From contig CBDUPA010000011.1 of the NCBI GenBank assembly GCA_965368975.1, forward strand, positions 32,001-96,000: DNA of 64,000 bases, given 5' to 3'. Positions 1 to 64,000 of this stretch are shown piece after piece; the stretch's first letter is position 1; every line of letters starts with the position of its first letter. The translations under genes and the position numbers were made by a program. The stretch is from an uncultured bacterium. Lineage in GTDB: Bacteria > Acidobacteriota > Thermoanaerobaculia > Multivoradales > JAHZIX01. The notes under the pieces are model-generated. The model did no database searches and was not told where the DNA came from. It saw only the letters and a program-made list of their open reading frames with translations.

Positions 1-1
1 G

Positions 2-1078
2 TTCCTGCAGCCGGTGCTCGAGCAGCAGGTGGAGGCCGGCTTCGAGCTCGGCCCGCGCTCCGAGCTGGCCGGCGAGGTGGCCGAGTTGTTGTGCGGCCTC
101 ACCGGTATGGAGCGCGCTGCCTTCACCAACTCCGGCACCGAAGCGGTGATGACCGCCTTGCGTCTGGCGCGCGCCGCCACCGGTCGCGAGAAAATCGCCC
201 TCTTTGCCGGCTCCTACCACGGCCACTCGGACGGCACCCTCATCCGCAGCCAGCGGATCGACGGCCAGTTGCGCTCCTTCCCGGTGGCTCCGGGCGTCCC
301 GGCCCACGTCGCTGAGGACGTCTTGGTACTCGACTACGGGGAGCCACAGGCCCTGGAGGATATCCGCCAGCACGCGGGCGAACTGGCGGCGGTGCTGGTC
401 GAGCCGGTGCAGAGCCGGCGGCCGGACCTGCAACCGCGCGAGTTCCTGCAGCAACTGCGCGACCTGACGCGCGAGAACGGCATCGCCCTGATCTTCGACG
501 AGATGATCACCGGCTTTCGCTATCACCTGGGCGGGGCCCAGGCGTGGTTCGGCATCGACGCCGACCTGGCCACCTACGGCAAGGTGATCGGCGGCGGTCT
601 GCCGCTCGGCGCGGTCGCCGGCAAGGCCGACTTCATGGACGGTATCGACGGTGGCATGTGGCACTACGGCGACGACTCGGTGCCCGAGCGCGACACCACC
701 TTTTTCGGCGGCACCTACTGCCAGCACCCCCTGGCCATGGCCAGCGGCCGCGCGACCTTGCTCTACCTGCGCGAGCAGGGGCCGCAGCTGCAAGCACGAC
801 TCAACGAGCGCACCGGCCGCTTTGCCGCTGACCTCAACGAGTTCTTCCAGCAAGAGGGCTACCCGATCCACATCGCACAGTGCAGCTCGCTGTTCCGCTT
901 CACCTACACGGCGGACGCTGAGTTGCTCTTCTACCACCTGGTGGAAAAGGGCATCTACGTCTGGGAGTGGCGCAACTGCTTCTTCTCGACCGCCCACACC
1001 AAGGAGGACTTCCAGCGCGTTGACGCGGCGATCCGTGAGAGCGTCGCCGAGCTGCGCAAGGCGGCGTACTTGCCCTAG
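2..1078 (+). CDS. Class III (glutamate-semialdehyde-like) PLP aminotransferase, 5'-truncated by the window; resembles the AMT domain of PKS/NRPS hybrids
   Basis: Frame open from position 2; motifs NSGTEAVM, GSYHGH, LVEPVQSRRP, LIFDEMITGFR, ATYGKVIGGGLP, TTFFGGT. Confidence 0.85.
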   Translation, partial: FLQPVLEQQVEAGFELGPRSELAGEVAELLCGLTGMERAAFTNSGTEAVMTALRLARAATGREKIALFAGSYHGHSDGTLIRSQRIDGQLRSFPVAPGVPAHVAEDVLVLDYGEPQALEDIRQHAGELAAVLVEPVQSRRPDLQPREFLQQLRDLTRENGIALIFDEMITGFRYHLGGAQAWFGIDADLATYGKVIGGGLPLGAVAGKADFMDGIDGGMWHYGDDSVPERDTTFFGGTYCQHPLAMASGRATLLYLREQGPQLQARLNERTGRFAADLNEFFQQEGYPIHIAQCSSLFRFTYTADAELLFYHLVEKGIYVWEWRNCFFSTAHTKEDFQRVDAAIRESVAELRKAAYLP

Positions 1079-1131
1079 CCGACCTGCCAGAGGCAGCGGA
1101 CGGCAAGGCGCCAGACAAGCGGAGACTCGAC

Positions 1132-3366
1132 ATGTCCCAGTGGTATAGCCTGCGCGGCCTCGCGATCGCCGTCGTTCTGCTCGTGACGATAAGCGCCGTC
1201 GGGCTCCGCGCTCAATCTGCGGAACCCAGCCGCGAATTTGGAGAGCCTCGGCCTCGGATCGCGTTGGCGCTTTCGGGCGGTGGCGCCCTGGGCATGGCTC
1301 ACGTCGGTGTTCTCTCGGTACTGGAAGAGCTGCGGATACCGCTGGACTGCATTGCCGGTACCAGCATGGGTGCCCTGGTCGGCGGACTGTATGCGACGGG
1401 CATCCCCGCGGCTGGTCTGGAAGGCCTGATCGGAGCCCAGGATTGGGCGGATATGTTCAGCGATCGCAGTGAGTATCGGGATCTGCCCTTCCGCCGCAAA
1501 GAAGACGAGAACCGGTACCTGGTAGATCTACAACTCGGCCTGAGTCGCGAAGGCGTGACCCTGCCCAGCGGTCTGATCACGGGCCAAGATCTGACCTTCC
1601 TGCTGCAGCGCTACAGCCTGCCGGTGGTCGAGGTGGACGACTTCTCACGCCTGCCGATCCCGTTTGTGGCCGTTGCCACCGACCTGGAAACCGGCGAAGC
1701 CGTGCTGTTGACCGGCGGTGATCTAGCAACCGCGGTGCGTGCCAGCATGTCGATCCCCGGTCTTCTCTCGCCGGTGGAATGGAAAGGTCGTCTGCTGGTG
1801 GATGGCGGCGTGGCCAACAATCTGCCGGTGCGAGAGGCGCGGCGACTGTGCGACGCCGACGTGGTGATCGCCGTCGACGTCACGCAACCACTGGCCGACC
1901 GCGAGCATCTGACCACGCAGATGGAGATCTCGTCCCAGACGCTCGCCTTCCTCACCCGGAGCGAGGTAGACCGCCAACTGCAGCACGCGGATATCGTGAT
2001 CGCTCCGCAGGTCGAAGCCTATGGCCTCTTCAGCTTTCCCGACGCGCCTGCGATTGTCGCCGCGGGCGTCGCAGCGGCGCAGGCACAGCTACCGGAGTTG
2101 GCCCAGCTGAGCCTGTCGGAACCGGACTTCGCCGCTCACCGCCTCGGGCAGCGCCGTCCGCCTCCTCCGCGTATCGTTCCGTCCTACATCCGTTTTGCAG
2201 GTAGTCGTCGCGTCGACGAACGCACCCTGCGAAGGCAGATCCGCAGTCGCGTCGCGGAGCCGCTGGACCTGGAGGTTTTGCGTGATGACCTGGGACGCCT
2301 CTACAACCTGAACGAATTCCAGCGCGTCACGTTCCGTGTGGAAGAAGATGCCGGCGAGGTGGGGTTGGTCTTCGAGCTGCAGGACAAGGAACTGGGTACC
2401 GCCTACTTGCAGTTTGGTGTCGCGATGTACAGTGACCTGCATGGAGAGACCGGCGTCACCGCGACGTTCAACGTCACGCGCACACGGGTGAACCGGTACG
2501 ACGCCGAGTGGCGCACGGATCTGCAAGTCGGCGACACCCACGGCCTGTTCAGCGAGTTGCACCAGCCTCTGGGCTACGGCAGCCCGTTCTTCGTCGCTCC
2601 CTGGGTCGAGGTTTCGCAGCAGCTAGTGCCGATCTTCGAGGGCGATCAGCGCATCGCCGAGTACGACCTGGAGCGCTACTTCACGGGCTTCGACGCCGGC
2701 CTGAGCCTGGGCCCGATCGGCGAAGTGCGGGGCGGCCTGGTGCGTGGCAGAGCCAAGGCCAAGGCGGCCACCGGCGCCGTCGATCTACCTGCCTTCGACG
2801 TCCAGGTCGGCGGCCTTCGGCTCGGGCTGAGCATCGACGACCTGGATCGTCCCACCTTCGCGGGGGAAGGCTGGGCGCTGTCGGGACGCTTTTTCAGCTC
2901 GCGCTCGGAGTTGGGCGCCGACGACGAGTACGAGACCCTGGAGGTCGCAGTTGCGAGCTTTGCCAGCAGGGGGGATCACACCCTCAGCCTGATCCTCGGT
3001 GGCGGCAGTGACTTCGACAGCGGCACGCCGTTCTACGACTGGTTCTCGGGCGGTGGCGCTGGCGACTTCGCCGGCTTCGCCCAGGGCCAGTTACTCGGTC
3101 GGGTCTATGCCAAGGCGAGGCTGCTCTACTACTACCGGCTGTTCTCTCTGTCTCCCACTTTCGGGCGCGGTGTCTACACGGGTCTGTTGCTGGACATCGG
3201 CGACTACTGGTCGGATCACGACGCCGTCGACTTCAACGACCTGCGTACCGGCACCGGTGTTTTCATCGGCGCCGATACCGTCATGGGGCCGTTGTTGCTG
3301 GGCTATGGCCGCACGAACAGCGGTGAGGACGAGTTCTACTTCACCATCGGTCAGCCGCTCGGCTGA
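1132..3366 (+). CDS. Patatin-like phospholipase fused to POTRA/Omp85 beta-barrel (PlpD-like, type Vd)
   Basis: Signal peptide; LSGGGALG, GTSMG (GxSxG) and DGG patatin motifs; C-terminal barrel strands ending FYFTIGQPLG. Confidence 0.88.
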   Translation: MSQWYSLRGLAIAVVLLVTISAVGLRAQSAEPSREFGEPRPRIALALSGGGALGMAHVGVLSVLEELRIPLDCIAGTSMGALVGGLYATGIPAAGLEGLIGAQDWADMFSDRSEYRDLPFRRKEDENRYLVDLQLGLSREGVTLPSGLITGQDLTFLLQRYSLPVVEVDDFSRLPIPFVAVATDLETGEAVLLTGGDLATAVRASMSIPGLLSPVEWKGRLLVDGGVANNLPVREARRLCDADVVIAVDVTQPLADREHLTTQMEISSQTLAFLTRSEVDRQLQHADIVIAPQVEAYGLFSFPDAPAIVAAGVAAAQAQLPELAQLSLSEPDFAAHRLGQRRPPPPRIVPSYIRFAGSRRVDERTLRRQIRSRVAEPLDLEVLRDDLGRLYNLNEFQRVTFRVEEDAGEVGLVFELQDKELGTAYLQFGVAMYSDLHGETGVTATFNVTRTRVNRYDAEWRTDLQVGDTHGLFSELHQPLGYGSPFFVAPWVEVSQQLVPIFEGDQRIAEYDLERYFTGFDAGLSLGPIGEVRGGLVRGRAKAKAATGAVDLPAFDVQVGGLRLGLSIDDLDRPTFAGEGWALSGRFFSSRSELGADDEYETLEVAVASFASRGDHTLSLILGGGSDFDSGTPFYDWFSGGGAGDFAGFAQGQLLGRVYAKARLLYYYRLFSLSPTFGRGVYTGLLLDIGDYWSDHDAVDFNDLRTGTGVFIGADTVMGPLLLGYGRTNSGEDEFYFTIGQPLG

Positions 3367-3373
3367 GCGAGAG

Positions 3374-4411
3374 TTACTTCTGGCGGTCCCCGTACCGCAT
3401 CTCGAAGCTGACCCCGAACTGCAACGACTCGCGCCGCACCTCGTCTGGATCGCGCGGCCAGGTCATGCCGGCGTAGCCTTCGACGAAAAACCACTCCCGC
3501 AACCAACGCTGGCGGTAAATTGCCCGCACCGTGTAGCGCCCCACGTTCACCGGCACATCCGTCTCGCCGCGGATCGAAGCCTGGTATGCCATCGCCCTTT
3601 CGCCGCCAAGGTTCTGGTAGAGCGTGAAGGCGGTCAACCAGTCGACACCGCGCGTCGATTCGGACCAGGTGCCATAGTTGGCCCAGCGCAGCAGCAGGTT
3701 CGGCGTCAAGACCTGCTCGACATCCGTGTTGTGCGTCAGGCCGTACCCTTTCTGGTTGCGCCAGAACAGCGTGTTGCGCATGCGCACCAGGCGATAGTCC
3801 GTGAGAAACCACTGCCGCCGCCCGCGTACGCGCACGAAGGGATCGAGCGGCAGATCCAGCTTCACGCCGGCATCCACGTCCAGCGTCCGATTCTTGCGCT
3901 TGGCCGGACTGTAGCCGAGACCCACCAGCCATTCCTCTTCGCGGCTCGCGTCGAAGAAGTCGGGCAGCTGCTCCAGCTCTTCGCGCCCACGGTTGGCGGC
4001 AAAGTCGTCCTCGTCGTCGCGATTGATGAACGCGCGCCATCGCTTCTCGGCCCGTGGTAGGTAGAGCTGCGCGTCGAGATCGATGTCCAGGTCGACGTTG
4101 TCGTCCTCGTCCCAGGCGACTCCGGCGGTCAAGCGGCCGTAGTTTTGCTCCAGCTCGGAGTCGTAGCGCTCGTCACCGAAGAAACCGTCGAACCAGCGGC
4201 CGGTACGGCAGGCGGAGCGGTGCAGGCCGGTGCGGAAGGTATCGAGCCACACGTCGCGGCTAGGTGGTTTTGCCGTGCACGGCTCCAGCTCGGCCTCTTC
4301 CGGGGCTGGCGCCTCTGGCGAAGGGGTGGGCTCCTCGCCGGGTTGATCGTTGGCGGCGAGGCAGAGCGGCAGGAGTAGGGCGCAGGTGAGTAGGAACGAT
4401 GCGCGGTCCAT
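3374..4411 (-). CDS. Secreted hypothetical protein, probable outer-membrane beta-barrel
   Basis: ATG at 4411, signal peptide, amphipathic aromatic-rich strands, ends FGVSFEMRYG. Confidence 0.7.
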   Translation of the reverse strand: MDRASFLLTCALLLPLCLAANDQPGEEPTPSPEAPAPEEAELEPCTAKPPSRDVWLDTFRTGLHRSACRTGRWFDGFFGDERYDSELEQNYGRLTAGVAWDEDDNVDLDIDLDAQLYLPRAEKRWRAFINRDDEDDFAANRGREELEQLPDFFDASREEEWLVGLGYSPAKRKNRTLDVDAGVKLDLPLDPFVRVRGRRQWFLTDYRLVRMRNTLFWRNQKGYGLTHNTDVEQVLTPNLLLRWANYGTWSESTRGVDWLTAFTLYQNLGGERAMAYQASIRGETDVPVNVGRYTVRAIYRQRWLREWFFVEGYAGMTWPRDPDEVRRESLQFGVSFEMRYGDRQK

Positions 4412-4463
4412 GAGCACAGCATAGCGTAGCAGGGGGGCCCGGCCTCCATCTCACGCCCCAGGA

Positions 4464-7400
4464 TCACGGAGCGTTCAGCCACCAGTAGTAGCTCACCGAG
4501 ATGCCGAACGAGTACTTGCTCTCCGGCCGGCCGATGGTACCTACGAACCTTGGAGTGTAGGCGCGCAGCCCATGACTGACGTGCGGTTCGGCCCCCCTGC
4601 ACGGAGGAGGAATACTTCGCTCCGGCCTGCCCGTACTCGGATCAGCACAGTAAGTGATCGTCGGTGACCAGGCCGCGGTGACTTGGGTTTCTGCCTGGGA
4701 GGAGCCTGACGCCGAGCTCCGCCCCTTCCGCCCATAGCCCTTTGGTCCAGGGGCAATGAGACGGTAGAAACCTCCGATTCCGCGTCTGCCAACCAAGGCG
4801 GCCGTCTTGTTGATGCCTGAGGTCAAAGCCTGGTTGATCTTCGTACCGAGCCAGCTAGGGCCGTTGAAGTTGACACCGAAGAAATAGCCAGAGTAGTCGT
4901 CGGGTGAAGGCGTGTCCCACACCAGGCCCAACGCTGTGCCGCCGGTCAGGTTGAAATTGCTGACCCCACTGTTCAGGGAAGACGAGAAATAGCCGTAGGT
5001 GGCAGTGCCAGCCCCGCCTCTGAACTTGAGACTCTCGACCCCGATACCGAGTCCCACCGCTCCCGCTCCGAAGCCGGTCTCCCCTGCGAAGCCCGAGTAG
5101 AATGCATCGAGCCGCTGATGCTCCTGGAAGGCCACGGTCAAACCAAACCCGGTGTGCAGCGCGGCAGAGAAGCTGCCGAAGCTCTTGGCGCTGGCTCTGA
5201 CCGCCAGCGCGACGTGAATGGTGCCCACGATCGCGAAGGCGACGGTGATCTTCTGGATCGTGGTGAGCCGACCGTCACGGTCGACTCGATTGATGGGGTC
5301 ACCGTAGGTATATACGTACCGGTTGAGCGATCGCGAGTCCTGCAGGTCGGCCTCCGCTCCGTCGGGTTGTGTGAAGCGTGCAATCTCCGGCGAGTACCAG
5401 CGGTGGTGTAGGAACACCAGGCCGGTGGCCGCGTCCCGATACGCACCGAGGAAGTCGAGGTCCGTGCCGAGCTCTCCGTCGCGCACGCCGAAGGCACCAG
5501 CAGGGGTGTCGTCGACGACCGCGCCCGTGCTCGCCAGAGCTTGGACCGTGCCCAGGTGATCGGCCATGAGAGTACGGGTACCCAACCCTGCTTCAAACAT
5601 TTGCAGAGGACCGTCGTCACCGTAGTCGTAGTGGCGCAGGAGAGCGCCAGCGGCGTCGCGCGTTTCGATCAGGCGTGGGAACTGGCTGCTGACGCGGTCC
5701 CAGACGAAGTCGACTCGAACACCGTCCTGCTCTCGGCTGAGCAACAGCCCGTCGATGGCGTAGCGATAGTCGACGACGGTCGGCGATGGGCCGGACCGTT
5801 CGAAGCGCGTCAGGCGTTTCTGGCTGTCGTAGATGAACGACTCGGTGGATGTGCCATCGCTCCGAGACGTCAGGCTGCCGTTGTCGTCCCAACCGTAGGT
5901 CCAAGTGCCATCCTGGAGCAGCCGGTCGTTGGCGTCGTAGGCGAGGGCGTGAGTACCGGAGGGAGCAGTGAGCGAGATCAGGTTGCCTCCGGCGTCGTAC
6001 GCGTAGCGCTTCACGCTCGTCGAACCGCCGTTGGATGTGGTTTCCTCCTGCAGCCGCCCCATGGCGTCGTAGACGTAGGAAACGGCTCGGCCCGGGGATT
6101 CTTGAAAGCCCGAAATCTGCCCGTTGGTGTCGTAGCTGTAGGTGATCCGGCGGATAGAGCTTCCCGAAGGCGACTGGTAGTCGAGACTGAGGACTCTGTC
6201 CGCGATGTCGTAACTGCGCAGGACGCTGCTGCTGTCGGGCATGTCCACTTGCAGAGGGCGGCCGCCGTCGTCGCGCGTCCAGGTCGTGGTGCCTTCTGGG
6301 CCGGTCTTCGATGCCAAGAAGCCACGCGCGTCGTAGAGGTAGGTCGTCGTGCCGCGCGGCGTGGTCATGGATGCCAAGCGTCCGGCGGCATCGAAGCCGT
6401 AACTGGTGACCGGTCCCCCGGCCGGCTCTCTCCAGCTGACCAACCGGCCCGCTGCGTCGTAGGTCATCTCGGTCGTGCCGTTGACGTCTGTCTTGGTGAG
6501 CAGGCGACCCATGTCGTCGAAGGTCGAGACTTCGGAACCGTCCGGGGCGCTGCGGGTGCTGGTGCGGTTGACGTCGTCGTAGTTCCATGTCGTCGTCGTG
6601 CCGTTGAAGTCGGTACAACTCGCCGGGCGCCCGTCACTGTCGTAGGTGCACTGCTCGGTTTGCCCCCCGGGCAGGGTGCGGCCGATCTCGCGTCCACGGG
6701 CGTCATGCAGGACGAGCGTAGTGTTGCCCCGCGGGTCGGTGACCCGGTCGAGGGAGCCGTCCGAGTCGTGGCTGTAGTGAGCGACGGAACCATCCGGTGC
6801 ATGGATCGTCGAGATTCTGCCCCCCGGCGAGTACTCGAGGCTCCATGGCAGACCGAAGAAGTCGGTGAAGGTCTCGAGTCGGCCGTTGGCGTCGTAGGTT
6901 CGGGATCGGGTAGCGCCGTCGGGGAAGGTGACGCGGGTCACCTGGCCGTTGCGGTCATGGTCGAAAGCGTAGGTGGTGCCGATGGGTCCTGTTGCCGAGG
7001 TGATCCGCCCTGCCGCGTCGTAGTTGGTCGTGATCCTGGCTCCGCCGGGCAGCTCGGTGGCGATGACACTGCCGTTGGCGTCGTAGGTGTAGGTCCGGGT
7101 ATTGCCGGCGCCGTTGCTCACCGATTGCAGCCGGCCGGCAGCGTCCCAGGTCTGGGACTTGGTCCCGCCTCCCAACACGGTGCTGGTGACCGAGCGGCCC
7201 AGTGCATCGTAGGCGCGGGTTACGATAAGTCCCTCCGGCAGGGTGGCCTCGAGGGCCCGGCCCTCGGCGTCATAATCGACCTGCGTGGCTGTTCGACCGG
7301 CGACGACGGCGCTCGCGGGCCGGCCCTGGGCGTCGCGTTGGAGGGACCACGCTCGCACCGGGTTGACCGCCCCGATCAGCTGGTTGTTGGCGTCGAAGGA

Positions 7401-10400
7401 CGTGGTGGCGATCTCGCCCAGCGGTGAGTCGAATTGCCGCAGATTGCCTTCCTCGTCGTAGTTGTAAGCCCAATCCACGGGCACCACACCGGCATCCGTG
7501 ACCAGTGTGCGGTGCTCGCCGATCAGCTGACCCCGGGCGTCGTTGTCGAGGGTGACGGTCACCCCTTCAGGGCCGGTCCAGGAGAGGGGGCGACCTTGGC
7601 CGTCGTAGGTGTAGGCGTCCACGGCGCCACTGGCATCGCGCATCTCGGTTACGTTTCCGGCCCCGTCGTAGCCCCACCGAGTGACGTTACCCTCGGGGTC
7701 GCGCGATGTCAGGCGATTGCCGCGCGAGTCGTAGGTGTTCACGATCTGCTCGCCCAGAGGGTTGGTGACCGTCAGCGGATTGCCGAGGTCGTCGTAGGTC
7801 GTCGAGCTCACCCTACCCATGGGGTCGGTGACCGTGAGTGGACGCCCCTGTGCATCGTAGGTCCAGCTGGTGACGTTGCCCAGCGGATCGGTGCGGGAGA
7901 GCTGATTGCCGAAGGTGTCGTACGACCGCAGCCACCGGTGGCCCAGTGCGTCGACGACGGCGGTGACATTGCCCAAGGCGTCGTACTCGAACACCGTGGT
8001 GTTCCCCAGCCGGTCCGTGACCTCCTCGCGCTGGCCCGCGATGTCGTGGGTGAAGACGACTTCCTTGCCATCCGCGTCCAACTGGCGGATCAACCGGCCG
8101 TCGGCGTCGTACTCGTTGCGCAGCGCGCGGTTGCCCAGGGGATCCTCGACGCGGAGCAAGTCATGCCGGGCTCCGTAGAAGAACCGCGTCGTATTGCCAC
8201 GGAAATCCGTCGCTGTGCTCAGGTCACCCACAGCCGAGTACGTGTAAGTGCGCTCGTTGCCCAGCGGGTCGGTCACCTTCACGATACGGTCCCGCGCGTC
8301 GCGCTCGAAGGCCACGCTGCTGCCGGAAGAATGGGTCAAGCCGCCGGCATCGAAGGCCAAGCTGTTGCCATTGCGATCCTCGATCAGGGTGACACCCGAC
8401 GGCCCGAACTCGATCCGCACATCGGTTTCCGTGGTGTAGCGGAACTGTTCCGGCACGAACAGCGAAAAGTCGCTGTCGTCGAGCAGCGATACGGCGCCCG
8501 GCTGCGCGTCCGCGATCCTCAGGAAGATACCGTCAGGTACCTCCAGGCGACCGCGGGTTCCCGGCAGGGGTTGGAAGCTGCCCGAGACGAAGGAGAACGG
8601 CACCAGTGGCGACACGGTCACGCTGGGCACGAAGTCGAACCTCTCGGCACGCTGTCCGGGAATCTGCACGGCACACCGATGCAGTCGAGTCGGCACCAGG
8701 CTGAAAGCGAGCCCGGATCGACCGACGAACCAGCCCTCGCCGAGGGGGTTGGTGCAGGTGAGCTCGACCGTCTGGAGTCCGAGGCGCCAACCAACGCCGA
8801 AGTCGCCTTGACGCTTGTCGCGGCTGTCGTAGGTGCGCGACACCGTGATCGGGATGCCAGAGAGCGGTACCTCGAGATCGGTGAAGTCCAGGGTGAAGTG
8901 GCCGATCTTCCGCTCACCGTCGACCTGGACGGTGACCTGGTCGATGGTCTGGTTGCCACCGGCGTCGAGAACGGTGAGCCGGAGTGCGTAGAGACCATTG
9001 AGCAGCAGCGTCGGATCGAGATCCCCCAGCTTGCCGCCGACGATCGGTGCCGTACCACCGCCGATGCCGGTGAACGTTTCCTCGCCCGCCGGCGAGATCG
9101 CCAGCTCGTAGCGCACCAGATTGGGATCGTTGGCCGTACCGAGAACCTCGATCGGACCGAAGACGCTTTCCCCATCCTGCGGCGAGGCGATCTCCACCGT
9201 CGGTGCGTCGTCGTCCGAGCCGTCGAAGTCGGTCACATTGACCATGGCTGTACCGACGACGGCATCCACGGTGGCCGTGATCTGCGCGGGTCCGGTGTTC
9301 GCAATGGCGATCAAGCGGCCACCGGGTGAGACTGTCGCCGTGGTGCTGTTGAGGCTCTGCCAGGTTGCAAGTGAGGTGGCTATCTGGCTGGTGCCATCGG
9401 CGAAGATGGCGTAGGCCTGGAGCTGAAAGGTCTCCCCGGCCAGCAAGTCGAGCATGTCGGGTCGAATGACGACCTGGGCGACCGGCTCGCTTCCGTCGAA
9501 ACCGTCACAGTCCTGGTCGATCCCGTCGCCCGCCGGATCAGGAGCACCGGGGAAGATGGTGTTGTCGCCGTCGTTGCAGTCGCCGCCGTTCTCGGTGAAG
9601 GTGTCGCCATCGTTGTCGACATCCTCCGGCGCGGGACCAAGAGAGATCACGAGATCGACCGCGTTGCCGAACTCGGTGACCGAACCACCGATCGGGGTCT
9701 GGGCGCTGACCGCACCCGCCGGAACCGTCGGGTGGAGGGTCTCCGACACCTTGCCCACCAGGAGATTCGCCGCCAGGATGTCCGCCTCGGCGGCCGCCTT
9801 CGGTAGGCCCACGACGTCGGGGGTGGTGACGGGATCACCGACTTCGAGATCCCACGACTGGTCGACGGCGAAACCAATGGTGTCGGTCGCCAGGAGGCTC
9901 ACCGGGAAGATGCCGTTGGTGTCCGGCAACCACCGCACCTCGCCGGTGACTGGATCGACGGTCATGCCGTCGGGTCCGGCGGTGAGGTGGAAGGTGACGG
10001 TGTCGCCGAGGTCCGGGTCGACCACGATCGGCGCGTAGGTGTACTGGAAACCGCGGGTGGTGAGCGCGTCCGGCTCGGTGAGGAAACGGGGCGGATTGCC
10101 GGCGGGCAGAATGTCGAGGGTCACGGTGGCGCCGCCCGAATCGAGCACGCCGTCGTTGGCGCGATAGGTGAACGTCTGCATCGTCCCGATCAGCGGATCC
10201 GGCTCCTGTTCGAGCAGGAAATAGCCGTTGCGGCCCGGCTGCAGCCAATGGGGCACGGGATTCGTCGGAATGGTCAGGTCCGGGTTGACCATCGCCTCGT
10301 TGAAGTTCCACTGGTTGCGATAAGGCGGCGCCGCCGGCAGCGGATTGGCCGCGCTTCCGGTCCAGACCCTCAGGTAGTCCGTTCCGAGCACGCTCCACGA

Positions 10401-13307
10401 GATGATGATCTCGGCATCCCCATCCTGGTCGACGTCGGCGACTGCGGTGAGATTGTGCTCGCCAGTCTTGCGGTTCGGTGCCTCGGCCATCGCCAGCACG
10501 CTTCCGTCGGTGCCATCGATGACGTACACCTGGCCGTCAGTAGCGGTGCTCGGAGTGTGACGGAAGACCAGGTCGTGTGCGCCGTCTCGGTTCGCGTCGA
10601 AGGCGATGGCGCCCTCGTCGTCCCGAAACAGGTTCGCCACGTCCAGGGACGCGTTGCCCTCGTGGCTCCAGAGCAGGGACGTACCGGCGGCTCCGATGTC
10701 GAGAACCTGGAGGAAGCAGCGGTTCTCACCGGCGTCACAGGGCATGTCGCTCATCTCGAGCTCTTCATCGCCATCGAAATCGGCGACGACGATCTGACTC
10801 TCGACGACGTTGGGAATCGCCTCCTGCCACTTGACCGTGCCGTCGTGCTCGAAGAGATAGCGGTTCCTTCGGTCGCGGCCCAGAAGCTCTGGAAAAGCAT
10901 CGTCGTCGAAGTTGGCCACGGCCAGGACGAGGTGACCTGCCGTCACCGTGCCGACGGAGACGGGTGTCGGCAGGCGAAACTCGACCTCTCCCGTCTGAGC
11001 TGGTCCACCGACCGGCCCCGGCATGCCGTCATGGTCGAGCACGGTGTTGTGGACGATCACCTCCATCGTGCCATCGAGGTCGAGATCGGCAACGGTGGCC
11101 ATCTTCTGGTCGTTACTGCCCCCCTGCCGGAAATCGGACATGTACTCCCACTGGATGGTGCCGTCCTCGGCGTTGTAGACGATGACGCCGGAGTAGACGT
11201 TGTGGTTGAAGCCCATGTCGATGCCGACGACGATCTCGACCGTTCCGTCGGCATCAATGTCCACGAGCTCGAGACCGGCGCTGTGCAGCTTGCCGCTGCC
11301 ACCGTTGGTGGTCGAGAGGTAGTGCGAGGTCCCCGTGACCCAGGCGAGGCTGCCGTCGTGGTGGACGGCGATCAGATGCTCGCCGTCGATACTGGCCGCT
11401 GGATCGTAGTTTCGAGCGCCGATCAGCTCGAGGTCGCCATCGCCGTCGATGTCCAGGAGAGCGACCTTGGACGAGGTGTACACTCCGCCGTGGCTCGCCA
11501 CCAGGCTGTAGTCCATGACCGGGTTCCCAACGGCGTCCCGCTCCTCGATGCAGGTATCGGCATCGACGATCCAGAACTCACCGTTGCAGGTGCATCCCGC
11601 CATGTGATCCACGCCGACGATCTCGAGGTCGCCGTCGCCGTCGACGTCACCCACCGCCAGCGTTCCCCGGGTCGAGAAGCCGCGTTCAGGGGTAGACGGT
11701 CCGGTCTGGCACAGCAGCTCGAGCTCGACCGGCGTCGTCCGATCCGGAGGCTCGAGCAGGAACTCGAACGAGCCATCGGCGGCAAGGGAGAGATCGCCCT
11801 GGGCCACGTCGGTAGCGAGCACCGCGGTCAAGGCGTCTCCGTTCGGGTCCGAGTCGTTGGTCAGCACGCCCGGCGCGGCGACCTGGAGCCTGTCGCCAAG
11901 ACGCGCCTCGAAGACATCGTTCCGAGCCTGCGGCGCGACGTTGATCTCCAGCACCTCGACCGCGAAGTGGGTGAAGTCGAGGTGGCCGTCGGCATCGTCC
12001 ACTTGTACGGTGACATCGTGCATGCCGACCTGGTGAGTGCCGGGCGTCCAGGAGACCGCGCCGCTCGCCGGGTCGATCGTCATGCCTGGCGGCGACAAGG
12101 GCAGGGAGAACGTCAGCGTGTCGTTGGGCAGGTCGGGGTCGGTGGCGGTTGTGTTGAGATTCAGGGTCGCGAGTTCGACGACCTGCCGCCCGGCGATGGC
12201 ATCCAGGGTGGGAGGCCCGCCTAGATCCCGCACGTCGACCGTGAAGGTTCGCTCGTCGCTTGCGCCCGCCCGGTCGGTGACCCGGACCCGGAAGGTGTGA
12301 GCACCGATCTGGGCACTGCTGGGCACCCAAAGGAGTGAACCATTCGCCAGATCGATACTGGCGCCGGCCGGACGCTCCACCAAGCTCCAGCTGAGCGTGT
12401 CAGCGGGCAGGTCGAGATCGTTGGCTGCAGCCACCAGCGCGACGATCTCGCGCTCGCGTACCTGCAGGTCGGCTAGCGGCTCCAACACCGGCGCGCTGTT
12501 GGGCGCGGTCTGCGCGATGCAGATCGTGTCGCGAACGTCGACCAGCGTGTCACCGTTGCAGTCTGGATCACCCGGCGCGACACCGCGCTCCAGAATCTGG
12601 TCGACGATGACCGCAATGTCGGCGGCATTGACGGATCCGTCACCGTTGGCGTCACCGGGTTGGACGGCAGCGTACGCCAGGGGTGCGAGAGCAAGACCGA
12701 GCCCGAGCACGACGAGGGCCACGGTGCCGCGACGCAGCCTGTGCAGCGCGAATCCGAGCAGCACGCAGATCAACAATACAAGGCTCCAACCCCCGAGCGT
12801 CGGGATCTCCAGGGGGGACTGGGCCAGCGCAACCACCACCTGGCCGTCTACGACTTCGGTAGGCGACACTGCCAGCGCGGATGTGGACGCGACCAGCAAC
12901 GACTCCACCATCACCGGCCAGGTACCGACCGGGGCGTCGGCGGCGATCTGGAAGGGAACGACGATCAAGCCGCCATCGGCCAGAGCGGAGGGCGTGCCGG
13001 TCACCACGGTGACGCGGAGGCGGCCTGGACTGATCTCGGTCCAGTCCAGGCTGTGGTCTACGAGGGCGCTGCCGGCGGTAGGTGTCCCCGCGTCAAGAAC
13101 CGCATCGTCCCAGGTCAGATCGAACTGCACCGCCGCGCCATCTGCGCCCGACGTCCAGTCGAAGGCGACCAACACATCGCTTCCCGGGGCACCCTCGGCG
13201 GAGAGCCCGATCAGGTTCGGCTGCGCCACCGCCGCTGGCGTCACCAGGATGCCGAGTAGCAAGAGTACGAAGGGAGCGGAAGAGAGTCTCCGTGCAACAT
13301 CAGACAT
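4464..13307 (-). CDS. Giant RHS/YD-repeat protein with cohesin-like, IPTL-CTERM, dockerin-like, Ig/cadherin-like, FG-GAP, PASTA and Big domains plus a C-terminal extension
   Basis: 2947 aa ORF; many YD repeats (~5300-8400); RHS core end RWYSPEIARF...LNRYVYTYGDPINRVDRDG; DxDGDGxxE repeats (~10400-11660); PASTA-like (~9630-9830); DxDGD..DCND..PGA..DGIDQDCDG motif (~9500-9620). Confidence 0.92.
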   Translation of the reverse strand: MSDVARRLSSAPFVLLLLGILVTPAAVAQPNLIGLSAEGAPGSDVLVAFDWTSGADGAAVQFDLTWDDAVLDAGTPTAGSALVDHSLDWTEISPGRLRVTVVTGTPSALADGGLIVVPFQIAADAPVGTWPVMVESLLVASTSALAVSPTEVVDGQVVVALAQSPLEIPTLGGWSLVLLICVLLGFALHRLRRGTVALVVLGLGLALAPLAYAAVQPGDANGDGSVNAADIAVIVDQILERGVAPGDPDCNGDTLVDVRDTICIAQTAPNSAPVLEPLADLQVREREIVALVAAANDLDLPADTLSWSLVERPAGASIDLANGSLLWVPSSAQIGAHTFRVRVTDRAGASDERTFTVDVRDLGGPPTLDAIAGRQVVELATLNLNTTATDPDLPNDTLTFSLPLSPPGMTIDPASGAVSWTPGTHQVGMHDVTVQVDDADGHLDFTHFAVEVLEINVAPQARNDVFEARLGDRLQVAAPGVLTNDSDPNGDALTAVLATDVAQGDLSLAADGSFEFLLEPPDRTTPVELELLCQTGPSTPERGFSTRGTLAVGDVDGDGDLEIVGVDHMAGCTCNGEFWIVDADTCIEERDAVGNPVMDYSLVASHGGVYTSSKVALLDIDGDGDLELIGARNYDPAASIDGEHLIAVHHDGSLAWVTGTSHYLSTTNGGSGKLHSAGLELVDIDADGTVEIVVGIDMGFNHNVYSGVIVYNAEDGTIQWEYMSDFRQGGSNDQKMATVADLDLDGTMEVIVHNTVLDHDGMPGPVGGPAQTGEVEFRLPTPVSVGTVTAGHLVLAVANFDDDAFPELLGRDRRNRYLFEHDGTVKWQEAIPNVVESQIVVADFDGDEELEMSDMPCDAGENRCFLQVLDIGAAGTSLLWSHEGNASLDVANLFRDDEGAIAFDANRDGAHDLVFRHTPSTATDGQVYVIDGTDGSVLAMAEAPNRKTGEHNLTAVADVDQDGDAEIIISWSVLGTDYLRVWTGSAANPLPAAPPYRNQWNFNEAMVNPDLTIPTNPVPHWLQPGRNGYFLLEQEPDPLIGTMQTFTYRANDGVLDSGGATVTLDILPAGNPPRFLTEPDALTTRGFQYTYAPIVVDPDLGDTVTFHLTAGPDGMTVDPVTGEVRWLPDTNGIFPVSLLATDTIGFAVDQSWDLEVGDPVTTPDVVGLPKAAAEADILAANLLVGKVSETLHPTVPAGAVSAQTPIGGSVTEFGNAVDLVISLGPAPEDVDNDGDTFTENGGDCNDGDNTIFPGAPDPAGDGIDQDCDGFDGSEPVAQVVIRPDMLDLLAGETFQLQAYAIFADGTSQIATSLATWQSLNSTTATVSPGGRLIAIANTGPAQITATVDAVVGTAMVNVTDFDGSDDDAPTVEIASPQDGESVFGPIEVLGTANDPNLVRYELAISPAGEETFTGIGGGTAPIVGGKLGDLDPTLLLNGLYALRLTVLDAGGNQTIDQVTVQVDGERKIGHFTLDFTDLEVPLSGIPITVSRTYDSRDKRQGDFGVGWRLGLQTVELTCTNPLGEGWFVGRSGLAFSLVPTRLHRCAVQIPGQRAERFDFVPSVTVSPLVPFSFVSGSFQPLPGTRGRLEVPDGIFLRIADAQPGAVSLLDDSDFSLFVPEQFRYTTETDVRIEFGPSGVTLIEDRNGNSLAFDAGGLTHSSGSSVAFERDARDRIVKVTDPLGNERTYTYSAVGDLSTATDFRGNTTRFFYGARHDLLRVEDPLGNRALRNEYDADGRLIRQLDADGKEVVFTHDIAGQREEVTDRLGNTTVFEYDALGNVTAVVDALGHRWLRSYDTFGNQLSRTDPLGNVTSWTYDAQGRPLTVTDPMGRVSSTTYDDLGNPLTVTNPLGEQIVNTYDSRGNRLTSRDPEGNVTRWGYDGAGNVTEMRDASGAVDAYTYDGQGRPLSWTGPEGVTVTLDNDARGQLIGEHRTLVTDAGVVPVDWAYNYDEEGNLRQFDSPLGEIATTSFDANNQLIGAVNPVRAWSLQRDAQGRPASAVVAGRTATQVDYDAEGRALEATLPEGLIVTRAYDALGRSVTSTVLGGGTKSQTWDAAGRLQSVSNGAGNTRTYTYDANGSVIATELPGGARITTNYDAAGRITSATGPIGTTYAFDHDRNGQVTRVTFPDGATRSRTYDANGRLETFTDFFGLPWSLEYSPGGRISTIHAPDGSVAHYSHDSDGSLDRVTDPRGNTTLVLHDARGREIGRTLPGGQTEQCTYDSDGRPASCTDFNGTTTTWNYDDVNRTSTRSAPDGSEVSTFDDMGRLLTKTDVNGTTEMTYDAAGRLVSWREPAGGPVTSYGFDAAGRLASMTTPRGTTTYLYDARGFLASKTGPEGTTTWTRDDGGRPLQVDMPDSSSVLRSYDIADRVLSLDYQSPSGSSIRRITYSYDTNGQISGFQESPGRAVSYVYDAMGRLQEETTSNGGSTSVKRYAYDAGGNLISLTAPSGTHALAYDANDRLLQDGTWTYGWDDNGSLTSRSDGTSTESFIYDSQKRLTRFERSGPSPTVVDYRYAIDGLLLSREQDGVRVDFVWDRVSSQFPRLIETRDAAGALLRHYDYGDDGPLQMFEAGLGTRTLMADHLGTVQALASTGAVVDDTPAGAFGVRDGELGTDLDFLGAYRDAATGLVFLHHRWYSPEIARFTQPDGAEADLQDSRSLNRYVYTYGDPINRVDRDGRLTTIQKITVAFAIVGTIHVALAVRASAKSFGSFSAALHTGFGLTVAFQEHQRLDAFYSGFAGETGFGAGAVGLGIGVESLKFRGGAGTATYGYFSSSLNSGVSNFNLTGGTALGLVWDTPSPDDYSGYFFGVNFNGPSWLGTKINQALTSGINKTAALVGRRGIGGFYRLIAPGPKGYGRKGRSSASGSSQAETQVTAAWSPTITYCADPSTGRPERSIPPPCRGAEPHVSHGLRAYTPRFVGTIGRPESKYSFGISVSYYWWLNAP

Positions 13308-13443
13308 GAATCGAATCCCTCGTGCGAATGAGCTTTGTGCGGTGTCGCGTGTGTGGTGTCGTCGTCTGGGTTGAGGCTGTGAACCAAGCCCCTCATCTCC
13401 TTCTGCGTAGAATCGCGAAACAGAGGACAGACTTTCGTGGGAA

Positions 13444-15963
13444 ATGCTTTGGTCCGTGTCAGACTTGGATGATCACCCCCGGAGGGAGCTTCCCTTGACG
13501 TCACCCGAGCAGTCCCGAAACGCCCTGGAATGGTTTGAACGCCTGGTCGAGGCGCGGACGGAGGAGCGCTCTCGCCAGCTGGTCGAGCTGCAGCGCGAAG
13601 ATCCGGACCTCGCGACCGCGGTGTCTGCTCTGCTTGCGGCCGATAGCGAGCCGGGCCTCGATGCTCCTTTCGAGCCGGCCAACGGCCTTCCAGGGGTTCT
13701 CGGTCCGAGCGCCGGAGATCGGTTGGGCCCCTACGAATTGACCCACCTTCTCGGTGAGGGCGGCATGGGGACCGTGTGGGAGGCACGGCGTGTCGAGGGC
13801 GGCTTCGAGCAGCGTGTCGCCGTCAAGTTCCTGCGCTACGTGGTAGCCGACTCGAGAGGAGAACGGCGCTTCCGCTTCGAGTGTGAGGTACTCGGAAGGC
13901 TCCAGCACCCCACGATTGCCCACATCCTCGATACCGGTCAGACGGCGGCGGGAATCCCCTACCTGGTCATGGAGCACGTCGAGGGGCTCCGTATCGACGA
14001 GTACTGCGATCAGCGGATCCTGTCGATCCGGGAGCGTGTCCGGCTCGTGGTCAAGATCTGCGCCGCCGTTGCCCACGCGCACCGCAACCTGGTGGTTCAT
14101 CGGGATCTCAAGCCCGCGAACATCCTGGTCACGGACGAGGGAGAGCCCCGACTCCTCGACTTTGGCATTGCCAAGTTGTTGGACAGCGACCGAGAGCAGG
14201 CCGCCCTGACGGTCGAGGGCCCGGGACCCATGACGCTGGAGTACGCCAGCCCGGAGCAGGTCCAGGGAATGCCGGTGACGACCGCAAGCGATGTCTACTC
14301 CTTGGGGGCCTTGCTGTATCAGCTGCTCACCGGACAGACACCGTTCGGCAACTCGGCGAACTCACCCCTGGACCTTGGACGCTCGGTCGTCGAACAGGAC
14401 GCATCTCCTCCCAGCTCAGTACTGACGCGCAGCGCCTCCCGAGACGCAGCCGATGTGCAAGCTACTCTCGAAGCCCGTGGCGCTGCGACGTCGGAGCAGC
14501 TGCGCCGCGAACTCCGCGGCGACCTCGACAACATCGCGCTCAGGGCCTTACAGCGCGAGCCGGAGCGCCGGTACCCGAGCGTCGATGCGTTTGCAGCGGA
14601 TATCCAGAACTGGTTGACCGGGTTTCCGGTCGAGGCGCGAGGGGATTCGCTGGCTTACCGCGGCGCCAAGTTCGTCCGCCGCAATTGGCTCATCTTGACG
14701 GCGGCGACTCTCGTGTTCGCGGCCCTGGCGATTGGAATGGGCGTCGCCACGTGGAAGGCCAATGAAGCCCGCAAGCAGCGCTTCCGGGCCGACGATCACG
14801 CTCAACGCACCGAGATGGTCAACGCCTTCCTGGTGGATCTATTTGCCGCCCCCGGTGGACGTTGGTGGCGAGATCTGGAGCACAGAGGACCGGAGACCCG
14901 CGTCATCGACGTGATCGACGAGGCAGCGGCTCGACTCGAGCACGAGTTGGACGGAGCACCCCTCCAGCGGGCAACCCTGCACCAGACCCTGAACGACACG
15001 TATCTCGCACTCGGGCTGCCGGACCGCGCGGAGCATCAGGTACGGCGAGCTCTGGAGATTCGACAGCGTGAACTCGGAGAGATCGCCCCGGCCGTCGCGG
15101 AGTCGACGTACTACCTGGCCGCGACGCTCAAGAGCCAGGAGCGCTACGACGAAGCACTAGAGATCTACCGGGCCGCCCTCGAGATCGAGCAGCGCTTGCC
15201 CACGCCGAGCAGGAATCTCCCCTACGCTCTGAGTGAAGCAGCCACAACCGCTGCCCGGGTCGGCCTCCATTCCGAGTTCGAGATCTTGGTCCGGGAGGCC
15301 CTGCTCCGGGTGGAAGAGTCCGAACCGCACCTCGAGGGGTACCTTCTTTCTTTGCGCGCTTGGCACCGTGCGGAACGCGGCGAGTCGAGACTTGCCGAGC
15401 AAGATTTGGTAGAAGCTCGGAGGTGGTTCGAATCAGCCAGCCCGGAGGCCGAGTCTCTGCGTAGCAATGCGCGGATTAGCTGGGCTACCGTTGCCTGGCT
15501 TGGAGATGATCCTCAAGAAGCGTTGGAGATGACGGCCGAGCCATCCTCCGGCCGCAGCTCTCGTTTGCGAGTTCAGGTTCTCTTCGACTTGGGGCGCTTC
15601 GAGGAGTCCCGGCACTGGCTCGAGGGTTTGGAGAACACTGCTGCCCAGTTCCTCGAAGGTCAGGTCCTCAGTGGTCGACTGGCCTTGGTTCTCGACGGAG
15701 ATTCGGAGCTGTGCATAGCTCGAGTCGAGCCGGCGCTGGAAGCGGAAGAGCGCTGGTCAAGAGGGCCTACTTGGTACCTGGCCGAGGCACGCTCCGCCAT
15801 GGCAGCCTGTCTACAGGCTCGGGGGCTGCCCGGAGATCGGGGCAGAGCCAATGAACTGGCGGAGTCGGCGCGAGCGATGCTCAACGTCCTGTTCGAACAG
15901 GGAACGCCTTTGCATCGGCGGATAATCCTAGAAGCGACGAATCGTTTAGAGCCAGGCTCATGA
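13444..15963 (+). CDS. Hanks-type Ser/Thr protein kinase with TM helix and TPR-like C-terminus
   Basis: GEGGMG, VAVK, HRDLKPANIL, DFG, YASPEQ, DVYSLG motifs; TM segment WLILTAATLVFAALAIGMGVATW. Confidence 0.93.
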   Translation: MLWSVSDLDDHPRRELPLTSPEQSRNALEWFERLVEARTEERSRQLVELQREDPDLATAVSALLAADSEPGLDAPFEPANGLPGVLGPSAGDRLGPYELTHLLGEGGMGTVWEARRVEGGFEQRVAVKFLRYVVADSRGERRFRFECEVLGRLQHPTIAHILDTGQTAAGIPYLVMEHVEGLRIDEYCDQRILSIRERVRLVVKICAAVAHAHRNLVVHRDLKPANILVTDEGEPRLLDFGIAKLLDSDREQAALTVEGPGPMTLEYASPEQVQGMPVTTASDVYSLGALLYQLLTGQTPFGNSANSPLDLGRSVVEQDASPPSSVLTRSASRDAADVQATLEARGAATSEQLRRELRGDLDNIALRALQREPERRYPSVDAFAADIQNWLTGFPVEARGDSLAYRGAKFVRRNWLILTAATLVFAALAIGMGVATWKANEARKQRFRADDHAQRTEMVNAFLVDLFAAPGGRWWRDLEHRGPETRVIDVIDEAAARLEHELDGAPLQRATLHQTLNDTYLALGLPDRAEHQVRRALEIRQRELGEIAPAVAESTYYLAATLKSQERYDEALEIYRAALEIEQRLPTPSRNLPYALSEAATTAARVGLHSEFEILVREALLRVEESEPHLEGYLLSLRAWHRAERGESRLAEQDLVEARRWFESASPEAESLRSNARISWATVAWLGDDPQEALEMTAEPSSGRSSRLRVQVLFDLGRFEESRHWLEGLENTAAQFLEGQVLSGRLALVLDGDSELCIARVEPALEAEERWSRGPTWYLAEARSAMAACLQARGLPGDRGRANELAESARAMLNVLFEQGTPLHRRIILEATNRLEPGS

Positions 15964-16478
15964 GCACACATCCCCCCGACAACAACGTGAGTGATCGCTA
16001 CTTCGCCGAGGTCTATTCCCACCTCCGAGCCCTCGCCGGATCGTATCTCCGCCGCGAACGAGCAGGGCATACGCTGCAGCCTACGGCACTGGTCAACGAG
16101 GCGTACCTCCGGCTCCAGAATGCCTCGGCGGACGACATCCCAGATCGGGGCAAGTTCCTGGCGCTGGCCGCGCGCGCCATGCGTCAAGTCTTGATCGATA
16201 GCGCGCGCAGGCAGCAGGCGGACAAGCGGCAAGGGCAAGCGGTGACGCTCGAAGAGGGCCTACTCGGAACAGCGCCGCAGACGCTGGACCTGCTCGCTCT
16301 GGACAGGGCTCTTGAAGAGCTGTCTGCTCTCGACGAGCAACGAGCCCGAATCGTCGAGCTTCGCTTCTTCGCTGGGTTGTCCTGCGAGGAGACGGCTGAA
16401 GTGCTGGGTATCAGTGCGCGTACCGTGGTCCGGCAGTGGCGGTCGTCGCGTGCGTTCCTGCTGCACCGGCTGGGCTGA
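15960..16478 (+). CDS. ECF sigma factor, TIGR02999/ECF43-like
   Basis: HTLQPTALVNEAYLRL and ARIVELRFFAGLSCEETAEVLGISARTV motifs; ATGA overlap with kinase stop. Confidence 0.92.
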   Translation: MSTHPPDNNVSDRYFAEVYSHLRALAGSYLRRERAGHTLQPTALVNEAYLRLQNASADDIPDRGKFLALAARAMRQVLIDSARRQQADKRQGQAVTLEEGLLGTAPQTLDLLALDRALEELSALDEQRARIVELRFFAGLSCEETAEVLGISARTVVRQWRSSRAFLLHRLG

Positions 16479-16503
16479 GGTTGCCTGCGCATGCGGCCAC
16501 GGC

Positions 16504-16695
16504 TCAACTCAACAACACTTCCAAATCCTCCCGCGTCAACTCCTGCAACGGCCCACTATCCGTCCGAAAAATCGCATCCGCCAGATCCCGCTTTTGCTGC
16601 TGCAACTCGATGATCTTCTCTTCCGCCGTTCCCTTGCAAATCAGGCGATGCGCAAAGACATGATGCGTCTGCCCGATCCGATGCGCACGATCGAC
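16504..16695 (-). pseudogene. Orphan 3' fragment (64 codons including stop) of the SNF2 helicase gene; direct repeat of 25800-25991
   Basis: Translates VDRAHRIGQT...REDLEVLLS*; about 19 mismatches in 192 nt against 25800-25991 by hand alignment. Confidence 0.92.
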
Positions 16696-16733
16696 CACGT
16701 TGCCCGAATCACCCTAGTGAATGCTTTCTGGGT

Positions 16734-16770
16734 TGTTTGATTTTCGAACACGCTGTCTGGAAATCCAACA
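16734..16770. promoter_or_regulatory. Tandem TGT-N11-ACA dyads, candidate enhancer (UAS) for a sigma54 activator
   Basis: TGTTTGATTTTCGAACA (16734-16750) and TGTCTGGAAATCCAACA (16754-16770), 20 bp period, ~100-130 bp upstream of a -24/-12 element. Confidence 0.55.
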
Positions 16771-16865
16771 CTTGTTGCTGCCGCGTTCATTCCCGAGTTG
16801 CCGCGAGCGTCTGTAACTTACTGAAAATAAGTTCTTTTTCCGCGGCGTAACGCTGCTTCCATGCC

Positions 16866-16881
16866 TGGCACGGACTTGGCA
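16866..16881 (+). promoter_or_regulatory. Sigma54 -24/-12 promoter
   Basis: TGGCACGGACTTGGCA: GG-N10-GC, one mismatch to TGGCACG-N4-TTGCW. Confidence 0.7.
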
Positions 16882-16990
16882 ATAGGAGCAAGAGAAGTTC
16901 GAAAGAACCTTGCCCGCAGTTCTGGGTTTCTCAGCTCTGGACGGCAAATGGCACAACTCTCACAACGGTTTCCCAAACGAGGAGTACGAA

Positions 16991-17899
16991 ATGCAGAAGT
17001 CGATCCGCTTGCTTTGCCTGGCCGCTCTCGCGGCGTTCACCACTCTTACTCTGGCTCCGGCTGTTTCGGCAGACGTCTACGATGAAATGAAACTGGAAGC
17101 TGCTGCACTGCGGGTGGAGCTCATGGCGGACGCTACCGAATCCCTCCCGGGCAATGACGAGTGCGCGAATCCGTTCGGTGATCTCGCTGTCGGCACCGTC
17201 ACCTCCGGTTCGAGTACCGGTGCGACTCTAGATGCACCTCCCGCGCCGGATTTCTGTGGCACCTCTATCAACGGACCCGGGGTCTGGTACACGGTGACTG
17301 GCACCGGCAACACGATGTCGGCTTCGACCTGCCTTGGTGGTGGTAACGCCGGCTTCGATTCCAAGATCAGTGTTTTCTGTGACGACTGTGAAGACTTGAA
17401 GTGTGTCGCTGGCAACGATGATGACAGTGCTTGTGGCTTTGCTTTCACCTCGACCGCCTCCTGGACCTCGCAGCCGGGGGCCAAGTACCGGATCCTGGTG
17501 CATGGTTTTGCCGGCAGTCAGGGCGACTTCGATCTGGCGATTCTCGACGACGGCGTGCCGGCGACGGCGGATGTGGAATGTCCGCCCGGCGACAGCGATG
17601 GTGACGGTGTGGCGGATCCGGTCGACTTCTGCCCCGACACCGTGATTCCGGAGTCGGTGCCGACCTCTCGGCTGGGCGTCAACCGCTTTGCGCTGGTCGA
17701 CGACAACGGTATCTTCGACACCACGTCGCCACAGGGCAGGGGCCCCCGTCTGACTTTCAGCATCGAGGACACCGCAGGTTGCTCTTGCGAGCAGATCATC
17801 GCTGAGTTGGGACTCGGCAAGGGGCACGAGAAGTTCGGCTGCAGCATCAGTGCGATGGAAGACTGGGTAGAGGTGGTTGCACCTCTGACTAGTCCGTAG
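16991..17899 (+). CDS. Secreted Cys-rich protein (PPC/CUB-like beta domain, TSP3-like DSDGDGV..D.CP motif, Cys-containing C-terminal domain)
   Basis: GAGGAG RBS before ATG 16991; signal peptide ending AVSA; NDECANP, GVWYT and CVAGNDD motifs. Confidence 0.75.
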   Translation: MQKSIRLLCLAALAAFTTLTLAPAVSADVYDEMKLEAAALRVELMADATESLPGNDECANPFGDLAVGTVTSGSSTGATLDAPPAPDFCGTSINGPGVWYTVTGTGNTMSASTCLGGGNAGFDSKISVFCDDCEDLKCVAGNDDDSACGFAFTSTASWTSQPGAKYRILVHGFAGSQGDFDLAILDDGVPATADVECPPGDSDGDGVADPVDFCPDTVIPESVPTSRLGVNRFALVDDNGIFDTTSPQGRGPRLTFSIEDTAGCSCEQIIAELGLGKGHEKFGCSISAMEDWVEVVAPLTSP

Positions 17900-18002
17900 G
17901 TTCTCGCCGGACGACGATGCCGTGGGCACGGCTCGTCCAGTGAGACACAACCACCGGGGTCGCCGCTACGTCTGGCGACCCCGGTTCTTGAGATGTGGCA
18001 AC

Positions 18003-19775
18003 ATGACACTTGCGATGATGCAAAGAACACGCGTATTTCGAACTCTGGTCAACATTGTGGCGTTGGCGCTGAGCGCTGGTTGCAGTGACGAAGGATCGGT
18101 GTCGCCACCTGGCGAAAGCCCCGAAAAGGTCGCCAACCTCACGGGGGTACCTCAGTGGTTTACGGACATTACCCGTGAAACCGGGCTCGACTTTGTGCAC
18201 GAATCAAGTCCCTTGGATGAGTTTCATACCCCGGCTGTGATGGCCGGTGGTGCTGCCTTCTTCGATTTCGACAACGACGGTGATTTGGATATCTACTTCA
18301 CCAACGGCAACCATATTCTGCCTGCAGCGAGGACCGAGGACGGACCGCGCAACCATCTCTACCGGAACGATGCGGGCCGCTTTGTGGACGTCACCGAAGT
18401 GTCCGGCCTTGGCGATGCCGGCTATGGCATGGGCGTGGCGACGGGTGACATCGACAACGATGGTGACGTGGATGTCTACGTCACCAACTACGGCCGGGAT
18501 CGCCTCTTCCGTAATGAGGGCGACGGGACGTTCAGCGATATCACCGAGGTTGCTGGATTGACTGTGGAGGGCTGGTCGAGCTCGGCCGCCTTCTTCGACT
18601 TCGACCGTGACGGTTTCCTGGACCTCTACGTGACGCGCTACGTCGACTATCGTGCGAGCATGACATGCGTCGGCCAAGATGGTGCGCCGGACTTCTGTGG
18701 TCCCCTGTCCTTTCAACCCGTTCACGACATCCTGCTGCACAACCAGGGTGCTGGCAAGAACGGCGAATCGGTCGCATTCACCGATGTCAGCGAACAAGCT
18801 GGCATCACGTCTGTTGCCGCCGCTGGTCTCGGCGTTGCTTGCCTCGACCTCGACGGTGACGGTTGGCAGGATGTGTACGTCGCCAACGATGCGTATCCGA
18901 ACCAGTTGTGGATCAACCAGGGTGACGCCACTTTCCGAGATGACTCGCTAGTCTTGGGAGCCGCCTACAATCTTCATGGCCAGGCGCAGGCAGGGATGGG
19001 AGTTCTCGCCGAGGACTTCGATGGAAGCGGTACCTTCGACCTCTTCCTGACCCACCTGATGAACGAGGCCAACACCCTATACGGCAATCTCGGTGGCATG
19101 TCTGGCTTCCAGGATGTGAGTGGTAGCAGCGGTCTCGGTCCCTCGAGCATGCCGTATACCGGCTTCGGTGTTGCTGCATTCGACGCCGAGCTCGACGGCG
19201 ATCTCGACCTTTTCATCGCCAACGGCAGGGTCAACATCGCCGGCCCGGTTCCAGGGTCGAGCTACCCGCCGCCCTGGGATACCCTGCCCGAATCGAATCT
19301 TCTTTACCTGAACGATGGCCGCGCCAGCTTCACTCGGCTTGTTGAACCGGCTCAATCCCTCAGCTCGTCGCGTGAGATCAGCCGTGCCGTTGCCAGCGGA
19401 GACATTGATGGCGACGGAGACGTCGACCTGCTAGTCGCGAATCTGCTGGACGGAGCCCGGCTGTACCGGAACGACGCTCCGCACCAGGGGCATTGGCTGT
19501 CCATCCGGGCCGTTGACCCTCGGCTGCGCCGTGACGCGTTGGGGGCGCGGGTGACTTTGGTGCTGGGAGAGTTGCGCGTGGTACGCCATGTCTCGCGATC
19601 TTTCGGCTATCTCGCGAGTCATTCGCCATGGGTTCATTTTGGTTTGGGCGAGGTCGCGGAGTTCGATCACATCGAAGTACGGTGGCCGGACGGCAGCCAA
19701 GAGGTCTTTCCCGGAGGTGCAGCTGATCGCAAGATCTTGCTGCGGCGAGGTGAGGGAGAAGCCGCGAATGGGTAA
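18003..19775 (+). CDS. CRTAC1/ASPIC-UnbV family FG-GAP repeat lipoprotein
   Basis: Lipobox LSAGC; repeated DFDNDGDLD motifs; C-terminal HFGLG...IEVRWPDG; start uncertain (18003/18015/18018). Confidence 0.88.
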   Translation: MTLAMMQRTRVFRTLVNIVALALSAGCSDEGSVSPPGESPEKVANLTGVPQWFTDITRETGLDFVHESSPLDEFHTPAVMAGGAAFFDFDNDGDLDIYFTNGNHILPAARTEDGPRNHLYRNDAGRFVDVTEVSGLGDAGYGMGVATGDIDNDGDVDVYVTNYGRDRLFRNEGDGTFSDITEVAGLTVEGWSSSAAFFDFDRDGFLDLYVTRYVDYRASMTCVGQDGAPDFCGPLSFQPVHDILLHNQGAGKNGESVAFTDVSEQAGITSVAAAGLGVACLDLDGDGWQDVYVANDAYPNQLWINQGDATFRDDSLVLGAAYNLHGQAQAGMGVLAEDFDGSGTFDLFLTHLMNEANTLYGNLGGMSGFQDVSGSSGLGPSSMPYTGFGVAAFDAELDGDLDLFIANGRVNIAGPVPGSSYPPPWDTLPESNLLYLNDGRASFTRLVEPAQSLSSSREISRAVASGDIDGDGDVDLLVANLLDGARLYRNDAPHQGHWLSIRAVDPRLRRDALGARVTLVLGELRVVRHVSRSFGYLASHSPWVHFGLGEVAEFDHIEVRWPDGSQEVFPGGAADRKILLRRGEGEAANG

Positions 19776-21072
19776 GGCCAGCTCACGCAAGCGAGATCGT
19801 GAGACCCGCAGCAAGGATCTCAACCCTTCGCCTCCACAAGTGGCCCGCCTGCGCCGCACATCGATGGTCCTGGGAATCGGTGCGGTGATCGTGCTTGTTG
19901 CGGTGTTGTCGCTCTGGTTCCTGCAGCGTGGGACCGTAGAGCCTTCGATTCTGCTGCCCGACCCGGATACGTCCAACATGACGGCGCCGGTCCAGCGGGC
20001 GATCCACGATGCTCGGGAAGCGGCGCTGAGTCAGCCGGAGTCCGCCGATGCGCTGGGGCGGTTGGCCCAGATATTCCATGCCCATTGGCTCTACGACGAG
20101 GCCGCCGCCTGTTATGAACGCGCTCGCGAGCTTGCACCGCGGGACGTTCGCTGGGTCTACCTACTCGCTGGTGTCGAAGAGATCCGGGGTGCCGACGGTG
20201 AGCAGGTCCGGCCGTTGTTTCGCACCGCGATTCGCTTGGCTCCGCGTTACCCACCGGTCTACGTGCGCTACGGTGACGCCTTGATGCGGCTCGGCCAGTG
20301 GGACGAGGCAAGGAAGGTATATGCACAGGCGGTCGAGCGTGATTCCGAACTGGCCTTAGCTCACCGGGGACTCGGTCAGGCTGCTCTCCAACTGGTAGAT
20401 GGGCCGGGCGCTGTCGAAGCGCTCGAGCGAGCCGCTGTGCTGGAGCCGGAAGACCGAATCGTGCATGCGGCACTGGCCCGAGCCTATGCTCTGGCTGGCC
20501 GTCGAGAGCAGGCGCAAGATGCGGCCCGCAAGGCCGAGGCATCGGACGAAGAAGCGCAGCTGCCCGACCCGATCTTCTTCGACATGGAGAGCCTTGCGGT
20601 CGATCCGCGCAGTCTGCGTGATCGGGCTGCTCGAGCTATGCAAGGAGGTGACTACCCGCAGGCAATTGAAGCTCTTACGCTCCTCGCCGAGAGTGCCGGT
20701 GCATCTGCCGACGAGCAGCTGGGTGTTGCGCACAAGCTATTGGCCAATCAATATGCCTTCCAGGGCGACTTCGAGTCGGCGCTTCTGGAGTTCGAGCGCG
20801 CTGCCCGCCTGGCACCGCGGGATCCTGAGATCGAGCACAATTGGGGAACGGTACTCTTGCGCCAGGGCGATTCGCCACGAGCCGAGCCTCACTTTCGTAA
20901 AGCGATCGAACTCAACCCGGCATCCGCGGACAGTCTCTACAATCTGGGGGTGACACTCGAGAATCAGAACCGTACCGAGGAAGCTGTCGAGGTGTTTGCC
21001 AGGGCTGCGGCGATCCAACCTCAACACGTGGCCGCACAGCGGCTCGCAGAACTAGAATCTGCTGCTCACTGA
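19768..21072 (+). CDS. Membrane-anchored TPR protein
   Basis: ATG overlaps the upstream gene end; N-terminal TM helix; multiple TPRs (HNWGTVLL, LYNLGVTL). Confidence 0.85.
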   Translation: MGKASSRKRDRETRSKDLNPSPPQVARLRRTSMVLGIGAVIVLVAVLSLWFLQRGTVEPSILLPDPDTSNMTAPVQRAIHDAREAALSQPESADALGRLAQIFHAHWLYDEAAACYERARELAPRDVRWVYLLAGVEEIRGADGEQVRPLFRTAIRLAPRYPPVYVRYGDALMRLGQWDEARKVYAQAVERDSELALAHRGLGQAALQLVDGPGAVEALERAAVLEPEDRIVHAALARAYALAGRREQAQDAARKAEASDEEAQLPDPIFFDMESLAVDPRSLRDRAARAMQGGDYPQAIEALTLLAESAGASADEQLGVAHKLLANQYAFQGDFESALLEFERAARLAPRDPEIEHNWGTVLLRQGDSPRAEPHFRKAIELNPASADSLYNLGVTLENQNRTEEAVEVFARAAAIQPQHVAAQRLAELESAAH

Positions 21073-22478
21073 GGAGGTCGTTTGATGCCGTACTTCTTGA
21101 TCTTCTCGTAGAGCGTGCTGCGCTGAATTCCGAGGTCCTTGGCTGCCGAGGTCACGGCTCCTTCATGCCGCCATAGGACCCGCTCGATATGCAGGGCTTC
21201 GAGTTCTTCGAGGCTCAGGTCGAGTTGTCCGGAGGCCTCTCCGAAGACACTCTCGAACGAGAAGTCACTCTGCTCGATGATCATGCTGTCACCCAAGAGC
21301 ATGGCATGTTCTAGGACATTGCGCAGCTCGCGGATGTTGCCGGGCCAACGATAGTTGATCAGTGCGTCGATCGCGCCTTGCGAGAGCCTCGTCCTGGAGC
21401 GGCCGAGTTCACGGGCAAGCTGCTCGAAGATGTACGCGGCCAGAATCGGAATGTCTTCCGCGCGGTGCCGGAGCGCGGGAAGCTCGAGTTTGAAGGTGCT
21501 GAGCCGGAAGTAGAGATCCGAGCGAAAAGTGCCACTCTTGACCATCTTGGCCAGCTTCTGGTGGGTGGCTGCGAGCAGGTGCACATTCACGCGGCGTTCG
21601 GTGACATCTCCCAAGCGCCTGAAGGTTTGCTCTTCGAGGGTCTTGAGCAACTTGGCCTGGATACCAAGGTCCATGTCGCCGATCTCGTCGAGGAAGAGGG
21701 TGCCATGATCAGCTACTTCCAGCAGGCCTTTCTTCTCGCTGCTAGCTCCGGTGAAAGCTCCTCTCGCGTGACCGAACAGCTCATTTTCCAGCAGCTCACT
21801 CTTGAGTCCGGCGCAGTTGAGCTGGACAAAGGCCTCGTCGCGCCGGGGACCATGATCGTGTAGCCAGCGAGCCATCAGCCCTTTACCGGTGCCAGTCTCA
21901 CCCAGAAGCAGCACTGGGCGGTGGGTGCTGGTGATCTTTCTGGCCAGGATCTCCAGTTTCTGGATACTCTGGCTCTGGCCGCGAAAGGGGTCGGGCTGGT
22001 GCTGATTGCGATTGGCGTCATAGCCAGCGTTACGGCGGCGTGCTTGTACCTCGGCCAGACAACGCTCGAGTGCTGCAACCAGGGTGGTAGGAGCTATCGG
22101 CTTGGTCAGGAAGTGGTCGGCTCCCTGTTGCATCGCTTCGATGGCGAGCCCGACAGCATCAGGTTCCGTCAGGACGATCACGGATATCTGACGGCCAACA
22201 TTGCGAAACATCGCGAGGATATCGAGTACCGTGCCGTCTTCGAGTCGGGAGGACAGGAGGGCTGCGTGAAGAGGTTGGTCGGCGATGATCCTTTCAACCT
22301 GGGCGCAGTTCCTCGCCTCAATCACACGAATTTCCTTGCGATTCAGGCTCTCGCGGACTAATGCTCGGAGCGTTGGGTCGTGATCGACAAGGAGGAGAAG
22401 GGGTTTGTCGCTTTGGAGTTCCGTAATCGAGTTGCGGAAGGCATCAGAATGGGTCTCTTCAGAAGGCTCTGAGAGCAT
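21066..22478 (-). CDS. Sigma54-dependent activator (NtrC family: receiver-like, AAA+, Fis HTH)
   Basis: GETGTGK, GAFTGA, LFLDEIG, WPGNIREL, AAKDLGIQRSTLY motifs. Confidence 0.93.
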   Translation of the reverse strand: MLSEPSEETHSDAFRNSITELQSDKPLLLLVDHDPTLRALVRESLNRKEIRVIEARNCAQVERIIADQPLHAALLSSRLEDGTVLDILAMFRNVGRQISVIVLTEPDAVGLAIEAMQQGADHFLTKPIAPTTLVAALERCLAEVQARRRNAGYDANRNQHQPDPFRGQSQSIQKLEILARKITSTHRPVLLLGETGTGKGLMARWLHDHGPRRDEAFVQLNCAGLKSELLENELFGHARGAFTGASSEKKGLLEVADHGTLFLDEIGDMDLGIQAKLLKTLEEQTFRRLGDVTERRVNVHLLAATHQKLAKMVKSGTFRSDLYFRLSTFKLELPALRHRAEDIPILAAYIFEQLARELGRSRTRLSQGAIDALINYRWPGNIRELRNVLEHAMLLGDSMIIEQSDFSFESVFGEASGQLDLSLEELEALHIERVLWRHEGAVTSAAKDLGIQRSTLYEKIKKYGIKRPPQ

Positions 22479-22734
22479 GGCAGAACTCCCCTTAGGAAAG
22501 AATTCGAAATCACACCAGCAGCTTTAGGGAATCGGAGTCCAACAAGATAACCCATCAACAAGAAAACACTATACCACACAGAACTCCCGATGCGGCGGGC
22601 AGTCCGAAGCGGTTCAAGCCACCGTCGAACCCTGGTGGTAGAGATGGACTCGGTTGGTCAAGTGGAGTCAAGACACTGCAACCTCCGGCACCGAGTGGTG
22701 AGAGCCGTGGTTCATCAGGTTGTGAAGGTACGTC

Positions 22735-22774
22735 TTGACATTAAGGCCTATGGTGCTACAGTCTTGTATAGCAC
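22735..22774 (+). promoter_or_regulatory. Sigma70 promoter overlapped by a YtrA-type operator
   Basis: TTGACA (22735-22740), 16 nt, extended -10 TGcTACAGT; dyad GTGCTA-N10-TAGCAC (22753-22774). Confidence 0.75.
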
Positions 22775-22816
22775 TGAGTCTGAGCAGGAAGATAAGCGTA
22801 GGCTAGAGGAAAACCC

Positions 22817-23254
22817 ATGCAGTTCCACATCAACCCCGGTGCCGAACTCCCGATCTACCGCCAGATAATGCGCCAGGTCGGTGACGCCATCGCGGGTGGC
22901 CGCTTGGTTGCGGGTGACCAGATGCCGTCGCAGCGGGAGTTGGCGCAACGACTGGTGATCGCACCCTTGACGGTTAAAAAGGCCTACGACGAGTTGGAAC
23001 ACCAGGGATTGATCGAAACACGCCGTGGCCGTGGCACCTTTGTACGTGCTGCCCCCAGTGCCGCCGACCTGGAAGCTCAGCGCCGGCGTTTACAAAGCAG
23101 CGTGCGGCGGCTCTTGACTGAGGCCTATCTGGGCAACGTGCCGTTGGAAGAAGTCCTCGCTTTGCTTCACCAAACGGACGCCGAGTTGCGTGCTGAACGA
23201 GCTCGCCGCAGCGGAGCGAAAGCGCCAACTCTGGAACAGGAGGTGTCTTCATGA
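22817..23254 (+). CDS. GntR family regulator, YtrA subfamily
   Basis: PIYRQI, PSQRELA, TVKKAYDEL, RGRGTFV; short C-terminus; precedes an ABC ATPase. Confidence 0.92.
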   Translation: MQFHINPGAELPIYRQIMRQVGDAIAGGRLVAGDQMPSQRELAQRLVIAPLTVKKAYDELEHQGLIETRRGRGTFVRAAPSAADLEAQRRRLQSSVRRLLTEAYLGNVPLEEVLALLHQTDAELRAERARRSGAKAPTLEQEVSS

Positions 23255-24141
23255 ATGTACTTGAATTCCAAGATATCCACCGCGCCTATGTGCGTGGGCA
23301 GGATGTCCTGAGCGGCATCGACTTGATACTCGATGAGGGCGAAACGGTGGCACTGTTGGGACGTAACGGTGCGGGCAAGACGACGCTGCTGCGCATCGCC
23401 ATGGGCATGCTCGAAGCACAGCGAGGCACGGTGCGCGTTTTCGGCCTGGATCCGCGGAAGGACGCCGTCGAGGTCAAGCGGCGCATCGGTTACATGGCCG
23501 AGGACCAAGTGCTACCGGGCTTCATGCGCGTGCAGCAGGTGATCGACTTGCACCGCAGCCTGTTCGCAACCTGGGACGACATTCTTGCAGCCGAGTTGGA
23601 GCAGCGCTTCGGGCTCGATTCGCGGGCTCGCATCCGACAGCTATCCAAGGGGCAGGCGCGGCAGGTCGCGCTGCTCTGCGCCGTGGCGCACCGGCCGGAA
23701 CTGCTAATCCTAGACGAACCGGCGGGCGGCCTCGACCCTGCGGCACGGCGCGAGTTTCTAGAGGTTTCGATTCGTATGCTCAGCGACGGTGGCACCACCA
23801 TCCTGTTCTCGTCTCACCACCTATCCGATGTCGAGCGCATGGCTGATCGCGTCGTCATGCTGCGGGATCACGGTGTGCTGCTGGACAGTTCCTTGGAGCA
23901 ACTGCGGGAGGACTGCTCACTGGCCTTGCTGCCGGCAAACAGGGGCACGTACGAACACCTCCGGCAACTCCCCGGTTGCCTGACCGTGCGCCAGCGCGGC
24001 GACACCCTGCAAGCTCTCTTCCAGCGCCAGCCGCAGGCGTTGCAGCAAGAATTGCGCACCGAGTTCGGTGTGACGGACTTCAGCTGTGCTCCAAGCACAC
24101 TGGAAGACATGTTTGTCGAGTTGCTTGGCGACCGGAGCTGA
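23251..24141 (+). CDS. ABC transporter ATP-binding protein (YtrB-like)
   Basis: GRNGAGKT, LSKGQ, LILDEP, SSH motifs. Confidence 0.93.
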   Translation: MNVLEFQDIHRAYVRGQDVLSGIDLILDEGETVALLGRNGAGKTTLLRIAMGMLEAQRGTVRVFGLDPRKDAVEVKRRIGYMAEDQVLPGFMRVQQVIDLHRSLFATWDDILAAELEQRFGLDSRARIRQLSKGQARQVALLCAVAHRPELLILDEPAGGLDPAARREFLEVSIRMLSDGGTTILFSSHHLSDVERMADRVVMLRDHGVLLDSSLEQLREDCSLALLPANRGTYEHLRQLPGCLTVRQRGDTLQALFQRQPQALQQELRTEFGVTDFSCAPSTLEDMFVELLGDRS

Positions 24142-24145
24142 GGTC

Positions 24146-25672
24146 ATGCTGAGACGCATTGTCAACGACGCCTCCCTACGCTCGCTACCCTTGTTGTTAC
24201 CCTTCAGCTTAGTAGCCAGCGTGCCGCTAACCGTCATCCTGTCTTGGCCCTTGACGCTCGCGCTACTTCGGTTCTGTCAGCTTCTGGGATTCAGTCCACC
24301 GCCAGAGCGCGAGATCCTGTGGTTGGTCGGACTGTGGGGACCACCTGTACTCTCTCTGTTGTGGTGCTGCGTACACCGTCGCTGCCTGGCCTTTGAGCTC
24401 GCCTTGCCGCTGTCGGCCCGGAGACTCTGGCTGAGTCGGTTGCTCTCGGTGCTCCTGGCCACAGCTCTGGTTACTGCTACTGCGATTCTGTGTCTCGTTC
24501 TGGTACGTACCCTGTTGGCTCACGGACCGTTCGTGCCCGAGATGGATATCCTGGCTTTTTCTCTCCGCCTCGGTACCGTTGTGATCCTCGCCACTGTGCT
24601 GCTTGCGGCGCGGCACCTTGAACTAGCTTTCCGGTGTCCGGATGGACCGATGAGAACCGCCGAGATGCTGGTCCTCTGGATCGCAGGGCTGGGTGGACTC
24701 CTGTTGCTGCAGGCACTGCCTCTGGCCGCATCTCTTGTACCTTTGGTCCTAGCAGTTACCGTCGGTGTTGCCAGCTATCGCGCTTTGCCAGCCACCTTCT
24801 CGATGCTGCCGTTGGCACCAGCCTCTGAGCCGGCGCTCAGCGTACCCCCGGCTGACGGTGCGTTGCCCGGGGCCGTGCCGGTATTTCCTACAGCTGGGCG
24901 GTTTCACACTCCTGGCCGGGTCGGTACGGGCGGCTTCTGGCTGCTGCTCCTCACCTTCTGGCGTACTCCTTATGTCAAGGGGGCGATGCCTTGCTGGGTT
25001 CTCTTCCTACCAGTCCTGATGTTCTTCGGTGTGCTGCAGTCGGGCACGCAGGGGTTCGGCCTGAGCGAGGCAGACCTACGCCTGAATTACGCCTTGATGG
25101 CCTGGTACCTGCCACTGGTCTTCGTCTGGCCGGTGCTACACAACCTCAAGATTTTCTCTGCTCTGCCGGTGTCCCGGCGGCTGGTGCTGGCGCTGTGGAC
25201 GGTGCCCGTCGTGTTGATGGTTGTAGCCGGCTACGCCCTCGGCCGCCTCGTTTCCTCGGAGACGGCACGGGCAGGGGACGAGCAGAGCTTCCTGCCGTTG
25301 CTCGTGCTGGTCATGTTGGTGCCCTGGCTGCTCGAGGTGGCGATTCTGGCCCGCACCTTCCGCTCCGACGTCAGCAAGCTGCAGCGAACGGTCTGTCTGT
25401 GGTCGCTGCTCGCAGTCTCGTTGCTGGGCTTCGTGGGCATGCCGGTTGCCGACCTGGCCGGCGTCATGGAAATGGAAGAGCCAACCGCCCGCTTGCACAT
25501 GCTGGCGTCGCAACTGACCGCACAGGAGCCTGGCCGCACACTGCTGCTGTGGGGTTTCGTGCTCGCTGCCGTTGCGCTGGCCTATCGGTTCGCTAGCCAG
25601 CAGTTCAACCGCCTCGATGCGGTGTCGCCGGACATCTCGAAGGTGGTGAGTGCGCTTGGCGATCGGGGCTAG
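24146..25672 (+). CDS. Multi-TM membrane protein, probable ABC permease
   Basis: Many hydrophobic segments; two LP(L/V)S(A/R)R motifs; follows the ATPase. Confidence 0.7.
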   Translation: MLRRIVNDASLRSLPLLLPFSLVASVPLTVILSWPLTLALLRFCQLLGFSPPPEREILWLVGLWGPPVLSLLWCCVHRRCLAFELALPLSARRLWLSRLLSVLLATALVTATAILCLVLVRTLLAHGPFVPEMDILAFSLRLGTVVILATVLLAARHLELAFRCPDGPMRTAEMLVLWIAGLGGLLLLQALPLAASLVPLVLAVTVGVASYRALPATFSMLPLAPASEPALSVPPADGALPGAVPVFPTAGRFHTPGRVGTGGFWLLLLTFWRTPYVKGAMPCWVLFLPVLMFFGVLQSGTQGFGLSEADLRLNYALMAWYLPLVFVWPVLHNLKIFSALPVSRRLVLALWTVPVVLMVVAGYALGRLVSSETARAGDEQSFLPLLVLVMLVPWLLEVAILARTFRSDVSKLQRTVCLWSLLAVSLLGFVGMPVADLAGVMEMEEPTARLHMLASQLTAQEPGRTLLLWGFVLAAVALAYRFASQQFNRLDAVSPDISKVVSALGDRG

Positions 25673-25799
25673 CAGTAGAAAAGGCCCCCTACTTCCAGTT
25701 CGCTGTTCCTGGCCCAAAGAAGATCGATCCAAGAATCATGGTGAAATCCCGCCTCCCCGGCACGCTCTCGACGAGAGCCAAGAATTCGTATCGATATTC

Positions 25800-28700
25800 T
25801 CAGCTCAACAGAACTTCCAAATCCTCCCGCGTCAACTCCTGCAACGGCCCACTATCCGTCCGAATAATCGCATCCGCCAGATCCCGCTTCTGCTGTTGCA
25901 GCTCGATGATCTTCTCTTCCACCGTTCCCTTGCAGATCAACCTGTACGCAAACACATGACGCGTCTGCCCGATCCGATGGGCACGGTCGATGGCTTGGGC
26001 TTCGATCGCCGGGTTCCACCACGGATCCAGAATAAACACGTAGTCGGCCGCCGTCAGGTTCAACCCCAGCCCACCAGCCTTTAGCGAAATCAGGAAGACC
26101 GGCGGGCCGTCGTCGCTCTGGAAGTTCTCGACGCGCTCTTGACGGTTGCGTGTCTGGCCGTCCAGGTACTCGTACTGCAACCCGGCTTGGTCGAGCGCCT
26201 TGCGCACCAGAGCCAGCAGGCTGGTGAACTGGGAGAACACCAGTGCGCGGTGACCCTGGTCACACACTTCCAGGAGCTGCGGCAGCAGAACTTCGAGCTT
26301 GGCGCTCGCCTCGCTCCGATGGTCCTCGGCGACCAGGGCAGGGTGACAGGCGACTTGACGGAGGCGGAGCAGGGCTTCGAGGACCTGCATCCTGGAGCGG
26401 TTGAGGCCCTGACTGTCGATCTTCTGCAGCAGCGAGCCGCGGTAGTAGTCGCGCATCTCGTCGTACAGCTCGCGCTGGCGCGGCTTCATGTCGCAGTAGA
26501 GGGTCTGCTCGATCTTTTCCGGTAGATCCGGGGCCACCTGTTCCTTGGTGCGGCGCAGGATGAAGGGGCGCACGGCTTTGGCCAGGAGCTCGCGGCTGGC
26601 GGCGTCGGTGCCGTTGCCGTTGCCGAGGACGTCCTTGAAGCGACCATCGCTGCCCAGCATGCCGGGGTTGAGGAATTCGAACAGCGACCACAGCTCGCCC
26701 AGGTGGTTCTCGATCGGCGTGCCGGAGAGGGCTAGGCGGTTGCGGCCGCGCAGCAGGCGGGCGGCCTTGGCGGACTGGCTGGAAGGGTTCTTGATCGCCT
26801 GGGCTTCGTCCAGGATCACGTAGTCGAAGTCGTGTTCCTGGAACACCAAGACGTCGCGGCGCAGGATGCCGTAGGTGGTGATGATCAGGTGGTGTTCGGC
26901 GATCTGCTTGCGCAGGCCCTCGCGGTGGATGCCGGTGTAGTCGAGGGTGGTCAGGCGCGGGGTGAAGCGGGCGGCTTCGCGCAGCCAGTTGAAGACCAGG
27001 GAGCGGGGCACGACGACCAGGCTGGTGCCGGTGGTGTTGCGGGCCCGGCGACGCTCTTCGAGGAGGGCGAGTACTTGCACGGTCTTGCCCAACCCCATGT
27101 CGTCGGCCAGGCAGCCGCCGAAGCCGAAGTCGCGCAGGAACTGGAACCAGCCGAGGGCCTGACGTTGGTATTCGCGCAGCATGCCGCGGAACGTGGTGGG
27201 CTCGCGACGTGCGCGTACGCCTTCGAATTTCTGCAGGCGGCGGCGGAAGCCGTGGAAGCGGCCGTCTTGTTGGACTTCCGGCAGCGTGGCGAGCAGGGAG
27301 TCGAGCAGGGCGCCCTGGGAGGCATTGAAGCGAACGTGACCGTCTTCTTCTTCGCCCAGGGCTGCCAGCAGGCCGCAGCGCTTGAGCCAGTCTTCGGGCA
27401 GCAGGCCGACGGAGCCGTCGCCGAGCTGCACGGTGTTGTGGCCGGCGCGGACGGCGGCCAGCAGGCGCGGCAGCGGTACGGGTTCACCCTCGAACTCGAT
27501 CTCACCGCGCAGTTCGAACCAGTCAGCTCCAGACGACAGGGCGAGCTGGAACTGACCGATCGGTCGGTGGATCTTGCCGTCAGCCTCGACGCGCCAACCT
27601 TCCTCGAGCAGGTCGCGCACCAGCTCCGGGAAGCGGCGCGGGGTCAAGTAGGCGTCGTAGGGGTCTTCCTCGGCGCCCAGCCGGGCGCCCATGTTGGCCA
27701 AGTGTTGCAGTGCTTTGGCCTCGGCCTGCGGCTGACGGGCCAGCAGTTCGCGGCCGTCCTCGCGGCGCACCAGCGGCCGAGGGTCGCGCAGGCGGACTTG
27801 CTGGCCGTCGTAGTTGAAGCACAGCAGGCACCCGACACGGCGCCGCACCGAGCCGTCGCGGGTGTCGACTTCGGCGACCACGTGCGGCTGCGGCTCGACG
27901 TCGTGCTTCAGCCGCCAGTCGTCGGGCAGCTCGAGTAGGGGTTGGCTGGGCAGGTCGAGGATCGCCTCGATCAGTGCTTCTTTCTCTTTCGGGCCGGCCT
28001 CCAGTACTTGCTCCTGCCGCAGCAGCGTGACCCAGGCGAAGGCGCCCCGGTGGTCGAAGGCGGCGACGTGGCCGTCGGCGAACAGCTGACCGTACATCAG
28101 CAGCAACTCTGGTTCGCCGAGGTCCATGTACTCGTCGCTGTCGTTGCCGTTGCTGTTTTCGGGGCCGCGCGGGCGGCGCAGGAAGCCACGAACCTGGCAG
28201 CCCTCGTCGTTGGTGCTGATGCGCAAGCCCAGGACCCACGGCGGGCCGTCGTGCCACTCCAGCGGTGTCTCGCCCAACTCACCGTTGCGCCGCAGGTGGA
28301 AACGGCCGGTGCGGCACAGTAACGGCATCAGGAGGCCAGCGTTGCTGTCGTCGAGTAGGTAGCTAGGGCTGGACGGTTCCTGCGACACGCCGAAGAAGCG
28401 GTCTTCGTCCGAGCGGGCGCCGCGCAGTGCGCTGAGGATCTGACGATCGCGCGGGTCGGGCAGCTGCAGGATCTCTTCCGGCGCTGCTCGGAACGCCTTG
28501 AGTACGCCCCAGTTGCCATTGCTCTTGCGCTGGCGGCTGTGCAGCTCGAGCACGGGTGTGCCCGCGTCGACGGCACCGTCGACATCGAGCACGTAGACGA
28601 TCTCACCGCGATCGAGGGGACGGTAGGCGGGTTGCGACTCTTGCAGCCGGGTGCGCAACCGGCTGAGCTGGGTCTGCCAGCGCGGTACCGTTTCCTCTTC

Positions 28701-29051
28701 GAGGCTGGCGATTTCTTCTTCCAGGAAGTCGGCCAGCTGCAGGGGGCGCAAGAAGCCGCCGGGCTCGATCCGCAGCCACGGCAGGCCCTTGGAGTCCAGC
28801 TCGAGCAAGGTTGCCCACAGGTGGCGGCAGGAGTCGTTGCGCTCGAAACTATTGCAGGTACAGAACGCCCCGTATTCACGTCCGCTGTCGGGGTTGAGGT
28901 AGACGCGGCAGATCTCGTCGCCGGTGACCTCGGCCATGAGTAGCGCAGGACGGGTGACCAATAGCCGCACCTGGCCCGAGCGGAAGTGGTGTTGACCACG
29001 AGCGCGAACCTGCGGCGCGAAGTCTTTATGAAGGGCTTGCGCTAGCGACAT
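25800..29051 (-). CDS. SWIM-SNF2 family helicase
   Basis: CTC..CRH SWIM finger; LADDMGLGKT, ILDEAQ, LSGTPIEN, SLKAGGLGLNL, QAIDRAHRIGQ motifs. Confidence 0.95.
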   Translation of the reverse strand: MSLAQALHKDFAPQVRARGQHHFRSGQVRLLVTRPALLMAEVTGDEICRVYLNPDSGREYGAFCTCNSFERNDSCRHLWATLLELDSKGLPWLRIEPGGFLRPLQLADFLEEEIASLEEETVPRWQTQLSRLRTRLQESQPAYRPLDRGEIVYVLDVDGAVDAGTPVLELHSRQRKSNGNWGVLKAFRAAPEEILQLPDPRDRQILSALRGARSDEDRFFGVSQEPSSPSYLLDDSNAGLLMPLLCRTGRFHLRRNGELGETPLEWHDGPPWVLGLRISTNDEGCQVRGFLRRPRGPENSNGNDSDEYMDLGEPELLLMYGQLFADGHVAAFDHRGAFAWVTLLRQEQVLEAGPKEKEALIEAILDLPSQPLLELPDDWRLKHDVEPQPHVVAEVDTRDGSVRRRVGCLLCFNYDGQQVRLRDPRPLVRREDGRELLARQPQAEAKALQHLANMGARLGAEEDPYDAYLTPRRFPELVRDLLEEGWRVEADGKIHRPIGQFQLALSSGADWFELRGEIEFEGEPVPLPRLLAAVRAGHNTVQLGDGSVGLLPEDWLKRCGLLAALGEEEDGHVRFNASQGALLDSLLATLPEVQQDGRFHGFRRRLQKFEGVRARREPTTFRGMLREYQRQALGWFQFLRDFGFGGCLADDMGLGKTVQVLALLEERRRARNTTGTSLVVVPRSLVFNWLREAARFTPRLTTLDYTGIHREGLRKQIAEHHLIITTYGILRRDVLVFQEHDFDYVILDEAQAIKNPSSQSAKAARLLRGRNRLALSGTPIENHLGELWSLFEFLNPGMLGSDGRFKDVLGNGNGTDAASRELLAKAVRPFILRRTKEQVAPDLPEKIEQTLYCDMKPRQRELYDEMRDYYRGSLLQKIDSQGLNRSRMQVLEALLRLRQVACHPALVAEDHRSEASAKLEVLLPQLLEVCDQGHRALVFSQFTSLLALVRKALDQAGLQYEYLDGQTRNRQERVENFQSDDGPPVFLISLKAGGLGLNLTAADYVFILDPWWNPAIEAQAIDRAHRIGQTRHVFAYRLICKGTVEEKIIELQQQKRDLADAIIRTDSGPLQELTREDLEVLLS

Positions 29052-29225
29052 TTAGCGGATGTGTAACAACATTGTTGAGGGCTGGTCTGCAGGGGCCAAG
29101 GCAGAAGTATATCATCTTTACGCAAATTAGACCACCTGGACGAGAAGCCTTGCCGGCACGTGTGCACCGGCAAGGAGGTCATGCGGAGCCTCTGCTGCAA
29201 GAGCTCTCGGAGGTCCGCGAGCTCG

Positions 29226-29888
29226 TCAATTCGGTGGTGTTTCTTCTGCGGACGCACCGTCGGGCTGTGACATCTCGGCTTCGGCAGCTGCGCTGGCGGC
29301 AGCATTGGCTGCCGCCGCGGCTTCGGTCTGGAGTTGCTGCTGGCGCTCGGCCAGGGCTTGTTGCAGCTCGCCGTAGTGTGCCTGCACCCGGCTCATGCCG
29401 ATGCCGTTGGTCTCGGTGATCAGGCCGGGTAGGGCTTCGAGCATCTTCTGGCCGGTGGGGGTGCGGTAGAAGGCGCTGATCTCGCGCATCTCGGCTTCGG
29501 AGAAGGTGCGCGCGTAGAGAGTCACGAACTCGTTCTTCAGCTGCTCCCAGCTGAGATAGGTCTCGAAGAAATCTTCCAGAACGTCGCGCATCGGTGCCAG
29601 TTGCGGGTTGCGCTGCACCTGCACGTCGATCATCTGGCGCATTGACAGGTCGAGGGTGTCGTTCATGCCCATGATCTTGATCATCTCGAGCGCGGCTTCG
29701 CGCTGGCTGTCGCTGACGTCGGTGCTCTGCTCGGCAGCGGCGTCGACGCCGGCGGGCGTGGTGCTCACGGTGGCGCTCAAGCCGCCCTGCGCCTGAGCAG
29801 GCAGAGCGAGGATCAGGGCGACAACGATGAGACCTGGGACGATATGGCGAAGCAGCAGGGGCTGGCTGGGGTAGGTGTTTTGTGGCAT
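29226..29888 (-). CDS. DUF2059-like exported protein
   Basis: Signal peptide; LYARTFSEAEMREISAFYRTPTGQKM motif. Confidence 0.8.
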   Translation of the reverse strand: MPQNTYPSQPLLLRHIVPGLIVVALILALPAQAQGGLSATVSTTPAGVDAAAEQSTDVSDSQREAALEMIKIMGMNDTLDLSMRQMIDVQVQRNPQLAPMRDVLEDFFETYLSWEQLKNEFVTLYARTFSEAEMREISAFYRTPTGQKMLEALPGLITETNGIGMSRVQAHYGELQQALAERQQQLQTEAAAAANAAASAAAEAEMSQPDGASAEETPPN

Positions 29889-30018
29889 GGGGGTTTCCTC
29901 CGGCGAAGCGGGTTCTCGATGTTGAATTCATTAGCTTACCTCAACATGTCCGGAAGCGGTGACAGTCGGGATGCTTGTAGCTGCCGGGGACCAGGGAAAG
30001 TCGCTATACTGCCGCGCC

Positions 30019-31503
30019 ATGAGTTCCTTGCCGACCACTGTCCATACCGCCGAGCGCCGCGCCAAGATCATGGCGACTCTCGGTCCCGCCTCGAACACGC
30101 CGGACGTCCTGCGCAGCCTGATCCAGGCTGGGGTCAACATCGTTCGTCTCAACCTGTCGCACGGCACCCACAAGCAGCATGCCGCGGTGGTGCGCTCGGT
30201 GCGGGCGCTGGCAGAGGAGCTGCGCCGCTACGTGCCAGTGGTCGTGGACCTGATGGGACCGCGCTACCGCCTGGGACAGGTGATCGACGGTCCACGCGTG
30301 CTCGACGTTGGGGACACCGTGCAGCTGGGGCCGCCGGAGACGGGGGTCGACCTGCCGGTTGAGGATGCCGAGATCGTCGGCTATCTGCAGCCTGGGGAGC
30401 GTGTGCTGATCGACAATGGTCTGATCGAGCTGCGGGTCGAGTCCCGGCAGGACGAGCATGTGCTGTGCCGTGTGGTGCACGGCGGCTCGGTCACCACGCG
30501 CAAGGGCATCAATCTGCCGGACACCGACCTGCCGTTCCACATTTCGGAAAAGGATGAGGCCGACATTCGCTTCGCGATCGCGATCGAGGCAGACTTGATC
30601 GCGGCCAGTTACGTCGGTCGCGCGCAGCACGTGCACGACGTGCGGGCACGCATCGTGGCGGCTGGCGGAGACCTGCCGGTGATCGCCAAGCTGGAGCGCG
30701 CGGCGGCGGTGGAGGACAGCAACCTTCGCGCCATTCTGGGAGCCGCCAATGGAGTCATGGTGGCGCGTGGTGATCTCGGGGTCGAGGTGCCGCTGGACCA
30801 AGTACCGGTGCTGCAGAAGAAGATCATCGCCGCCGGTCGCCGCGCGGGGCGGCCGGTGATCGTCGCGACGCAGATGATCGAGTCGATGATGGAGCAGCCG
30901 CGGCCCACGCGTGCCGAAGTGTCGGACATCGCCAACGCCGTTTTCGACGGGGCCGATGTCCTGATGCTGTCCGGGGAGACGGCTGCCGGCCGGTATCCGG
31001 TCGAGGCGGTGCAGACGATGGCGCGCATCATCCAGGAGGCCGAGGCGTACCAGGAGGGTGTCACGGACTACAGCCTGGGCCCGATGGAGGTCGCCAGCGA
31101 CGCGCTGGAAGAGAACCTGGACATTTCCAACGCCGTCTCGGCCGCCGCTGCGCGCGCCGCCGAGATGATCGACGTCAAGTACATCGTCGCCTTCAGCCAG
31201 GGCGGCTTCACGGCGCGTCTGGTGACCCGCTACCGACCGCAGGTGCCCGTCCTCGCCTTCACCGTTTCCGTGCGTCTGGCGCGCCGGCTACAAACGTTGT
31301 GGGGGGTGCAGCCGATCGTGCTGGAGCAGAAGGTGGAGCACCACGACGAGGTTGCGGCGCTGGTGGATCGCTACCTGCGCGAGTCCGGTCTGGCGCAGCC
31401 CGGTGATGCGCTCATCCTGCTGATGGGTGATCCGATTTCCGAGCGTCCGCGCACCAATCTGCTGCGCGTCCATCGCGTCCGCGCTGCCGATCCCGAGTCC
31501 TGA
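30019..31503 (+). CDS. pyk: Pyruvate kinase
   Basis: KIMATLGP, RLNLSHG, VMVARGDLGVE, ATQMIESM, PTRAEVSD, MLSGETA motifs. Confidence 0.96.
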   Translation: MSSLPTTVHTAERRAKIMATLGPASNTPDVLRSLIQAGVNIVRLNLSHGTHKQHAAVVRSVRALAEELRRYVPVVVDLMGPRYRLGQVIDGPRVLDVGDTVQLGPPETGVDLPVEDAEIVGYLQPGERVLIDNGLIELRVESRQDEHVLCRVVHGGSVTTRKGINLPDTDLPFHISEKDEADIRFAIAIEADLIAASYVGRAQHVHDVRARIVAAGGDLPVIAKLERAAAVEDSNLRAILGAANGVMVARGDLGVEVPLDQVPVLQKKIIAAGRRAGRPVIVATQMIESMMEQPRPTRAEVSDIANAVFDGADVLMLSGETAAGRYPVEAVQTMARIIQEAEAYQEGVTDYSLGPMEVASDALEENLDISNAVSAAAARAAEMIDVKYIVAFSQGGFTARLVTRYRPQVPVLAFTVSVRLARRLQTLWGVQPIVLEQKVEHHDEVAALVDRYLRESGLAQPGDALILLMGDPISERPRTNLLRVHRVRAADPES

Positions 31504-31508
31504 AGCTC

Positions 31509-33065
31509 GTGGAGACGAGCGAAGCCAAGGCTGTCGCCGGCCGGCTGACCCGACCTCCGCATCCGCGGCTGTTCGAGCTGCTCTACGCCCCTGCCTTCGA
31601 GGCGGATCGCGAGCGGACGTTGCCGTGGCTGCTCGACATCGATGCCGCGCACCTGGTGATGTTGGGACAGCAGTCGTTGCTGCCGGCGGACACGGTGGCA
31701 GACCTGCTCGGCGTCAACCGCGATCTGGCGCGCCGCTGCGCGCGGCAGGGCGCGGCGGCGGTTCTGCCGGCGCCGCCGGTCCACCGCGGCCTGTACCTGC
31801 TCTATGAGCAGCAGTACATCGACCGCCTGGGTCCCGAGCGCGGAGGTGCGGCGCACCTGGCGCGCAGTCGCAACGACATCAACGCCGCGCTCGTGCGTTT
31901 GCGTCTACGTGAGGGGCTCACCGAGCATCTGGACGCCGCGCTCGACCTGCTCGCTGCCGCCGCGCGTCTGGGGCACGCGCACGTCGAGACGGTGATGAGT
32001 GGCTTCACGCACCTGCAGCCAGCGCAGCCGACCAGCCTGGCGCACTACCTGGTGGGTGTGACCTGTGAGCTGGAGCGCGCGGTGGCACGGCTGGTCGACC
32101 TGCTCGGCGCCATCGACCGTTCGCCGCTGGGGGCCGCCGCGGGTCTCGGCACACCCTTCGCGATCGACCGTGAGCAAGTGGCGCATCTGCTCGGTTTCAA
32201 GGGCGTGATCGCCAGTTCCCTGGACGCGGTGGCGTCGCGGGACTTTGCCGTGCGCACGCTCGCCGAACTGGCGCAGATCGGCGCGACGCTCAGTCGCTGG
32301 GCGCTCGACTTCCAGCTCTGGGGTAGTCGCGCCTACGGCTTCCTGGATTGGACGGACGACCTGGTGAGCACGAGCTCGATCATGCCGCAGAAGCGCAACG
32401 CCTACGTGTGGGAGGACATCCGCGGTCTGGCGGTGAAGCCGGCGGGGGCGCTGGTGGACGCGCTGATGGGCGCCAAGAACACACCCTTCAGCAACAGCGT
32501 CGAGGCCGGGACGGCCGCGGTCTCGACCCTGTGGCCGGCGGTGCGGGCGAGCGTCAAGGCGCTACGGCTGGCGTCGCTGTTGATCGCCAATACGAGCGTG
32601 CGGCCGCGGCGCATGCGCCAGTTCGCCGTCGACGCCGAGACCACCATGACCGCTGTCGCCGACCACCTCGTGGCCGTCCATGGCATGGCCTTTCGCAGCG
32701 CGCACGATCTGGTCGGCCAGGCTGTGCAGCGGGCCTTCGAGGCGCACGGCGAGGGCTCGCTCACCGACCCGAAGCTCCTGGCGGAGCTGTTGAACGCGTC
32801 GCTGCCGGCGTCGTGGGAAGGAGGGCCGCTGGAAGCAGCGGGTCTGGCCGAGTTGCTGCAGCCGGAGCACAGCCTGCACGCCGCGGCCTACGGCGGTGGT
32901 CCGGCGCCGGCCGTGGTGGCGCCGCAGCTGCGGGAGCTGGAGCAGCGCGTCGACGCTCACCGCGCGGCGGTGGCGCGGCGGCGCGAGGTCTGGCTCGAGG
33001 CGTGCCAAGAGCTGGACGCCGAGGTGGCACGTCTGTGTCGTGAGGTCTCAGGGGGATCGCCGTGA
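31509..33065 (+). CDS. Argininosuccinate lyase-like enzyme (divergent, biosynthetic type)
   Basis: HLARSRND, GFTHLQPAQP, SSIMPQKRN motifs; GTG start. Confidence 0.88.
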   Translation: METSEAKAVAGRLTRPPHPRLFELLYAPAFEADRERTLPWLLDIDAAHLVMLGQQSLLPADTVADLLGVNRDLARRCARQGAAAVLPAPPVHRGLYLLYEQQYIDRLGPERGGAAHLARSRNDINAALVRLRLREGLTEHLDAALDLLAAAARLGHAHVETVMSGFTHLQPAQPTSLAHYLVGVTCELERAVARLVDLLGAIDRSPLGAAAGLGTPFAIDREQVAHLLGFKGVIASSLDAVASRDFAVRTLAELAQIGATLSRWALDFQLWGSRAYGFLDWTDDLVSTSSIMPQKRNAYVWEDIRGLAVKPAGALVDALMGAKNTPFSNSVEAGTAAVSTLWPAVRASVKALRLASLLIANTSVRPRRMRQFAVDAETTMTAVADHLVAVHGMAFRSAHDLVGQAVQRAFEAHGEGSLTDPKLLAELLNASLPASWEGGPLEAAGLAELLQPEHSLHAAAYGGGPAPAVVAPQLRELEQRVDAHRAAVARRREVWLEACQELDAEVARLCREVSGGSP

Positions 33066-35299
33066 GCGCGGGGCACGTCGTCTTCCTGGAGAGCAATACC
33101 ACGGGCACCGGCGCCCTGGCGCTTCAGCGTCTGCTCGACGACGGTCATGCCGTCACCTTCCTGGCGCGCCGGCCCGAGCTGTACCCGTTTCTCGATGAGG
33201 GGGCACAGGCGCGGCTGCGGGTCGAGACCCTGGAGACCAATGACGAAGCCCTGGTGGCGCGTCGCCTCGAGGCTCTGCACCAGCAGCAGCCGTTGGCCGT
33301 CCTGCTGACCTTCTCGGAGTACTACGTGCCGCTGGTCGCACGCCAGGCGGCACGCTTCGGACTGCCGGGCCTGGACCCGCAGGTGGCGAACGTCTGCCGG
33401 GACAAGCACCAGCTGCGCCGCGTGCTGCGAGAAGCGGGGCTGCCGACCCCGGACTTCGAGCTGGTGCGCAGCGTGGAGGAAGCACGGCAACTGGTGGCCC
33501 GGCGGACGCCGGAGCTACGCTACCCGTGCGTCGTCAAGCCGACTGGCGAGAGTTCCAGCAAGGGTGTGCTGCGGGTCGACGATGCGGATGCCCTGCTGCG
33601 CCACTTCGAGCTGATCCACGGCTGGCGCAGCAACGCGCGTGGCCAGGAGCTGGCAGGCGAGGTGCTGGTGGAGCAGCTACTGGACGGTCCGGAGTACAGC
33701 GTCGAGACGGTGACCCGGGGTCGCGGCGCTGGCGATCTGACCCAGACCCCAGTGCCCACGACTGAGATCGTCAGCGTGGTGGCCAAGCACCTGAGCGATC
33801 CGCCGCTCTTCGTCGAGCTGGGACACGACGTTCCGGCGCCGATCTCGGCGGACCTGGCCGAGGACATTGCTGCTGCCGCGGTCGCCGCGCTCGACGCGGT
33901 GGGCTACGACTTCGGCCCGGCACACACCGAGGTACGGCTGGCCGCCGAGGGTCCGACGGTGGTTGAGATCAATCCGCGCCTGGCGGGCGGCATGATCCCG
34001 GAGCTGATCCGTCACGCGCTGGGACTCGATCTGCTGCAGGCGCTGCTCGATCTGCTGCGCGGTCGGGATCTCGATCTGCGTCCCAAGCGCTCGGAACACG
34101 CGTCGATCCGCTTCCTCACCGCGCCGCGCGATGGCGAACTGGTGGCGGTGCACGGACTCGACGCGGTGCGGGCGCGTCTCGAGGTGCGAGAGGTGACAGT
34201 GAGCAAGGCCGTGGGCAGCCCGGTGCGCTGCGCCACGCAGGCGACGGACCGGCTCGGTCACGTCATTACCAGCGGTCCAGAAGCGGCGCTCGTGCGTCGC
34301 GTCGCGGGGGAAGCCCTGGCGCAGGTGCAGATCGAGGTCAATCCCGAGATCTCACCGCCGGGGCCGGCCAGAGGGCAGAGCTTCCGTCGTGGCGAGGGGG
34401 CGTGCCCCCTGGTGCTCGGTGAGTGCGTCCAGGGCCAGCTCGCGGATGGTACCCACTTTCTGATCACCCTGCCGATCGACGTCTGTTCGCACGCCGAATT
34501 CGAGGTCGACGCCAGCTGCACGCAGACCTTCGTCGAGCCGGCGAGCTGTGCCAAAGCCTTGCTGGCGAGCCAGCGCTACCTCGAGCAACAGGGCCTGCCC
34601 CAGGGCGGACATCTACGGCTGCACACGCCGGTGCGGCCCGGCCTCGGTTTCGGCACCAGCACGGCCGACATTGCCGCCGGGCTGCGCGCGACCGCTGCTG
34701 CTTGGGGCCGGCAGATCAGCCCGGACGAGATCTCGCGCCTGTGCATTGCCATCGAACCCACCGACGGCTCGATGTACGAGGGGTCGGTCGCCTACGCGCA
34801 CCGCGAGGGGCGCGTCCTGGAGCGCTTCGGTCGATTGCCCGACTTCGTAGCCTTGGTGGTGGTCGATGGCGACAGTGTCGATACTGTGGCCTTCGACGAA
34901 CGTCGGCGTCACTTCCACTATCACCCGAGCGAGCAGGAGGATCTGCACCGTGCCTGGCAGCTGGTGCGCGATGCGGCGCGGCGGCAGGATCTACGCTTGA
35001 TGGCGCAGGCGACGCAGCTGAGTGCTGGCATCAATCAGCGTCTGTTGCCCAATCCCTGGTTCGCGGAGTTGAGTGAGCTGGGTCGCGAGTTGGGGGCTTG
35101 CGGTGTCACGGTGGCGCACAGCGGTTCCCTGGCCGCTTTGCTGCTCGACCCCAGCGCGACGGACTTCGAGCACAGCCGGCAGCAGCTGCGAACACGGCTC
35201 GAACACCTGGCGCCCGGTGGCTGGATCGAGGTGCGCCGAGCCCCGGATATCACGACACCAGTTCTCACGACACCGGATCTCAAGGCGGGGGAGACATGA
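33062..35299 (+). CDS. ATP-grasp ligase fused to PduX-like GHMP (threonine) kinase
   Basis: N-terminal FLESNTTGTG, CRDK, VVKP, GPEYSVE, EINPRLAGG; C-terminal GECVQG..FLITLPID, GLGFGTSTADI, IEPTDG, VAHSGS. Confidence 0.85.
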   Translation: MSAGHVVFLESNTTGTGALALQRLLDDGHAVTFLARRPELYPFLDEGAQARLRVETLETNDEALVARRLEALHQQQPLAVLLTFSEYYVPLVARQAARFGLPGLDPQVANVCRDKHQLRRVLREAGLPTPDFELVRSVEEARQLVARRTPELRYPCVVKPTGESSSKGVLRVDDADALLRHFELIHGWRSNARGQELAGEVLVEQLLDGPEYSVETVTRGRGAGDLTQTPVPTTEIVSVVAKHLSDPPLFVELGHDVPAPISADLAEDIAAAAVAALDAVGYDFGPAHTEVRLAAEGPTVVEINPRLAGGMIPELIRHALGLDLLQALLDLLRGRDLDLRPKRSEHASIRFLTAPRDGELVAVHGLDAVRARLEVREVTVSKAVGSPVRCATQATDRLGHVITSGPEAALVRRVAGEALAQVQIEVNPEISPPGPARGQSFRRGEGACPLVLGECVQGQLADGTHFLITLPIDVCSHAEFEVDASCTQTFVEPASCAKALLASQRYLEQQGLPQGGHLRLHTPVRPGLGFGTSTADIAAGLRATAAAWGRQISPDEISRLCIAIEPTDGSMYEGSVAYAHREGRVLERFGRLPDFVALVVVDGDSVDTVAFDERRRHFHYHPSEQEDLHRAWQLVRDAARRQDLRLMAQATQLSAGINQRLLPNPWFAELSELGRELGACGVTVAHSGSLAALLLDPSATDFEHSRQQLRTRLEHLAPGGWIEVRRAPDITTPVLTTPDLKAGET

Positions 35300-36420
35300 T
35301 GCCGACACCAACCAAGGCAACAGCAGCGAAGAAGGTCGACTCCGTGCTGGAGCTGATGCGCGACAGTCCGCTGGTGGCTCTGCGTGGACGCTCGGTGTCG
35401 ACGCCTCGGGCTGATCTGTGGGGCAAGCTGGAGCTGGCGCTACCCGGGGCGATGAAAGACCGTGTCGCGCTCCACATCGTCGAGCGCGCCGAAGCGGCCG
35501 GACAGCTGCAGCCCGGGGGCATGATCGTCGAGAGCTCGTCCGGGACGTTGGCCGAAGGTGTCGCGCGCGTCGGCGCCGTCAAGGGTTATCGGGTGATCAT
35601 CGTCACCGATCCGCGCATCGACGACATGACGCGGCTCAAGCTGTGTGCCCTGGGGGCCGAGGTCGACGTGGTGGAGACTTACCACCCCACCGGCGGCTGG
35701 CAGCAGTCGCGCCTCGAACGGCTGCGGCAGCTTCTGGCCGAGCACCCCGAGGCGTTCTGGACGCGTCAGTACGACAATCCGGACAACGCCGGTGCCTACG
35801 ACGTCCTGGCTCGAGAGCTGCGGGAGGCCCTGGGGGACTCCATTGGTGCCCTGGTCGGATCGGTTGGCAGCGGCGGTTCGCTGTGCGGTACGGCACGCGC
35901 GCTGCGGCGGAGTCTGCCCGAGCTGCGCGTGGTTGCGGTCGACGCCACCGGCTCACTGCTCTTCCACCAGCCCGCCGGCCAGCGGCTGCAGAGCGGGCAC
36001 GGCAACAACGTGGTGGCCGGCAACCTGGACTACCGTCAGATCGACGAGGTGCACTGGATCAACGACAGCGAAGCCTTTCTGGCCTGCGGTGAGCTGGCCA
36101 GGCGTGAAGGTATCTTCGGCGGGGGGTCGTCAGGAGCTGTGTACGTCGCTGCCTCGTGGCTGGCCGAGCAGCTGCCGCCCGGCCGCGACGTCGTTGCCCT
36201 GCTGCCCGATCGTGGCGACCGCTACAGCGCCAAGATCTACGCCCCGGCCTTCCTGGCCGAGCACGGTCTGCACACTGCGGCCGCGGCTGCGCCCCGGCGT
36301 ATTCGCTACGGCGTCGACGTTGCCGAGGCGTGGAGCTGGGCGCCCTTGCCGCACGATGGCTCGGTGCCCTACTGCCGGCCAGATGCCGAGCGCACGGCGG
36401 ATCTGACGTCTGGCTGGTGA
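35296..36420 (+). CDS. PLP-dependent cysteine-synthase-like beta-replacement enzyme
   Basis: GKLE..PGAMKDR (PLP Lys), ESSSGT, QYDNPDN, VGSGGS, LPDRGDRY motifs. Confidence 0.88.
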   Translation: MMPTPTKATAAKKVDSVLELMRDSPLVALRGRSVSTPRADLWGKLELALPGAMKDRVALHIVERAEAAGQLQPGGMIVESSSGTLAEGVARVGAVKGYRVIIVTDPRIDDMTRLKLCALGAEVDVVETYHPTGGWQQSRLERLRQLLAEHPEAFWTRQYDNPDNAGAYDVLARELREALGDSIGALVGSVGSGGSLCGTARALRRSLPELRVVAVDATGSLLFHQPAGQRLQSGHGNNVVAGNLDYRQIDEVHWINDSEAFLACGELARREGIFGGGSSGAVYVAASWLAEQLPPGRDVVALLPDRGDRYSAKIYAPAFLAEHGLHTAAAAAPRRIRYGVDVAEAWSWAPLPHDGSVPYCRPDAERTADLTSGW

Positions 36421-36442
36421 GGGCTGGTAGAATCAATTCATT

Positions 36443-36865
36443 ATGAGCACCATCTTCGACAAGATCCTCAGTGGCGACATTCCCAGCTACCGCGTCTACG
36501 AAGACGAGCACGTCTATGCCTTTCTCGATATCGGCCCGTTGAGTGAGGGCCACACCCTGGTCATCCCCAAGGAAGCCAAAGCCCACCTGCACGAGTTGAG
36601 CGACGAAGCTGCTGGCGCCATCGGCCGCGTGCTGCCGCGCTTGTGCCGGGCGGTGATGAAGGCGACCGGCGCCACGGCCTACAACGTACTGCAGAACAAC
36701 GGCAGCGAAGCGCACCAAGTAGTCATGCACGTGCACTTCCACATCATTCCGAAGTTCGGCAGCGAAGGTCTCGGCATCGGCTGGAACTCCAGCAGCCTGA
36801 CCGAGACGGCGGCTCAACGACTGCTCGCAGGCATGCATCAGGCTCTGGCCGCCGAAGACGGCTGA
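36443..36865 (+). CDS. HIT family nucleotide hydrolase
   Basis: TIFDKIL, AFLDI.P, GHTLVIPK, HVHFHIIP motifs. Confidence 0.93.
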   Translation: MSTIFDKILSGDIPSYRVYEDEHVYAFLDIGPLSEGHTLVIPKEAKAHLHELSDEAAGAIGRVLPRLCRAVMKATGATAYNVLQNNGSEAHQVVMHVHFHIIPKFGSEGLGIGWNSSSLTETAAQRLLAGMHQALAAEDG

Positions 36866-36877
36866 AGCCGTCAGGCC

Positions 36878-38020
36878 ATGGTCAGGACGCAGCCCTCCGA
36901 GCCGACACCCGCGGGCGCACAGTCCCGTACGAGATCGACACGCGATCCCGGCGCCCAATTCTTGCTCACCGCGGCCAGCGTGGTGATCATTGTCGCCGGC
37001 CTCAAACTGGGTGCCGAGTTGCTGCGGCCGATGATCATGTCGCTGTTCCTGGCCGTAGTCTCGATGCCGGTGCTCAACTGGCTGCGCCGCAAGGGCTTGC
37101 CGGTGCCAGCTGCGGTACTGGTGACCCTGCTGGTGGTGCTGGTGGCGTTGTCGAGCATGATCGCGCTGGTCGGTAGCTCGGTGGCCTCTTTCACGGCCCG
37201 AGCTCCGGAGTACCAGGAGCGTCTCGTCGAACTGACGACTTCGGTCGAAGACTGGCTGGTCGTGCAGGGCATGCCGCGCGAGTCCGTGGGCCTGCGCCAA
37301 CTGATCCGGCCGCGCCAGGCCATGGAGTACCTGGTCAACAGTCTGAGCACGGTGGCCGAGGCGGTCTCGGGTGTCACGCTGATACTGCTGACCATGGTCT
37401 TTATCCTGTTCGAGGCAGTGACTTTCGAGAGCAAGCTGCGCTTGGCGTTTCGCCTGCCGCCGGACCAGCCGCACCCGTTCTCCAACATGCTGCGCGAGAT
37501 CCAGCAGTACTTGGGTATCAAGACCGTGGTCAGCCTCGGCACCGGGTTACTGATCGGTACGTGGTGTGGTTTCTGGCATCTCGAGTTCTACATCCTTTGG
37601 GGTCTGGTCGCCTTCGTGCTCAACTACATCCCGAGCATCGGCTCGATCATCGCCGCGATTCCCGCGGTGCTGCTCTCCTTGCTGCAGCAGGGGCCAACGC
37701 ACGCGGTGATTATCGCCGCCGGTTACCTCGCCGTGAATTTCGCCTTCGGCAACTTCCTGGAACCCTCCTGGTTGGGCCGCCGACTCGGGCTCTCGACGCT
37801 GGTCGTGATCCTGTCGCTGATCTTTTGGGGCTGGGCTTGGGGACCGGTCGGCATGCTACTGTCGGTGCCGCTAACGATGGTGGTCAAGATTCTGCTACAG
37901 AACACCAATGACCTCCGCTGGTTGGCCGTCTTGCTGGGCAATCTGCCGCCGAACCCCGACGAGAGGACGGTCGCGGACAAGCTCGCCGATGAGGCCGGGC
38001 CGCAAGGCCGAGTTGGCTGA
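36878..38020 (+). CDS. AI-2E family transporter
   Basis: Multi-TM; LNYIPSIGSIIA, GNFLEP, WGPVGMLLSVPL motifs. Confidence 0.9.
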   Translation: MVRTQPSEPTPAGAQSRTRSTRDPGAQFLLTAASVVIIVAGLKLGAELLRPMIMSLFLAVVSMPVLNWLRRKGLPVPAAVLVTLLVVLVALSSMIALVGSSVASFTARAPEYQERLVELTTSVEDWLVVQGMPRESVGLRQLIRPRQAMEYLVNSLSTVAEAVSGVTLILLTMVFILFEAVTFESKLRLAFRLPPDQPHPFSNMLREIQQYLGIKTVVSLGTGLLIGTWCGFWHLEFYILWGLVAFVLNYIPSIGSIIAAIPAVLLSLLQQGPTHAVIIAAGYLAVNFAFGNFLEPSWLGRRLGLSTLVVILSLIFWGWAWGPVGMLLSVPLTMVVKILLQNTNDLRWLAVLLGNLPPNPDERTVADKLADEAGPQGRVG

Positions 38021-38109
38021 GTGCCGAATCCATCCCACCTCTCACTGCAGACACTCCACTCACTGAAGACACCCCACTTCTTCCGAAGACTTCCCATTCC
38101 GAGGACCTC

Positions 38110-39483
38110 ATGAAGACCATCATCGAACCTTTTCGTATCAAGGTTGTCGAACCGATCCGCATGACGACACCCGAGGAGCGCGAAGACGCGTTGCGCCAGG
38201 CTGACTACAACCTGTTCCAGATTCCAGCGGAACGCATCCTGATCGATCTGCTGACTGACAGCGGCACGGGTGCCATGAGCGCCGAGCAATGGGCTGGCAT
38301 CATGCGCGGGGACGAGAGCTACGCCGGCAGTGTCAGCTTCCATCGCTTCAAGCAGGCGGTCGATGACATCTTCGGCTTCCGGCACGTCATTCCGACCCAC
38401 CAGGGGCGCGCCAGCGAGCGCATTCTGGCGCAGACGTTGGTGCGGCCCGGCCACGTGGTGCCCAACAACACCCACTTCGACACCACGCGTGCCAACATCG
38501 AAGCCGCCGGCGCGACCGCGCTCGATCTGCCGTGTGCCGAGGCTGCCGATGTCTCCGCGTCGCACCCCTTCAAAGGCAACATCGACCTCGAGGCGCTAGA
38601 GCGCACGCTGGACGACGAAGAAGGCAATGTGCCCTTCGCCATGGTCACTGCCACCAACAATGGCGGTGGTGGGCAACCGGTGTCGATGGCGAACATCCGC
38701 GCCGCCGCCCAGATCTGCAGGCAGCGCAAGGTTCCGTTCTACATCGACGCGTGCCGCTTCGCCGAGAACGCCTACTTCGTCCAGCAGCGGGAAGAAGGCT
38801 ACGGCGACAAGACCCTGATCGAGATCGCGCGCGAGATGTTCTCGTACGCCGACGGCTGCACCATGAGCGCCAAGAAGGACGGCATGGCCAACATCGGTGG
38901 CTTCCTGTGCACCAACGACGACGAGGCCGCGCGCCACGAGGAAGAGCTGCTCATTCTCACCGAAGGATTTCCGACCTACGGTGGTCTCGCCGGCCGCGAC
39001 CTCGAAGCGATCGCGGTCGGTCTCTACGAGGCACTCGACCCCAACTACCAGCAGTACCGTCACGCCTCGACCGGCTACCTGGGCGATAAGATTTCGCAGG
39101 CTGGCGTGCCGATCGTCCAGCCGCCGGGTGGCCACGCCATTTACATCGACGCCAAGGCGATGCTGCCGCACATCCCATCGTCTCAGTATCCGGGACAGGC
39201 CCTGGCGGTGGAGCTGTATCGTGCTGGCGGTATCCGCAGTGTCGAGATCGGCTCGGTCATGTTCGGCAAGCGCGACCCGGAGACCGGCGAAGAGCTACTG
39301 GCGCCGCAAGAGCTGGTGCGCCTGGCCATCCCGCGCCGGGTCTACACCCAGAGCCACATCGACTACGTGGTCGAGACGATCATTGACGTCTTCGCGCGCC
39401 GGGAGCAACTACGCGGGTTACGCATCGTGCGCCAACCACGGGCCTTGCGCCACTTCACGGCTGGCTTCGAACCTCTGACTTGA
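38110..39483 (+). CDS. tnaA: Tryptophanase (beta-eliminating lyase)
   Basis: EPFRIK, IDLLTDSGT, SAKKD, EGFPTYGGLAGRD; C-terminal LRHFTA has His (Phe in tyrosine phenol-lyase). Confidence 0.88.
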   Translation: MKTIIEPFRIKVVEPIRMTTPEEREDALRQADYNLFQIPAERILIDLLTDSGTGAMSAEQWAGIMRGDESYAGSVSFHRFKQAVDDIFGFRHVIPTHQGRASERILAQTLVRPGHVVPNNTHFDTTRANIEAAGATALDLPCAEAADVSASHPFKGNIDLEALERTLDDEEGNVPFAMVTATNNGGGGQPVSMANIRAAAQICRQRKVPFYIDACRFAENAYFVQQREEGYGDKTLIEIAREMFSYADGCTMSAKKDGMANIGGFLCTNDDEAARHEEELLILTEGFPTYGGLAGRDLEAIAVGLYEALDPNYQQYRHASTGYLGDKISQAGVPIVQPPGGHAIYIDAKAMLPHIPSSQYPGQALAVELYRAGGIRSVEIGSVMFGKRDPETGEELLAPQELVRLAIPRRVYTQSHIDYVVETIIDVFARREQLRGLRIVRQPRALRHFTAGFEPLT

Positions 39484-39507
39484 CGCGCTCCCCGGGAAAG
39501 ATATGCT
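39480..39507 (+). promoter_or_regulatory. Putative sigma70 promoter for the downstream lipoprotein genes
   Basis: TTGACG-16 nt-TATGCT. Confidence 0.45.
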
Positions 39508-39566
39508 AGATGAGCGATACATTGCGCGGTGGACTTCACCTGAGAGAACCTGTAGGAGGTCACGTT

Positions 39567-39875
39567 ATGGACAGTAAGAGATGGATGATGGGATGTGCCT
39601 TGGTCTTTGTTCTGGTGCTCGGTGCTTGTGGTGGCGGTGCCACTGACGAGGGAACTGACACCGGTGCTGCGACCACCGAAGAACCCGCTGTTGCTCCGGC
39701 GAGCACCGAGGCTGGCGCCGACGAAGCGACGGCTACTGAAGAAGGCGAGGCGGTCGAGGACGAAGGCGCCGAAGGTGATGCTGCGGAAGGCGACGCCGTC
39801 ACGGAAGACGACGAAGCCGATGGCGACGAAGCCGATGGCGACGAAGCCGAAGATTCTGGCGAGAACGTGCACTGA
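39567..39875 (+). CDS. Small acidic low-complexity lipoprotein
   Basis: GGAGG RBS; lipobox LGAC; D/E/A-rich tail with a DEADG repeat. Confidence 0.75.
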   Translation: MDSKRWMMGCALVFVLVLGACGGGATDEGTDTGAATTEEPAVAPASTEAGADEATATEEGEAVEDEGAEGDAAEGDAVTEDDEADGDEADGDEAEDSGENVH

Positions 39876-39889
39876 GCAGGATCGCCTGT

Positions 39890-41281
39890 GTGACACATTC
39901 GTCGATACGGATGACCCTGGCCGCCCTGTGGGTGGCCGGGGTCGTTGCGTGTAGTGCTGGGCTCGTTGCGTGTAGTGACGGTCGAGAGGGCCCGAGCGCT
40001 CCAGTAGCTGAGGCTGTCGCGGATGGGACCGTCGGGGATGAGTTCGCCATCGCGCCTGTCACCTTCGTCGCCCCGCAAGGGCTTCGGAGCCTCGACCCAC
40101 CCGCCGCGGCAGACGCCCTGGCCCCGCAGCTGACCGCCGGCCCCGGCGGTGTGGTGCTCAGCTGGCTCGACGTGTCCGACGGTCATCACGTCCTGCGCTT
40201 TGCCCGTTTCTCGGACGGCTCCACCTCGGACGGTGGTGATTTCACTGGTTGGTCCGCGGCGTACGATGTCGTCTCTGGAGCGGATTTCTTCGCCAACTGG
40301 GCGGATGTGCCTTCGGTGCTGGCCGTGACGTCCGACGAACTGCTGGCGCACTGGCTGCAGAAAAACGGCGAGTCCACGTACGCGTACGGTATTCGTCTGC
40401 GTCGCTCGACCGATGGTGGTGCGGCTTGGCAAGACCTGGGCTGGCTGCACGACGACGATACGCCGACCGAGCACGGCTTCGTCTCCCTGGTTGCCGCCCC
40501 GGACGGAGTGCGTGCATTTTGGCTAGATGGGCGCGAGATGACCGGCCACCATGGGGCCGGCGGCGACATGGCGGTGCGCACGGCGCTGGTCTCTGGAAGC
40601 GACATCGGACCCTCCGAGGTTCTCGATGCGCGCACCTGCGAGTGCTGCCAGACCGAGGCCGCGCAGACAGCGGAAGGCTTCCTGGTGGCCTATCGAGACC
40701 GCTCGGACACCGAGATCCGCGACAACGTCGTGGTGCGCTCGACGGGGAACCGCTGGCAGCCGCCCCGTACCCTCGCGGAGGAGGGCTGGCGTATTCCAGC
40801 CTGCCCGGTCAACGGACCGGCGGTCGCAGCTCGCGACCAGCGCGTGGTGCTGGCCTGGTTCACCGCGGCTGAGAACAGGCCGCGCGTCCGGCTGGCCTTG
40901 TCGCAGGATGCTGGAGCCCGCTTTGGCGCGCCTATCGAAGTCGCGCCAGCCGTTGCTGGGCAGCGTCCCTCCGGTCGCGTCGACGTGGCGCTGACGCCGG
41001 ACGGTGGCGCCGTGGTCAGCTGGTTGAGTGGAGGCGACGGGGCGGAAGAGACGGAGCGTGCCGGAGTCGCCCTGGCCTACTTCGATGCAGATGGACGCCG
41101 CGGAGCGACGGCTCTGCTCGGCGAAACCTCGAGCGCGCGCGCCAGCGGCGTGCCGCGCCTGCAGCTGGTGGGTGCACCCGGCGACGAAGCCGTGCTGGTG
41201 GTGTGGCGCGAAACCGGCGAGACTGCGCGCCTGCGGGCGGTCACCGTGCCGGTAGACAGCCTGCGCGGCGAGAGCTTGTGA
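39890..41281 (+). CDS. BNR/sialidase-like beta-propeller lipoprotein
   Basis: Asp-boxes STDGGAAW and SQDAGARF; FFANWADVP, TCECC, ACPVNGP motifs; start uncertain. Confidence 0.8.
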   Translation: MTHSSIRMTLAALWVAGVVACSAGLVACSDGREGPSAPVAEAVADGTVGDEFAIAPVTFVAPQGLRSLDPPAAADALAPQLTAGPGGVVLSWLDVSDGHHVLRFARFSDGSTSDGGDFTGWSAAYDVVSGADFFANWADVPSVLAVTSDELLAHWLQKNGESTYAYGIRLRRSTDGGAAWQDLGWLHDDDTPTEHGFVSLVAAPDGVRAFWLDGREMTGHHGAGGDMAVRTALVSGSDIGPSEVLDARTCECCQTEAAQTAEGFLVAYRDRSDTEIRDNVVVRSTGNRWQPPRTLAEEGWRIPACPVNGPAVAARDQRVVLAWFTAAENRPRVRLALSQDAGARFGAPIEVAPAVAGQRPSGRVDVALTPDGGAVVSWLSGGDGAEETERAGVALAYFDADGRRGATALLGETSSARASGVPRLQLVGAPGDEAVLVVWRETGETARLRAVTVPVDSLRGESL

Positions 41282-41830
41282 GCCGCGTCACCTGGGACGG
41301 CGAACAAAGCAGTCCGCCCGGACGGGCAACGGGTCGGTCGACCCGCCCGGGCAGAGAGTGGGAGCTATGCAGCTCCCGAATCAGAAAACAAGTGGCGCAG
41401 CTGCTGTTGCCGCGAGGCGCCACCCCTCCGAGGTGCGACCAGGAGGTCGAGCAGTGGGCTATCACGGCCCAATAGCAACTCGGTTGTCTCCAGGTCCTGG
41501 CGCAGGCGCTGAAGGGAGTCCTCCAGTTCTGCCAACCGCTGCTCTATGTGCAACGGTCCGCCTGAAACTATGGAAATGGATTGCAAGGTCTTCTCCTCCA
41601 TCCCGACCGGGCTGGCGGGCAGCTCCCCAGCGAGACATGCCCAGATGGACACGCTCTCTTCTATTGATCGCCCCCCTTGGACCCGGCGGTGACAAGTGAA
41701 ATCAGAACAACGGTTTCACTATGTATGGTGTCCAGGTAGATCAGGACCGGGACAGAGAATTTTTGGGTTAGACTCGTAGACTGACACTCGTCCTCGACCC
41801 TCACCGCACCCTCCAAGGAGAACCCCCCCG

Positions 41831-42886
41831 TTGTCCGACCTCCTTCAGCGGCCCGACTTGTCTGATCGCCCCGACTTGCTCGAAGGGTTGCGCCAAAGTG
41901 CTCGTCAGCTCGGTGCCTCCGTCGTGCTGGCCGAGGGAGATGATCCGCGCGTCGTGCAAGCGGCGGCGGCAGCGCAGCGGTCTGGATTGTGCCGGCCGGT
42001 AGTCGTGGGGCAGCCTTCGGCGGTGGCTCGCGTGGCTGCGGAGGCCGGGGTCGCTGCCGACTTCCAGATCGCCGATCCGCACGCCGATCCGGGCTTGCCC
42101 GAACTGGTCGAGCGCCTGCGCTTGCGCCTGGAACCGCGCGGCGTCGCGATGGAAGAGATCGAGCGTCTGGTGTTGGACCCGCTCTACTACGCGGCCTTGC
42201 TGGTGGCCACCGGCCGCTGTGACGGTGCGGTCATGGGTGCTGTCGCCACCACGGCGGCCACGCTGCGCGCCGCCTTGCACACGATCGGCCCCAAGCCCGG
42301 TCTGAAGGTCGTCTCGTCGTGCTTCCTGATGGTGTTGCCGGACGTCGTCTCGCCGAATACGGCTTTACCGAATCCTGGGGGGGCAGGCCTGATCTACAGC
42401 GATTGCGCGGTGGTGCCGTCACCGTCACCGTCGCAGCTCGCCGACATCGCCGTGGCCGCGGCGGACAGCTGCCGCACCCTCCTGGGCGAGGAGCCGCGGG
42501 TCGCATTGCTGTCCTTCTCGACGCATGGCAGCGCGTCGCATCCCTCTGTCGACCGGGTGGTGGAGGCTCTGGAAGAGCTGCGCCGTCGCAAGCCCAACTT
42601 TGCCGTAGATGGCGAGTTACAAGCCGATGCGGCGCTGGTTGCCAGTGTCGCGAGCCGCAAGGCGCCGGATAGTGAAGTCGCAGGCCGGGCCAACGTGCTG
42701 GTCTTTCCCGATCTCAACTCCGGTAATATTGCCTACAAGCTGACCGAGCGGCTGGCCGGGGCACGAGCCATCGGCCCGTTGCTGCAAGGTCTCGCACGGC
42801 CGATTCACGACCTGTCCAGAGGTTGCTCGGTCGAAGATATCGAGGCTGTCATGGCTGTGACAGCGCTTCAGGGGAGATCGGTATGA
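41831..42886 (+). CDS. pta: Phosphate acetyltransferase (short form)
   Basis: [42 protein letters not shown] motifs. Confidence 0.9.
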
Positions 42887-44166
42887 AGGTCTTGGTGATC
42901 GGCGGCGGAGGCCGCGAGCACGCTCTGTGCTGGGCGCTGCGCCGCAGCCCGTTGTTGAAGGAACTCTACTGCGCGCCGGGTAATGTCGGAATCGCCGCCG
43001 TGGCCGACATCGTTCCGATCGCCCCGGAGGAGATCCAGCAGCTGGCCGACTTCGCGGCGGATCTGAAAATCGACCTCACGGTGGTTGGTCCCGAGCTACC
43101 GCTAGCGCTGGGCATCGTCGACGAATTCCGTCGCCGTGGCTTGAAGATCTTCGGGCCTCGCCAGCAAGCGGCGGAACTCGAGAGCAGCAAGGTCTTCGCC
43201 AAAGAATTCATGCAGCGGCACAGCATCCCGACTGCCGCGTTCCACGTCGCGCACGACCTCACGGAAGCCCGGGCGGCGATCGAGGACCTGGGGCTGCCGG
43301 TGGTACTGAAGGCTGAGGGGCTGGCGGCCGGCAAGGGGGTCATCATTGCGCGCAGCAAGGAGGACGCCGAAGCAGCCCTGGGCGTGTTGTTCGAGGAGCG
43401 TCGCTTCGGCGCTGCTTCCGACCGCGTGGTCGTGGAGGAGTTCTTGGAGGGAGAAGAAGCGTCTTTCATCGCGCTCAGCGACGGCAGCAACTTGCTACCG
43501 ATGGCGGCCAGCAAGGACTACAAGCGTGTCGGCGAGGGGGACACCGGTCCCAACACGGGCGGCATGGGGGCGCACAGCCCGTCCATGGTTCTCAACTCGG
43601 ACCAGGCGGCAGAGATCGTCGAAAAGGTGATGCGGCCGACCATCGACGGTCTGGCACAGGAAGGCCGCTCCTTTGTCGGTGTGCTGTATGCCGGGCTGAT
43701 GTTGACCGCCGAGGGGCCGCGGGTCCTCGAATTCAACGCGCGCTTCGGCGATCCAGAGTGTCAGGCGTTGCTGATGCGGCTCGAAGATGACCTACTCCAG
43801 GTGCTTGCCTCCGGCGCTGCCGGTGCCTTCCGTACCTCGCGTCTCACCTTCCGCAAAGAAGCCGCGGTGTGCCTGGTGCTGGCCAGCGAAGGGTATCCTG
43901 GCAAGCCGGTCAAGGGGCAGCCGATCGAAGGTCTGGACGAAGCTGCGGACATCGAAGGCGTGCAGGTGTTCCATGCCGGCACCGGCCGGGACGAGCAGGG
44001 GCGCATCATCGCCACCGGCGGACGCGTCGTCAATGTCTGTGCCACGGGCACGCAACTGGTCGATGCCCTCAAGCGAGCCTACGCGGCGAGCCAGGTCATC
44101 CGCTGGCCAGGCAGAGTCCTGCGTCGCGACATCGGGCGACGGGTCCTGGAATCCGGTTCCCGCTGA
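42883..44166 (+). CDS. purD: Phosphoribosylamine-glycine ligase
   Basis: [35 protein letters not shown] motifs. Confidence 0.96.
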
Positions 44167-44304
44167 CTCTGCTACTCAAAGTGCAGGATGCCGCCGCGAC
44201 CAGGCCGGGACAAGGGTCGCACGGTGGCGAGAGTCCGACCGCGTCTCTCGAGGACTCGAGCCGCGCTGCGGCAGAGATCGAGCCGCATTGCGGCAGAAGC
44301 CCGG

Positions 44305-44333
44305 TTGACCTCTCACTACCGTAGTGCCATAAT
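44305..44333 (+). promoter_or_regulatory. Sigma70 promoter upstream of the ricT-like/hfq-like/pdxA genes
   Basis: TTGACC-17 nt-CATAAT with extended -10 TG. Confidence 0.65.
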
Positions 44334-44468
44334 CCAGATACGATTCCTATGAGGACCACCCTCGAATGTACATAGATTGGGAACGCGCCGCGCCGGGTAC
44401 CCGGACGGAGCTATCTTGAGTGACGCCGGACGCTACCACCAGATTCATCGAGCCGGGAAGGCCGAAGT

Positions 44469-45224
44469 ATGACCGGATGTGGAGGTTGCCAGTTCAAAGG
44501 CATGTCCACGGCAGTGGAAGATACCTACGTCGGCGTGCGCTTTCGGGAAGAGACCAATCTCACTCTGTGCCGCACCGGAGGGGAGATCTTCGCGCGCGGT
44601 GAGCGCGTGGTGGTCGATACCGGTGAAGGCGTGGCCTACGGTCGTGTCGAGCAGAGCCCGATGCCGGTGTTCAAGCCTTGTCAGAAGTCGAGCGCACAGA
44701 AAGTCGTGCGACGTGCTGGCGATCAGGACCACGAAGCCCACGAGCGGCAGCTGAGCAACGAGTCGACCGCCAAGCTGTACTGCCAGCAACGCTCGCGCGA
44801 GCTGGGCTTGGAGATGAAGGTTTCCCGGGTCGACTTCTCGCTCAATGCCCGCAAGGCGGTCTTCTACTACACTGCCAATGGCCGCGTTGACTTCCGGCAG
44901 CTGGTGCGCGACTTGTCGAGGCGATTCTCGGCTCGGGTCCGTATGGTCCAGGTAGGGGCTCGCGACGAAGCCGGGTTGCTCGGCGGCATCGGAATCTGCG
45001 GCCGAACACTCTGCTGTTCGACTTGGTTGAAGGACTTCAGGCCGATTTCCATCCAGATGGCCAAACGTCAGAACCTGAGCCTGAACCCGTCGAAAATATC
45101 GGGTCAATGCGGCCGCCTACTGTGCTGCCTGGCCTATGAAGATGACAACTACAAGCGCTCCGGCCGCCGCTCCCGAGGGAGCCGCAAGCCTAGCCAAGCT
45201 GAGCGATCCGGCGCCGAGGCCTGA
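44469..45224 (+). CDS. PSP1-domain protein (RicT/YaaT-like)
   Basis: RVDFRQLV, QVGARDEA, GICGRTLCC, KISGQCGRLLCCL motifs. Confidence 0.9.
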   Translation: MTGCGGCQFKGMSTAVEDTYVGVRFREETNLTLCRTGGEIFARGERVVVDTGEGVAYGRVEQSPMPVFKPCQKSSAQKVVRRAGDQDHEAHERQLSNESTAKLYCQQRSRELGLEMKVSRVDFSLNARKAVFYYTANGRVDFRQLVRDLSRRFSARVRMVQVGARDEAGLLGGIGICGRTLCCSTWLKDFRPISIQMAKRQNLSLNPSKISGQCGRLLCCLAYEDDNYKRSGRRSRGSRKPSQAERSGAEA

Positions 45225-45251
45225 ACCGGGCTACTCGCGCCGCAAGAAGAC

Positions 45252-45578
45252 ATGAGCAATCGAAAACTGATCCGACCAGACGTCAACGACTTGAAGAAGG
45301 AATCCGGTCGAGGTGTGCGGCGCAAGCAGGCACCTCCCGAGCAGACCAACGCGGAAGAGTACTACTACCTCAAGCAGATGGCGGCGCGGACGTCCATGGT
45401 GGTCGTCCTTACCGATGGTGAAGAACTGCGCGGCTGGATCGAGTGGTACGACAAGGGGGCGATCAAGCTGAACCGCAACAACGCCCCGAACTTGCTGATT
45501 CCCAAGCACAACATCCGCTACATGTTCAAGGAAGAGGAGCTGAAGCGGAGAGGGAAGCGCGGGGTTGGCGCCGCCTGA
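45252..45578 (+). CDS. Hfq-like Sm-fold RNA chaperone
   Basis: [18 protein letters not shown] (Sm1-like) and [10 protein letters not shown] (Sm2-like). Confidence 0.72.
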
Positions 45579-46680
45579 AGCTTCGTCGGTCCCCGTACTC
45601 GCCCTGACCCAAGGAGATCCGGCCGGAATCGGTCCGGAGATCCTGCTTCGGTTGCTGGTCGATACCCCTGCGCAAGCAGAGTCGGCTTCCTGGCCCTGGC
45701 AGCCTGTACTGGTGGCGGAGCGTGCGGCCCTGGAGGCCGTACGCGATTCCTTGCCGGAAGGTCGGCCGGAAACACTGTCGTCGGATGGCCTGCCGCAAGA
45801 TTTCTGGGGCCGCCTGCGTTACCTGACGTCGCTTCCGGAGGGCCCGCTGGATCCGCAGGACGACAGTGTTGAGACCGTGCTGGCCGAAGCGCGTCGACAA
45901 GGGCACATCCTGGTGCTCGATCCCGTCGCCAGCCGGCGGCAGGTGGTGCTCGGCACGTCTTCGGCCGCGGATGCCGCCGGTGCCCTGGCCGCCCTCGACG
46001 CCGCGGTCGATCTGGTGCGCCGCGGCTGGGCACAGGCCTTGGTGACGGCACCGGTGAGCAAGGAGTCGATCGCTCGGCAGCACCTGCCGGACTTTCGCGG
46101 CCACACGGAGTACCTGGCCGCTGGCTGCGGCCTGGAGCGCTATGGCCGGGACTACCTGATGGCCTTCTTGGCTCCAGGCCTGCGGGTCGCCCTGCTCAGT
46201 ACACACTTGCCGCTACGTCAGGCGTTGGACCACGTGCGGCAGGAGACGGTGGTGGAGGCGCTGACGTGCCTAGGGCGTCACGTCAGCGGTCGTATCGCGC
46301 TCGCCGGTCTCAATCCGCATGCGGGTGAGAGCGGACTCTTGGGCCGCGAGGACGACACCGAATTGGTGCCGGCGGTGGCCGCGGCGCGCGCCGCCGGGCT
46401 GAATGTCTCCGGTCCCTGGAGCGCGGATTCACTGTTCGCCCGGGCGCGCCAGGGCGACTTCGACTGGGTCCTGGCGCTTTACCACGACCAGGGCCTGATC
46501 GCGGTCAAGACGGCGGCCTTCGGCCAGGCGACCAACTGGACGCTCGGCTTGCCCTACCTGCGCACCTCGGTCGACCACGGCACTGCCTTCGAAATCGCTG
46601 GTCGCGGTCTCGCCGACGCGCGGCCGCTGCGCGCCGTTGTCGAGACTACGCTGGCTCTGCTCGGTGGTCGTCAGCCCTAG
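45565..46680 (+). CDS. pdxA: 4-hydroxythreonine-4-phosphate dehydrogenase PdxA family
   Basis: [45 protein letters not shown] motifs. Confidence 0.92.
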
Positions 46681-46718
46681 AAGGGCACCGACGCAAGGCG
46701 TCCATGCAGGGCACCAGC

Positions 46719-48623
46719 CTACGGGAGCGCAGCCAGCTGCCGCGCCACCTGCTCGGGGCTGAGTGCTCGCGGTGGTGTCGAGCCGAGCCAGCGACCGTCG
46801 GCGGTACGGGTCTCGACCCACCAGTAGATCGGTGCCGCGTACAGCATGTGCATCGCGCGCAAGAAGTCCGCAGGAAGCGGCGGCTCCGGCTGGCTTACCG
46901 GATCCCGCTGCGCCGGCAGGGCGCGGCAGCGCACATTACCGGCGGCAATCACCACCAACAAGCGCCGCTGAGCCTCGGCATCGGGGGCTGGCTGTCCAGG
47001 GGGCGACAGTCCAGGTAGCGGCGGGCCGACCGAGAGGGAGAGTGGCGGTAACCGCTCTAGGCCCGCCTTGGTCCAGCGCAGCACACCTAGGTCAGTGCTC
47101 CGCAGCGCTCGCGCACTGTCGAGGTCGCCGGCACACGGCGCTGCCTCCGGAGCCGGCAGCGGGTAGATGAGGTGCTCGGCGGCGACGAACGGTGGCCGCA
47201 GAGCGTCGTGCAGACCCCAGTGGAAGACCTTGGCTACCGGTGCACCTCCGGCGCTGGAGAGCCACTGGGGGTAGTTGAAGAGGAAGAGCGGTGCCTGCGG
47301 GGCGTCGCCCGTACCGTGTCCGGCCAAGCGCACCACATCACTCTGCAGCTGTCGCGCCAGCCTGCCGGCTTCGAGGTAGCGCCCCAGGTCGCGACCCAGG
47401 ATCGGTAACCAGCACACCAGGAGCAGTGCTACCGTGGTCGCCACCCACCAGCGGGCTCGCACTTGGCTGACATCCCTACGGTTTCCGCGTGTCGGCAATT
47501 GTCGCGCCACGAGGTCTGCCAGGCTGCAGACCGCCAGCGCCAGCCCCATGACGGCAACGTACCAGTAGCGGCCGTTCCCCGGTACCACGGGCACGAAGGA
47601 GAAGGGAGCCTGGGCGATGACGATCCACAGTAGCCCGAGCGTCAGTGCGGCTGCTCCTCTTCGCTGCGCTACCCCGTTCGATCTCCAAGCGACGACGATC
47701 AGGGCGAACAGCGCAAGGAGGACAGCAGCCGTGATGGCAGGGACTGTGGTAGTCGCTGTGCCGGCGGCCTGCTCATACGACGGGTAGACCAGGCGTTGGA
47801 ATGAGGTGGACAGATCGCCCAGCCAGGGCCAGGGCCAGCGCAGTCGCTCGCTCATGTGCGCGTAGCCGCCGAGAGTGACGCCAAAAATCTTTCGGCGTAG
47901 CAGAAAGTACGCTCCTAGCAAGCTGAAGGTCGCGATATGGAGGTGCACCCAGACTCGCGGGCGCAAGGAGGTCACACCGCTCCAACGCTGCAACATGTCG
48001 CGAACCAGCAGGAGTGCGGGCAATACCGCGACGCCTTCGTAGCAGCCCAGCGCCAGCCCGTACGCAACCACCGTCCACCCGGACTTGCCGCGTTCGTAGG
48101 CGAGCAGCGCGAGCAGCGCGAACGTCGCCGCAAACAGGGTCGCGAAGCTGGCGATGAAGGTCACGGTGTTGGGGTGCAGCGGGTAGAGCGCAAAGAGCAG
48201 CGCCGCACTGCCGGCGAGCTGCGTCGATGTCGAGTCCTGGTCCTGCGAGTCCCTGTCTTGCACGGGGCTCAGGGGGCCGATCCGTAGCCAGTGGAAGAAG
48301 AGCAAGGTGTTGACGACGTGCACCAGCAGGTGGACCAGGTTGTAGGGCAGAGACTGGGCGCCGAAGAGCCAGGCTTCCAGACCGAGTAGCAGCGTCGCCA
48401 CCGGGCGGTAGAACTGCACCAGCTCGATGCCCAGCCAAGGACCGCTGAACGAATCCGCGACCCATGCCGGACCGTCGGCAGACAGCAGGCGGCCGAGAAT
48501 GAGAAAGTCCTCGCCCGTGAAGTAGCGCCCCAAGGTCCAGCCGTAGGCCAGCACGATGCTGAGCGTCAGCAAGGATGGCCACAACCACGATGAGACGCGT
48601 GAACGATCGGCAGGCATCCCCAT
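46719..48623 (-). CDS. Polytopic membrane protein, GT-C-fold glycosyltransferase-like
   Basis: First TM followed by GEDF and FYRPV; many TMs; GxxRYWY; start uncertain. Confidence 0.6.
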   Translation of the reverse strand: MGMPADRSRVSSWLWPSLLTLSIVLAYGWTLGRYFTGEDFLILGRLLSADGPAWVADSFSGPWLGIELVQFYRPVATLLLGLEAWLFGAQSLPYNLVHLLVHVVNTLLFFHWLRIGPLSPVQDRDSQDQDSTSTQLAGSAALLFALYPLHPNTVTFIASFATLFAATFALLALLAYERGKSGWTVVAYGLALGCYEGVAVLPALLLVRDMLQRWSGVTSLRPRVWVHLHIATFSLLGAYFLLRRKIFGVTLGGYAHMSERLRWPWPWLGDLSTSFQRLVYPSYEQAAGTATTTVPAITAAVLLALFALIVVAWRSNGVAQRRGAAALTLGLLWIVIAQAPFSFVPVVPGNGRYWYVAVMGLALAVCSLADLVARQLPTRGNRRDVSQVRARWWVATTVALLLVCWLPILGRDLGRYLEAGRLARQLQSDVVRLAGHGTGDAPQAPLFLFNYPQWLSSAGGAPVAKVFHWGLHDALRPPFVAAEHLIYPLPAPEAAPCAGDLDSARALRSTDLGVLRWTKAGLERLPPLSLSVGPPLPGLSPPGQPAPDAEAQRRLLVVIAAGNVRCRALPAQRDPVSQPEPPLPADFLRAMHMLYAAPIYWWVETRTADGRWLGSTPPRALSPEQVARQLAALP

Positions 48624-48803
48624 GGCGCCGAGTCTGACACAGCTGGCCGGTGTGCCGGCTAGGCTGCCGGTCAACCGCCCGTACGACTCCACGGTGGGCA
48701 CCACCCAAAGAGGTGGCAGCAGACTGTCCTCAGACGCGGCGACAGACCAGCGGCAGGTGGCTATATTCGAACCAGACCTACTGTACCGAGCTGGAGGAAA
48801 CCG

Positions 48804-49325
48804 ATGAAGCTCTCAGCCATCCTTCGTATCCGCCCCATTGTCCACGCCACGCTGTGTGCCCAGGTTCTGCTCCTGGCACTGGCGGTTTCCATGGCCGTTG
48901 CCGCGTGGGCGTCGGATGTGGCATCTGCCAGCGACGAGCCCACCCAGGGCTTGAGCGAAGTGCAAGCCCTGAGCGAGCAGGAAGAGCTGGCGTTGAGCTT
49001 GGAAGGGAAGGCTACCTACCAACGGTACTGTCGCAACTGTCATGGCGAAGAAGCTCACGGCGACGGCCCTGTTGCCGAGTACCTGCGCGTACCCCCGTCC
49101 GACCTGACGGGCCTCAGCCAGCAGAACGACGGTCAATTTCCGTTCGATGCCGTCGAGCGCGCGATCGATGGTCGCGACGCGATCCGGACGCATGGAATGC
49201 AAGAGATGCCGATCTGGGGCGATGCTCTGCGTGCCGTTGACGCAGGTCCCGAGGAAGAAGCCCGCGTGCGCCAAAAGATCCGTGAGGTCGTGTACTTCCT
49301 GAAGTCTCTGCAGCAAGAGGACTGA
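48804..49325 (+). CDS. c-type cytochrome
   Basis: GGAGG RBS, signal peptide, CRNCHG, distal MPIWG. Confidence 0.88.
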   Translation: MKLSAILRIRPIVHATLCAQVLLLALAVSMAVAAWASDVASASDEPTQGLSEVQALSEQEELALSLEGKATYQRYCRNCHGEEAHGDGPVAEYLRVPPSDLTGLSQQNDGQFPFDAVERAIDGRDAIRTHGMQEMPIWGDALRAVDAGPEEEARVRQKIREVVYFLKSLQQED

Positions 49326-49632
49326 GGCCGGCCAGCCCCGGCCTTGCGCGGCGCTTCCTTTCTGATGCCTGTCAGACAGTTGGTGAGTCCTTCAGGCATG
49401 CCTTAGTTCGCTCTTGCAGCGAAGTGAGGGTAGGCGATCAAAAAATTTCCCGCAAGTCGATTTTGCCGATTTCAGTATGAATAAGTCTGAAGTCGGTATT
49501 TCTGTGCATGCAGATGGTTTTCAATGAGATATCATTTTTGCCCCATTAGGCAACTTCTTTCCTTTGCGCAAACTGCTGAAAACAAAAGACTTAGACTTGC
49601 AAAAAGCGTCGGAAGCCGTTACATTTCGCGGC

Positions 49633-50106
49633 ATGGTTCCAGTAGATTATTTGGGTAGAGCTTTGGCGTGCCTGCGCGAGAAACAGCACAAGACGCAGGA
49701 GCAAGTCGCAACCACCGCGGGTGTGACCGCTTCGATGATCTCCAACTATGAGCGGGGCAAGGAGAAGCCCTCCCTCGACTCTCTGTGGAAGATCCTCACG
49801 GCGCTCAACTGCACGCTCATCGACCTCGAAGCCGCACTGCGGTTCGTCCAGGGCGACCACTTCCCGGTTCACTGTGAGAACTGGCGCATCATCCTGGCGA
49901 GCGACGAGTACGAGACCGGTGTCACGGAGCCGCAGAGCATCGCCGATGCAGAGGCCAGCCTCGAGAAGATCCTCGGCTCGGGCCCCATCGGTGCCGACAT
50001 CGAGCGCGGCCTGGGATCGATCCTGCGGGGTATCATGCAGCTGTTTCCACTCAGTCTCGGCAAGACTCTGCCTGACTCCAAGGCCAAAGAGTCCAAAACG
50101 AAGTAG
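49633..50106 (+). CDS. XRE-family HTH transcriptional regulator
   Basis: LREKQHKTQEQVA..AGV..SMISNYERGKEKPS. Confidence 0.88.
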   Translation: MVPVDYLGRALACLREKQHKTQEQVATTAGVTASMISNYERGKEKPSLDSLWKILTALNCTLIDLEAALRFVQGDHFPVHCENWRIILASDEYETGVTEPQSIADAEASLEKILGSGPIGADIERGLGSILRGIMQLFPLSLGKTLPDSKAKESKTK

Positions 50107-50234
50107 CGCTTCGTCTGCTCTGAACCTGTCGCCGCCCGCGACTGTTTGCGACGCCGTGGAAGGTGGCATGCTCGCGCTTCTTCTGCCCTGGGCACACATC
50201 CGAATCTCGTCGATCTGAGGGTTCGCTGAGTATC

Positions 50235-50699
50235 ATGACTGAACACGAGCACGGCACGGAATCGAGCACCTCGCGGCCGCCAGCCTTCGAGGGCCTCGGC
50301 AAGGCGCTACGGTGGTTGCGTGAAAAGCAACACAAGAAGCAGTACGAGATCGCCGAGTCGGCGGGCATCACCAAGGCAATGCTGAGTGCCTACGAGACCG
50401 GCAAGCAGAAGCCAACGCTCGACACGCTGGAGAAGATCCTGGCGGCCCTGGAGGTCGACCTCGGAGATCTCTTCGATACCTTGCAGGTGGTCAACGAGCG
50501 TCCAGAGCAGATGCGCTACCGTCGTGCAGTCGTCGACGAGCGGACCGACGACTACTTTGGAGACGATTTCATCGACATCGATGCGCGCCGCATCCTCGGT
50601 GAACCGGGGCTCGATCCGCGGGAAGAAGCCGCGCTCAGCGAGATGATCCGAGGCTACTATCGCTGGTTGCGCTTCCTGCGCCGCCGCATGCGAACCTGA
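50235..50699 (+). CDS. XRE-family HTH transcriptional regulator (paralog of the previous gene)
   Basis: LREKQHKKQYEIA..AGI..AMLSAYETGKQKPT. Confidence 0.88.
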   Translation: MTEHEHGTESSTSRPPAFEGLGKALRWLREKQHKKQYEIAESAGITKAMLSAYETGKQKPTLDTLEKILAALEVDLGDLFDTLQVVNERPEQMRYRRAVVDERTDDYFGDDFIDIDARRILGEPGLDPREEAALSEMIRGYYRWLRFLRRRMRT

Positions 50700-50727
50700 C
50701 GGCAGCCCTGGGCGAGCACGGACGATT

Positions 50728-50760
50728 CGACGGGAAGAAACATCCCGTCGTTCGTGTTTT
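50728..50760 (+). terminator. Possible intrinsic terminator after the XRE pair
   Basis: CGACGGGA-7 nt-TCCCGTCG followed by TTCGTGTTTT. Confidence 0.45.
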
Positions 50761-50931
50761 AGGTGACCAGACGCTTCCTCGAACCAGCGTACCTGGAGAT
50801 CACCAGCTGTCGAGAGACCCAGGCTCGACCCGCCGTGGTCATCTCTGGAGCGCTCCCAAGCCGAGGTGAGGAGTAGCCTCATCACGACCGCGTGCTCAGG
50901 CTCGCCTCAACCTCCGGCGTGATGAGAACTG

Positions 50932-53193
50932 ATGGAGTTGAAGATGAAGATCCACAGGCCAATCCGTGATCTGCTGTCGTTGGCTTCGGCGGCGGTACTG
51001 TTAGCGAGTATTCTTGCAACTACCGATGTGGCCGAGGCTAGCACCAACGACGCCTACCTGCGTTGTGAGCCGGAGCCGGCCATCCAGGCACTGCTGGAAC
51101 GATCGGAGGCGCTGCAAGAGAATTGCGTGATCGGCGGCCGGGAACTGTGCTGGCGCAAGGCAGAAGAGATGCTCCGTCCAGCGCTCGAGGCTCTGCCCAG
51201 GGACTACTTCCTGCAGCGTCACTACCAGAGCCTGTTCAACCTTCCGTTCGGCATGCCGCTGGAGGCCTATGCGCGGCTGCCCGAGCTCGAGAAGCGCTAC
51301 GCTGACCTGGCCGAGCAGCGTCCGGACGATGCAGTGTTCCTCGACCTCTACGCCCACATATTGCCGTTGGAGGACCCTCACCGCGAGCAGCTCTTGCGTC
51401 GAGCCGCCGGGCTGGCACCGGGTTCGCCGTGGGCGCAGCGGGCGCTCGTGGAACTGGCGCTGCGGGTCGACGAGAGTGAAGAGCCGGACCTCGATATGGT
51501 GCGGACGGCGCTGCGGCGGTTCCTGGACCTGTGTCCGGCACGGCTGGATGTTGTGGGTCACCTCTATCGCAAGCTACCGGAGGTCGACTTCTGGAGCAGA
51601 CCGATCGAGGCGGCAAGCGGGATCTTCAGCGCCGAGCCGGCGCGTCACTGGCAGCGCCTCGACTCGCTGTGGCACTTGCAGTTCAAGGTTACCGGAGCGG
51701 CCCAGCATCCGGCGCTGCGCGAACGCATCCGCGGCGACGTTGAACAGCTCGAAGCCCTCGAACTGCAAAACGATGACCGTTGGTGGCACGTGCTACAGGT
51801 CGGATACGAACTCGCCGGAGATACCGAACGATCCGCAGACATCGAAGCCACCCTCGCCGAGCGCGAACCCTGTGGTAAGCCTCTGATGGAAGCCATTATC
51901 GGGCGAGGTCGTGAGCAGATGCTGGCTCGGCAGCAGGAAGATTTCGACGAGGACGCTCAGTTGCGCGCCGACCGCGAGTACTTCGGCGACTGGCTGGAAC
52001 GTTGTCCGAGCAGCCCGATCGTGCTCCGCGAGTACCTGGCCCCACTGAGTCAGCTGGAGGACGTAGAGCCAGTGTTGCTGGTGGAGTTGGGCGAGCGGCT
52101 GCTAGAACTGAGTGCCCACCAGTCCACTCTGGTGGAACTGACGGTTGCCGCCATGTGGCAGCGCAAAGGTGTGCAGCAAGAACGACTGCCGGCGCTTCTG
52201 CGCACGAGCGAGAGCAAGTTGCAGCGCACCGAGGAGTTGCTCGCCGAGCTCGACTTGGAGCGCATTCCCGAGTACCAGCGCGAACGCCTGCTGACACAGC
52301 AAGAGCGCATCGGCTGGCACGCGCGCAGCTCACTGGCGCGCCAGTGGGCACAGCTCGGCAACTTCGCGCGGAGCCATGAACTGCTGCAGCAGCTACAGCG
52401 TCGCCTCAAGGTCGAACAGGCGGCAGCGGCGGCGCAGACCGAGGCCGAGCCGGAGTCATCGCCCGCCCTCGATCTCACCTACTATGAGCAGATGGTCTGG
52501 ACCACCTTCGCCGATGTCGCAGAGCTCGAAGAGCGCTTCGTCGATGCTGCTGTCTACCTGCGGCGAGTCCACGCCATACGGCCACAGGCCGAAGTGGCGG
52601 AGCGGGCCCAGGAGTTGTGGATACAGGGTGGCGGCAGCGAGCCAGCGTGGACCGCACTGGACAAGCTCGGCGATCTCGCCGCACCCGAGAGCGATCCACT
52701 AGCCGAGCTGGCAGAACTGACGGAGTGGACCCCGCAGGAGAAGCCCTTGCCCGCATTCGAACTCACCGATGTGAGCGGCCACAAGTGGACCCTGAGCGAA
52801 CTGCAGGGCAAGACTATCTTCGTCAACTTCTGGGCAACCTGGTGTTTTCCCTGTGTGCAGGAGCTTCCCCTCGTCCAGGAGCTGAACGAGCAGCTGGCAG
52901 AGCGGGATGACGTGGTGCTCGTCACCCTCAATGTCGACGACAACGCGGGCTTGGTGGCACCGTTCCTGGAGAAGAACGAGTACGACTTCCCGGTGCTTCT
53001 CGGCGTTTCGTACTTCGACCAGATCGGAGGTGGCAGCATTCCGCGCAACTGGGTCATCGACGGCCAGGGGACGCTGCGCGCCGAGTCGGTGGGCTACTCC
53101 TCGAGGATCACCCAGGAACAATGGTTGGATGCCGTGCATCAACAGCTACAAGCAGCCAGTGCTGAAGACGCTGCTGGTGCTGGCGACGATTGA
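50932..53193 (+). CDS. Secreted helical-repeat protein with C-terminal TlpA-type thioredoxin domain
   Basis: Signal peptide; VNFWATWCFPC and SIPRNWVID motifs. Confidence 0.85.
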   Translation: MELKMKIHRPIRDLLSLASAAVLLASILATTDVAEASTNDAYLRCEPEPAIQALLERSEALQENCVIGGRELCWRKAEEMLRPALEALPRDYFLQRHYQSLFNLPFGMPLEAYARLPELEKRYADLAEQRPDDAVFLDLYAHILPLEDPHREQLLRRAAGLAPGSPWAQRALVELALRVDESEEPDLDMVRTALRRFLDLCPARLDVVGHLYRKLPEVDFWSRPIEAASGIFSAEPARHWQRLDSLWHLQFKVTGAAQHPALRERIRGDVEQLEALELQNDDRWWHVLQVGYELAGDTERSADIEATLAEREPCGKPLMEAIIGRGREQMLARQQEDFDEDAQLRADREYFGDWLERCPSSPIVLREYLAPLSQLEDVEPVLLVELGERLLELSAHQSTLVELTVAAMWQRKGVQQERLPALLRTSESKLQRTEELLAELDLERIPEYQRERLLTQQERIGWHARSSLARQWAQLGNFARSHELLQQLQRRLKVEQAAAAAQTEAEPESSPALDLTYYEQMVWTTFADVAELEERFVDAAVYLRRVHAIRPQAEVAERAQELWIQGGGSEPAWTALDKLGDLAAPESDPLAELAELTEWTPQEKPLPAFELTDVSGHKWTLSELQGKTIFVNFWATWCFPCVQELPLVQELNEQLAERDDVVLVTLNVDDNAGLVAPFLEKNEYDFPVLLGVSYFDQIGGGSIPRNWVIDGQGTLRAESVGYSSRITQEQWLDAVHQQLQAASAEDAAGAGDD

Positions 53194-53320
53194 CCTGACC
53201 GCGCGACCGAGCCCAGCGCAAGACAGAACCGCGAGCAAGCTGGGAAACGCTCGCCAGATGAGCCGGCCCGGTGGGAGCCCCCGCTGGGCTTGCTTGCTTT
53301 TTTCCCTCCACGACACAATA

Positions 53321-53393
53321 GTCTCTCGGCACACCGGTCTCTCGGCACACCGGTCTCTCGGCACACCGGTCTCTCGGCACACCGGTCTCTCGG
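53321..53393. repeat. Perfect 16-bp tandem repeat, about 4.5 copies
   Basis: (GTCTCTCGGCACACCG)x4 + GTCTCTCGG, intergenic. Confidence 0.95.
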
Positions 53394-53563
53394 TATCTGC
53401 CGACGGCCGCCTTCCACCTAGCCCTCGCCGAGCCTGTGTAGCAGCTGAGTGTCGCAGCTGAAGTGTCGCCGCCTATTAGGGAACCTCTGACGCGTCGCGT
53501 GCGTACCTTGTTCGCGGGTGCGGTGCGCATCGTGTCGGCGCTTCCGTCCAGGAGTTCTACTTC

Positions 53564-54739
53564 GTGACTACCAAGTTCGTCCGTCTGCAGCAGCTCGACA
53601 AGCGCTTCGGCGACCTCACCGTGCTGCACCGCGTCCAGCTCGACGTCCGCGAGGGCGAGGTGCTGGCCTTGCTTGGCCCCAGCGGCAGTGGCAAAACGAC
53701 GTGCCTGCGTCTGCTCGCTGGTTTCGAGACGCCGGACCACGGACGCATCGAGGTCGGTGGTGAGGATGTCACCAACTTGCCGCCAGCCAAGCGGGCGTTC
53801 GGCATGGTCTTCCAGCACTACGCGCTGTTTCCGCACCTGAGCGTGGGTGAGAACGTTGCCTTTGGCCTCGAGACTCGCGGTTGGAGCCGCCAACGCATCG
53901 CCACGCGGGTCGAGGAGATGCTGGAGGTCGTCGACCTGCCCGGCTTCCAGGATCGGCGCCTGGGTCAGGTCTCGGGCGGTCAGCAGCAGCGCGTGGCCCT
54001 GGCGCGCGCGCTGGCGCCGGAGCCGCGTCTGCTGCTGCTCGATGAACCCCTGTCCAACCTCGATCCCTCCCTGCGGGAGCGCACCCGTCTGCAGCTGCGT
54101 CGTACGATCGACCGCGTCGGCATCACCACCGTCCTGGTGACGCACGAGCAAGAAGAAGCCTTCGATCTAGGCGACCGCGTTGCCGTCCTGCACGGGGGCC
54201 GCCTGCAGCAGGTCGCGACTCCCGAAGAACTCTACACCCGACCGGCGACCCGCTTCGTCGCCACCTTCATCGGGCGCTCCAACACGCTACCGGGGCAGCT
54301 GCGCGCCCGGCCGGACGGTGCCGCGGGTGGCAGGGTCGAGGTGGCCCTGGGAGATGCCACCTGGACCTGGCAGGTGCCGGCCGAAGAGCCTCGCGACGCG
54401 CCCCCCGCGGGCCTAGCGGGTCCGGAAGAGATCCCCGTCAAAGGCCCAGTCGATATCGTCGTGCGACCCGAAGCGCTCAGCTTCGCCGCTGTGGATGCCC
54501 CCAATGCACTGCCGGGTCAAGTCGTGCACCGGCGCTATGCGGGGCCGATCTCCTATTTCCACGTGCGTCTGGACCCCTGGGTGTCTTCGCCGGGAGGCTC
54601 GGCACGAGCGACGAAAGATGTCGAAGTGTTGGCGCCGGCGGTCGCGGCCCGAGCCGGTGACCGAGTCGGTGTGGTGCTGGCGGCAGAGATCGACGATGCG
54701 GTACGGCCGCGGCTGTTCACGCCGGAGGACACCGCTTGA
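53564..54739 (+). CDS. ABC ATP-binding protein, FbpC/PotA family
   Basis: GPSGSGKT, VFQHYALFPH, SGGQQQR, LLDEP; TOBE-like tail. Confidence 0.92.
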   Translation: MTTKFVRLQQLDKRFGDLTVLHRVQLDVREGEVLALLGPSGSGKTTCLRLLAGFETPDHGRIEVGGEDVTNLPPAKRAFGMVFQHYALFPHLSVGENVAFGLETRGWSRQRIATRVEEMLEVVDLPGFQDRRLGQVSGGQQQRVALARALAPEPRLLLLDEPLSNLDPSLRERTRLQLRRTIDRVGITTVLVTHEQEEAFDLGDRVAVLHGGRLQQVATPEELYTRPATRFVATFIGRSNTLPGQLRARPDGAAGGRVEVALGDATWTWQVPAEEPRDAPPAGLAGPEEIPVKGPVDIVVRPEALSFAAVDAPNALPGQVVHRRYAGPISYFHVRLDPWVSSPGGSARATKDVEVLAPAVAARAGDRVGVVLAAEIDDAVRPRLFTPEDTA

Positions 54740-56415
54740 GCGGGCATGCCGCTAGCTGGCGCACCGCCGGCTGGGTGCGTCCGGCGGCCTGGGGGCTGAC
54801 GGCCTTCCTGGCGTGGCTCGTTGGCTACCCGCTGCTGATCACCATCGCCGAAGCCTTCGGTGGTGCCGGCTCCTGGACCACCGAGTACCTGCGCGCTTTC
54901 TTCGAGCGCAGCGACGAATGGCTGGCTCTGTGGCGCAGCCTGTGGGTGTCGGTGGCGTCGGTAGTGCTGGCTGCGCTGCTCGGCGTGCCACTGGCCTTTC
55001 TCTTCGAGCGCACGGAGTTCCCCGGTAGCCGGGTGATCGGTGCTCTGGTCGCCATGCCGGTCGCGTTGCCACCGCTGGTCGGCGTCATCGCTTTCCTCTT
55101 CCTGTACGGCGAGAGCGGCTTCCTGGCGCACGGCGTGCGCGCGCTCTTCAATCTCCAGCAGACGCCCTGGCGTCTCGGTGGTCCGGTGGCCATCCTGCTG
55201 GTGCACACGTACTCGATGTACGTCTACTTCTACCTCTTCACCCGTGCCGGCCTGGCGCGTCTGGACCGCAGCCTGCCGGAAGCTGCGGCCAGTCTCGGTG
55301 CCGGTGGCTGGCGTACCCTCTGGCGCGTCACACTTCCCATGCTGCGCCCGGCGCTGGCTGGCGCCACACTGCTCACCTTCATGACCTCGCTGGCGTCCTT
55401 CTCGGCACCCTACATCTTTGGTGGTGGGTATCGGTTGATGACGACGCAGATCGTCGCCTCGAAGCTGAACGGCGAGATCGAGATGGCGCGCGTCGAGACG
55501 GTGATGCTGGCGTTGCTGGCCCTACTGGCTCTGGCGCTGATCCGCAAGCTGGATCCGGGGGATGACCTCAGCGGCACCGTACGTGGTGTGGCACCGGTGC
55601 GCCGAAGGTTGCGCCGGCCGTGGCTGCGCTGGAGCGCCGCCGTCACGGGCTGGGGCCTGGCGTTGCTACTCCTCCTGCCGCATGCGACGCTGCTGCTGCT
55701 CTCCTTCGTCCCCGCCGGCACCTGGACCATCCAGGCGTTGCCGCCAGAGCTCGCCTGGGTCAACTACTCGGAACTCTTCTCCGATGCCGATCGCCTGCGG
55801 CCGCTGGTCAACTCGTTGTGGATGGCCGCCGCCGCGACGGTCGGGGCGCTGGCCCTGGGTCTTGCCTCGGCGCGTCTGGCGGTCACCGTACGCGGCCGCC
55901 TGGGGCGCGCGCTGGAAGCCCTGGTGGCGCTGCCGTGGGCGATCCCCGGTACCGTCTTCGCTATCGCGCTGGCCACCACCTTCAACGTCGACGCCCCGGA
56001 GGTCGGGCGCTTCCTGCTAATTGGCACGCCGTGGCTGCTGCCGCTGGCCTACTTGTTGCGCAATCTGCCGCTCACCGGCCGTAGTGCGCTCTCCGGCCTG
56101 CGTCAGCTCGACGCCACCCTCGAAGAGGCCGCGGCGTCGCTGGGTGCCGGCCGTTGGCGTATCTTGTTGCGTGTCGTGCTACCGATGGTGCGGCCGGCAT
56201 TGGCTGCCGGTGGCAGTCTTGCCTTCATTACCGCGCTCGGGGACTTCGTCACCTCGATCGTGCTCTACACGTTCTCCAATCGACCTATCTCGATGGAGAT
56301 CCTCGACAGTCTGCGGCGGCAAGATACCGGCCTCGCCGCGGCCTACGGTGTGGTGCTGATGTTCGTCAGCGCCACTGCCTTCGTACTCTGGGGCCGGGGG
56401 GAGCGCGTCGAATGA
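54736..56415 (+). CDS. ABC permease, FbpB (Fe3+)-type with two EAA loops
   Basis: Two EAAASLGA motifs, about 12 TMs. Confidence 0.9.
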   Translation: MSGHAASWRTAGWVRPAAWGLTAFLAWLVGYPLLITIAEAFGGAGSWTTEYLRAFFERSDEWLALWRSLWVSVASVVLAALLGVPLAFLFERTEFPGSRVIGALVAMPVALPPLVGVIAFLFLYGESGFLAHGVRALFNLQQTPWRLGGPVAILLVHTYSMYVYFYLFTRAGLARLDRSLPEAAASLGAGGWRTLWRVTLPMLRPALAGATLLTFMTSLASFSAPYIFGGGYRLMTTQIVASKLNGEIEMARVETVMLALLALLALALIRKLDPGDDLSGTVRGVAPVRRRLRRPWLRWSAAVTGWGLALLLLLPHATLLLLSFVPAGTWTIQALPPELAWVNYSELFSDADRLRPLVNSLWMAAAATVGALALGLASARLAVTVRGRLGRALEALVALPWAIPGTVFAIALATTFNVDAPEVGRFLLIGTPWLLPLAYLLRNLPLTGRSALSGLRQLDATLEEAAASLGAGRWRILLRVVLPMVRPALAAGGSLAFITALGDFVTSIVLYTFSNRPISMEILDSLRRQDTGLAAAYGVVLMFVSATAFVLWGRGERVE

Positions 56416-57719
56416 GTTCCGGCCCCAAGCCCGCCCCAGTCTCTGGTAACCAGCAGGCTGCTGCTACCCCAAAGAGCTCTGGAGGCAAGAAGCGCAACGG
56501 TGGCGCCCCCAGGCAGCTGTGGGTGCTCATGATGATCGTTTTCGTCGACATGATGGGCGCCTTGATCGTCATGCCACTGCTGCCGTACTACGCCGAGAAT
56601 TTCCAGGCGGACGGCTTCACGATCGGCCTGCTGACATCGGTATTCGCCGCCGCGCAAATGTTCAGTGCCCCGTTCTGGGGTCAGCTCTCGGACCGCTACG
56701 GCCGCCGTCCCATTCTGCTCGTTGGCCTGATCGCCTCGGCGATCGCCTATGTTTTCTTCGGCCTTGCCACCGGCCTGTGGATGCTCTTTGTCACCCGTGT
56801 CATGCAGGGCACGGGAGCCGGCACCATCGGCGTCGTACAGGCCTACGTCGCCGACTCGGTGGAAGCCTCTGAACGCTCCAAGGCTCTAGGCTGGACCACT
56901 GCCGCTGCCAGTGCCGGTGTCACCATTGGGCCGCTGATCGGTTCCGCGCTGTCGCCTCTGGGTGCTGAAGCCCCCGGCCTCTTCGCTGCCGGCCTGTGCC
57001 TGCTCAACCTCGCCTTTGCCTGGCGCCTGCTGCCGGAGTCTTCGGCCAAGGGGGGCACGAGGGAGCGCACGTCCCTGTGGCGCTCGGCTGGCCAGGTCGT
57101 GGCCCATCCGACTCATCCGGTCAGCTCGCTGATCTGGATCTACACCGTGGCCATGATGGCTTTCATGGCTTTGAGCGCCATGATGGGGCTGTACCTGATG
57201 GAACGCTTCGATATCACCGAGCAGCAGATCGGCTTCTTCTACACGCTGCTTGGCGGTATCTCGGTGGTCATGCGTGCCGTGTTGCTCGGTCCGATCGTCG
57301 ACCACCTCGGTGAACCGCGTGCGATGCGCGCCGGGGCGGTTTGTATGACCGTCGGTTTTCTACTAGCCCCCCTGGCATCCAGCGTTTCCGCTTTCCTGAT
57401 GGTGATTCCGTTGATCCCGATCGGTACGGCGATGCTCTTCCCGGTGTCGACCTCGCTGTTGTCGCAGCGTTCGGACCAGACCTTGGTCGGACAGACTCTC
57501 GGCGTGCAGCAATTCTTTCGCGGCATCGCGGGCATCCTTGGGCCGGGTGTCGCCGGTGCCGTCTACGAGGCATCGCGCGACGCCTACGTCGGCACGGACT
57601 ACGCTGGCGTCAGCCTGGGCGCCCCGTTCTTCCTCGCCGGTGCGGTGATGGTGCTGGTCGCCGTCGGCACGCTGTTCGTTCAGAAGCACGCGAGCCGGCA
57701 TGCAGACCAACGAAAGTAG
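56412..57719 (+). CDS. MFS transporter (TetA/DHA1-like)
   Basis: Motif [12 protein letters not shown]; about 12 TMs. Confidence 0.9.
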
Positions 57720-57757
57720 GGGAAGTAGCCGAGGCAGAGGTAGCGCAGGGTACACGC

Positions 57758-57783
57758 AAAAAAGCCGCGCTGTCGAGCGCGGC
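57758..57783 (-). terminator. Intrinsic terminator for tRNA-fMet
   Basis: Minus strand GCCGCGCT-CGAC-AGCGCGGC-TTTTTT. Confidence 0.85.
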
Positions 57784-57793
57784 CTTCGCAGGG

Positions 57794-57877
<84 letters not shown>

Positions 57878-58116
57878 TCACCGTTTTCAAAGGGCGGCGA
57901 ATCGAGAGAACCCGTGCGCCGCCGGAAGGGAGATAATCTCACAGGATGGGGGACGCGTCAAGTCCACATCGCATCAGGTCGTGTCCTAACAGCTGTTGGC
58001 GGAGGGAGTCGTGATGGCCAAGAGTAGCGCGGGATCCGTCTCACGTCGTTTCGGTACACTCTACAGTTACACAGCTCGGTGTGGGGCCGGGACTGGGTAT
58101 CTGTGGGGGGTACAGG

Positions 58117-58908
58117 ATGGCAAGCGGTGGCAAGGTAGCATTTCGTCTGGTATCCGGTCTTCTGACGACCATTTTTCAGGCGCCTAAGAGGACTGGCACA
58201 CCCGTGCGATGGGCAATCTTGCTGGGCTTGGTAGGCGCCGGGATTTGGAGCGAGACTAGGGAGTTTCTCGTGAGTCACCCGACTGAAAGCGGCTTCGGAC
58301 TTTTCGCGATCGCCGCTGTGGCCTATGCATACGACCTCCAGGCACGCCTTGTTGGCCTTGATGGTGTCAGTTTGAAGTCTGCAACCGCACAGGCAAGGTA
58401 TGTAGAGATGTTGAAATTCAGCCCAGAAGGGGAGATTCGTAACATCCTCGCATGCACTGTTAGCTATCAACTGCTCAATACTTCTGGCGAAGTAGCCCAT
58501 TCCTTCCCGTTGGTCGAACTGGTTTCTATCTCGCCATCCAAAGCAACCAAGACCATCCAGGTGCAAGCAATCGATGCAAGCCTACGGAGCCGACCGCTAA
58601 CCAGTCGGGGTCTAGGCGACCTGCTGACGCAGGGCTACGAGATGATCTTGCATCCACGCCAGACTACCAACTTTGAGTATGGCGTCTGCTGGTCAAATGT
58701 AGATATGGAGCGACTAGCCAGGTCGGGCCGGCTCCATGTTCGGTTGACGCTTGAGATCGTCGGTCAAGAAAAAATTGTGAAGCTACTCAAACTGCCTGTT
58801 ACGCTACCGATGCTTGAGAAGTCGCCGCAGTCAGCAAATCCATCATCTTCCAAGGCCTTGCCACCACCCCCGCCTTCATTGCGGGAGTCATCCGGATCGA
58901 GCGGTTGA
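58117..58908 (+). CDS. Hypothetical membrane-anchored passenger protein
   Basis: Lower-GC ORF with two hydrophobic segments then a beta-rich domain; overlaps the transposase 3' end convergently. Confidence 0.55.
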   Translation: MASGGKVAFRLVSGLLTTIFQAPKRTGTPVRWAILLGLVGAGIWSETREFLVSHPTESGFGLFAIAAVAYAYDLQARLVGLDGVSLKSATAQARYVEMLKFSPEGEIRNILACTVSYQLLNTSGEVAHSFPLVELVSISPSKATKTIQVQAIDASLRSRPLTSRGLGDLLTQGYEMILHPRQTTNFEYGVCWSNVDMERLARSGRLHVRLTLEIVGQEKIVKLLKLPVTLPMLEKSPQSANPSSSKALPPPPPSLRESSGSSG

Positions 58909-59803
58909 ACTTGCACAGGTTGTAGTGTGCGAAGTGCAGGCCGAACGCGGCGCGCAGGTTCTCCCACTTCTTGGAGAAAGCGCAGGTCAGGCGCGTCATC
59001 CGCTTCATGTGGGTACGCGTCGTGAGGTTAAGCCGCTCAATGTGGCTGGTGCAGATGTCGGACTTCTCAGGGGCTCCGTGTACCGGGATCCGGGTGACGC
59101 CTATTATCGACGCCGGGGAGTACCGGCGCTGGTCTTCCTTCGTAGCAGCGGCGTAGTCCTTGATGATCTGGCCGTAGTCGACGCGGGTGCCGAGGTGGTA
59201 GTTCACGGCTTCCGTGTAGGCTTCGAGGCCATCTGAGGACAGCTGGAAGCGTCCGGCCGTGGCCTTGCTCAGGCGCTCGACGAAGGCGTCCGCGTCGCGG
59301 GCAGTGCGTTGGCCGAGGTGGTGCGTCAGCACGAGCTTGCTGTCACGGTCGACGGCGGCCCAAGACCAAGAATCGCCGAGGTACGGCGTCTGAAGCTGCT
59401 TGCGCTTCTTGGTCTTCTGCTTCATGCCCACGAAGCCCCATTGCTCGTCTACCTGCACGTTGCTGACCTGCACACCCTGCACCATCCGTTCGAGCAGATC
59501 GGCGCAGCGGTCGCCGACCGTGCGAAGCAGACGGCACACGGTATCGCGGTGCGTGCCGGTGATCCGCTCGACGCTGCGGATGCTCGACCCCTCGACCAGC
59601 AGCGACAGCACAAGCATGATGCGCTCCGCCGGCAGCCGGTGACCAGGCACCAGCGGCGCGGGGCGGTCGGCGAAGGTCGAGCCGCAATCCTTGCAGCGGA
59701 ACCGCTGGTGACCACTCGAATCCTTGCCCCAACGGACAACCGTCGAGCCGCTGCACTGCGGGCAGCTTGGCCGGGCTGTCTGGGTGTGGTTCGCGGTGGT
59801 CAT
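58799..59803 (-). CDS. IS1-family DDE transposase (single ORF)
   Basis: Zn ribbon CPQC...QRFRCKDC, HTH EGSSIRSVERITG, VDEQW, SSDG, TSHIERLNLT.R, RLT.AFSKK. Confidence 0.9.
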   Translation of the reverse strand: MTTANHTQTARPSCPQCSGSTVVRWGKDSSGHQRFRCKDCGSTFADRPAPLVPGHRLPAERIMLVLSLLVEGSSIRSVERITGTHRDTVCRLLRTVGDRCADLLERMVQGVQVSNVQVDEQWGFVGMKQKTKKRKQLQTPYLGDSWSWAAVDRDSKLVLTHHLGQRTARDADAFVERLSKATAGRFQLSSDGLEAYTEAVNYHLGTRVDYGQIIKDYAAATKEDQRRYSPASIIGVTRIPVHGAPEKSDICTSHIERLNLTTRTHMKRMTRLTCAFSKKWENLRAAFGLHFAHYNLCKFNRSIRMTPAMKAGVVARPWKMMDLLTAATSQASVA

Positions 59804-59827
59804 GGCTTCGTTCTCTCGACTGTCTTA

Positions 59828-59897
59828 ATTGTAGCCCCAATGGGACTACATAGTCAAGGGGTAGAGGTTGATTTTGTTGCCCCGATGGGACTACACT
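59828..59897. promoter_or_regulatory. Divergent promoters, each with a 21-bp dyad operator
   Basis: Minus: TTGACT-18-TACAAT; plus: TTGATT-18-TACACT; dyads TGTAGCCCCAATGGGACTACA (59830-59850) and TGTTGCCCCGATGGGACTACA (59875-59895). Confidence 0.75.
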
Positions 59898-59903
59898 CAC
59901 TGC

Positions 59904-60080
59904 ATGAGCGAGAAAGAAGAGAAACGGGCTCACTCGGCCTCCGTTCGGGTTCGACTGCTTCCAGAGCATGACGAGCTGATCCGCCAAGCGGCGGAGCACG
60001 CGGGGGTCAGTCTTTCGGATTGGATGCGGCTGGTGCTGCTCAAGGCAGCGCGGGAGGAGTTGGGGCAGGGCGGCGCGTAG
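59904..60080 (+). CDS. Ribbon-helix-helix (DUF1778/CopG-like) DNA-binding protein
   Basis: 58 aa: SVRVRL (ribbon), EHDELIRQAAEHAG, VSLSDWMR (helices). Confidence 0.8.
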   Translation: MSEKEEKRAHSASVRVRLLPEHDELIRQAAEHAGVSLSDWMRLVLLKAAREELGQGGA

Positions 60081-60203
60081 GGGCCGGACCTCGACCGCCC
60101 ACGGCGTGGTATCAGGGAGCGCGCCAGCAGCGGGCACCAACGGCGCCACCGCTGCACACGCTCCCGTGTGCCTCCTGGTCTCATGGGACCTCCGATGTCT
60201 GTA

Positions 60204-60304
60204 TTGACGCGGGGACCCCAGGGGTCTAGGATGGGGCTGCTTCCAATAAGCGCCCTGACTCCGCGTCAGGTTTAAGGGAACCCCGGCTGCAACCGGGGTT
60301 TTCT
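60204..60304 (+). ncRNA. Candidate ~65-nt small RNA with its own promoter and terminator-like hairpin
   Basis: TTGACG-17-TAGGAT; hairpin CCTGAC/GTCAGG; hairpin AACCCCGG-CTGCAA-CCGGGGTT followed by TTCT. Confidence 0.5.
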
Positions 60305-60419
60305 GCTGTCTGGGGGAGAGCTTGAAGGCTCAGACGAAGCGAATCAAGAGGTCCGAGAATTTGACCTGGTGAGCACTAACTTTTCCAGGCGGGCCACCAT
60401 CAAAATTAACTTTTCCAGC

Positions 60420-61055
60420 TCAATCCGGATCTTTTCCAGCTTTCCCCAAATCTTTTCCAGTTGTTGGCATAGATGCCCAGGCCAGATCCCGCTTCGCTTC
60501 GCGAAGATCTCTGAGGAGGGCTTCTTTGCGTTTGAGCGCTTGGTGCTCCTGCATGCGCTCTTGAAGCTCTCTTTTTGCAGCCTCCTGAGTTGGCAGCTCT
60601 TTGCTGTTCAGAAGCACGGAAAGCAAGGCTTCGTCATCAGCTTCAACCCAGATCAGCCTCTCAAGCAGCCGCTTGACCGCTGCAAGATCGCTCTTGATGC
60701 GATCCGCCGATGCAGACAGATTTATGCCCAGCTCCTCAGCTGCGGGGCGAAGCTCTTCCAGCTTGGCTAGGGCCTGCTTCTCTACCTGCTTTCGGCGCTG
60801 GTAGTGAGCTTCAATGCGGCGTTCAGTGGATGGCTTGAGCGGCTTTGGCCTCTTCATGCCACCAGACGCCAAGAAGCCGGGGAAGCCCTTTCGTAACGTC
60901 CCTTCCAGGGTTGGCTTCAGCCTGTGTCTAGCAATGATGCGCTGAGCTAGCTCGGTGTTTGAGAGGCGCCTTGTTCCACCTTCCTCGCGGATGATCTCGC
61001 CCATCTCGTACCAGTAGAACGAGTAATCGCCCGGCTTTGGCCCTGGTTTCGCCAC
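60420..61055 (-). CDS. Hypothetical basic, coiled-coil passenger protein
   Basis: GTG start after a G-rich RBS; KPGPKPG N-terminus; helical K/E-rich body. Confidence 0.6.
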   Translation of the reverse strand: MAKPGPKPGDYSFYWYEMGEIIREEGGTRRLSNTELAQRIIARHRLKPTLEGTLRKGFPGFLASGGMKRPKPLKPSTERRIEAHYQRRKQVEKQALAKLEELRPAAEELGINLSASADRIKSDLAAVKRLLERLIWVEADDEALLSVLLNSKELPTQEAAKRELQERMQEHQALKRKEALLRDLREAKRDLAWASMPTTGKDLGKAGKDPD

Positions 61056-61193
61056 AGCACCCCCACAGTGCACCCACACCGGAGGAAGTGCGGCGCGGCA
61101 GGCTGGGGTGTGGGGTTCCCAGCTTTTCGGCGGCCATTCCTAGCCGCGCCTTGAAACTGAATCTGAGGGGATTCTACAGGAAGGGAGGCGGGA

Positions 61194-61565
61194 TCAGCTC
61201 AGAGCCACTTCGAGGCTGTCGGCGATGGCTCCGACACGCGGCGCGGTCTGCCCGGCAAGCTGCGACAGGCGCACGCCATCGGCCCCAAGCTGGCTTTCGA
61301 TGTAGGACCGGCCCACGGTGGCGAAGAAGCCTTGCAGGTGCCGCAGGTCGCGAATACCGGCGCGGATCTCCGAACGGGTGACGGTGGCCTCGATCAGCTC
61401 GCGCTGTGGCAGCTCCAAGGCCATCAGGTAGAGCGAGCGTCCGACGGTGCGCCACGCTTGCCGGTACTCGGGCGCTACGTGGAGCGTGAGGAAGGTTTCC
61501 CGGAAGAACGGGAAGTCCTCCCATTGGGAAGGGTCGAAGCGGGTAGACTGCGTTTCAGCGGCCAT
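61194..61565 (-). CDS. Hypothetical passenger protein
   Basis: AGGAG RBS, ATG, 123 aa helical ORF. Confidence 0.7.
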   Translation of the reverse strand: MAAETQSTRFDPSQWEDFPFFRETFLTLHVAPEYRQAWRTVGRSLYLMALELPQRELIEATVTRSEIRAGIRDLRHLQGFFATVGRSYIESQLGADGVRLSQLAGQTAPRVGAIADSLEVALS

Positions 61566-61827
61566 AGGTCTAGCTCCTGTGGTCGTCAGGCTCGGCCGTT
61601 GTGTGTCAGCACTCGGTCGAGCCGCTTTCCTGGTTTGGGGCTCGGAAGCCCCGGCTTCAGGTGCAGTCTACGGTGGAGTTCTCCGCCCGTGTTCCGAAGG
61701 AACCCGCCAACACGCTGTTAGGACACGACCTCGCATCACATCCATCTCTTGTCGCGACCTCTTCAACGCTGGGTCGCTTCTTCAACGCCCATCGGTCTTC
61801 GGCACCCAGTCGCCATTCTGATGGTTG

Positions 61828-63282
61828 TCACTGCAAGTACCCCAAAGCCTTCAGCCGCGCCGTCGTTTCTTCCGCTGCCTGGATGCTCTGTCGTCGATCC
61901 TCGCCCTGACGGTCGAGCCACCGCATGAGTTCTCGGCGCATGGTGCGGTAGGTTTCCGGCTGGGTCTGCTGAAGCTCTCGTTGCTCGTCCGGATCGGCTT
62001 GCAAGTCGAACAGGCGTCCCTGGTTCTCGCGCAGGTTGTAGATCAGCTTGTAGCGACCCTCGCGCATCGAGCGGTAGACGTTCTGGACGCTGTGGGAGAT
62101 CTCGAAGCCCTCGACGCCCGGCTCGGTTGCCATGCCGCGTTCGATCAACGGACGCAGGCTGTTGCCCTCGAAGGGCGCAGCCTCGATCCGCACGCCGACG
62201 TAATCGAGGATCGTCGGTACGATGTCGAGGTTGCTCGTGATCGCGTCAACGCGGGAACCGGTGTCCATTGTGCGCAGCGATGCCGGGGGCTTGACGACCA
62301 AGGGGGTGCCAATGACGGCCTGGTAGAGCGAGCGACAATGCTTGATGTGTTCGTGCTCGAGGAACTCCTCGCCGTGGTCGGAGGCGACGACTACCAGAAG
62401 CTCGTCGAGCAGGCCGCGTTCGTCCAGCCGCGCGAGTAAGGCACCCAGCTGCTGGTCGAAGAAAGCGATCTCTTCGTCGTAGAGGTCGACCAGGTGCTCC
62501 AGGTCCCGCCCGCTGATCTCGACTTCCTCACCGTCGTCGTAGAGCATGCGGGCGATCGGGTTGGGGTTGCCCATGGCGACGAAGTCGTGCCCCTCGTAGG
62601 GGCGCAGGAAGCGCGGCTGGTGGATCGCTGGCGGACGGTAGGGGCCGTGTGGCTCCATGTAGTGCAGGTAGAGGAAGAAGGGGACGTCGTCTTCCTCGGC
62701 GTTCTCCGGCGTCCGCTCCGTATCTAGCAAGTGCAGCGCGCGATTGTTGACGCAGATCGCGTGATTCCACTCGCAGTGCTCGTCGAAGACATCGAAGCCC
62801 CCGCCGAACCCCCCGTCGGGATTGTGCTTGGAGGGCGTTGCCCGGACGATCGGGCTGGCCGAGACACCGAGGGTTCGGTAGCCGTGGTGCTGCAACACCT
62901 GGGGCAGTGACAGCAGGCGATCCGGAATACCCATGTAGCGCTTGCTACCGGTGAAGAAGAGCGCCGGCCCGCGCGAGGTGAGCATCGAGTTGACGGACGG
63001 GTAGGTGCAGGCGGCTTGGCTGCTGTGGTTCTCGAACAGGAAGTTGTTCGCCGCCAGGGCGTCGAGGTTGGGACTGGTATCGCGCGCATAGCCGTAGCTG
63101 CCGAGGTGATCGGCACGCAGCGTGTCGACGACGATCAGCAGTACATTGCGCGGGGTCTCACTCGGTGGTTCGCTCGCCGCACTTCCGGCCCCACCCTCCG
63201 GGGGTGCACAACCGATCGACGCCAGAACTATGAGGCCGAGGCTCCAGGCGAGAGCCGCACAAATTCGACAGCTGCCCATCAA
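61828..63282 (-). CDS. Sulfatase-like lipoprotein
   Basis: NVLLIVVDTLRADHL, HYMEPHGPY, SDHGE, LKALGY motifs; active-site region ACTYPS rather than CxPxR. Confidence 0.88.
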   Translation of the reverse strand: MMGSCRICAALAWSLGLIVLASIGCAPPEGGAGSAASEPPSETPRNVLLIVVDTLRADHLGSYGYARDTSPNLDALAANNFLFENHSSQAACTYPSVNSMLTSRGPALFFTGSKRYMGIPDRLLSLPQVLQHHGYRTLGVSASPIVRATPSKHNPDGGFGGGFDVFDEHCEWNHAICVNNRALHLLDTERTPENAEEDDVPFFLYLHYMEPHGPYRPPAIHQPRFLRPYEGHDFVAMGNPNPIARMLYDDGEEVEISGRDLEHLVDLYDEEIAFFDQQLGALLARLDERGLLDELLVVVASDHGEEFLEHEHIKHCRSLYQAVIGTPLVVKPPASLRTMDTGSRVDAITSNLDIVPTILDYVGVRIEAAPFEGNSLRPLIERGMATEPGVEGFEISHSVQNVYRSMREGRYKLIYNLRENQGRLFDLQADPDEQRELQQTQPETYRTMRRELMRWLDRQGEDRRQSIQAAEETTARLKALGYLQ

Positions 63283-64000
63283 CGCTTCTGAGTCAGGCTC
63301 TCGGCCAGCGCTCGCAGGTGCTGTTGCGTCTCTTCACTGAACCAGTCTTCGAGCACGGTCTCGGTATCCCGTTCGACACCCTCGTCGATCAACTGCACCA
63401 GGTGCCGGCGCGCCAGCAGCCGGGTGCGACCCTGGGCGATCTGCGGCAGCTGGGTACGATCTTGCGCCCAGGCCAGAGCCCTGGCTTCGACGGCGCCTGC
63501 AATGCTTTCACTCCCGGCGTCTTCGTTCTCGACGTCCACGACTTCGTCCACCAGGCCGACCTGGTGGGCTTCGGCTGCCGGCAGCAACAGGCCGCCGCTC
63601 CCGAGATGCGCGGCACGATGGTGTCCCACGGTGTACTGGAGCGCTTCCAGGATCACCTGCGGCAGTGGCAAACCGACGCGGACTTCGTTGAAGCCGATGC
63701 GAAAACGGCCGCCGGCCATCACGCGGTAGTCGCAGAACAAGGACAGCACCGCGCCACCGGCGGGGCTGTGACCTCCGATCGCTGCCACTACCGGCAGGCG
63801 CGATGCGGCCAGAGTTCGCAAGATGGTGTAGAAGCAGCGCCACACCGTGGCCAGAGCGTCGCGCTCGAGCTGCAACAGCCGCGGCACGTCGAGGCCGGCG
63901 CTGAACATTCCCGGGCGTCCGGCGAGCACCAGCGCACCGATGTCACCATTGCTCTCGGCCTCGCGCAGCGCGGCCAGGAAGCTGTCGAGGAAGGCCGGGC
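63279..64000 (-). CDS. Enoyl-CoA hydratase/isomerase family protein, 5'-truncated by the window
   Basis: FSAGLD, GHSPAGG, CDYRVM, IGFNEV motifs. Confidence 0.88.
   Translation of the reverse strand, partial: PAFLDSFLAALREAESNGDIGALVLAGRPGMFSAGLDVPRLLQLERDALATVWRCFYTILRTLAASRLPVVAAIGGHSPAGGAVLSLFCDYRVMAGGRFRIGFNEVRVGLPLPQVILEALQYTVGHHRAAHLGSGGLLLPAAEAHQVGLVDEVVDVENEDAGSESIAGAVEARALAWAQDRTQLPQIAQGRTRLLARRHLVQLIDEGVERDTETVLEDWFSEETQQHLRALAESLTQKR

Follow-up and report, generated by a model that had tools for sequence, protein, structure and literature searches.

A single open reading frame (ORF) on the minus strand of the 64-kb window, that is, the whole 64,000-nucleotide stretch analysed, encodes a protein (P0001) in which a signal peptide and a cohesin are followed by an IPTLxxW motif with a transmembrane (TM) helix and the basic cluster RLRR, a second hydrophobic stretch, and a two-loop dockerin, and then by Ig/cadherin-like, FG-GAP, PASTA, and RHS domains; its C-terminal tail is unclassified. 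P0001 is tentatively interpreted as the precursor, in two parts, of an RHS polymorphic toxin displayed at the cell surface, a reading that is possible rather than probable, in which the toxin may be released by cleavage and then attached again to its own cohesin anchor. The layout is real, conserved, and made of known parts, and has apparently not been described so far. Judged from the sequences, the arrangement is beyond chance, because the same order is seen again in dozens of diverged proteins.

All the elements claimed by the initial annotation were recovered at their claimed places on the minus strand, and profile scans with Pfam and NCBIfam bore out the domain identities (cohesin, IPTL signal, dockerin, Ig, FG-GAP, and RHS). 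The 64-kb window has no IPTL-type motif, cohesin, or dockerin other than those of P0001.

The N-Terminal Module

The ORF and the features of its N-terminal module are as follows:

4464..13307 (-), whole ORF (P0001), 2947 aa plus stop, from the ORF list and translation
13224..13307 (-), putative N-terminal Sec-type signal peptide, aa 1-28, MSDVARRLSS...PAAVA↓QP, read from the sequence
12828..13223 (-), cohesin, aa 29-160 (Pfam match aa 37-159), PF00963
12729..12806 (-), internal IPTLxxW sorting-type signal, aa 168-193, with IPTL, GGW, TM helix, and RLRR, TIGR04174
12669..12728 (-), second hydrophobic segment, aa 194-213, GTVALVVLGLGLALAPLAYA, which signal peptidase may cut at AYA↓AVQP
12510..12659 (-), dockerin, aa 217-266, PF00404, with two Asp/Asn Ca-type loops, DANGDGSVNAAD and DCNGDTLVDVRD

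The ATG is preceded, approximately 8-13 nt upstream, by a Shine-Dalgarno-like GAGGG run, read from the sequence, and residues 1-28 contain an RR, a hydrophobic core, and then AVA↓QP, with an A-x-A-Q/A-P junction that is aligned across the homologues. The cohesin model PF00963 (cut-off 24.1 bits) scored 31.5 bits in a 200-aa piece, 30.0 in a 330-aa piece, and 26.7 in the whole protein. Cohesin was matched in all 12 aligned family members, and the family profile matched solved PDB cohesins, including 6kg8_A at E 9.7e-12.

The dockerin model PF00404 (cut-off 22.9 bits) reached 26.1 bits in a 74-aa piece and 20.7 in the 330-aa piece, and was absent from the whole-protein scan at E<=1; both Asp/Asn loops are readable in the P0001 sequence, and nine of the 12 aligned members match the model. 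The dockerin is the best-conserved part of the module (mean pairwise identity 0.72), and its cysteine pair (C250 invariant, C263 in at least 90%) hints at an oxidising, extracytoplasmic site.

The Internal Sorting Signal

The IPTL letters are coded by positions 12795-12806, and TIGR04174 (IPTL_CTERM) spans residues 168-193 with model positions 1-26 of 27. This match is borderline, and exceeds the cut-off of 20.5 bits only in isolation (24.3 bits in a 46-aa piece, 20.3 in the 200-aa piece, and 19.4 in the 330-aa piece); the model is matched by eight of the 12 aligned members. The Pfam scan gave no PF18203 match for P0001, while 6/12 family members do match it. The consensus of the internal signal over 39 sequences is IPTLGPWGLLLL, with the proline present in 39/39. 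The motif differs among the family members (IPTL, VPTL, VPAT, IPVA, IPVM, and others), and therefore not every member need serve the same enzyme; some may be no substrate of one common enzyme.

As in IPTL-CTERM proteins (TIGR04174/PF18203), the signal combines [IV]PTLxxWG, a TM helix, and a basic cluster but, unlike theirs, it is not C-terminal in P0001, where 2754 residues come after it. This class is presumably paired with the exosortase XrtH, as the model name “midcut-by-XrtH” also hints; the pairing was not found in the literature searched. No exosortase gene was detected in the 64-kb window among the 33 ORFs scanned with Pfam and the 16 scanned with NCBIfam.

The curated model of that name, NF033207, has an IPTL-like signal in mid-protein, and is the only precedent found for such a placement; the literature search returned no publication on it. 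True IPTL-CTERM tails at a C-terminus cover its positions ~31-63; matches in the fused family reach farther, through the second hydrophobic segment (segment 2) to about position 81-94. All 12 aligned members match at E<=1 (best E 2.1e-8), with bit scores that all fall below the cut-off of 45 (16.2-19.7 for P0001 and 32.4 for the best family protein). The second half of this 175-position model is unmatched, and it implies no cohesin, dockerin, or RHS.

Sorting signals of the IPTL-CTERM class are thought to be removed by a sorting enzyme. If this holds here, the earlier proposal that the cohesin stays anchored in the membrane by the IPTL helix has to be corrected, and the mature cohesin would go on to the cell surface. 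The S-layer protein of Methylomirabilis is an example of a surface-routed IPTL-CTERM protein (PMC8671808).

The Second Hydrophobic Segment

Residues 194-215 form a run of 22 uncharged residues ending in LAYA↓AV, and segment 2 may act as an internal signal sequence or a reverse signal-anchor, by analogy with P0015 and P0016 of Acanthopleuribacter pedis, in which a signal peptide is followed directly by the dockerin and then by RHS, with no cohesin half. The dockerin of these two proteins lies at the same distance from the N-terminal signal peptide as from segment 2 in the fused proteins. There is a strong case that the dockerin/RHS part is extracytoplasmic and that segment 2 re-crosses the membrane, since a part that must be outside the cytoplasm requires segment 2 to restart export.

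The loop between the two hydrophobic segments is net basic in 35/37 of the proteins with the module, and segment 2 is, by sequence comparison, about as poorly conserved as a signal peptide (its mean pairwise identity is 0.29, and that of the N-terminal signal peptide is 0.23). Both observations agree with the initial placing of RLRR between a stop-transfer sorting signal and a signal-peptide-like segment. The -3/-1 cleavage rule is satisfied at 36/37 segment-2 junctions (32/37 in the strict version), and is weakly enriched over the control, the ends of the first helix (TM1), where it is satisfied in 29/37 (strict, 22/37).

Downstream Domains and Neighbouring Genes

The following features lie downstream of the dockerin:

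11760..12500 (-), Ig/cadherin-like repeats (He_PIG, Big_9, Cadherin_4/5; Pfam), aa 270-516
11052..11261 (-), best FG-GAP_3 stretch, aa 683-752, one of four, in a beta-propeller-type region
9642..9830 (-), PASTA, aa 1160-1222, with a MopE-type motif (aa 1243-1270) and then Big_2 (aa 1276-1355) after it
5271..8903 (-), RHS shell, aa 1469-2679, with DUF6531, 22 RHS/YD repeat stretches, and Rhs_assc_core (aa 2606-2679)
4467..5270 (-), C-terminal tail after the RHS core, aa 2680-2947, Gly-rich and partly hydrophobic
3374..4417 (-), next ORF, 347 aa, 47 bp downstream of the P0001 gene, with a signal-peptide-like N-terminus

The RHS shell was matched by PF05593 (E 2.8e-115), PF20148, TIGR01643, and TIGR03696 (56.6 bits; cut-off 32.5), and the domain-scan matches included no head of the type VI secretion type (PAAR or VgrG). 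The C-terminal tail, which neither Pfam nor NCBIfam matched at E<=1 and which only P0010 matched among the family proteins, at 29% identity, is presumed to be the variable toxin domain. The 347-aa ORF, which gave no family match, is a candidate immunity or accessory gene, although its membership of the system is uncertain. The window also encodes an Omp85/POTRA protein, which indicates that the host has an outer membrane.

The Family and Its Separate Halves

The first 330 residues of P0001 share 36-63% identity with 11 homologues, and these 12 rows formed the alignment from which local HMMs of the cohesin, the TM module, and the dockerin were built. The three HMMs together were matched in 37 of the 162 database proteins examined, of which 12 match by construction and 25 are further proteins. 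A cohesin is followed by a dockerin in 57 proteins, 46 of them with one cohesin and a spacer of 52-101 aa. Two hydrophobic segments lie between the cohesin and the dockerin in 43 of these 46, so that 43/162 share this order with just one cohesin; in the other 11/57, several cohesins occur, the spacer is 0-15 aa (125 in one case), and RHS is absent. The membrane spacer is present in 29/29 of the RHS-bearing cohesin-dockerin proteins, and 70/162 proteins have cohesins only. The claim of a single genuine ORF is upheld by the same architecture in relatives, both in the 11 homologues and in further database proteins, among them one from an isolate, Sediminihaliea albiluteola (WP_182168657.1, on a 1.3-Mb contig).

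Both halves also exist separately. In addition to P0015 and P0016, which represent the dockerin-RHS half, P0137, P0152, and P0166 have a signal peptide, a cohesin, other domains, and a true C-terminal IPTL-CTERM (TIGR04174 bits of 18.3, 39.0, and 33.8, respectively, against the cut-off of 20.5).

Proposed Processing and Related Systems

We infer from this arrangement two cleavages, a sorting enzyme, self-binding of cohesin and dockerin, and surface display; the processing and re-docking proposed in the initial annotation are plausible. The cohesin would be exported by the N-terminal signal peptide until transfer is stopped by the IPTLxxW helix and the basic cluster, the helix also marking the protein for an exosortase-type sorting enzyme, for which XrtH is the candidate, after the name of the related NCBIfam model. 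Segment 2, with the same basic cluster as its n-region, would then restart Sec export of the remaining ~2730 residues, and would probably be removed by signal peptidase at AYA↓A. The products would be a cohesin routed to the cell surface and a dockerin-headed Ig/FG-GAP/RHS toxin, in a 1:1 ratio and adjacent at the membrane, where the Ca-type loops of the dockerin would bind the cohesin, and the toxin would be carried to the surface and held there for contact-dependent attack. This model gives no route for a protein of ~2700 aa across the outer membrane, which counts against it, as do the borderline IPTL match of P0001, the variation of the motif, the weak enrichment of the cleavage rule, and the lack of an exosortase gene among the window ORFs scanned.

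The proposed display resembles that of the sortase-anchored cellulosomal proteins ScaE of Ruminococcus flavefaciens and Sca2 of R. bromii, in which a cohesin with a C-terminal sorting signal is the cell-surface receptor for dockerin-tagged cargo. P0001 differs in its diderm host, its exosortase-type rather than LPXTG signal, and its cargo, an RHS toxin in place of a glycoside hydrolase, as well as in having anchor and cargo in one ORF with a membrane hairpin between them, where self-binding would have to be assumed. The DUF6531, the many RHS repeats, the Rhs_assc_core, and a C-terminal tail varying from one relative to the next are shared with the RHS/YD-repeat polymorphic toxins, of which the Sec-exported WapA-type toxins are examples. 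In contrast with these toxins, the delivery of P0001 would rely on Sec export, a sorting signal, and docking, and the internal signal pair was not described for RHS proteins in the literature searched. For PT-TG polymorphic toxins, cohesin and dockerin have been named among the trafficking and repeat domains (PMC13483458).

Alternative Readings

The precursor may be processed as proposed without self-pairing, with the dockerin binding another cohesin scaffold, the cohesin recruiting other dockerin proteins, and the fusion serving co-expression only, although this is rather unlikely. In cellulosomal adaptor scaffoldins, the cohesin and dockerin of one chain usually have different partners, which counts against self-binding. 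The conservation of the dockerin far above that of the cohesin (0.72 vs 0.41) is also consistent with a conserved partner different from its own cohesin. Potential partners exist among the cohesin-only proteins and the stand-alone cohesin-IPTL-CTERM anchors, which could act as receptors, and the 11 multi-cohesin proteins have a closely similar Cys-containing dockerin. The window, however, has no further cohesin or dockerin, and the strict pairing of one cohesin with one dockerin and a fixed spacer in all 29 RHS-bearing members indicates that the two work as a pair. For Amy4 of R. bromii, whose dockerin binds its own cohesin, self-recognition inside a single polypeptide is also documented (PMC4611034).

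It is distinctly unlikely that neither segment is cut, so that the two helices, as a hairpin in the membrane, hold the cohesin and the dockerin-RHS arm at the periplasmic face of the inner membrane, with the cohesin and dockerin clasping in cis or linking neighbouring copies. In most members, the inter-helix loop is just 2-9 residues long, the gap from the end of the cohesin to helix 1 is ~8 residues, and no more than ~9 residues separate helix 2 from the start of the dockerin, and the two domains would thus sit side by side. One subfamily keeps LFSSTIVRA in segment 2, which is unusual for a plain signal peptide, suggests something more than a disposable one, and counts against the proposed processing, while the cleavage-site rule is not clearly above its TM1 control. 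In a diderm, however, an RHS toxin fixed to the inner membrane would be unable to reach another cell, and helix 1 shows every hallmark of a removable sorting signal, found also at the true C-terminus of related cohesin proteins. In addition, P0015 and P0016 release a dockerin-RHS unit behind an ordinary signal peptide.

The junction looks just as if a C-terminal tail ran on into an N-terminal signal peptide, and each half is known as a separate protein elsewhere, as would be expected if a cohesin-IPTL-CTERM gene and a signal peptide-dockerin-RHS gene had been joined by a sequencing or assembly error that lost a stop codon. Such an artefact is extremely improbable, given that the open frame is repeated in 43 proteins from various sources and assemblies, including one isolate genome, at 31-63% identity, and that the sole apparently split short form, P0084, looks frameshifted itself. 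Such a gene pair may well be the evolutionary origin of the fusion, which would be history rather than error.

Domain Organization of the RHS Protein

The cohesin, the IPTL-type sorting signal, the second hydrophobic stretch, and the dockerin–RHS cargo are encoded together in one open reading frame (ORF), and this arrangement is real and conserved. The domain description of the initial annotation proved right in every item, both by the reading of the sequence and by the profile libraries.

Features of the RHS protein
4464..13307, minus strand: whole ORF, 2947 aa in a single frame, with the feature of interest at its 5' end
aa 1-28, minus strand: N-terminal signal peptide, read from the sequence, junction AVA/QP
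aa 37-159, minus strand: cohesin (PF00963; 26.7, 30.0, and 31.5 bits by piece length, gathering cut-off 24.1)
aa 168-193, minus strand: IPTL sorting-type signal, IPTLGGWSLVLLICVLLGFALHRLRR, with IPTLxxW motif, hydrophobic helix, and Arg/Lys cluster
directly after RLRR, minus strand: second uncharged stretch (segment 2), GTVALVVLGLGLALAPLAYA/AV
after segment 2, minus strand: dockerin with two Asp/Asn loops (PF00404, and loops read from the sequence)
downstream of the dockerin, minus strand: cargo, with Ig/cadherin-like repeats, FG-GAP, PASTA, Big_2, DUF6531, and 22 RHS repeat stretches
aa 2606-2679, minus strand: Rhs_assc_core (TIGR03696, 56.6 bits, cut-off 32.5)
4467..5270, minus strand: C-terminal tail of 268 aa, Gly-rich, with hydrophobic runs and no family match

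The predicted cohesin was borne out by Pfam, with PF00963 lying above the gathering cut-off in the whole protein and in each piece scanned (26.7–31.5 versus 24.1 bits). The IPTL signal and the dockerin are also present as first described, although they pass the respective cut-offs in isolated pieces only. PF00404 (gathering cut-off 22.9 bits), for example, scores 26.1 bits in a 74-aa piece and 20.7 bits in a 330-aa piece, and is not listed for the whole protein. The IPTL_CTERM model TIGR04174 (cut-off 20.5 bits), which is matched over 26 of its 27 positions at aa 168-193, scores 24.3 bits in 46 aa, 20.3 bits in 200 aa, and 19.4 bits in 330 aa, and is likewise unlisted for the whole protein. 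There was no match to PF18203 in this protein at E ≤ 0.01, and no second IPTL-type motif, cohesin, or dockerin elsewhere in the 64-kb window.

The RHS repeats match PF05593 with an E-value of 2.8e-115. The Ig/FG-GAP and RHS portions are common to the relatives, while the C-terminal tail is matched by a single related protein, P0010, at 29% identity (local BLAST). A shared RHS body combined with an unshared tail is the pattern seen in polymorphic toxins, and the tail presumably represents a toxin domain that has not been described before and that may act on membranes. For the PT-TG polymorphic toxins, the listed accessory domains include cohesin and dockerin (PMC13483458).

The Cohesin–Dockerin Pair

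A profile of the N-terminus of the family, that is, the proteins with one cohesin, two hydrophobic segments, and a dockerin in that order, retrieved solved cohesins from the PDB (6kg8_A, E 9.7e-12; 1g1k_A, E 8.5e-9), with weak matches to the solved dockerins (E 0.007–0.02). A type I dockerin has two calcium-binding loops, D-x-N/D-x-D...D, each followed by a helix. The loops of the window protein are DANGDGSVNAAD and DCNGDTLVDVRD, in which the Asp/Asn/Gly columns are invariant across the 12 aligned sequences, and nine of these 12 family members match PF00404 at E ≤ 0.01. Cysteine C250 of the dockerin is invariant, and C263 is kept in at least 90% of the sequences. The polar residues Q61, D63, H85, D88, and R98 of the cohesin are invariant in the alignment A1 (the first 330 residues of 11 homologues and the window protein), and are candidates for a conserved binding face.

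This cohesin may bind its own dockerin, as opposed to pairing with another protein. There is a precedent in Ruminococcus bromii Amy4, in which the dockerin binds its own cohesin, and a ScaE-like wall-anchored cohesin protein is found alongside (PMC4611034). The role of the non-cellulosomal cohesins and dockerins has been posed as an open question (PMC5244752). A one-to-one cohesin–dockerin pair wired to a toxin would offer a clear experimental case for them.

Conservation of the Fused Arrangement

A word-based search with aa 1-290 recovered 13 long proteins that cover the N-terminal region at 37–62% identity (11 of them over at least 84% of the query), together with two further RHS proteins that match the dockerin alone. 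The profile built from A1 was then compared with 1.84 billion representative proteins, which returned 14,586 matches at E ≤ 1e-3, 161 of them at E ≤ 1e-30, and the best 150 were taken. These matches and the word-search proteins, minus 13 redundant cluster members (P0017-P0029), formed the sample of 162 proteins examined.

By local HMMs derived from A1, 37 of the 162 contain the cohesin, the membrane module, and the dockerin in order (12 by construction and 25 new). Two more appear to be N-truncated, four have the cohesin and module only, and 20 have the cohesin and dockerin without a module match, while 70 show cohesins alone, four show dockerins alone, and 25 lack all three. A second count, independent of the module HMM, was based on the 57 proteins with a cohesin followed by a dockerin. 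Of these, 46 carry one cohesin, separated from the dockerin by a spacer of 52–101 aa, and in 43 cases the spacer includes two uncharged runs, each ≥13 aa in length; the other 11 are multi-cohesin proteins with spacers of 0–15 aa (125 aa in one) and no RHS repeats. The membrane spacer is present in all 29 proteins that have at least five YD..G motifs.

One family member, P0039 (WP_182168657.1), is encoded on a 1.3-Mb contig of the isolate Sediminihaliea albiluteola, and is named in RefSeq merely as a “putative Ig domain-containing protein”; other members are named Lysobacterales MAG. The homologues, including that of the isolate, share the uninterrupted architecture, so the single ORF claimed initially is real, and a fusion created by assembly or sequencing is excluded for practical purposes by its recurrence. 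A profile scan of genome contigs found no family loci among the at least 45 loci listed, all of which were generic dockerins.

The cohesin, the dockerin, the IPTL-type signal, and the RHS toxin are each of a known kind, and one-chain cohesin–dockerin pairs are common, as in the 11 multi-cohesin proteins of the sample and in a Poribacteria MAG (locus L023). No description was found, in full-text open-access papers and bioRxiv, of a sorting signal and a restart segment between a single cohesin and a dockerin–RHS cargo. Locus L023 (3997..9670, plus strand) consists of two tandem paralogues of ~940 aa each, with a signal peptide, WD40 repeats, a cohesin-like domain, a dockerin, and a C-terminal tail, in which the cohesin adjoins the dockerin without a membrane spacer.

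The Mid-Protein Sorting Signal

The motif consensus in the family is IPTLGPWG, and the longer consensus, from 39 family sequences, is IPTLGPWGLLLL. The Pro is found in 39/39, as is an I or V before it, and the seventh residue is W in 16/39. By definition, sorting signals of the exosortase type are C-terminal. The window signal shares the IPTLxxWG motif, the hydrophobic helix, and the Arg/Lys cluster with IPTL-CTERM (TIGR04174), but it is not at the extreme C-terminus, given that 2754 residues come after it.

A closer parallel in position is the NF033207 model, “midcut-by-XrtH protein”, the name of which provides a curated precedent for an IPTL-like signal in mid-protein, cut by the exosortase XrtH, which we take, from NCBI product names, to be the IPTLxxWG-specific exosortase. 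The window signal likewise lies in mid-protein (aa 168-193 of 2947). All of the 12 aligned members match NF033207, while eight match TIGR04174 (E ≤ 1) and six match PF18203 (E ≤ 0.01). Positions 9–83 of NF033207 span the motif, helix 1 (the hydrophobic helix of the IPTL signal), the loop, and helix 2 of the window protein, although the score of 16.2–19.7 bits is below the 45-bit cut-off. The best E-value among the 12 is 2.1e-8, the top per-protein score in the relatives is 32.4 bits, and all of the per-protein scores seen are below 45. The family thus resembles the midcut-by-XrtH family, and is not a member of it.

Each half of the fused arrangement is also found in separate proteins. The related proteins P0137 (326 aa), P0152 (335 aa, with PASTA repeats), and P0166 (344 aa) have a signal peptide, a cohesin, other domains, and a terminal IPTL-CTERM, with TIGR04174 scores of 18.3, 39.0, and 33.8 bits, respectively, and cohesins that score 107–115 bits against the family cohesin HMM. 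Their true C-terminal tails align with positions ~31–63 of NF033207, whereas the match in the fused family extends through segment 2, to approximately position 81–94. A separate word-based search found no stand-alone relatives of aa 1-200 with a length of 110–350 aa, but the full HMMER search did recover the cohesin–IPTL-CTERM proteins that it had missed. In P0015 and P0016, RHS proteins of Acanthopleuribacter pedis, the dockerin comes immediately after an ordinary N-terminal signal peptide, with the junctions ...LWAQ/QPGDVNGDG and ...ITAQ/PGDANGDG, compared with ...LAYA/AVQPGDANGDG in the window protein. The short protein P0084 was considered as a split form, but has an apparent frameshift after helix 1.

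Topology and Processing of Segment 2

The dockerin, Ig, FG-GAP, and RHS domains are placed outside the cytoplasm, as calcium-loop, disulfide-capable, or surface-type domains. By the positive-inside rule, a basic loop stays in the cytoplasm, and the loop after helix 1 is net basic in 35 of the 37 module proteins, so helix 1 should act as a stop-transfer segment. Between a cytoplasmic loop and a cargo on the outside, segment 2 must insert N-in/C-out, and we therefore infer strongly that it restarts export.

Whether segment 2 is then cut, or is retained in an uncut hairpin with helix 1, is a separate matter, on which the evidence is divided. The succession of RLRR, GTVALVVLGLGLALAPL, and AYA/A resembles a Sec signal peptide by eye, with Pro at -5 and Ala at -3 and -1. 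Cutting is also favored by the variability of segment 2 (mean pairwise identity 0.29), which is on par with that of the N-terminal signal peptide (0.23), the values being 0.27 in TM1 (helix 1), 0.41 in the cohesin, and 0.72 in the dockerin. The -3/-1 rule counts against cutting, as it is weakly discriminating, being satisfied at segment 2 in 36/37 proteins (strictly in 32/37) and in the TM1 control in 29/37 (strictly in 22/37). In one subfamily (P0005-P0008, P0030-P0036, and P0049), moreover, segment 2 is conserved as LFSSTIVRA / G(L/I)(T/S)FS..LGLTLFSSTIVRA, which is more than is usual for a disposable signal, and also counts against cutting. An internal start at the GTG codon of Val196 was set aside, given that no Shine-Dalgarno sequence convincingly precedes it and that the basic n-region would be missing from the product.

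A Possible Surface Route for the Toxin

The protein may be an envelope “polyprotein”, a Sec substrate cut at the membrane by both an exosortase-type enzyme and a signal peptidase, to yield a sorted cohesin and a dockerin–RHS toxin that rides on it, a tentative reading that we consider somewhat improbable as a whole. The exosortase-type enzyme would cut at the mid-protein IPTLxxWG signal and the signal peptidase after the internal signal sequence. The giant toxin, which would lack a sorting signal of its own, would then dock on the sorted cohesin, and ride to the cell surface.

This mechanism would be an attractive one for the arrangement, and the cleavage at the IPTL motif is proposed by analogy with the C-terminal sorting signals. 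The S-layer protein of Methylomirabilis bears an IPTL-CTERM, which supports the view that such proteins are directed to the outermost layer (PMC8671808). Neither an exosortase nor a secretion system was found in the 64-kb window among the 33 ORFs compared with Pfam and the 16 compared with NCBIfam. No paper on the midcut-by-XrtH family was found among full-text open-access papers and bioRxiv.

If true, diderm bacteria would have a new way of delivering RHS toxins, and a mid-protein exosortase signal would for the first time have a working role. For RHS toxins that are exported by Sec and lack a T6SS head, the family suggests a concrete, testable route to the surface, and its mid-protein signal and export-restart segment would show that sorting signals can also mark where two exported products are separated by processing. 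The N-terminal module of ~270 aa is compact, portable, and present in a cultured isolate.

Genomic Neighborhood

Features in the vicinity of the RHS gene
1132..3366, plus strand: patatin-like phospholipase + POTRA + Omp85 barrel fusion, 744 aa
3374..4417, minus strand: downstream ORF of 347 aa, 47 bp past the RHS gene, with a signal-peptide-like start (MDRASFLLTCALLLPLCLAA) and no Pfam/NCBIfam match
13444..16478, plus strand: Ser/Thr protein kinase with TPR (839 aa) and ECF sigma factor TIGR02999 (172 aa), upstream and divergent, the two genes overlapping by 4 bp
16910..17899: 329-aa ORF before the second FG-GAP protein, no family match
17922..19775, plus strand: second FG-GAP/ASPIC-UnbV protein, 617 aa, ~4.6 kb from the RHS gene

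The patatin–POTRA–Omp85 protein indicates that the host is a diderm. The closest named relatives by PurD (67–72% identity) are MAGs with the labels Acidobacteriota, Holophagales, Thermoanaerobaculia, and “Deltaproteobacteria”, and the host is probably an uncultured, acidobacterium-like organism, an assignment of low certainty. The kinase–TPR/ECF sigma pair possibly regulates the neighboring toxin gene. The ORF at 3374..4417 occupies the position expected of an immunity gene, yet looks exported.

Farther along the window, an unusual fusion of an ATP-grasp domain of the L-amino-acid-ligase type with a GHMP-kinase N-domain (33062..35299, plus strand, 745 aa) comes after a lyase_1/argininosuccinate-lyase-like gene and a pyruvate kinase gene. 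An IS1-family transposase, with an InsA zinc ribbon and a DDE domain, is found at 58799..59803 (minus strand), where the G+C content is ~0.60, compared with 0.65 elsewhere.
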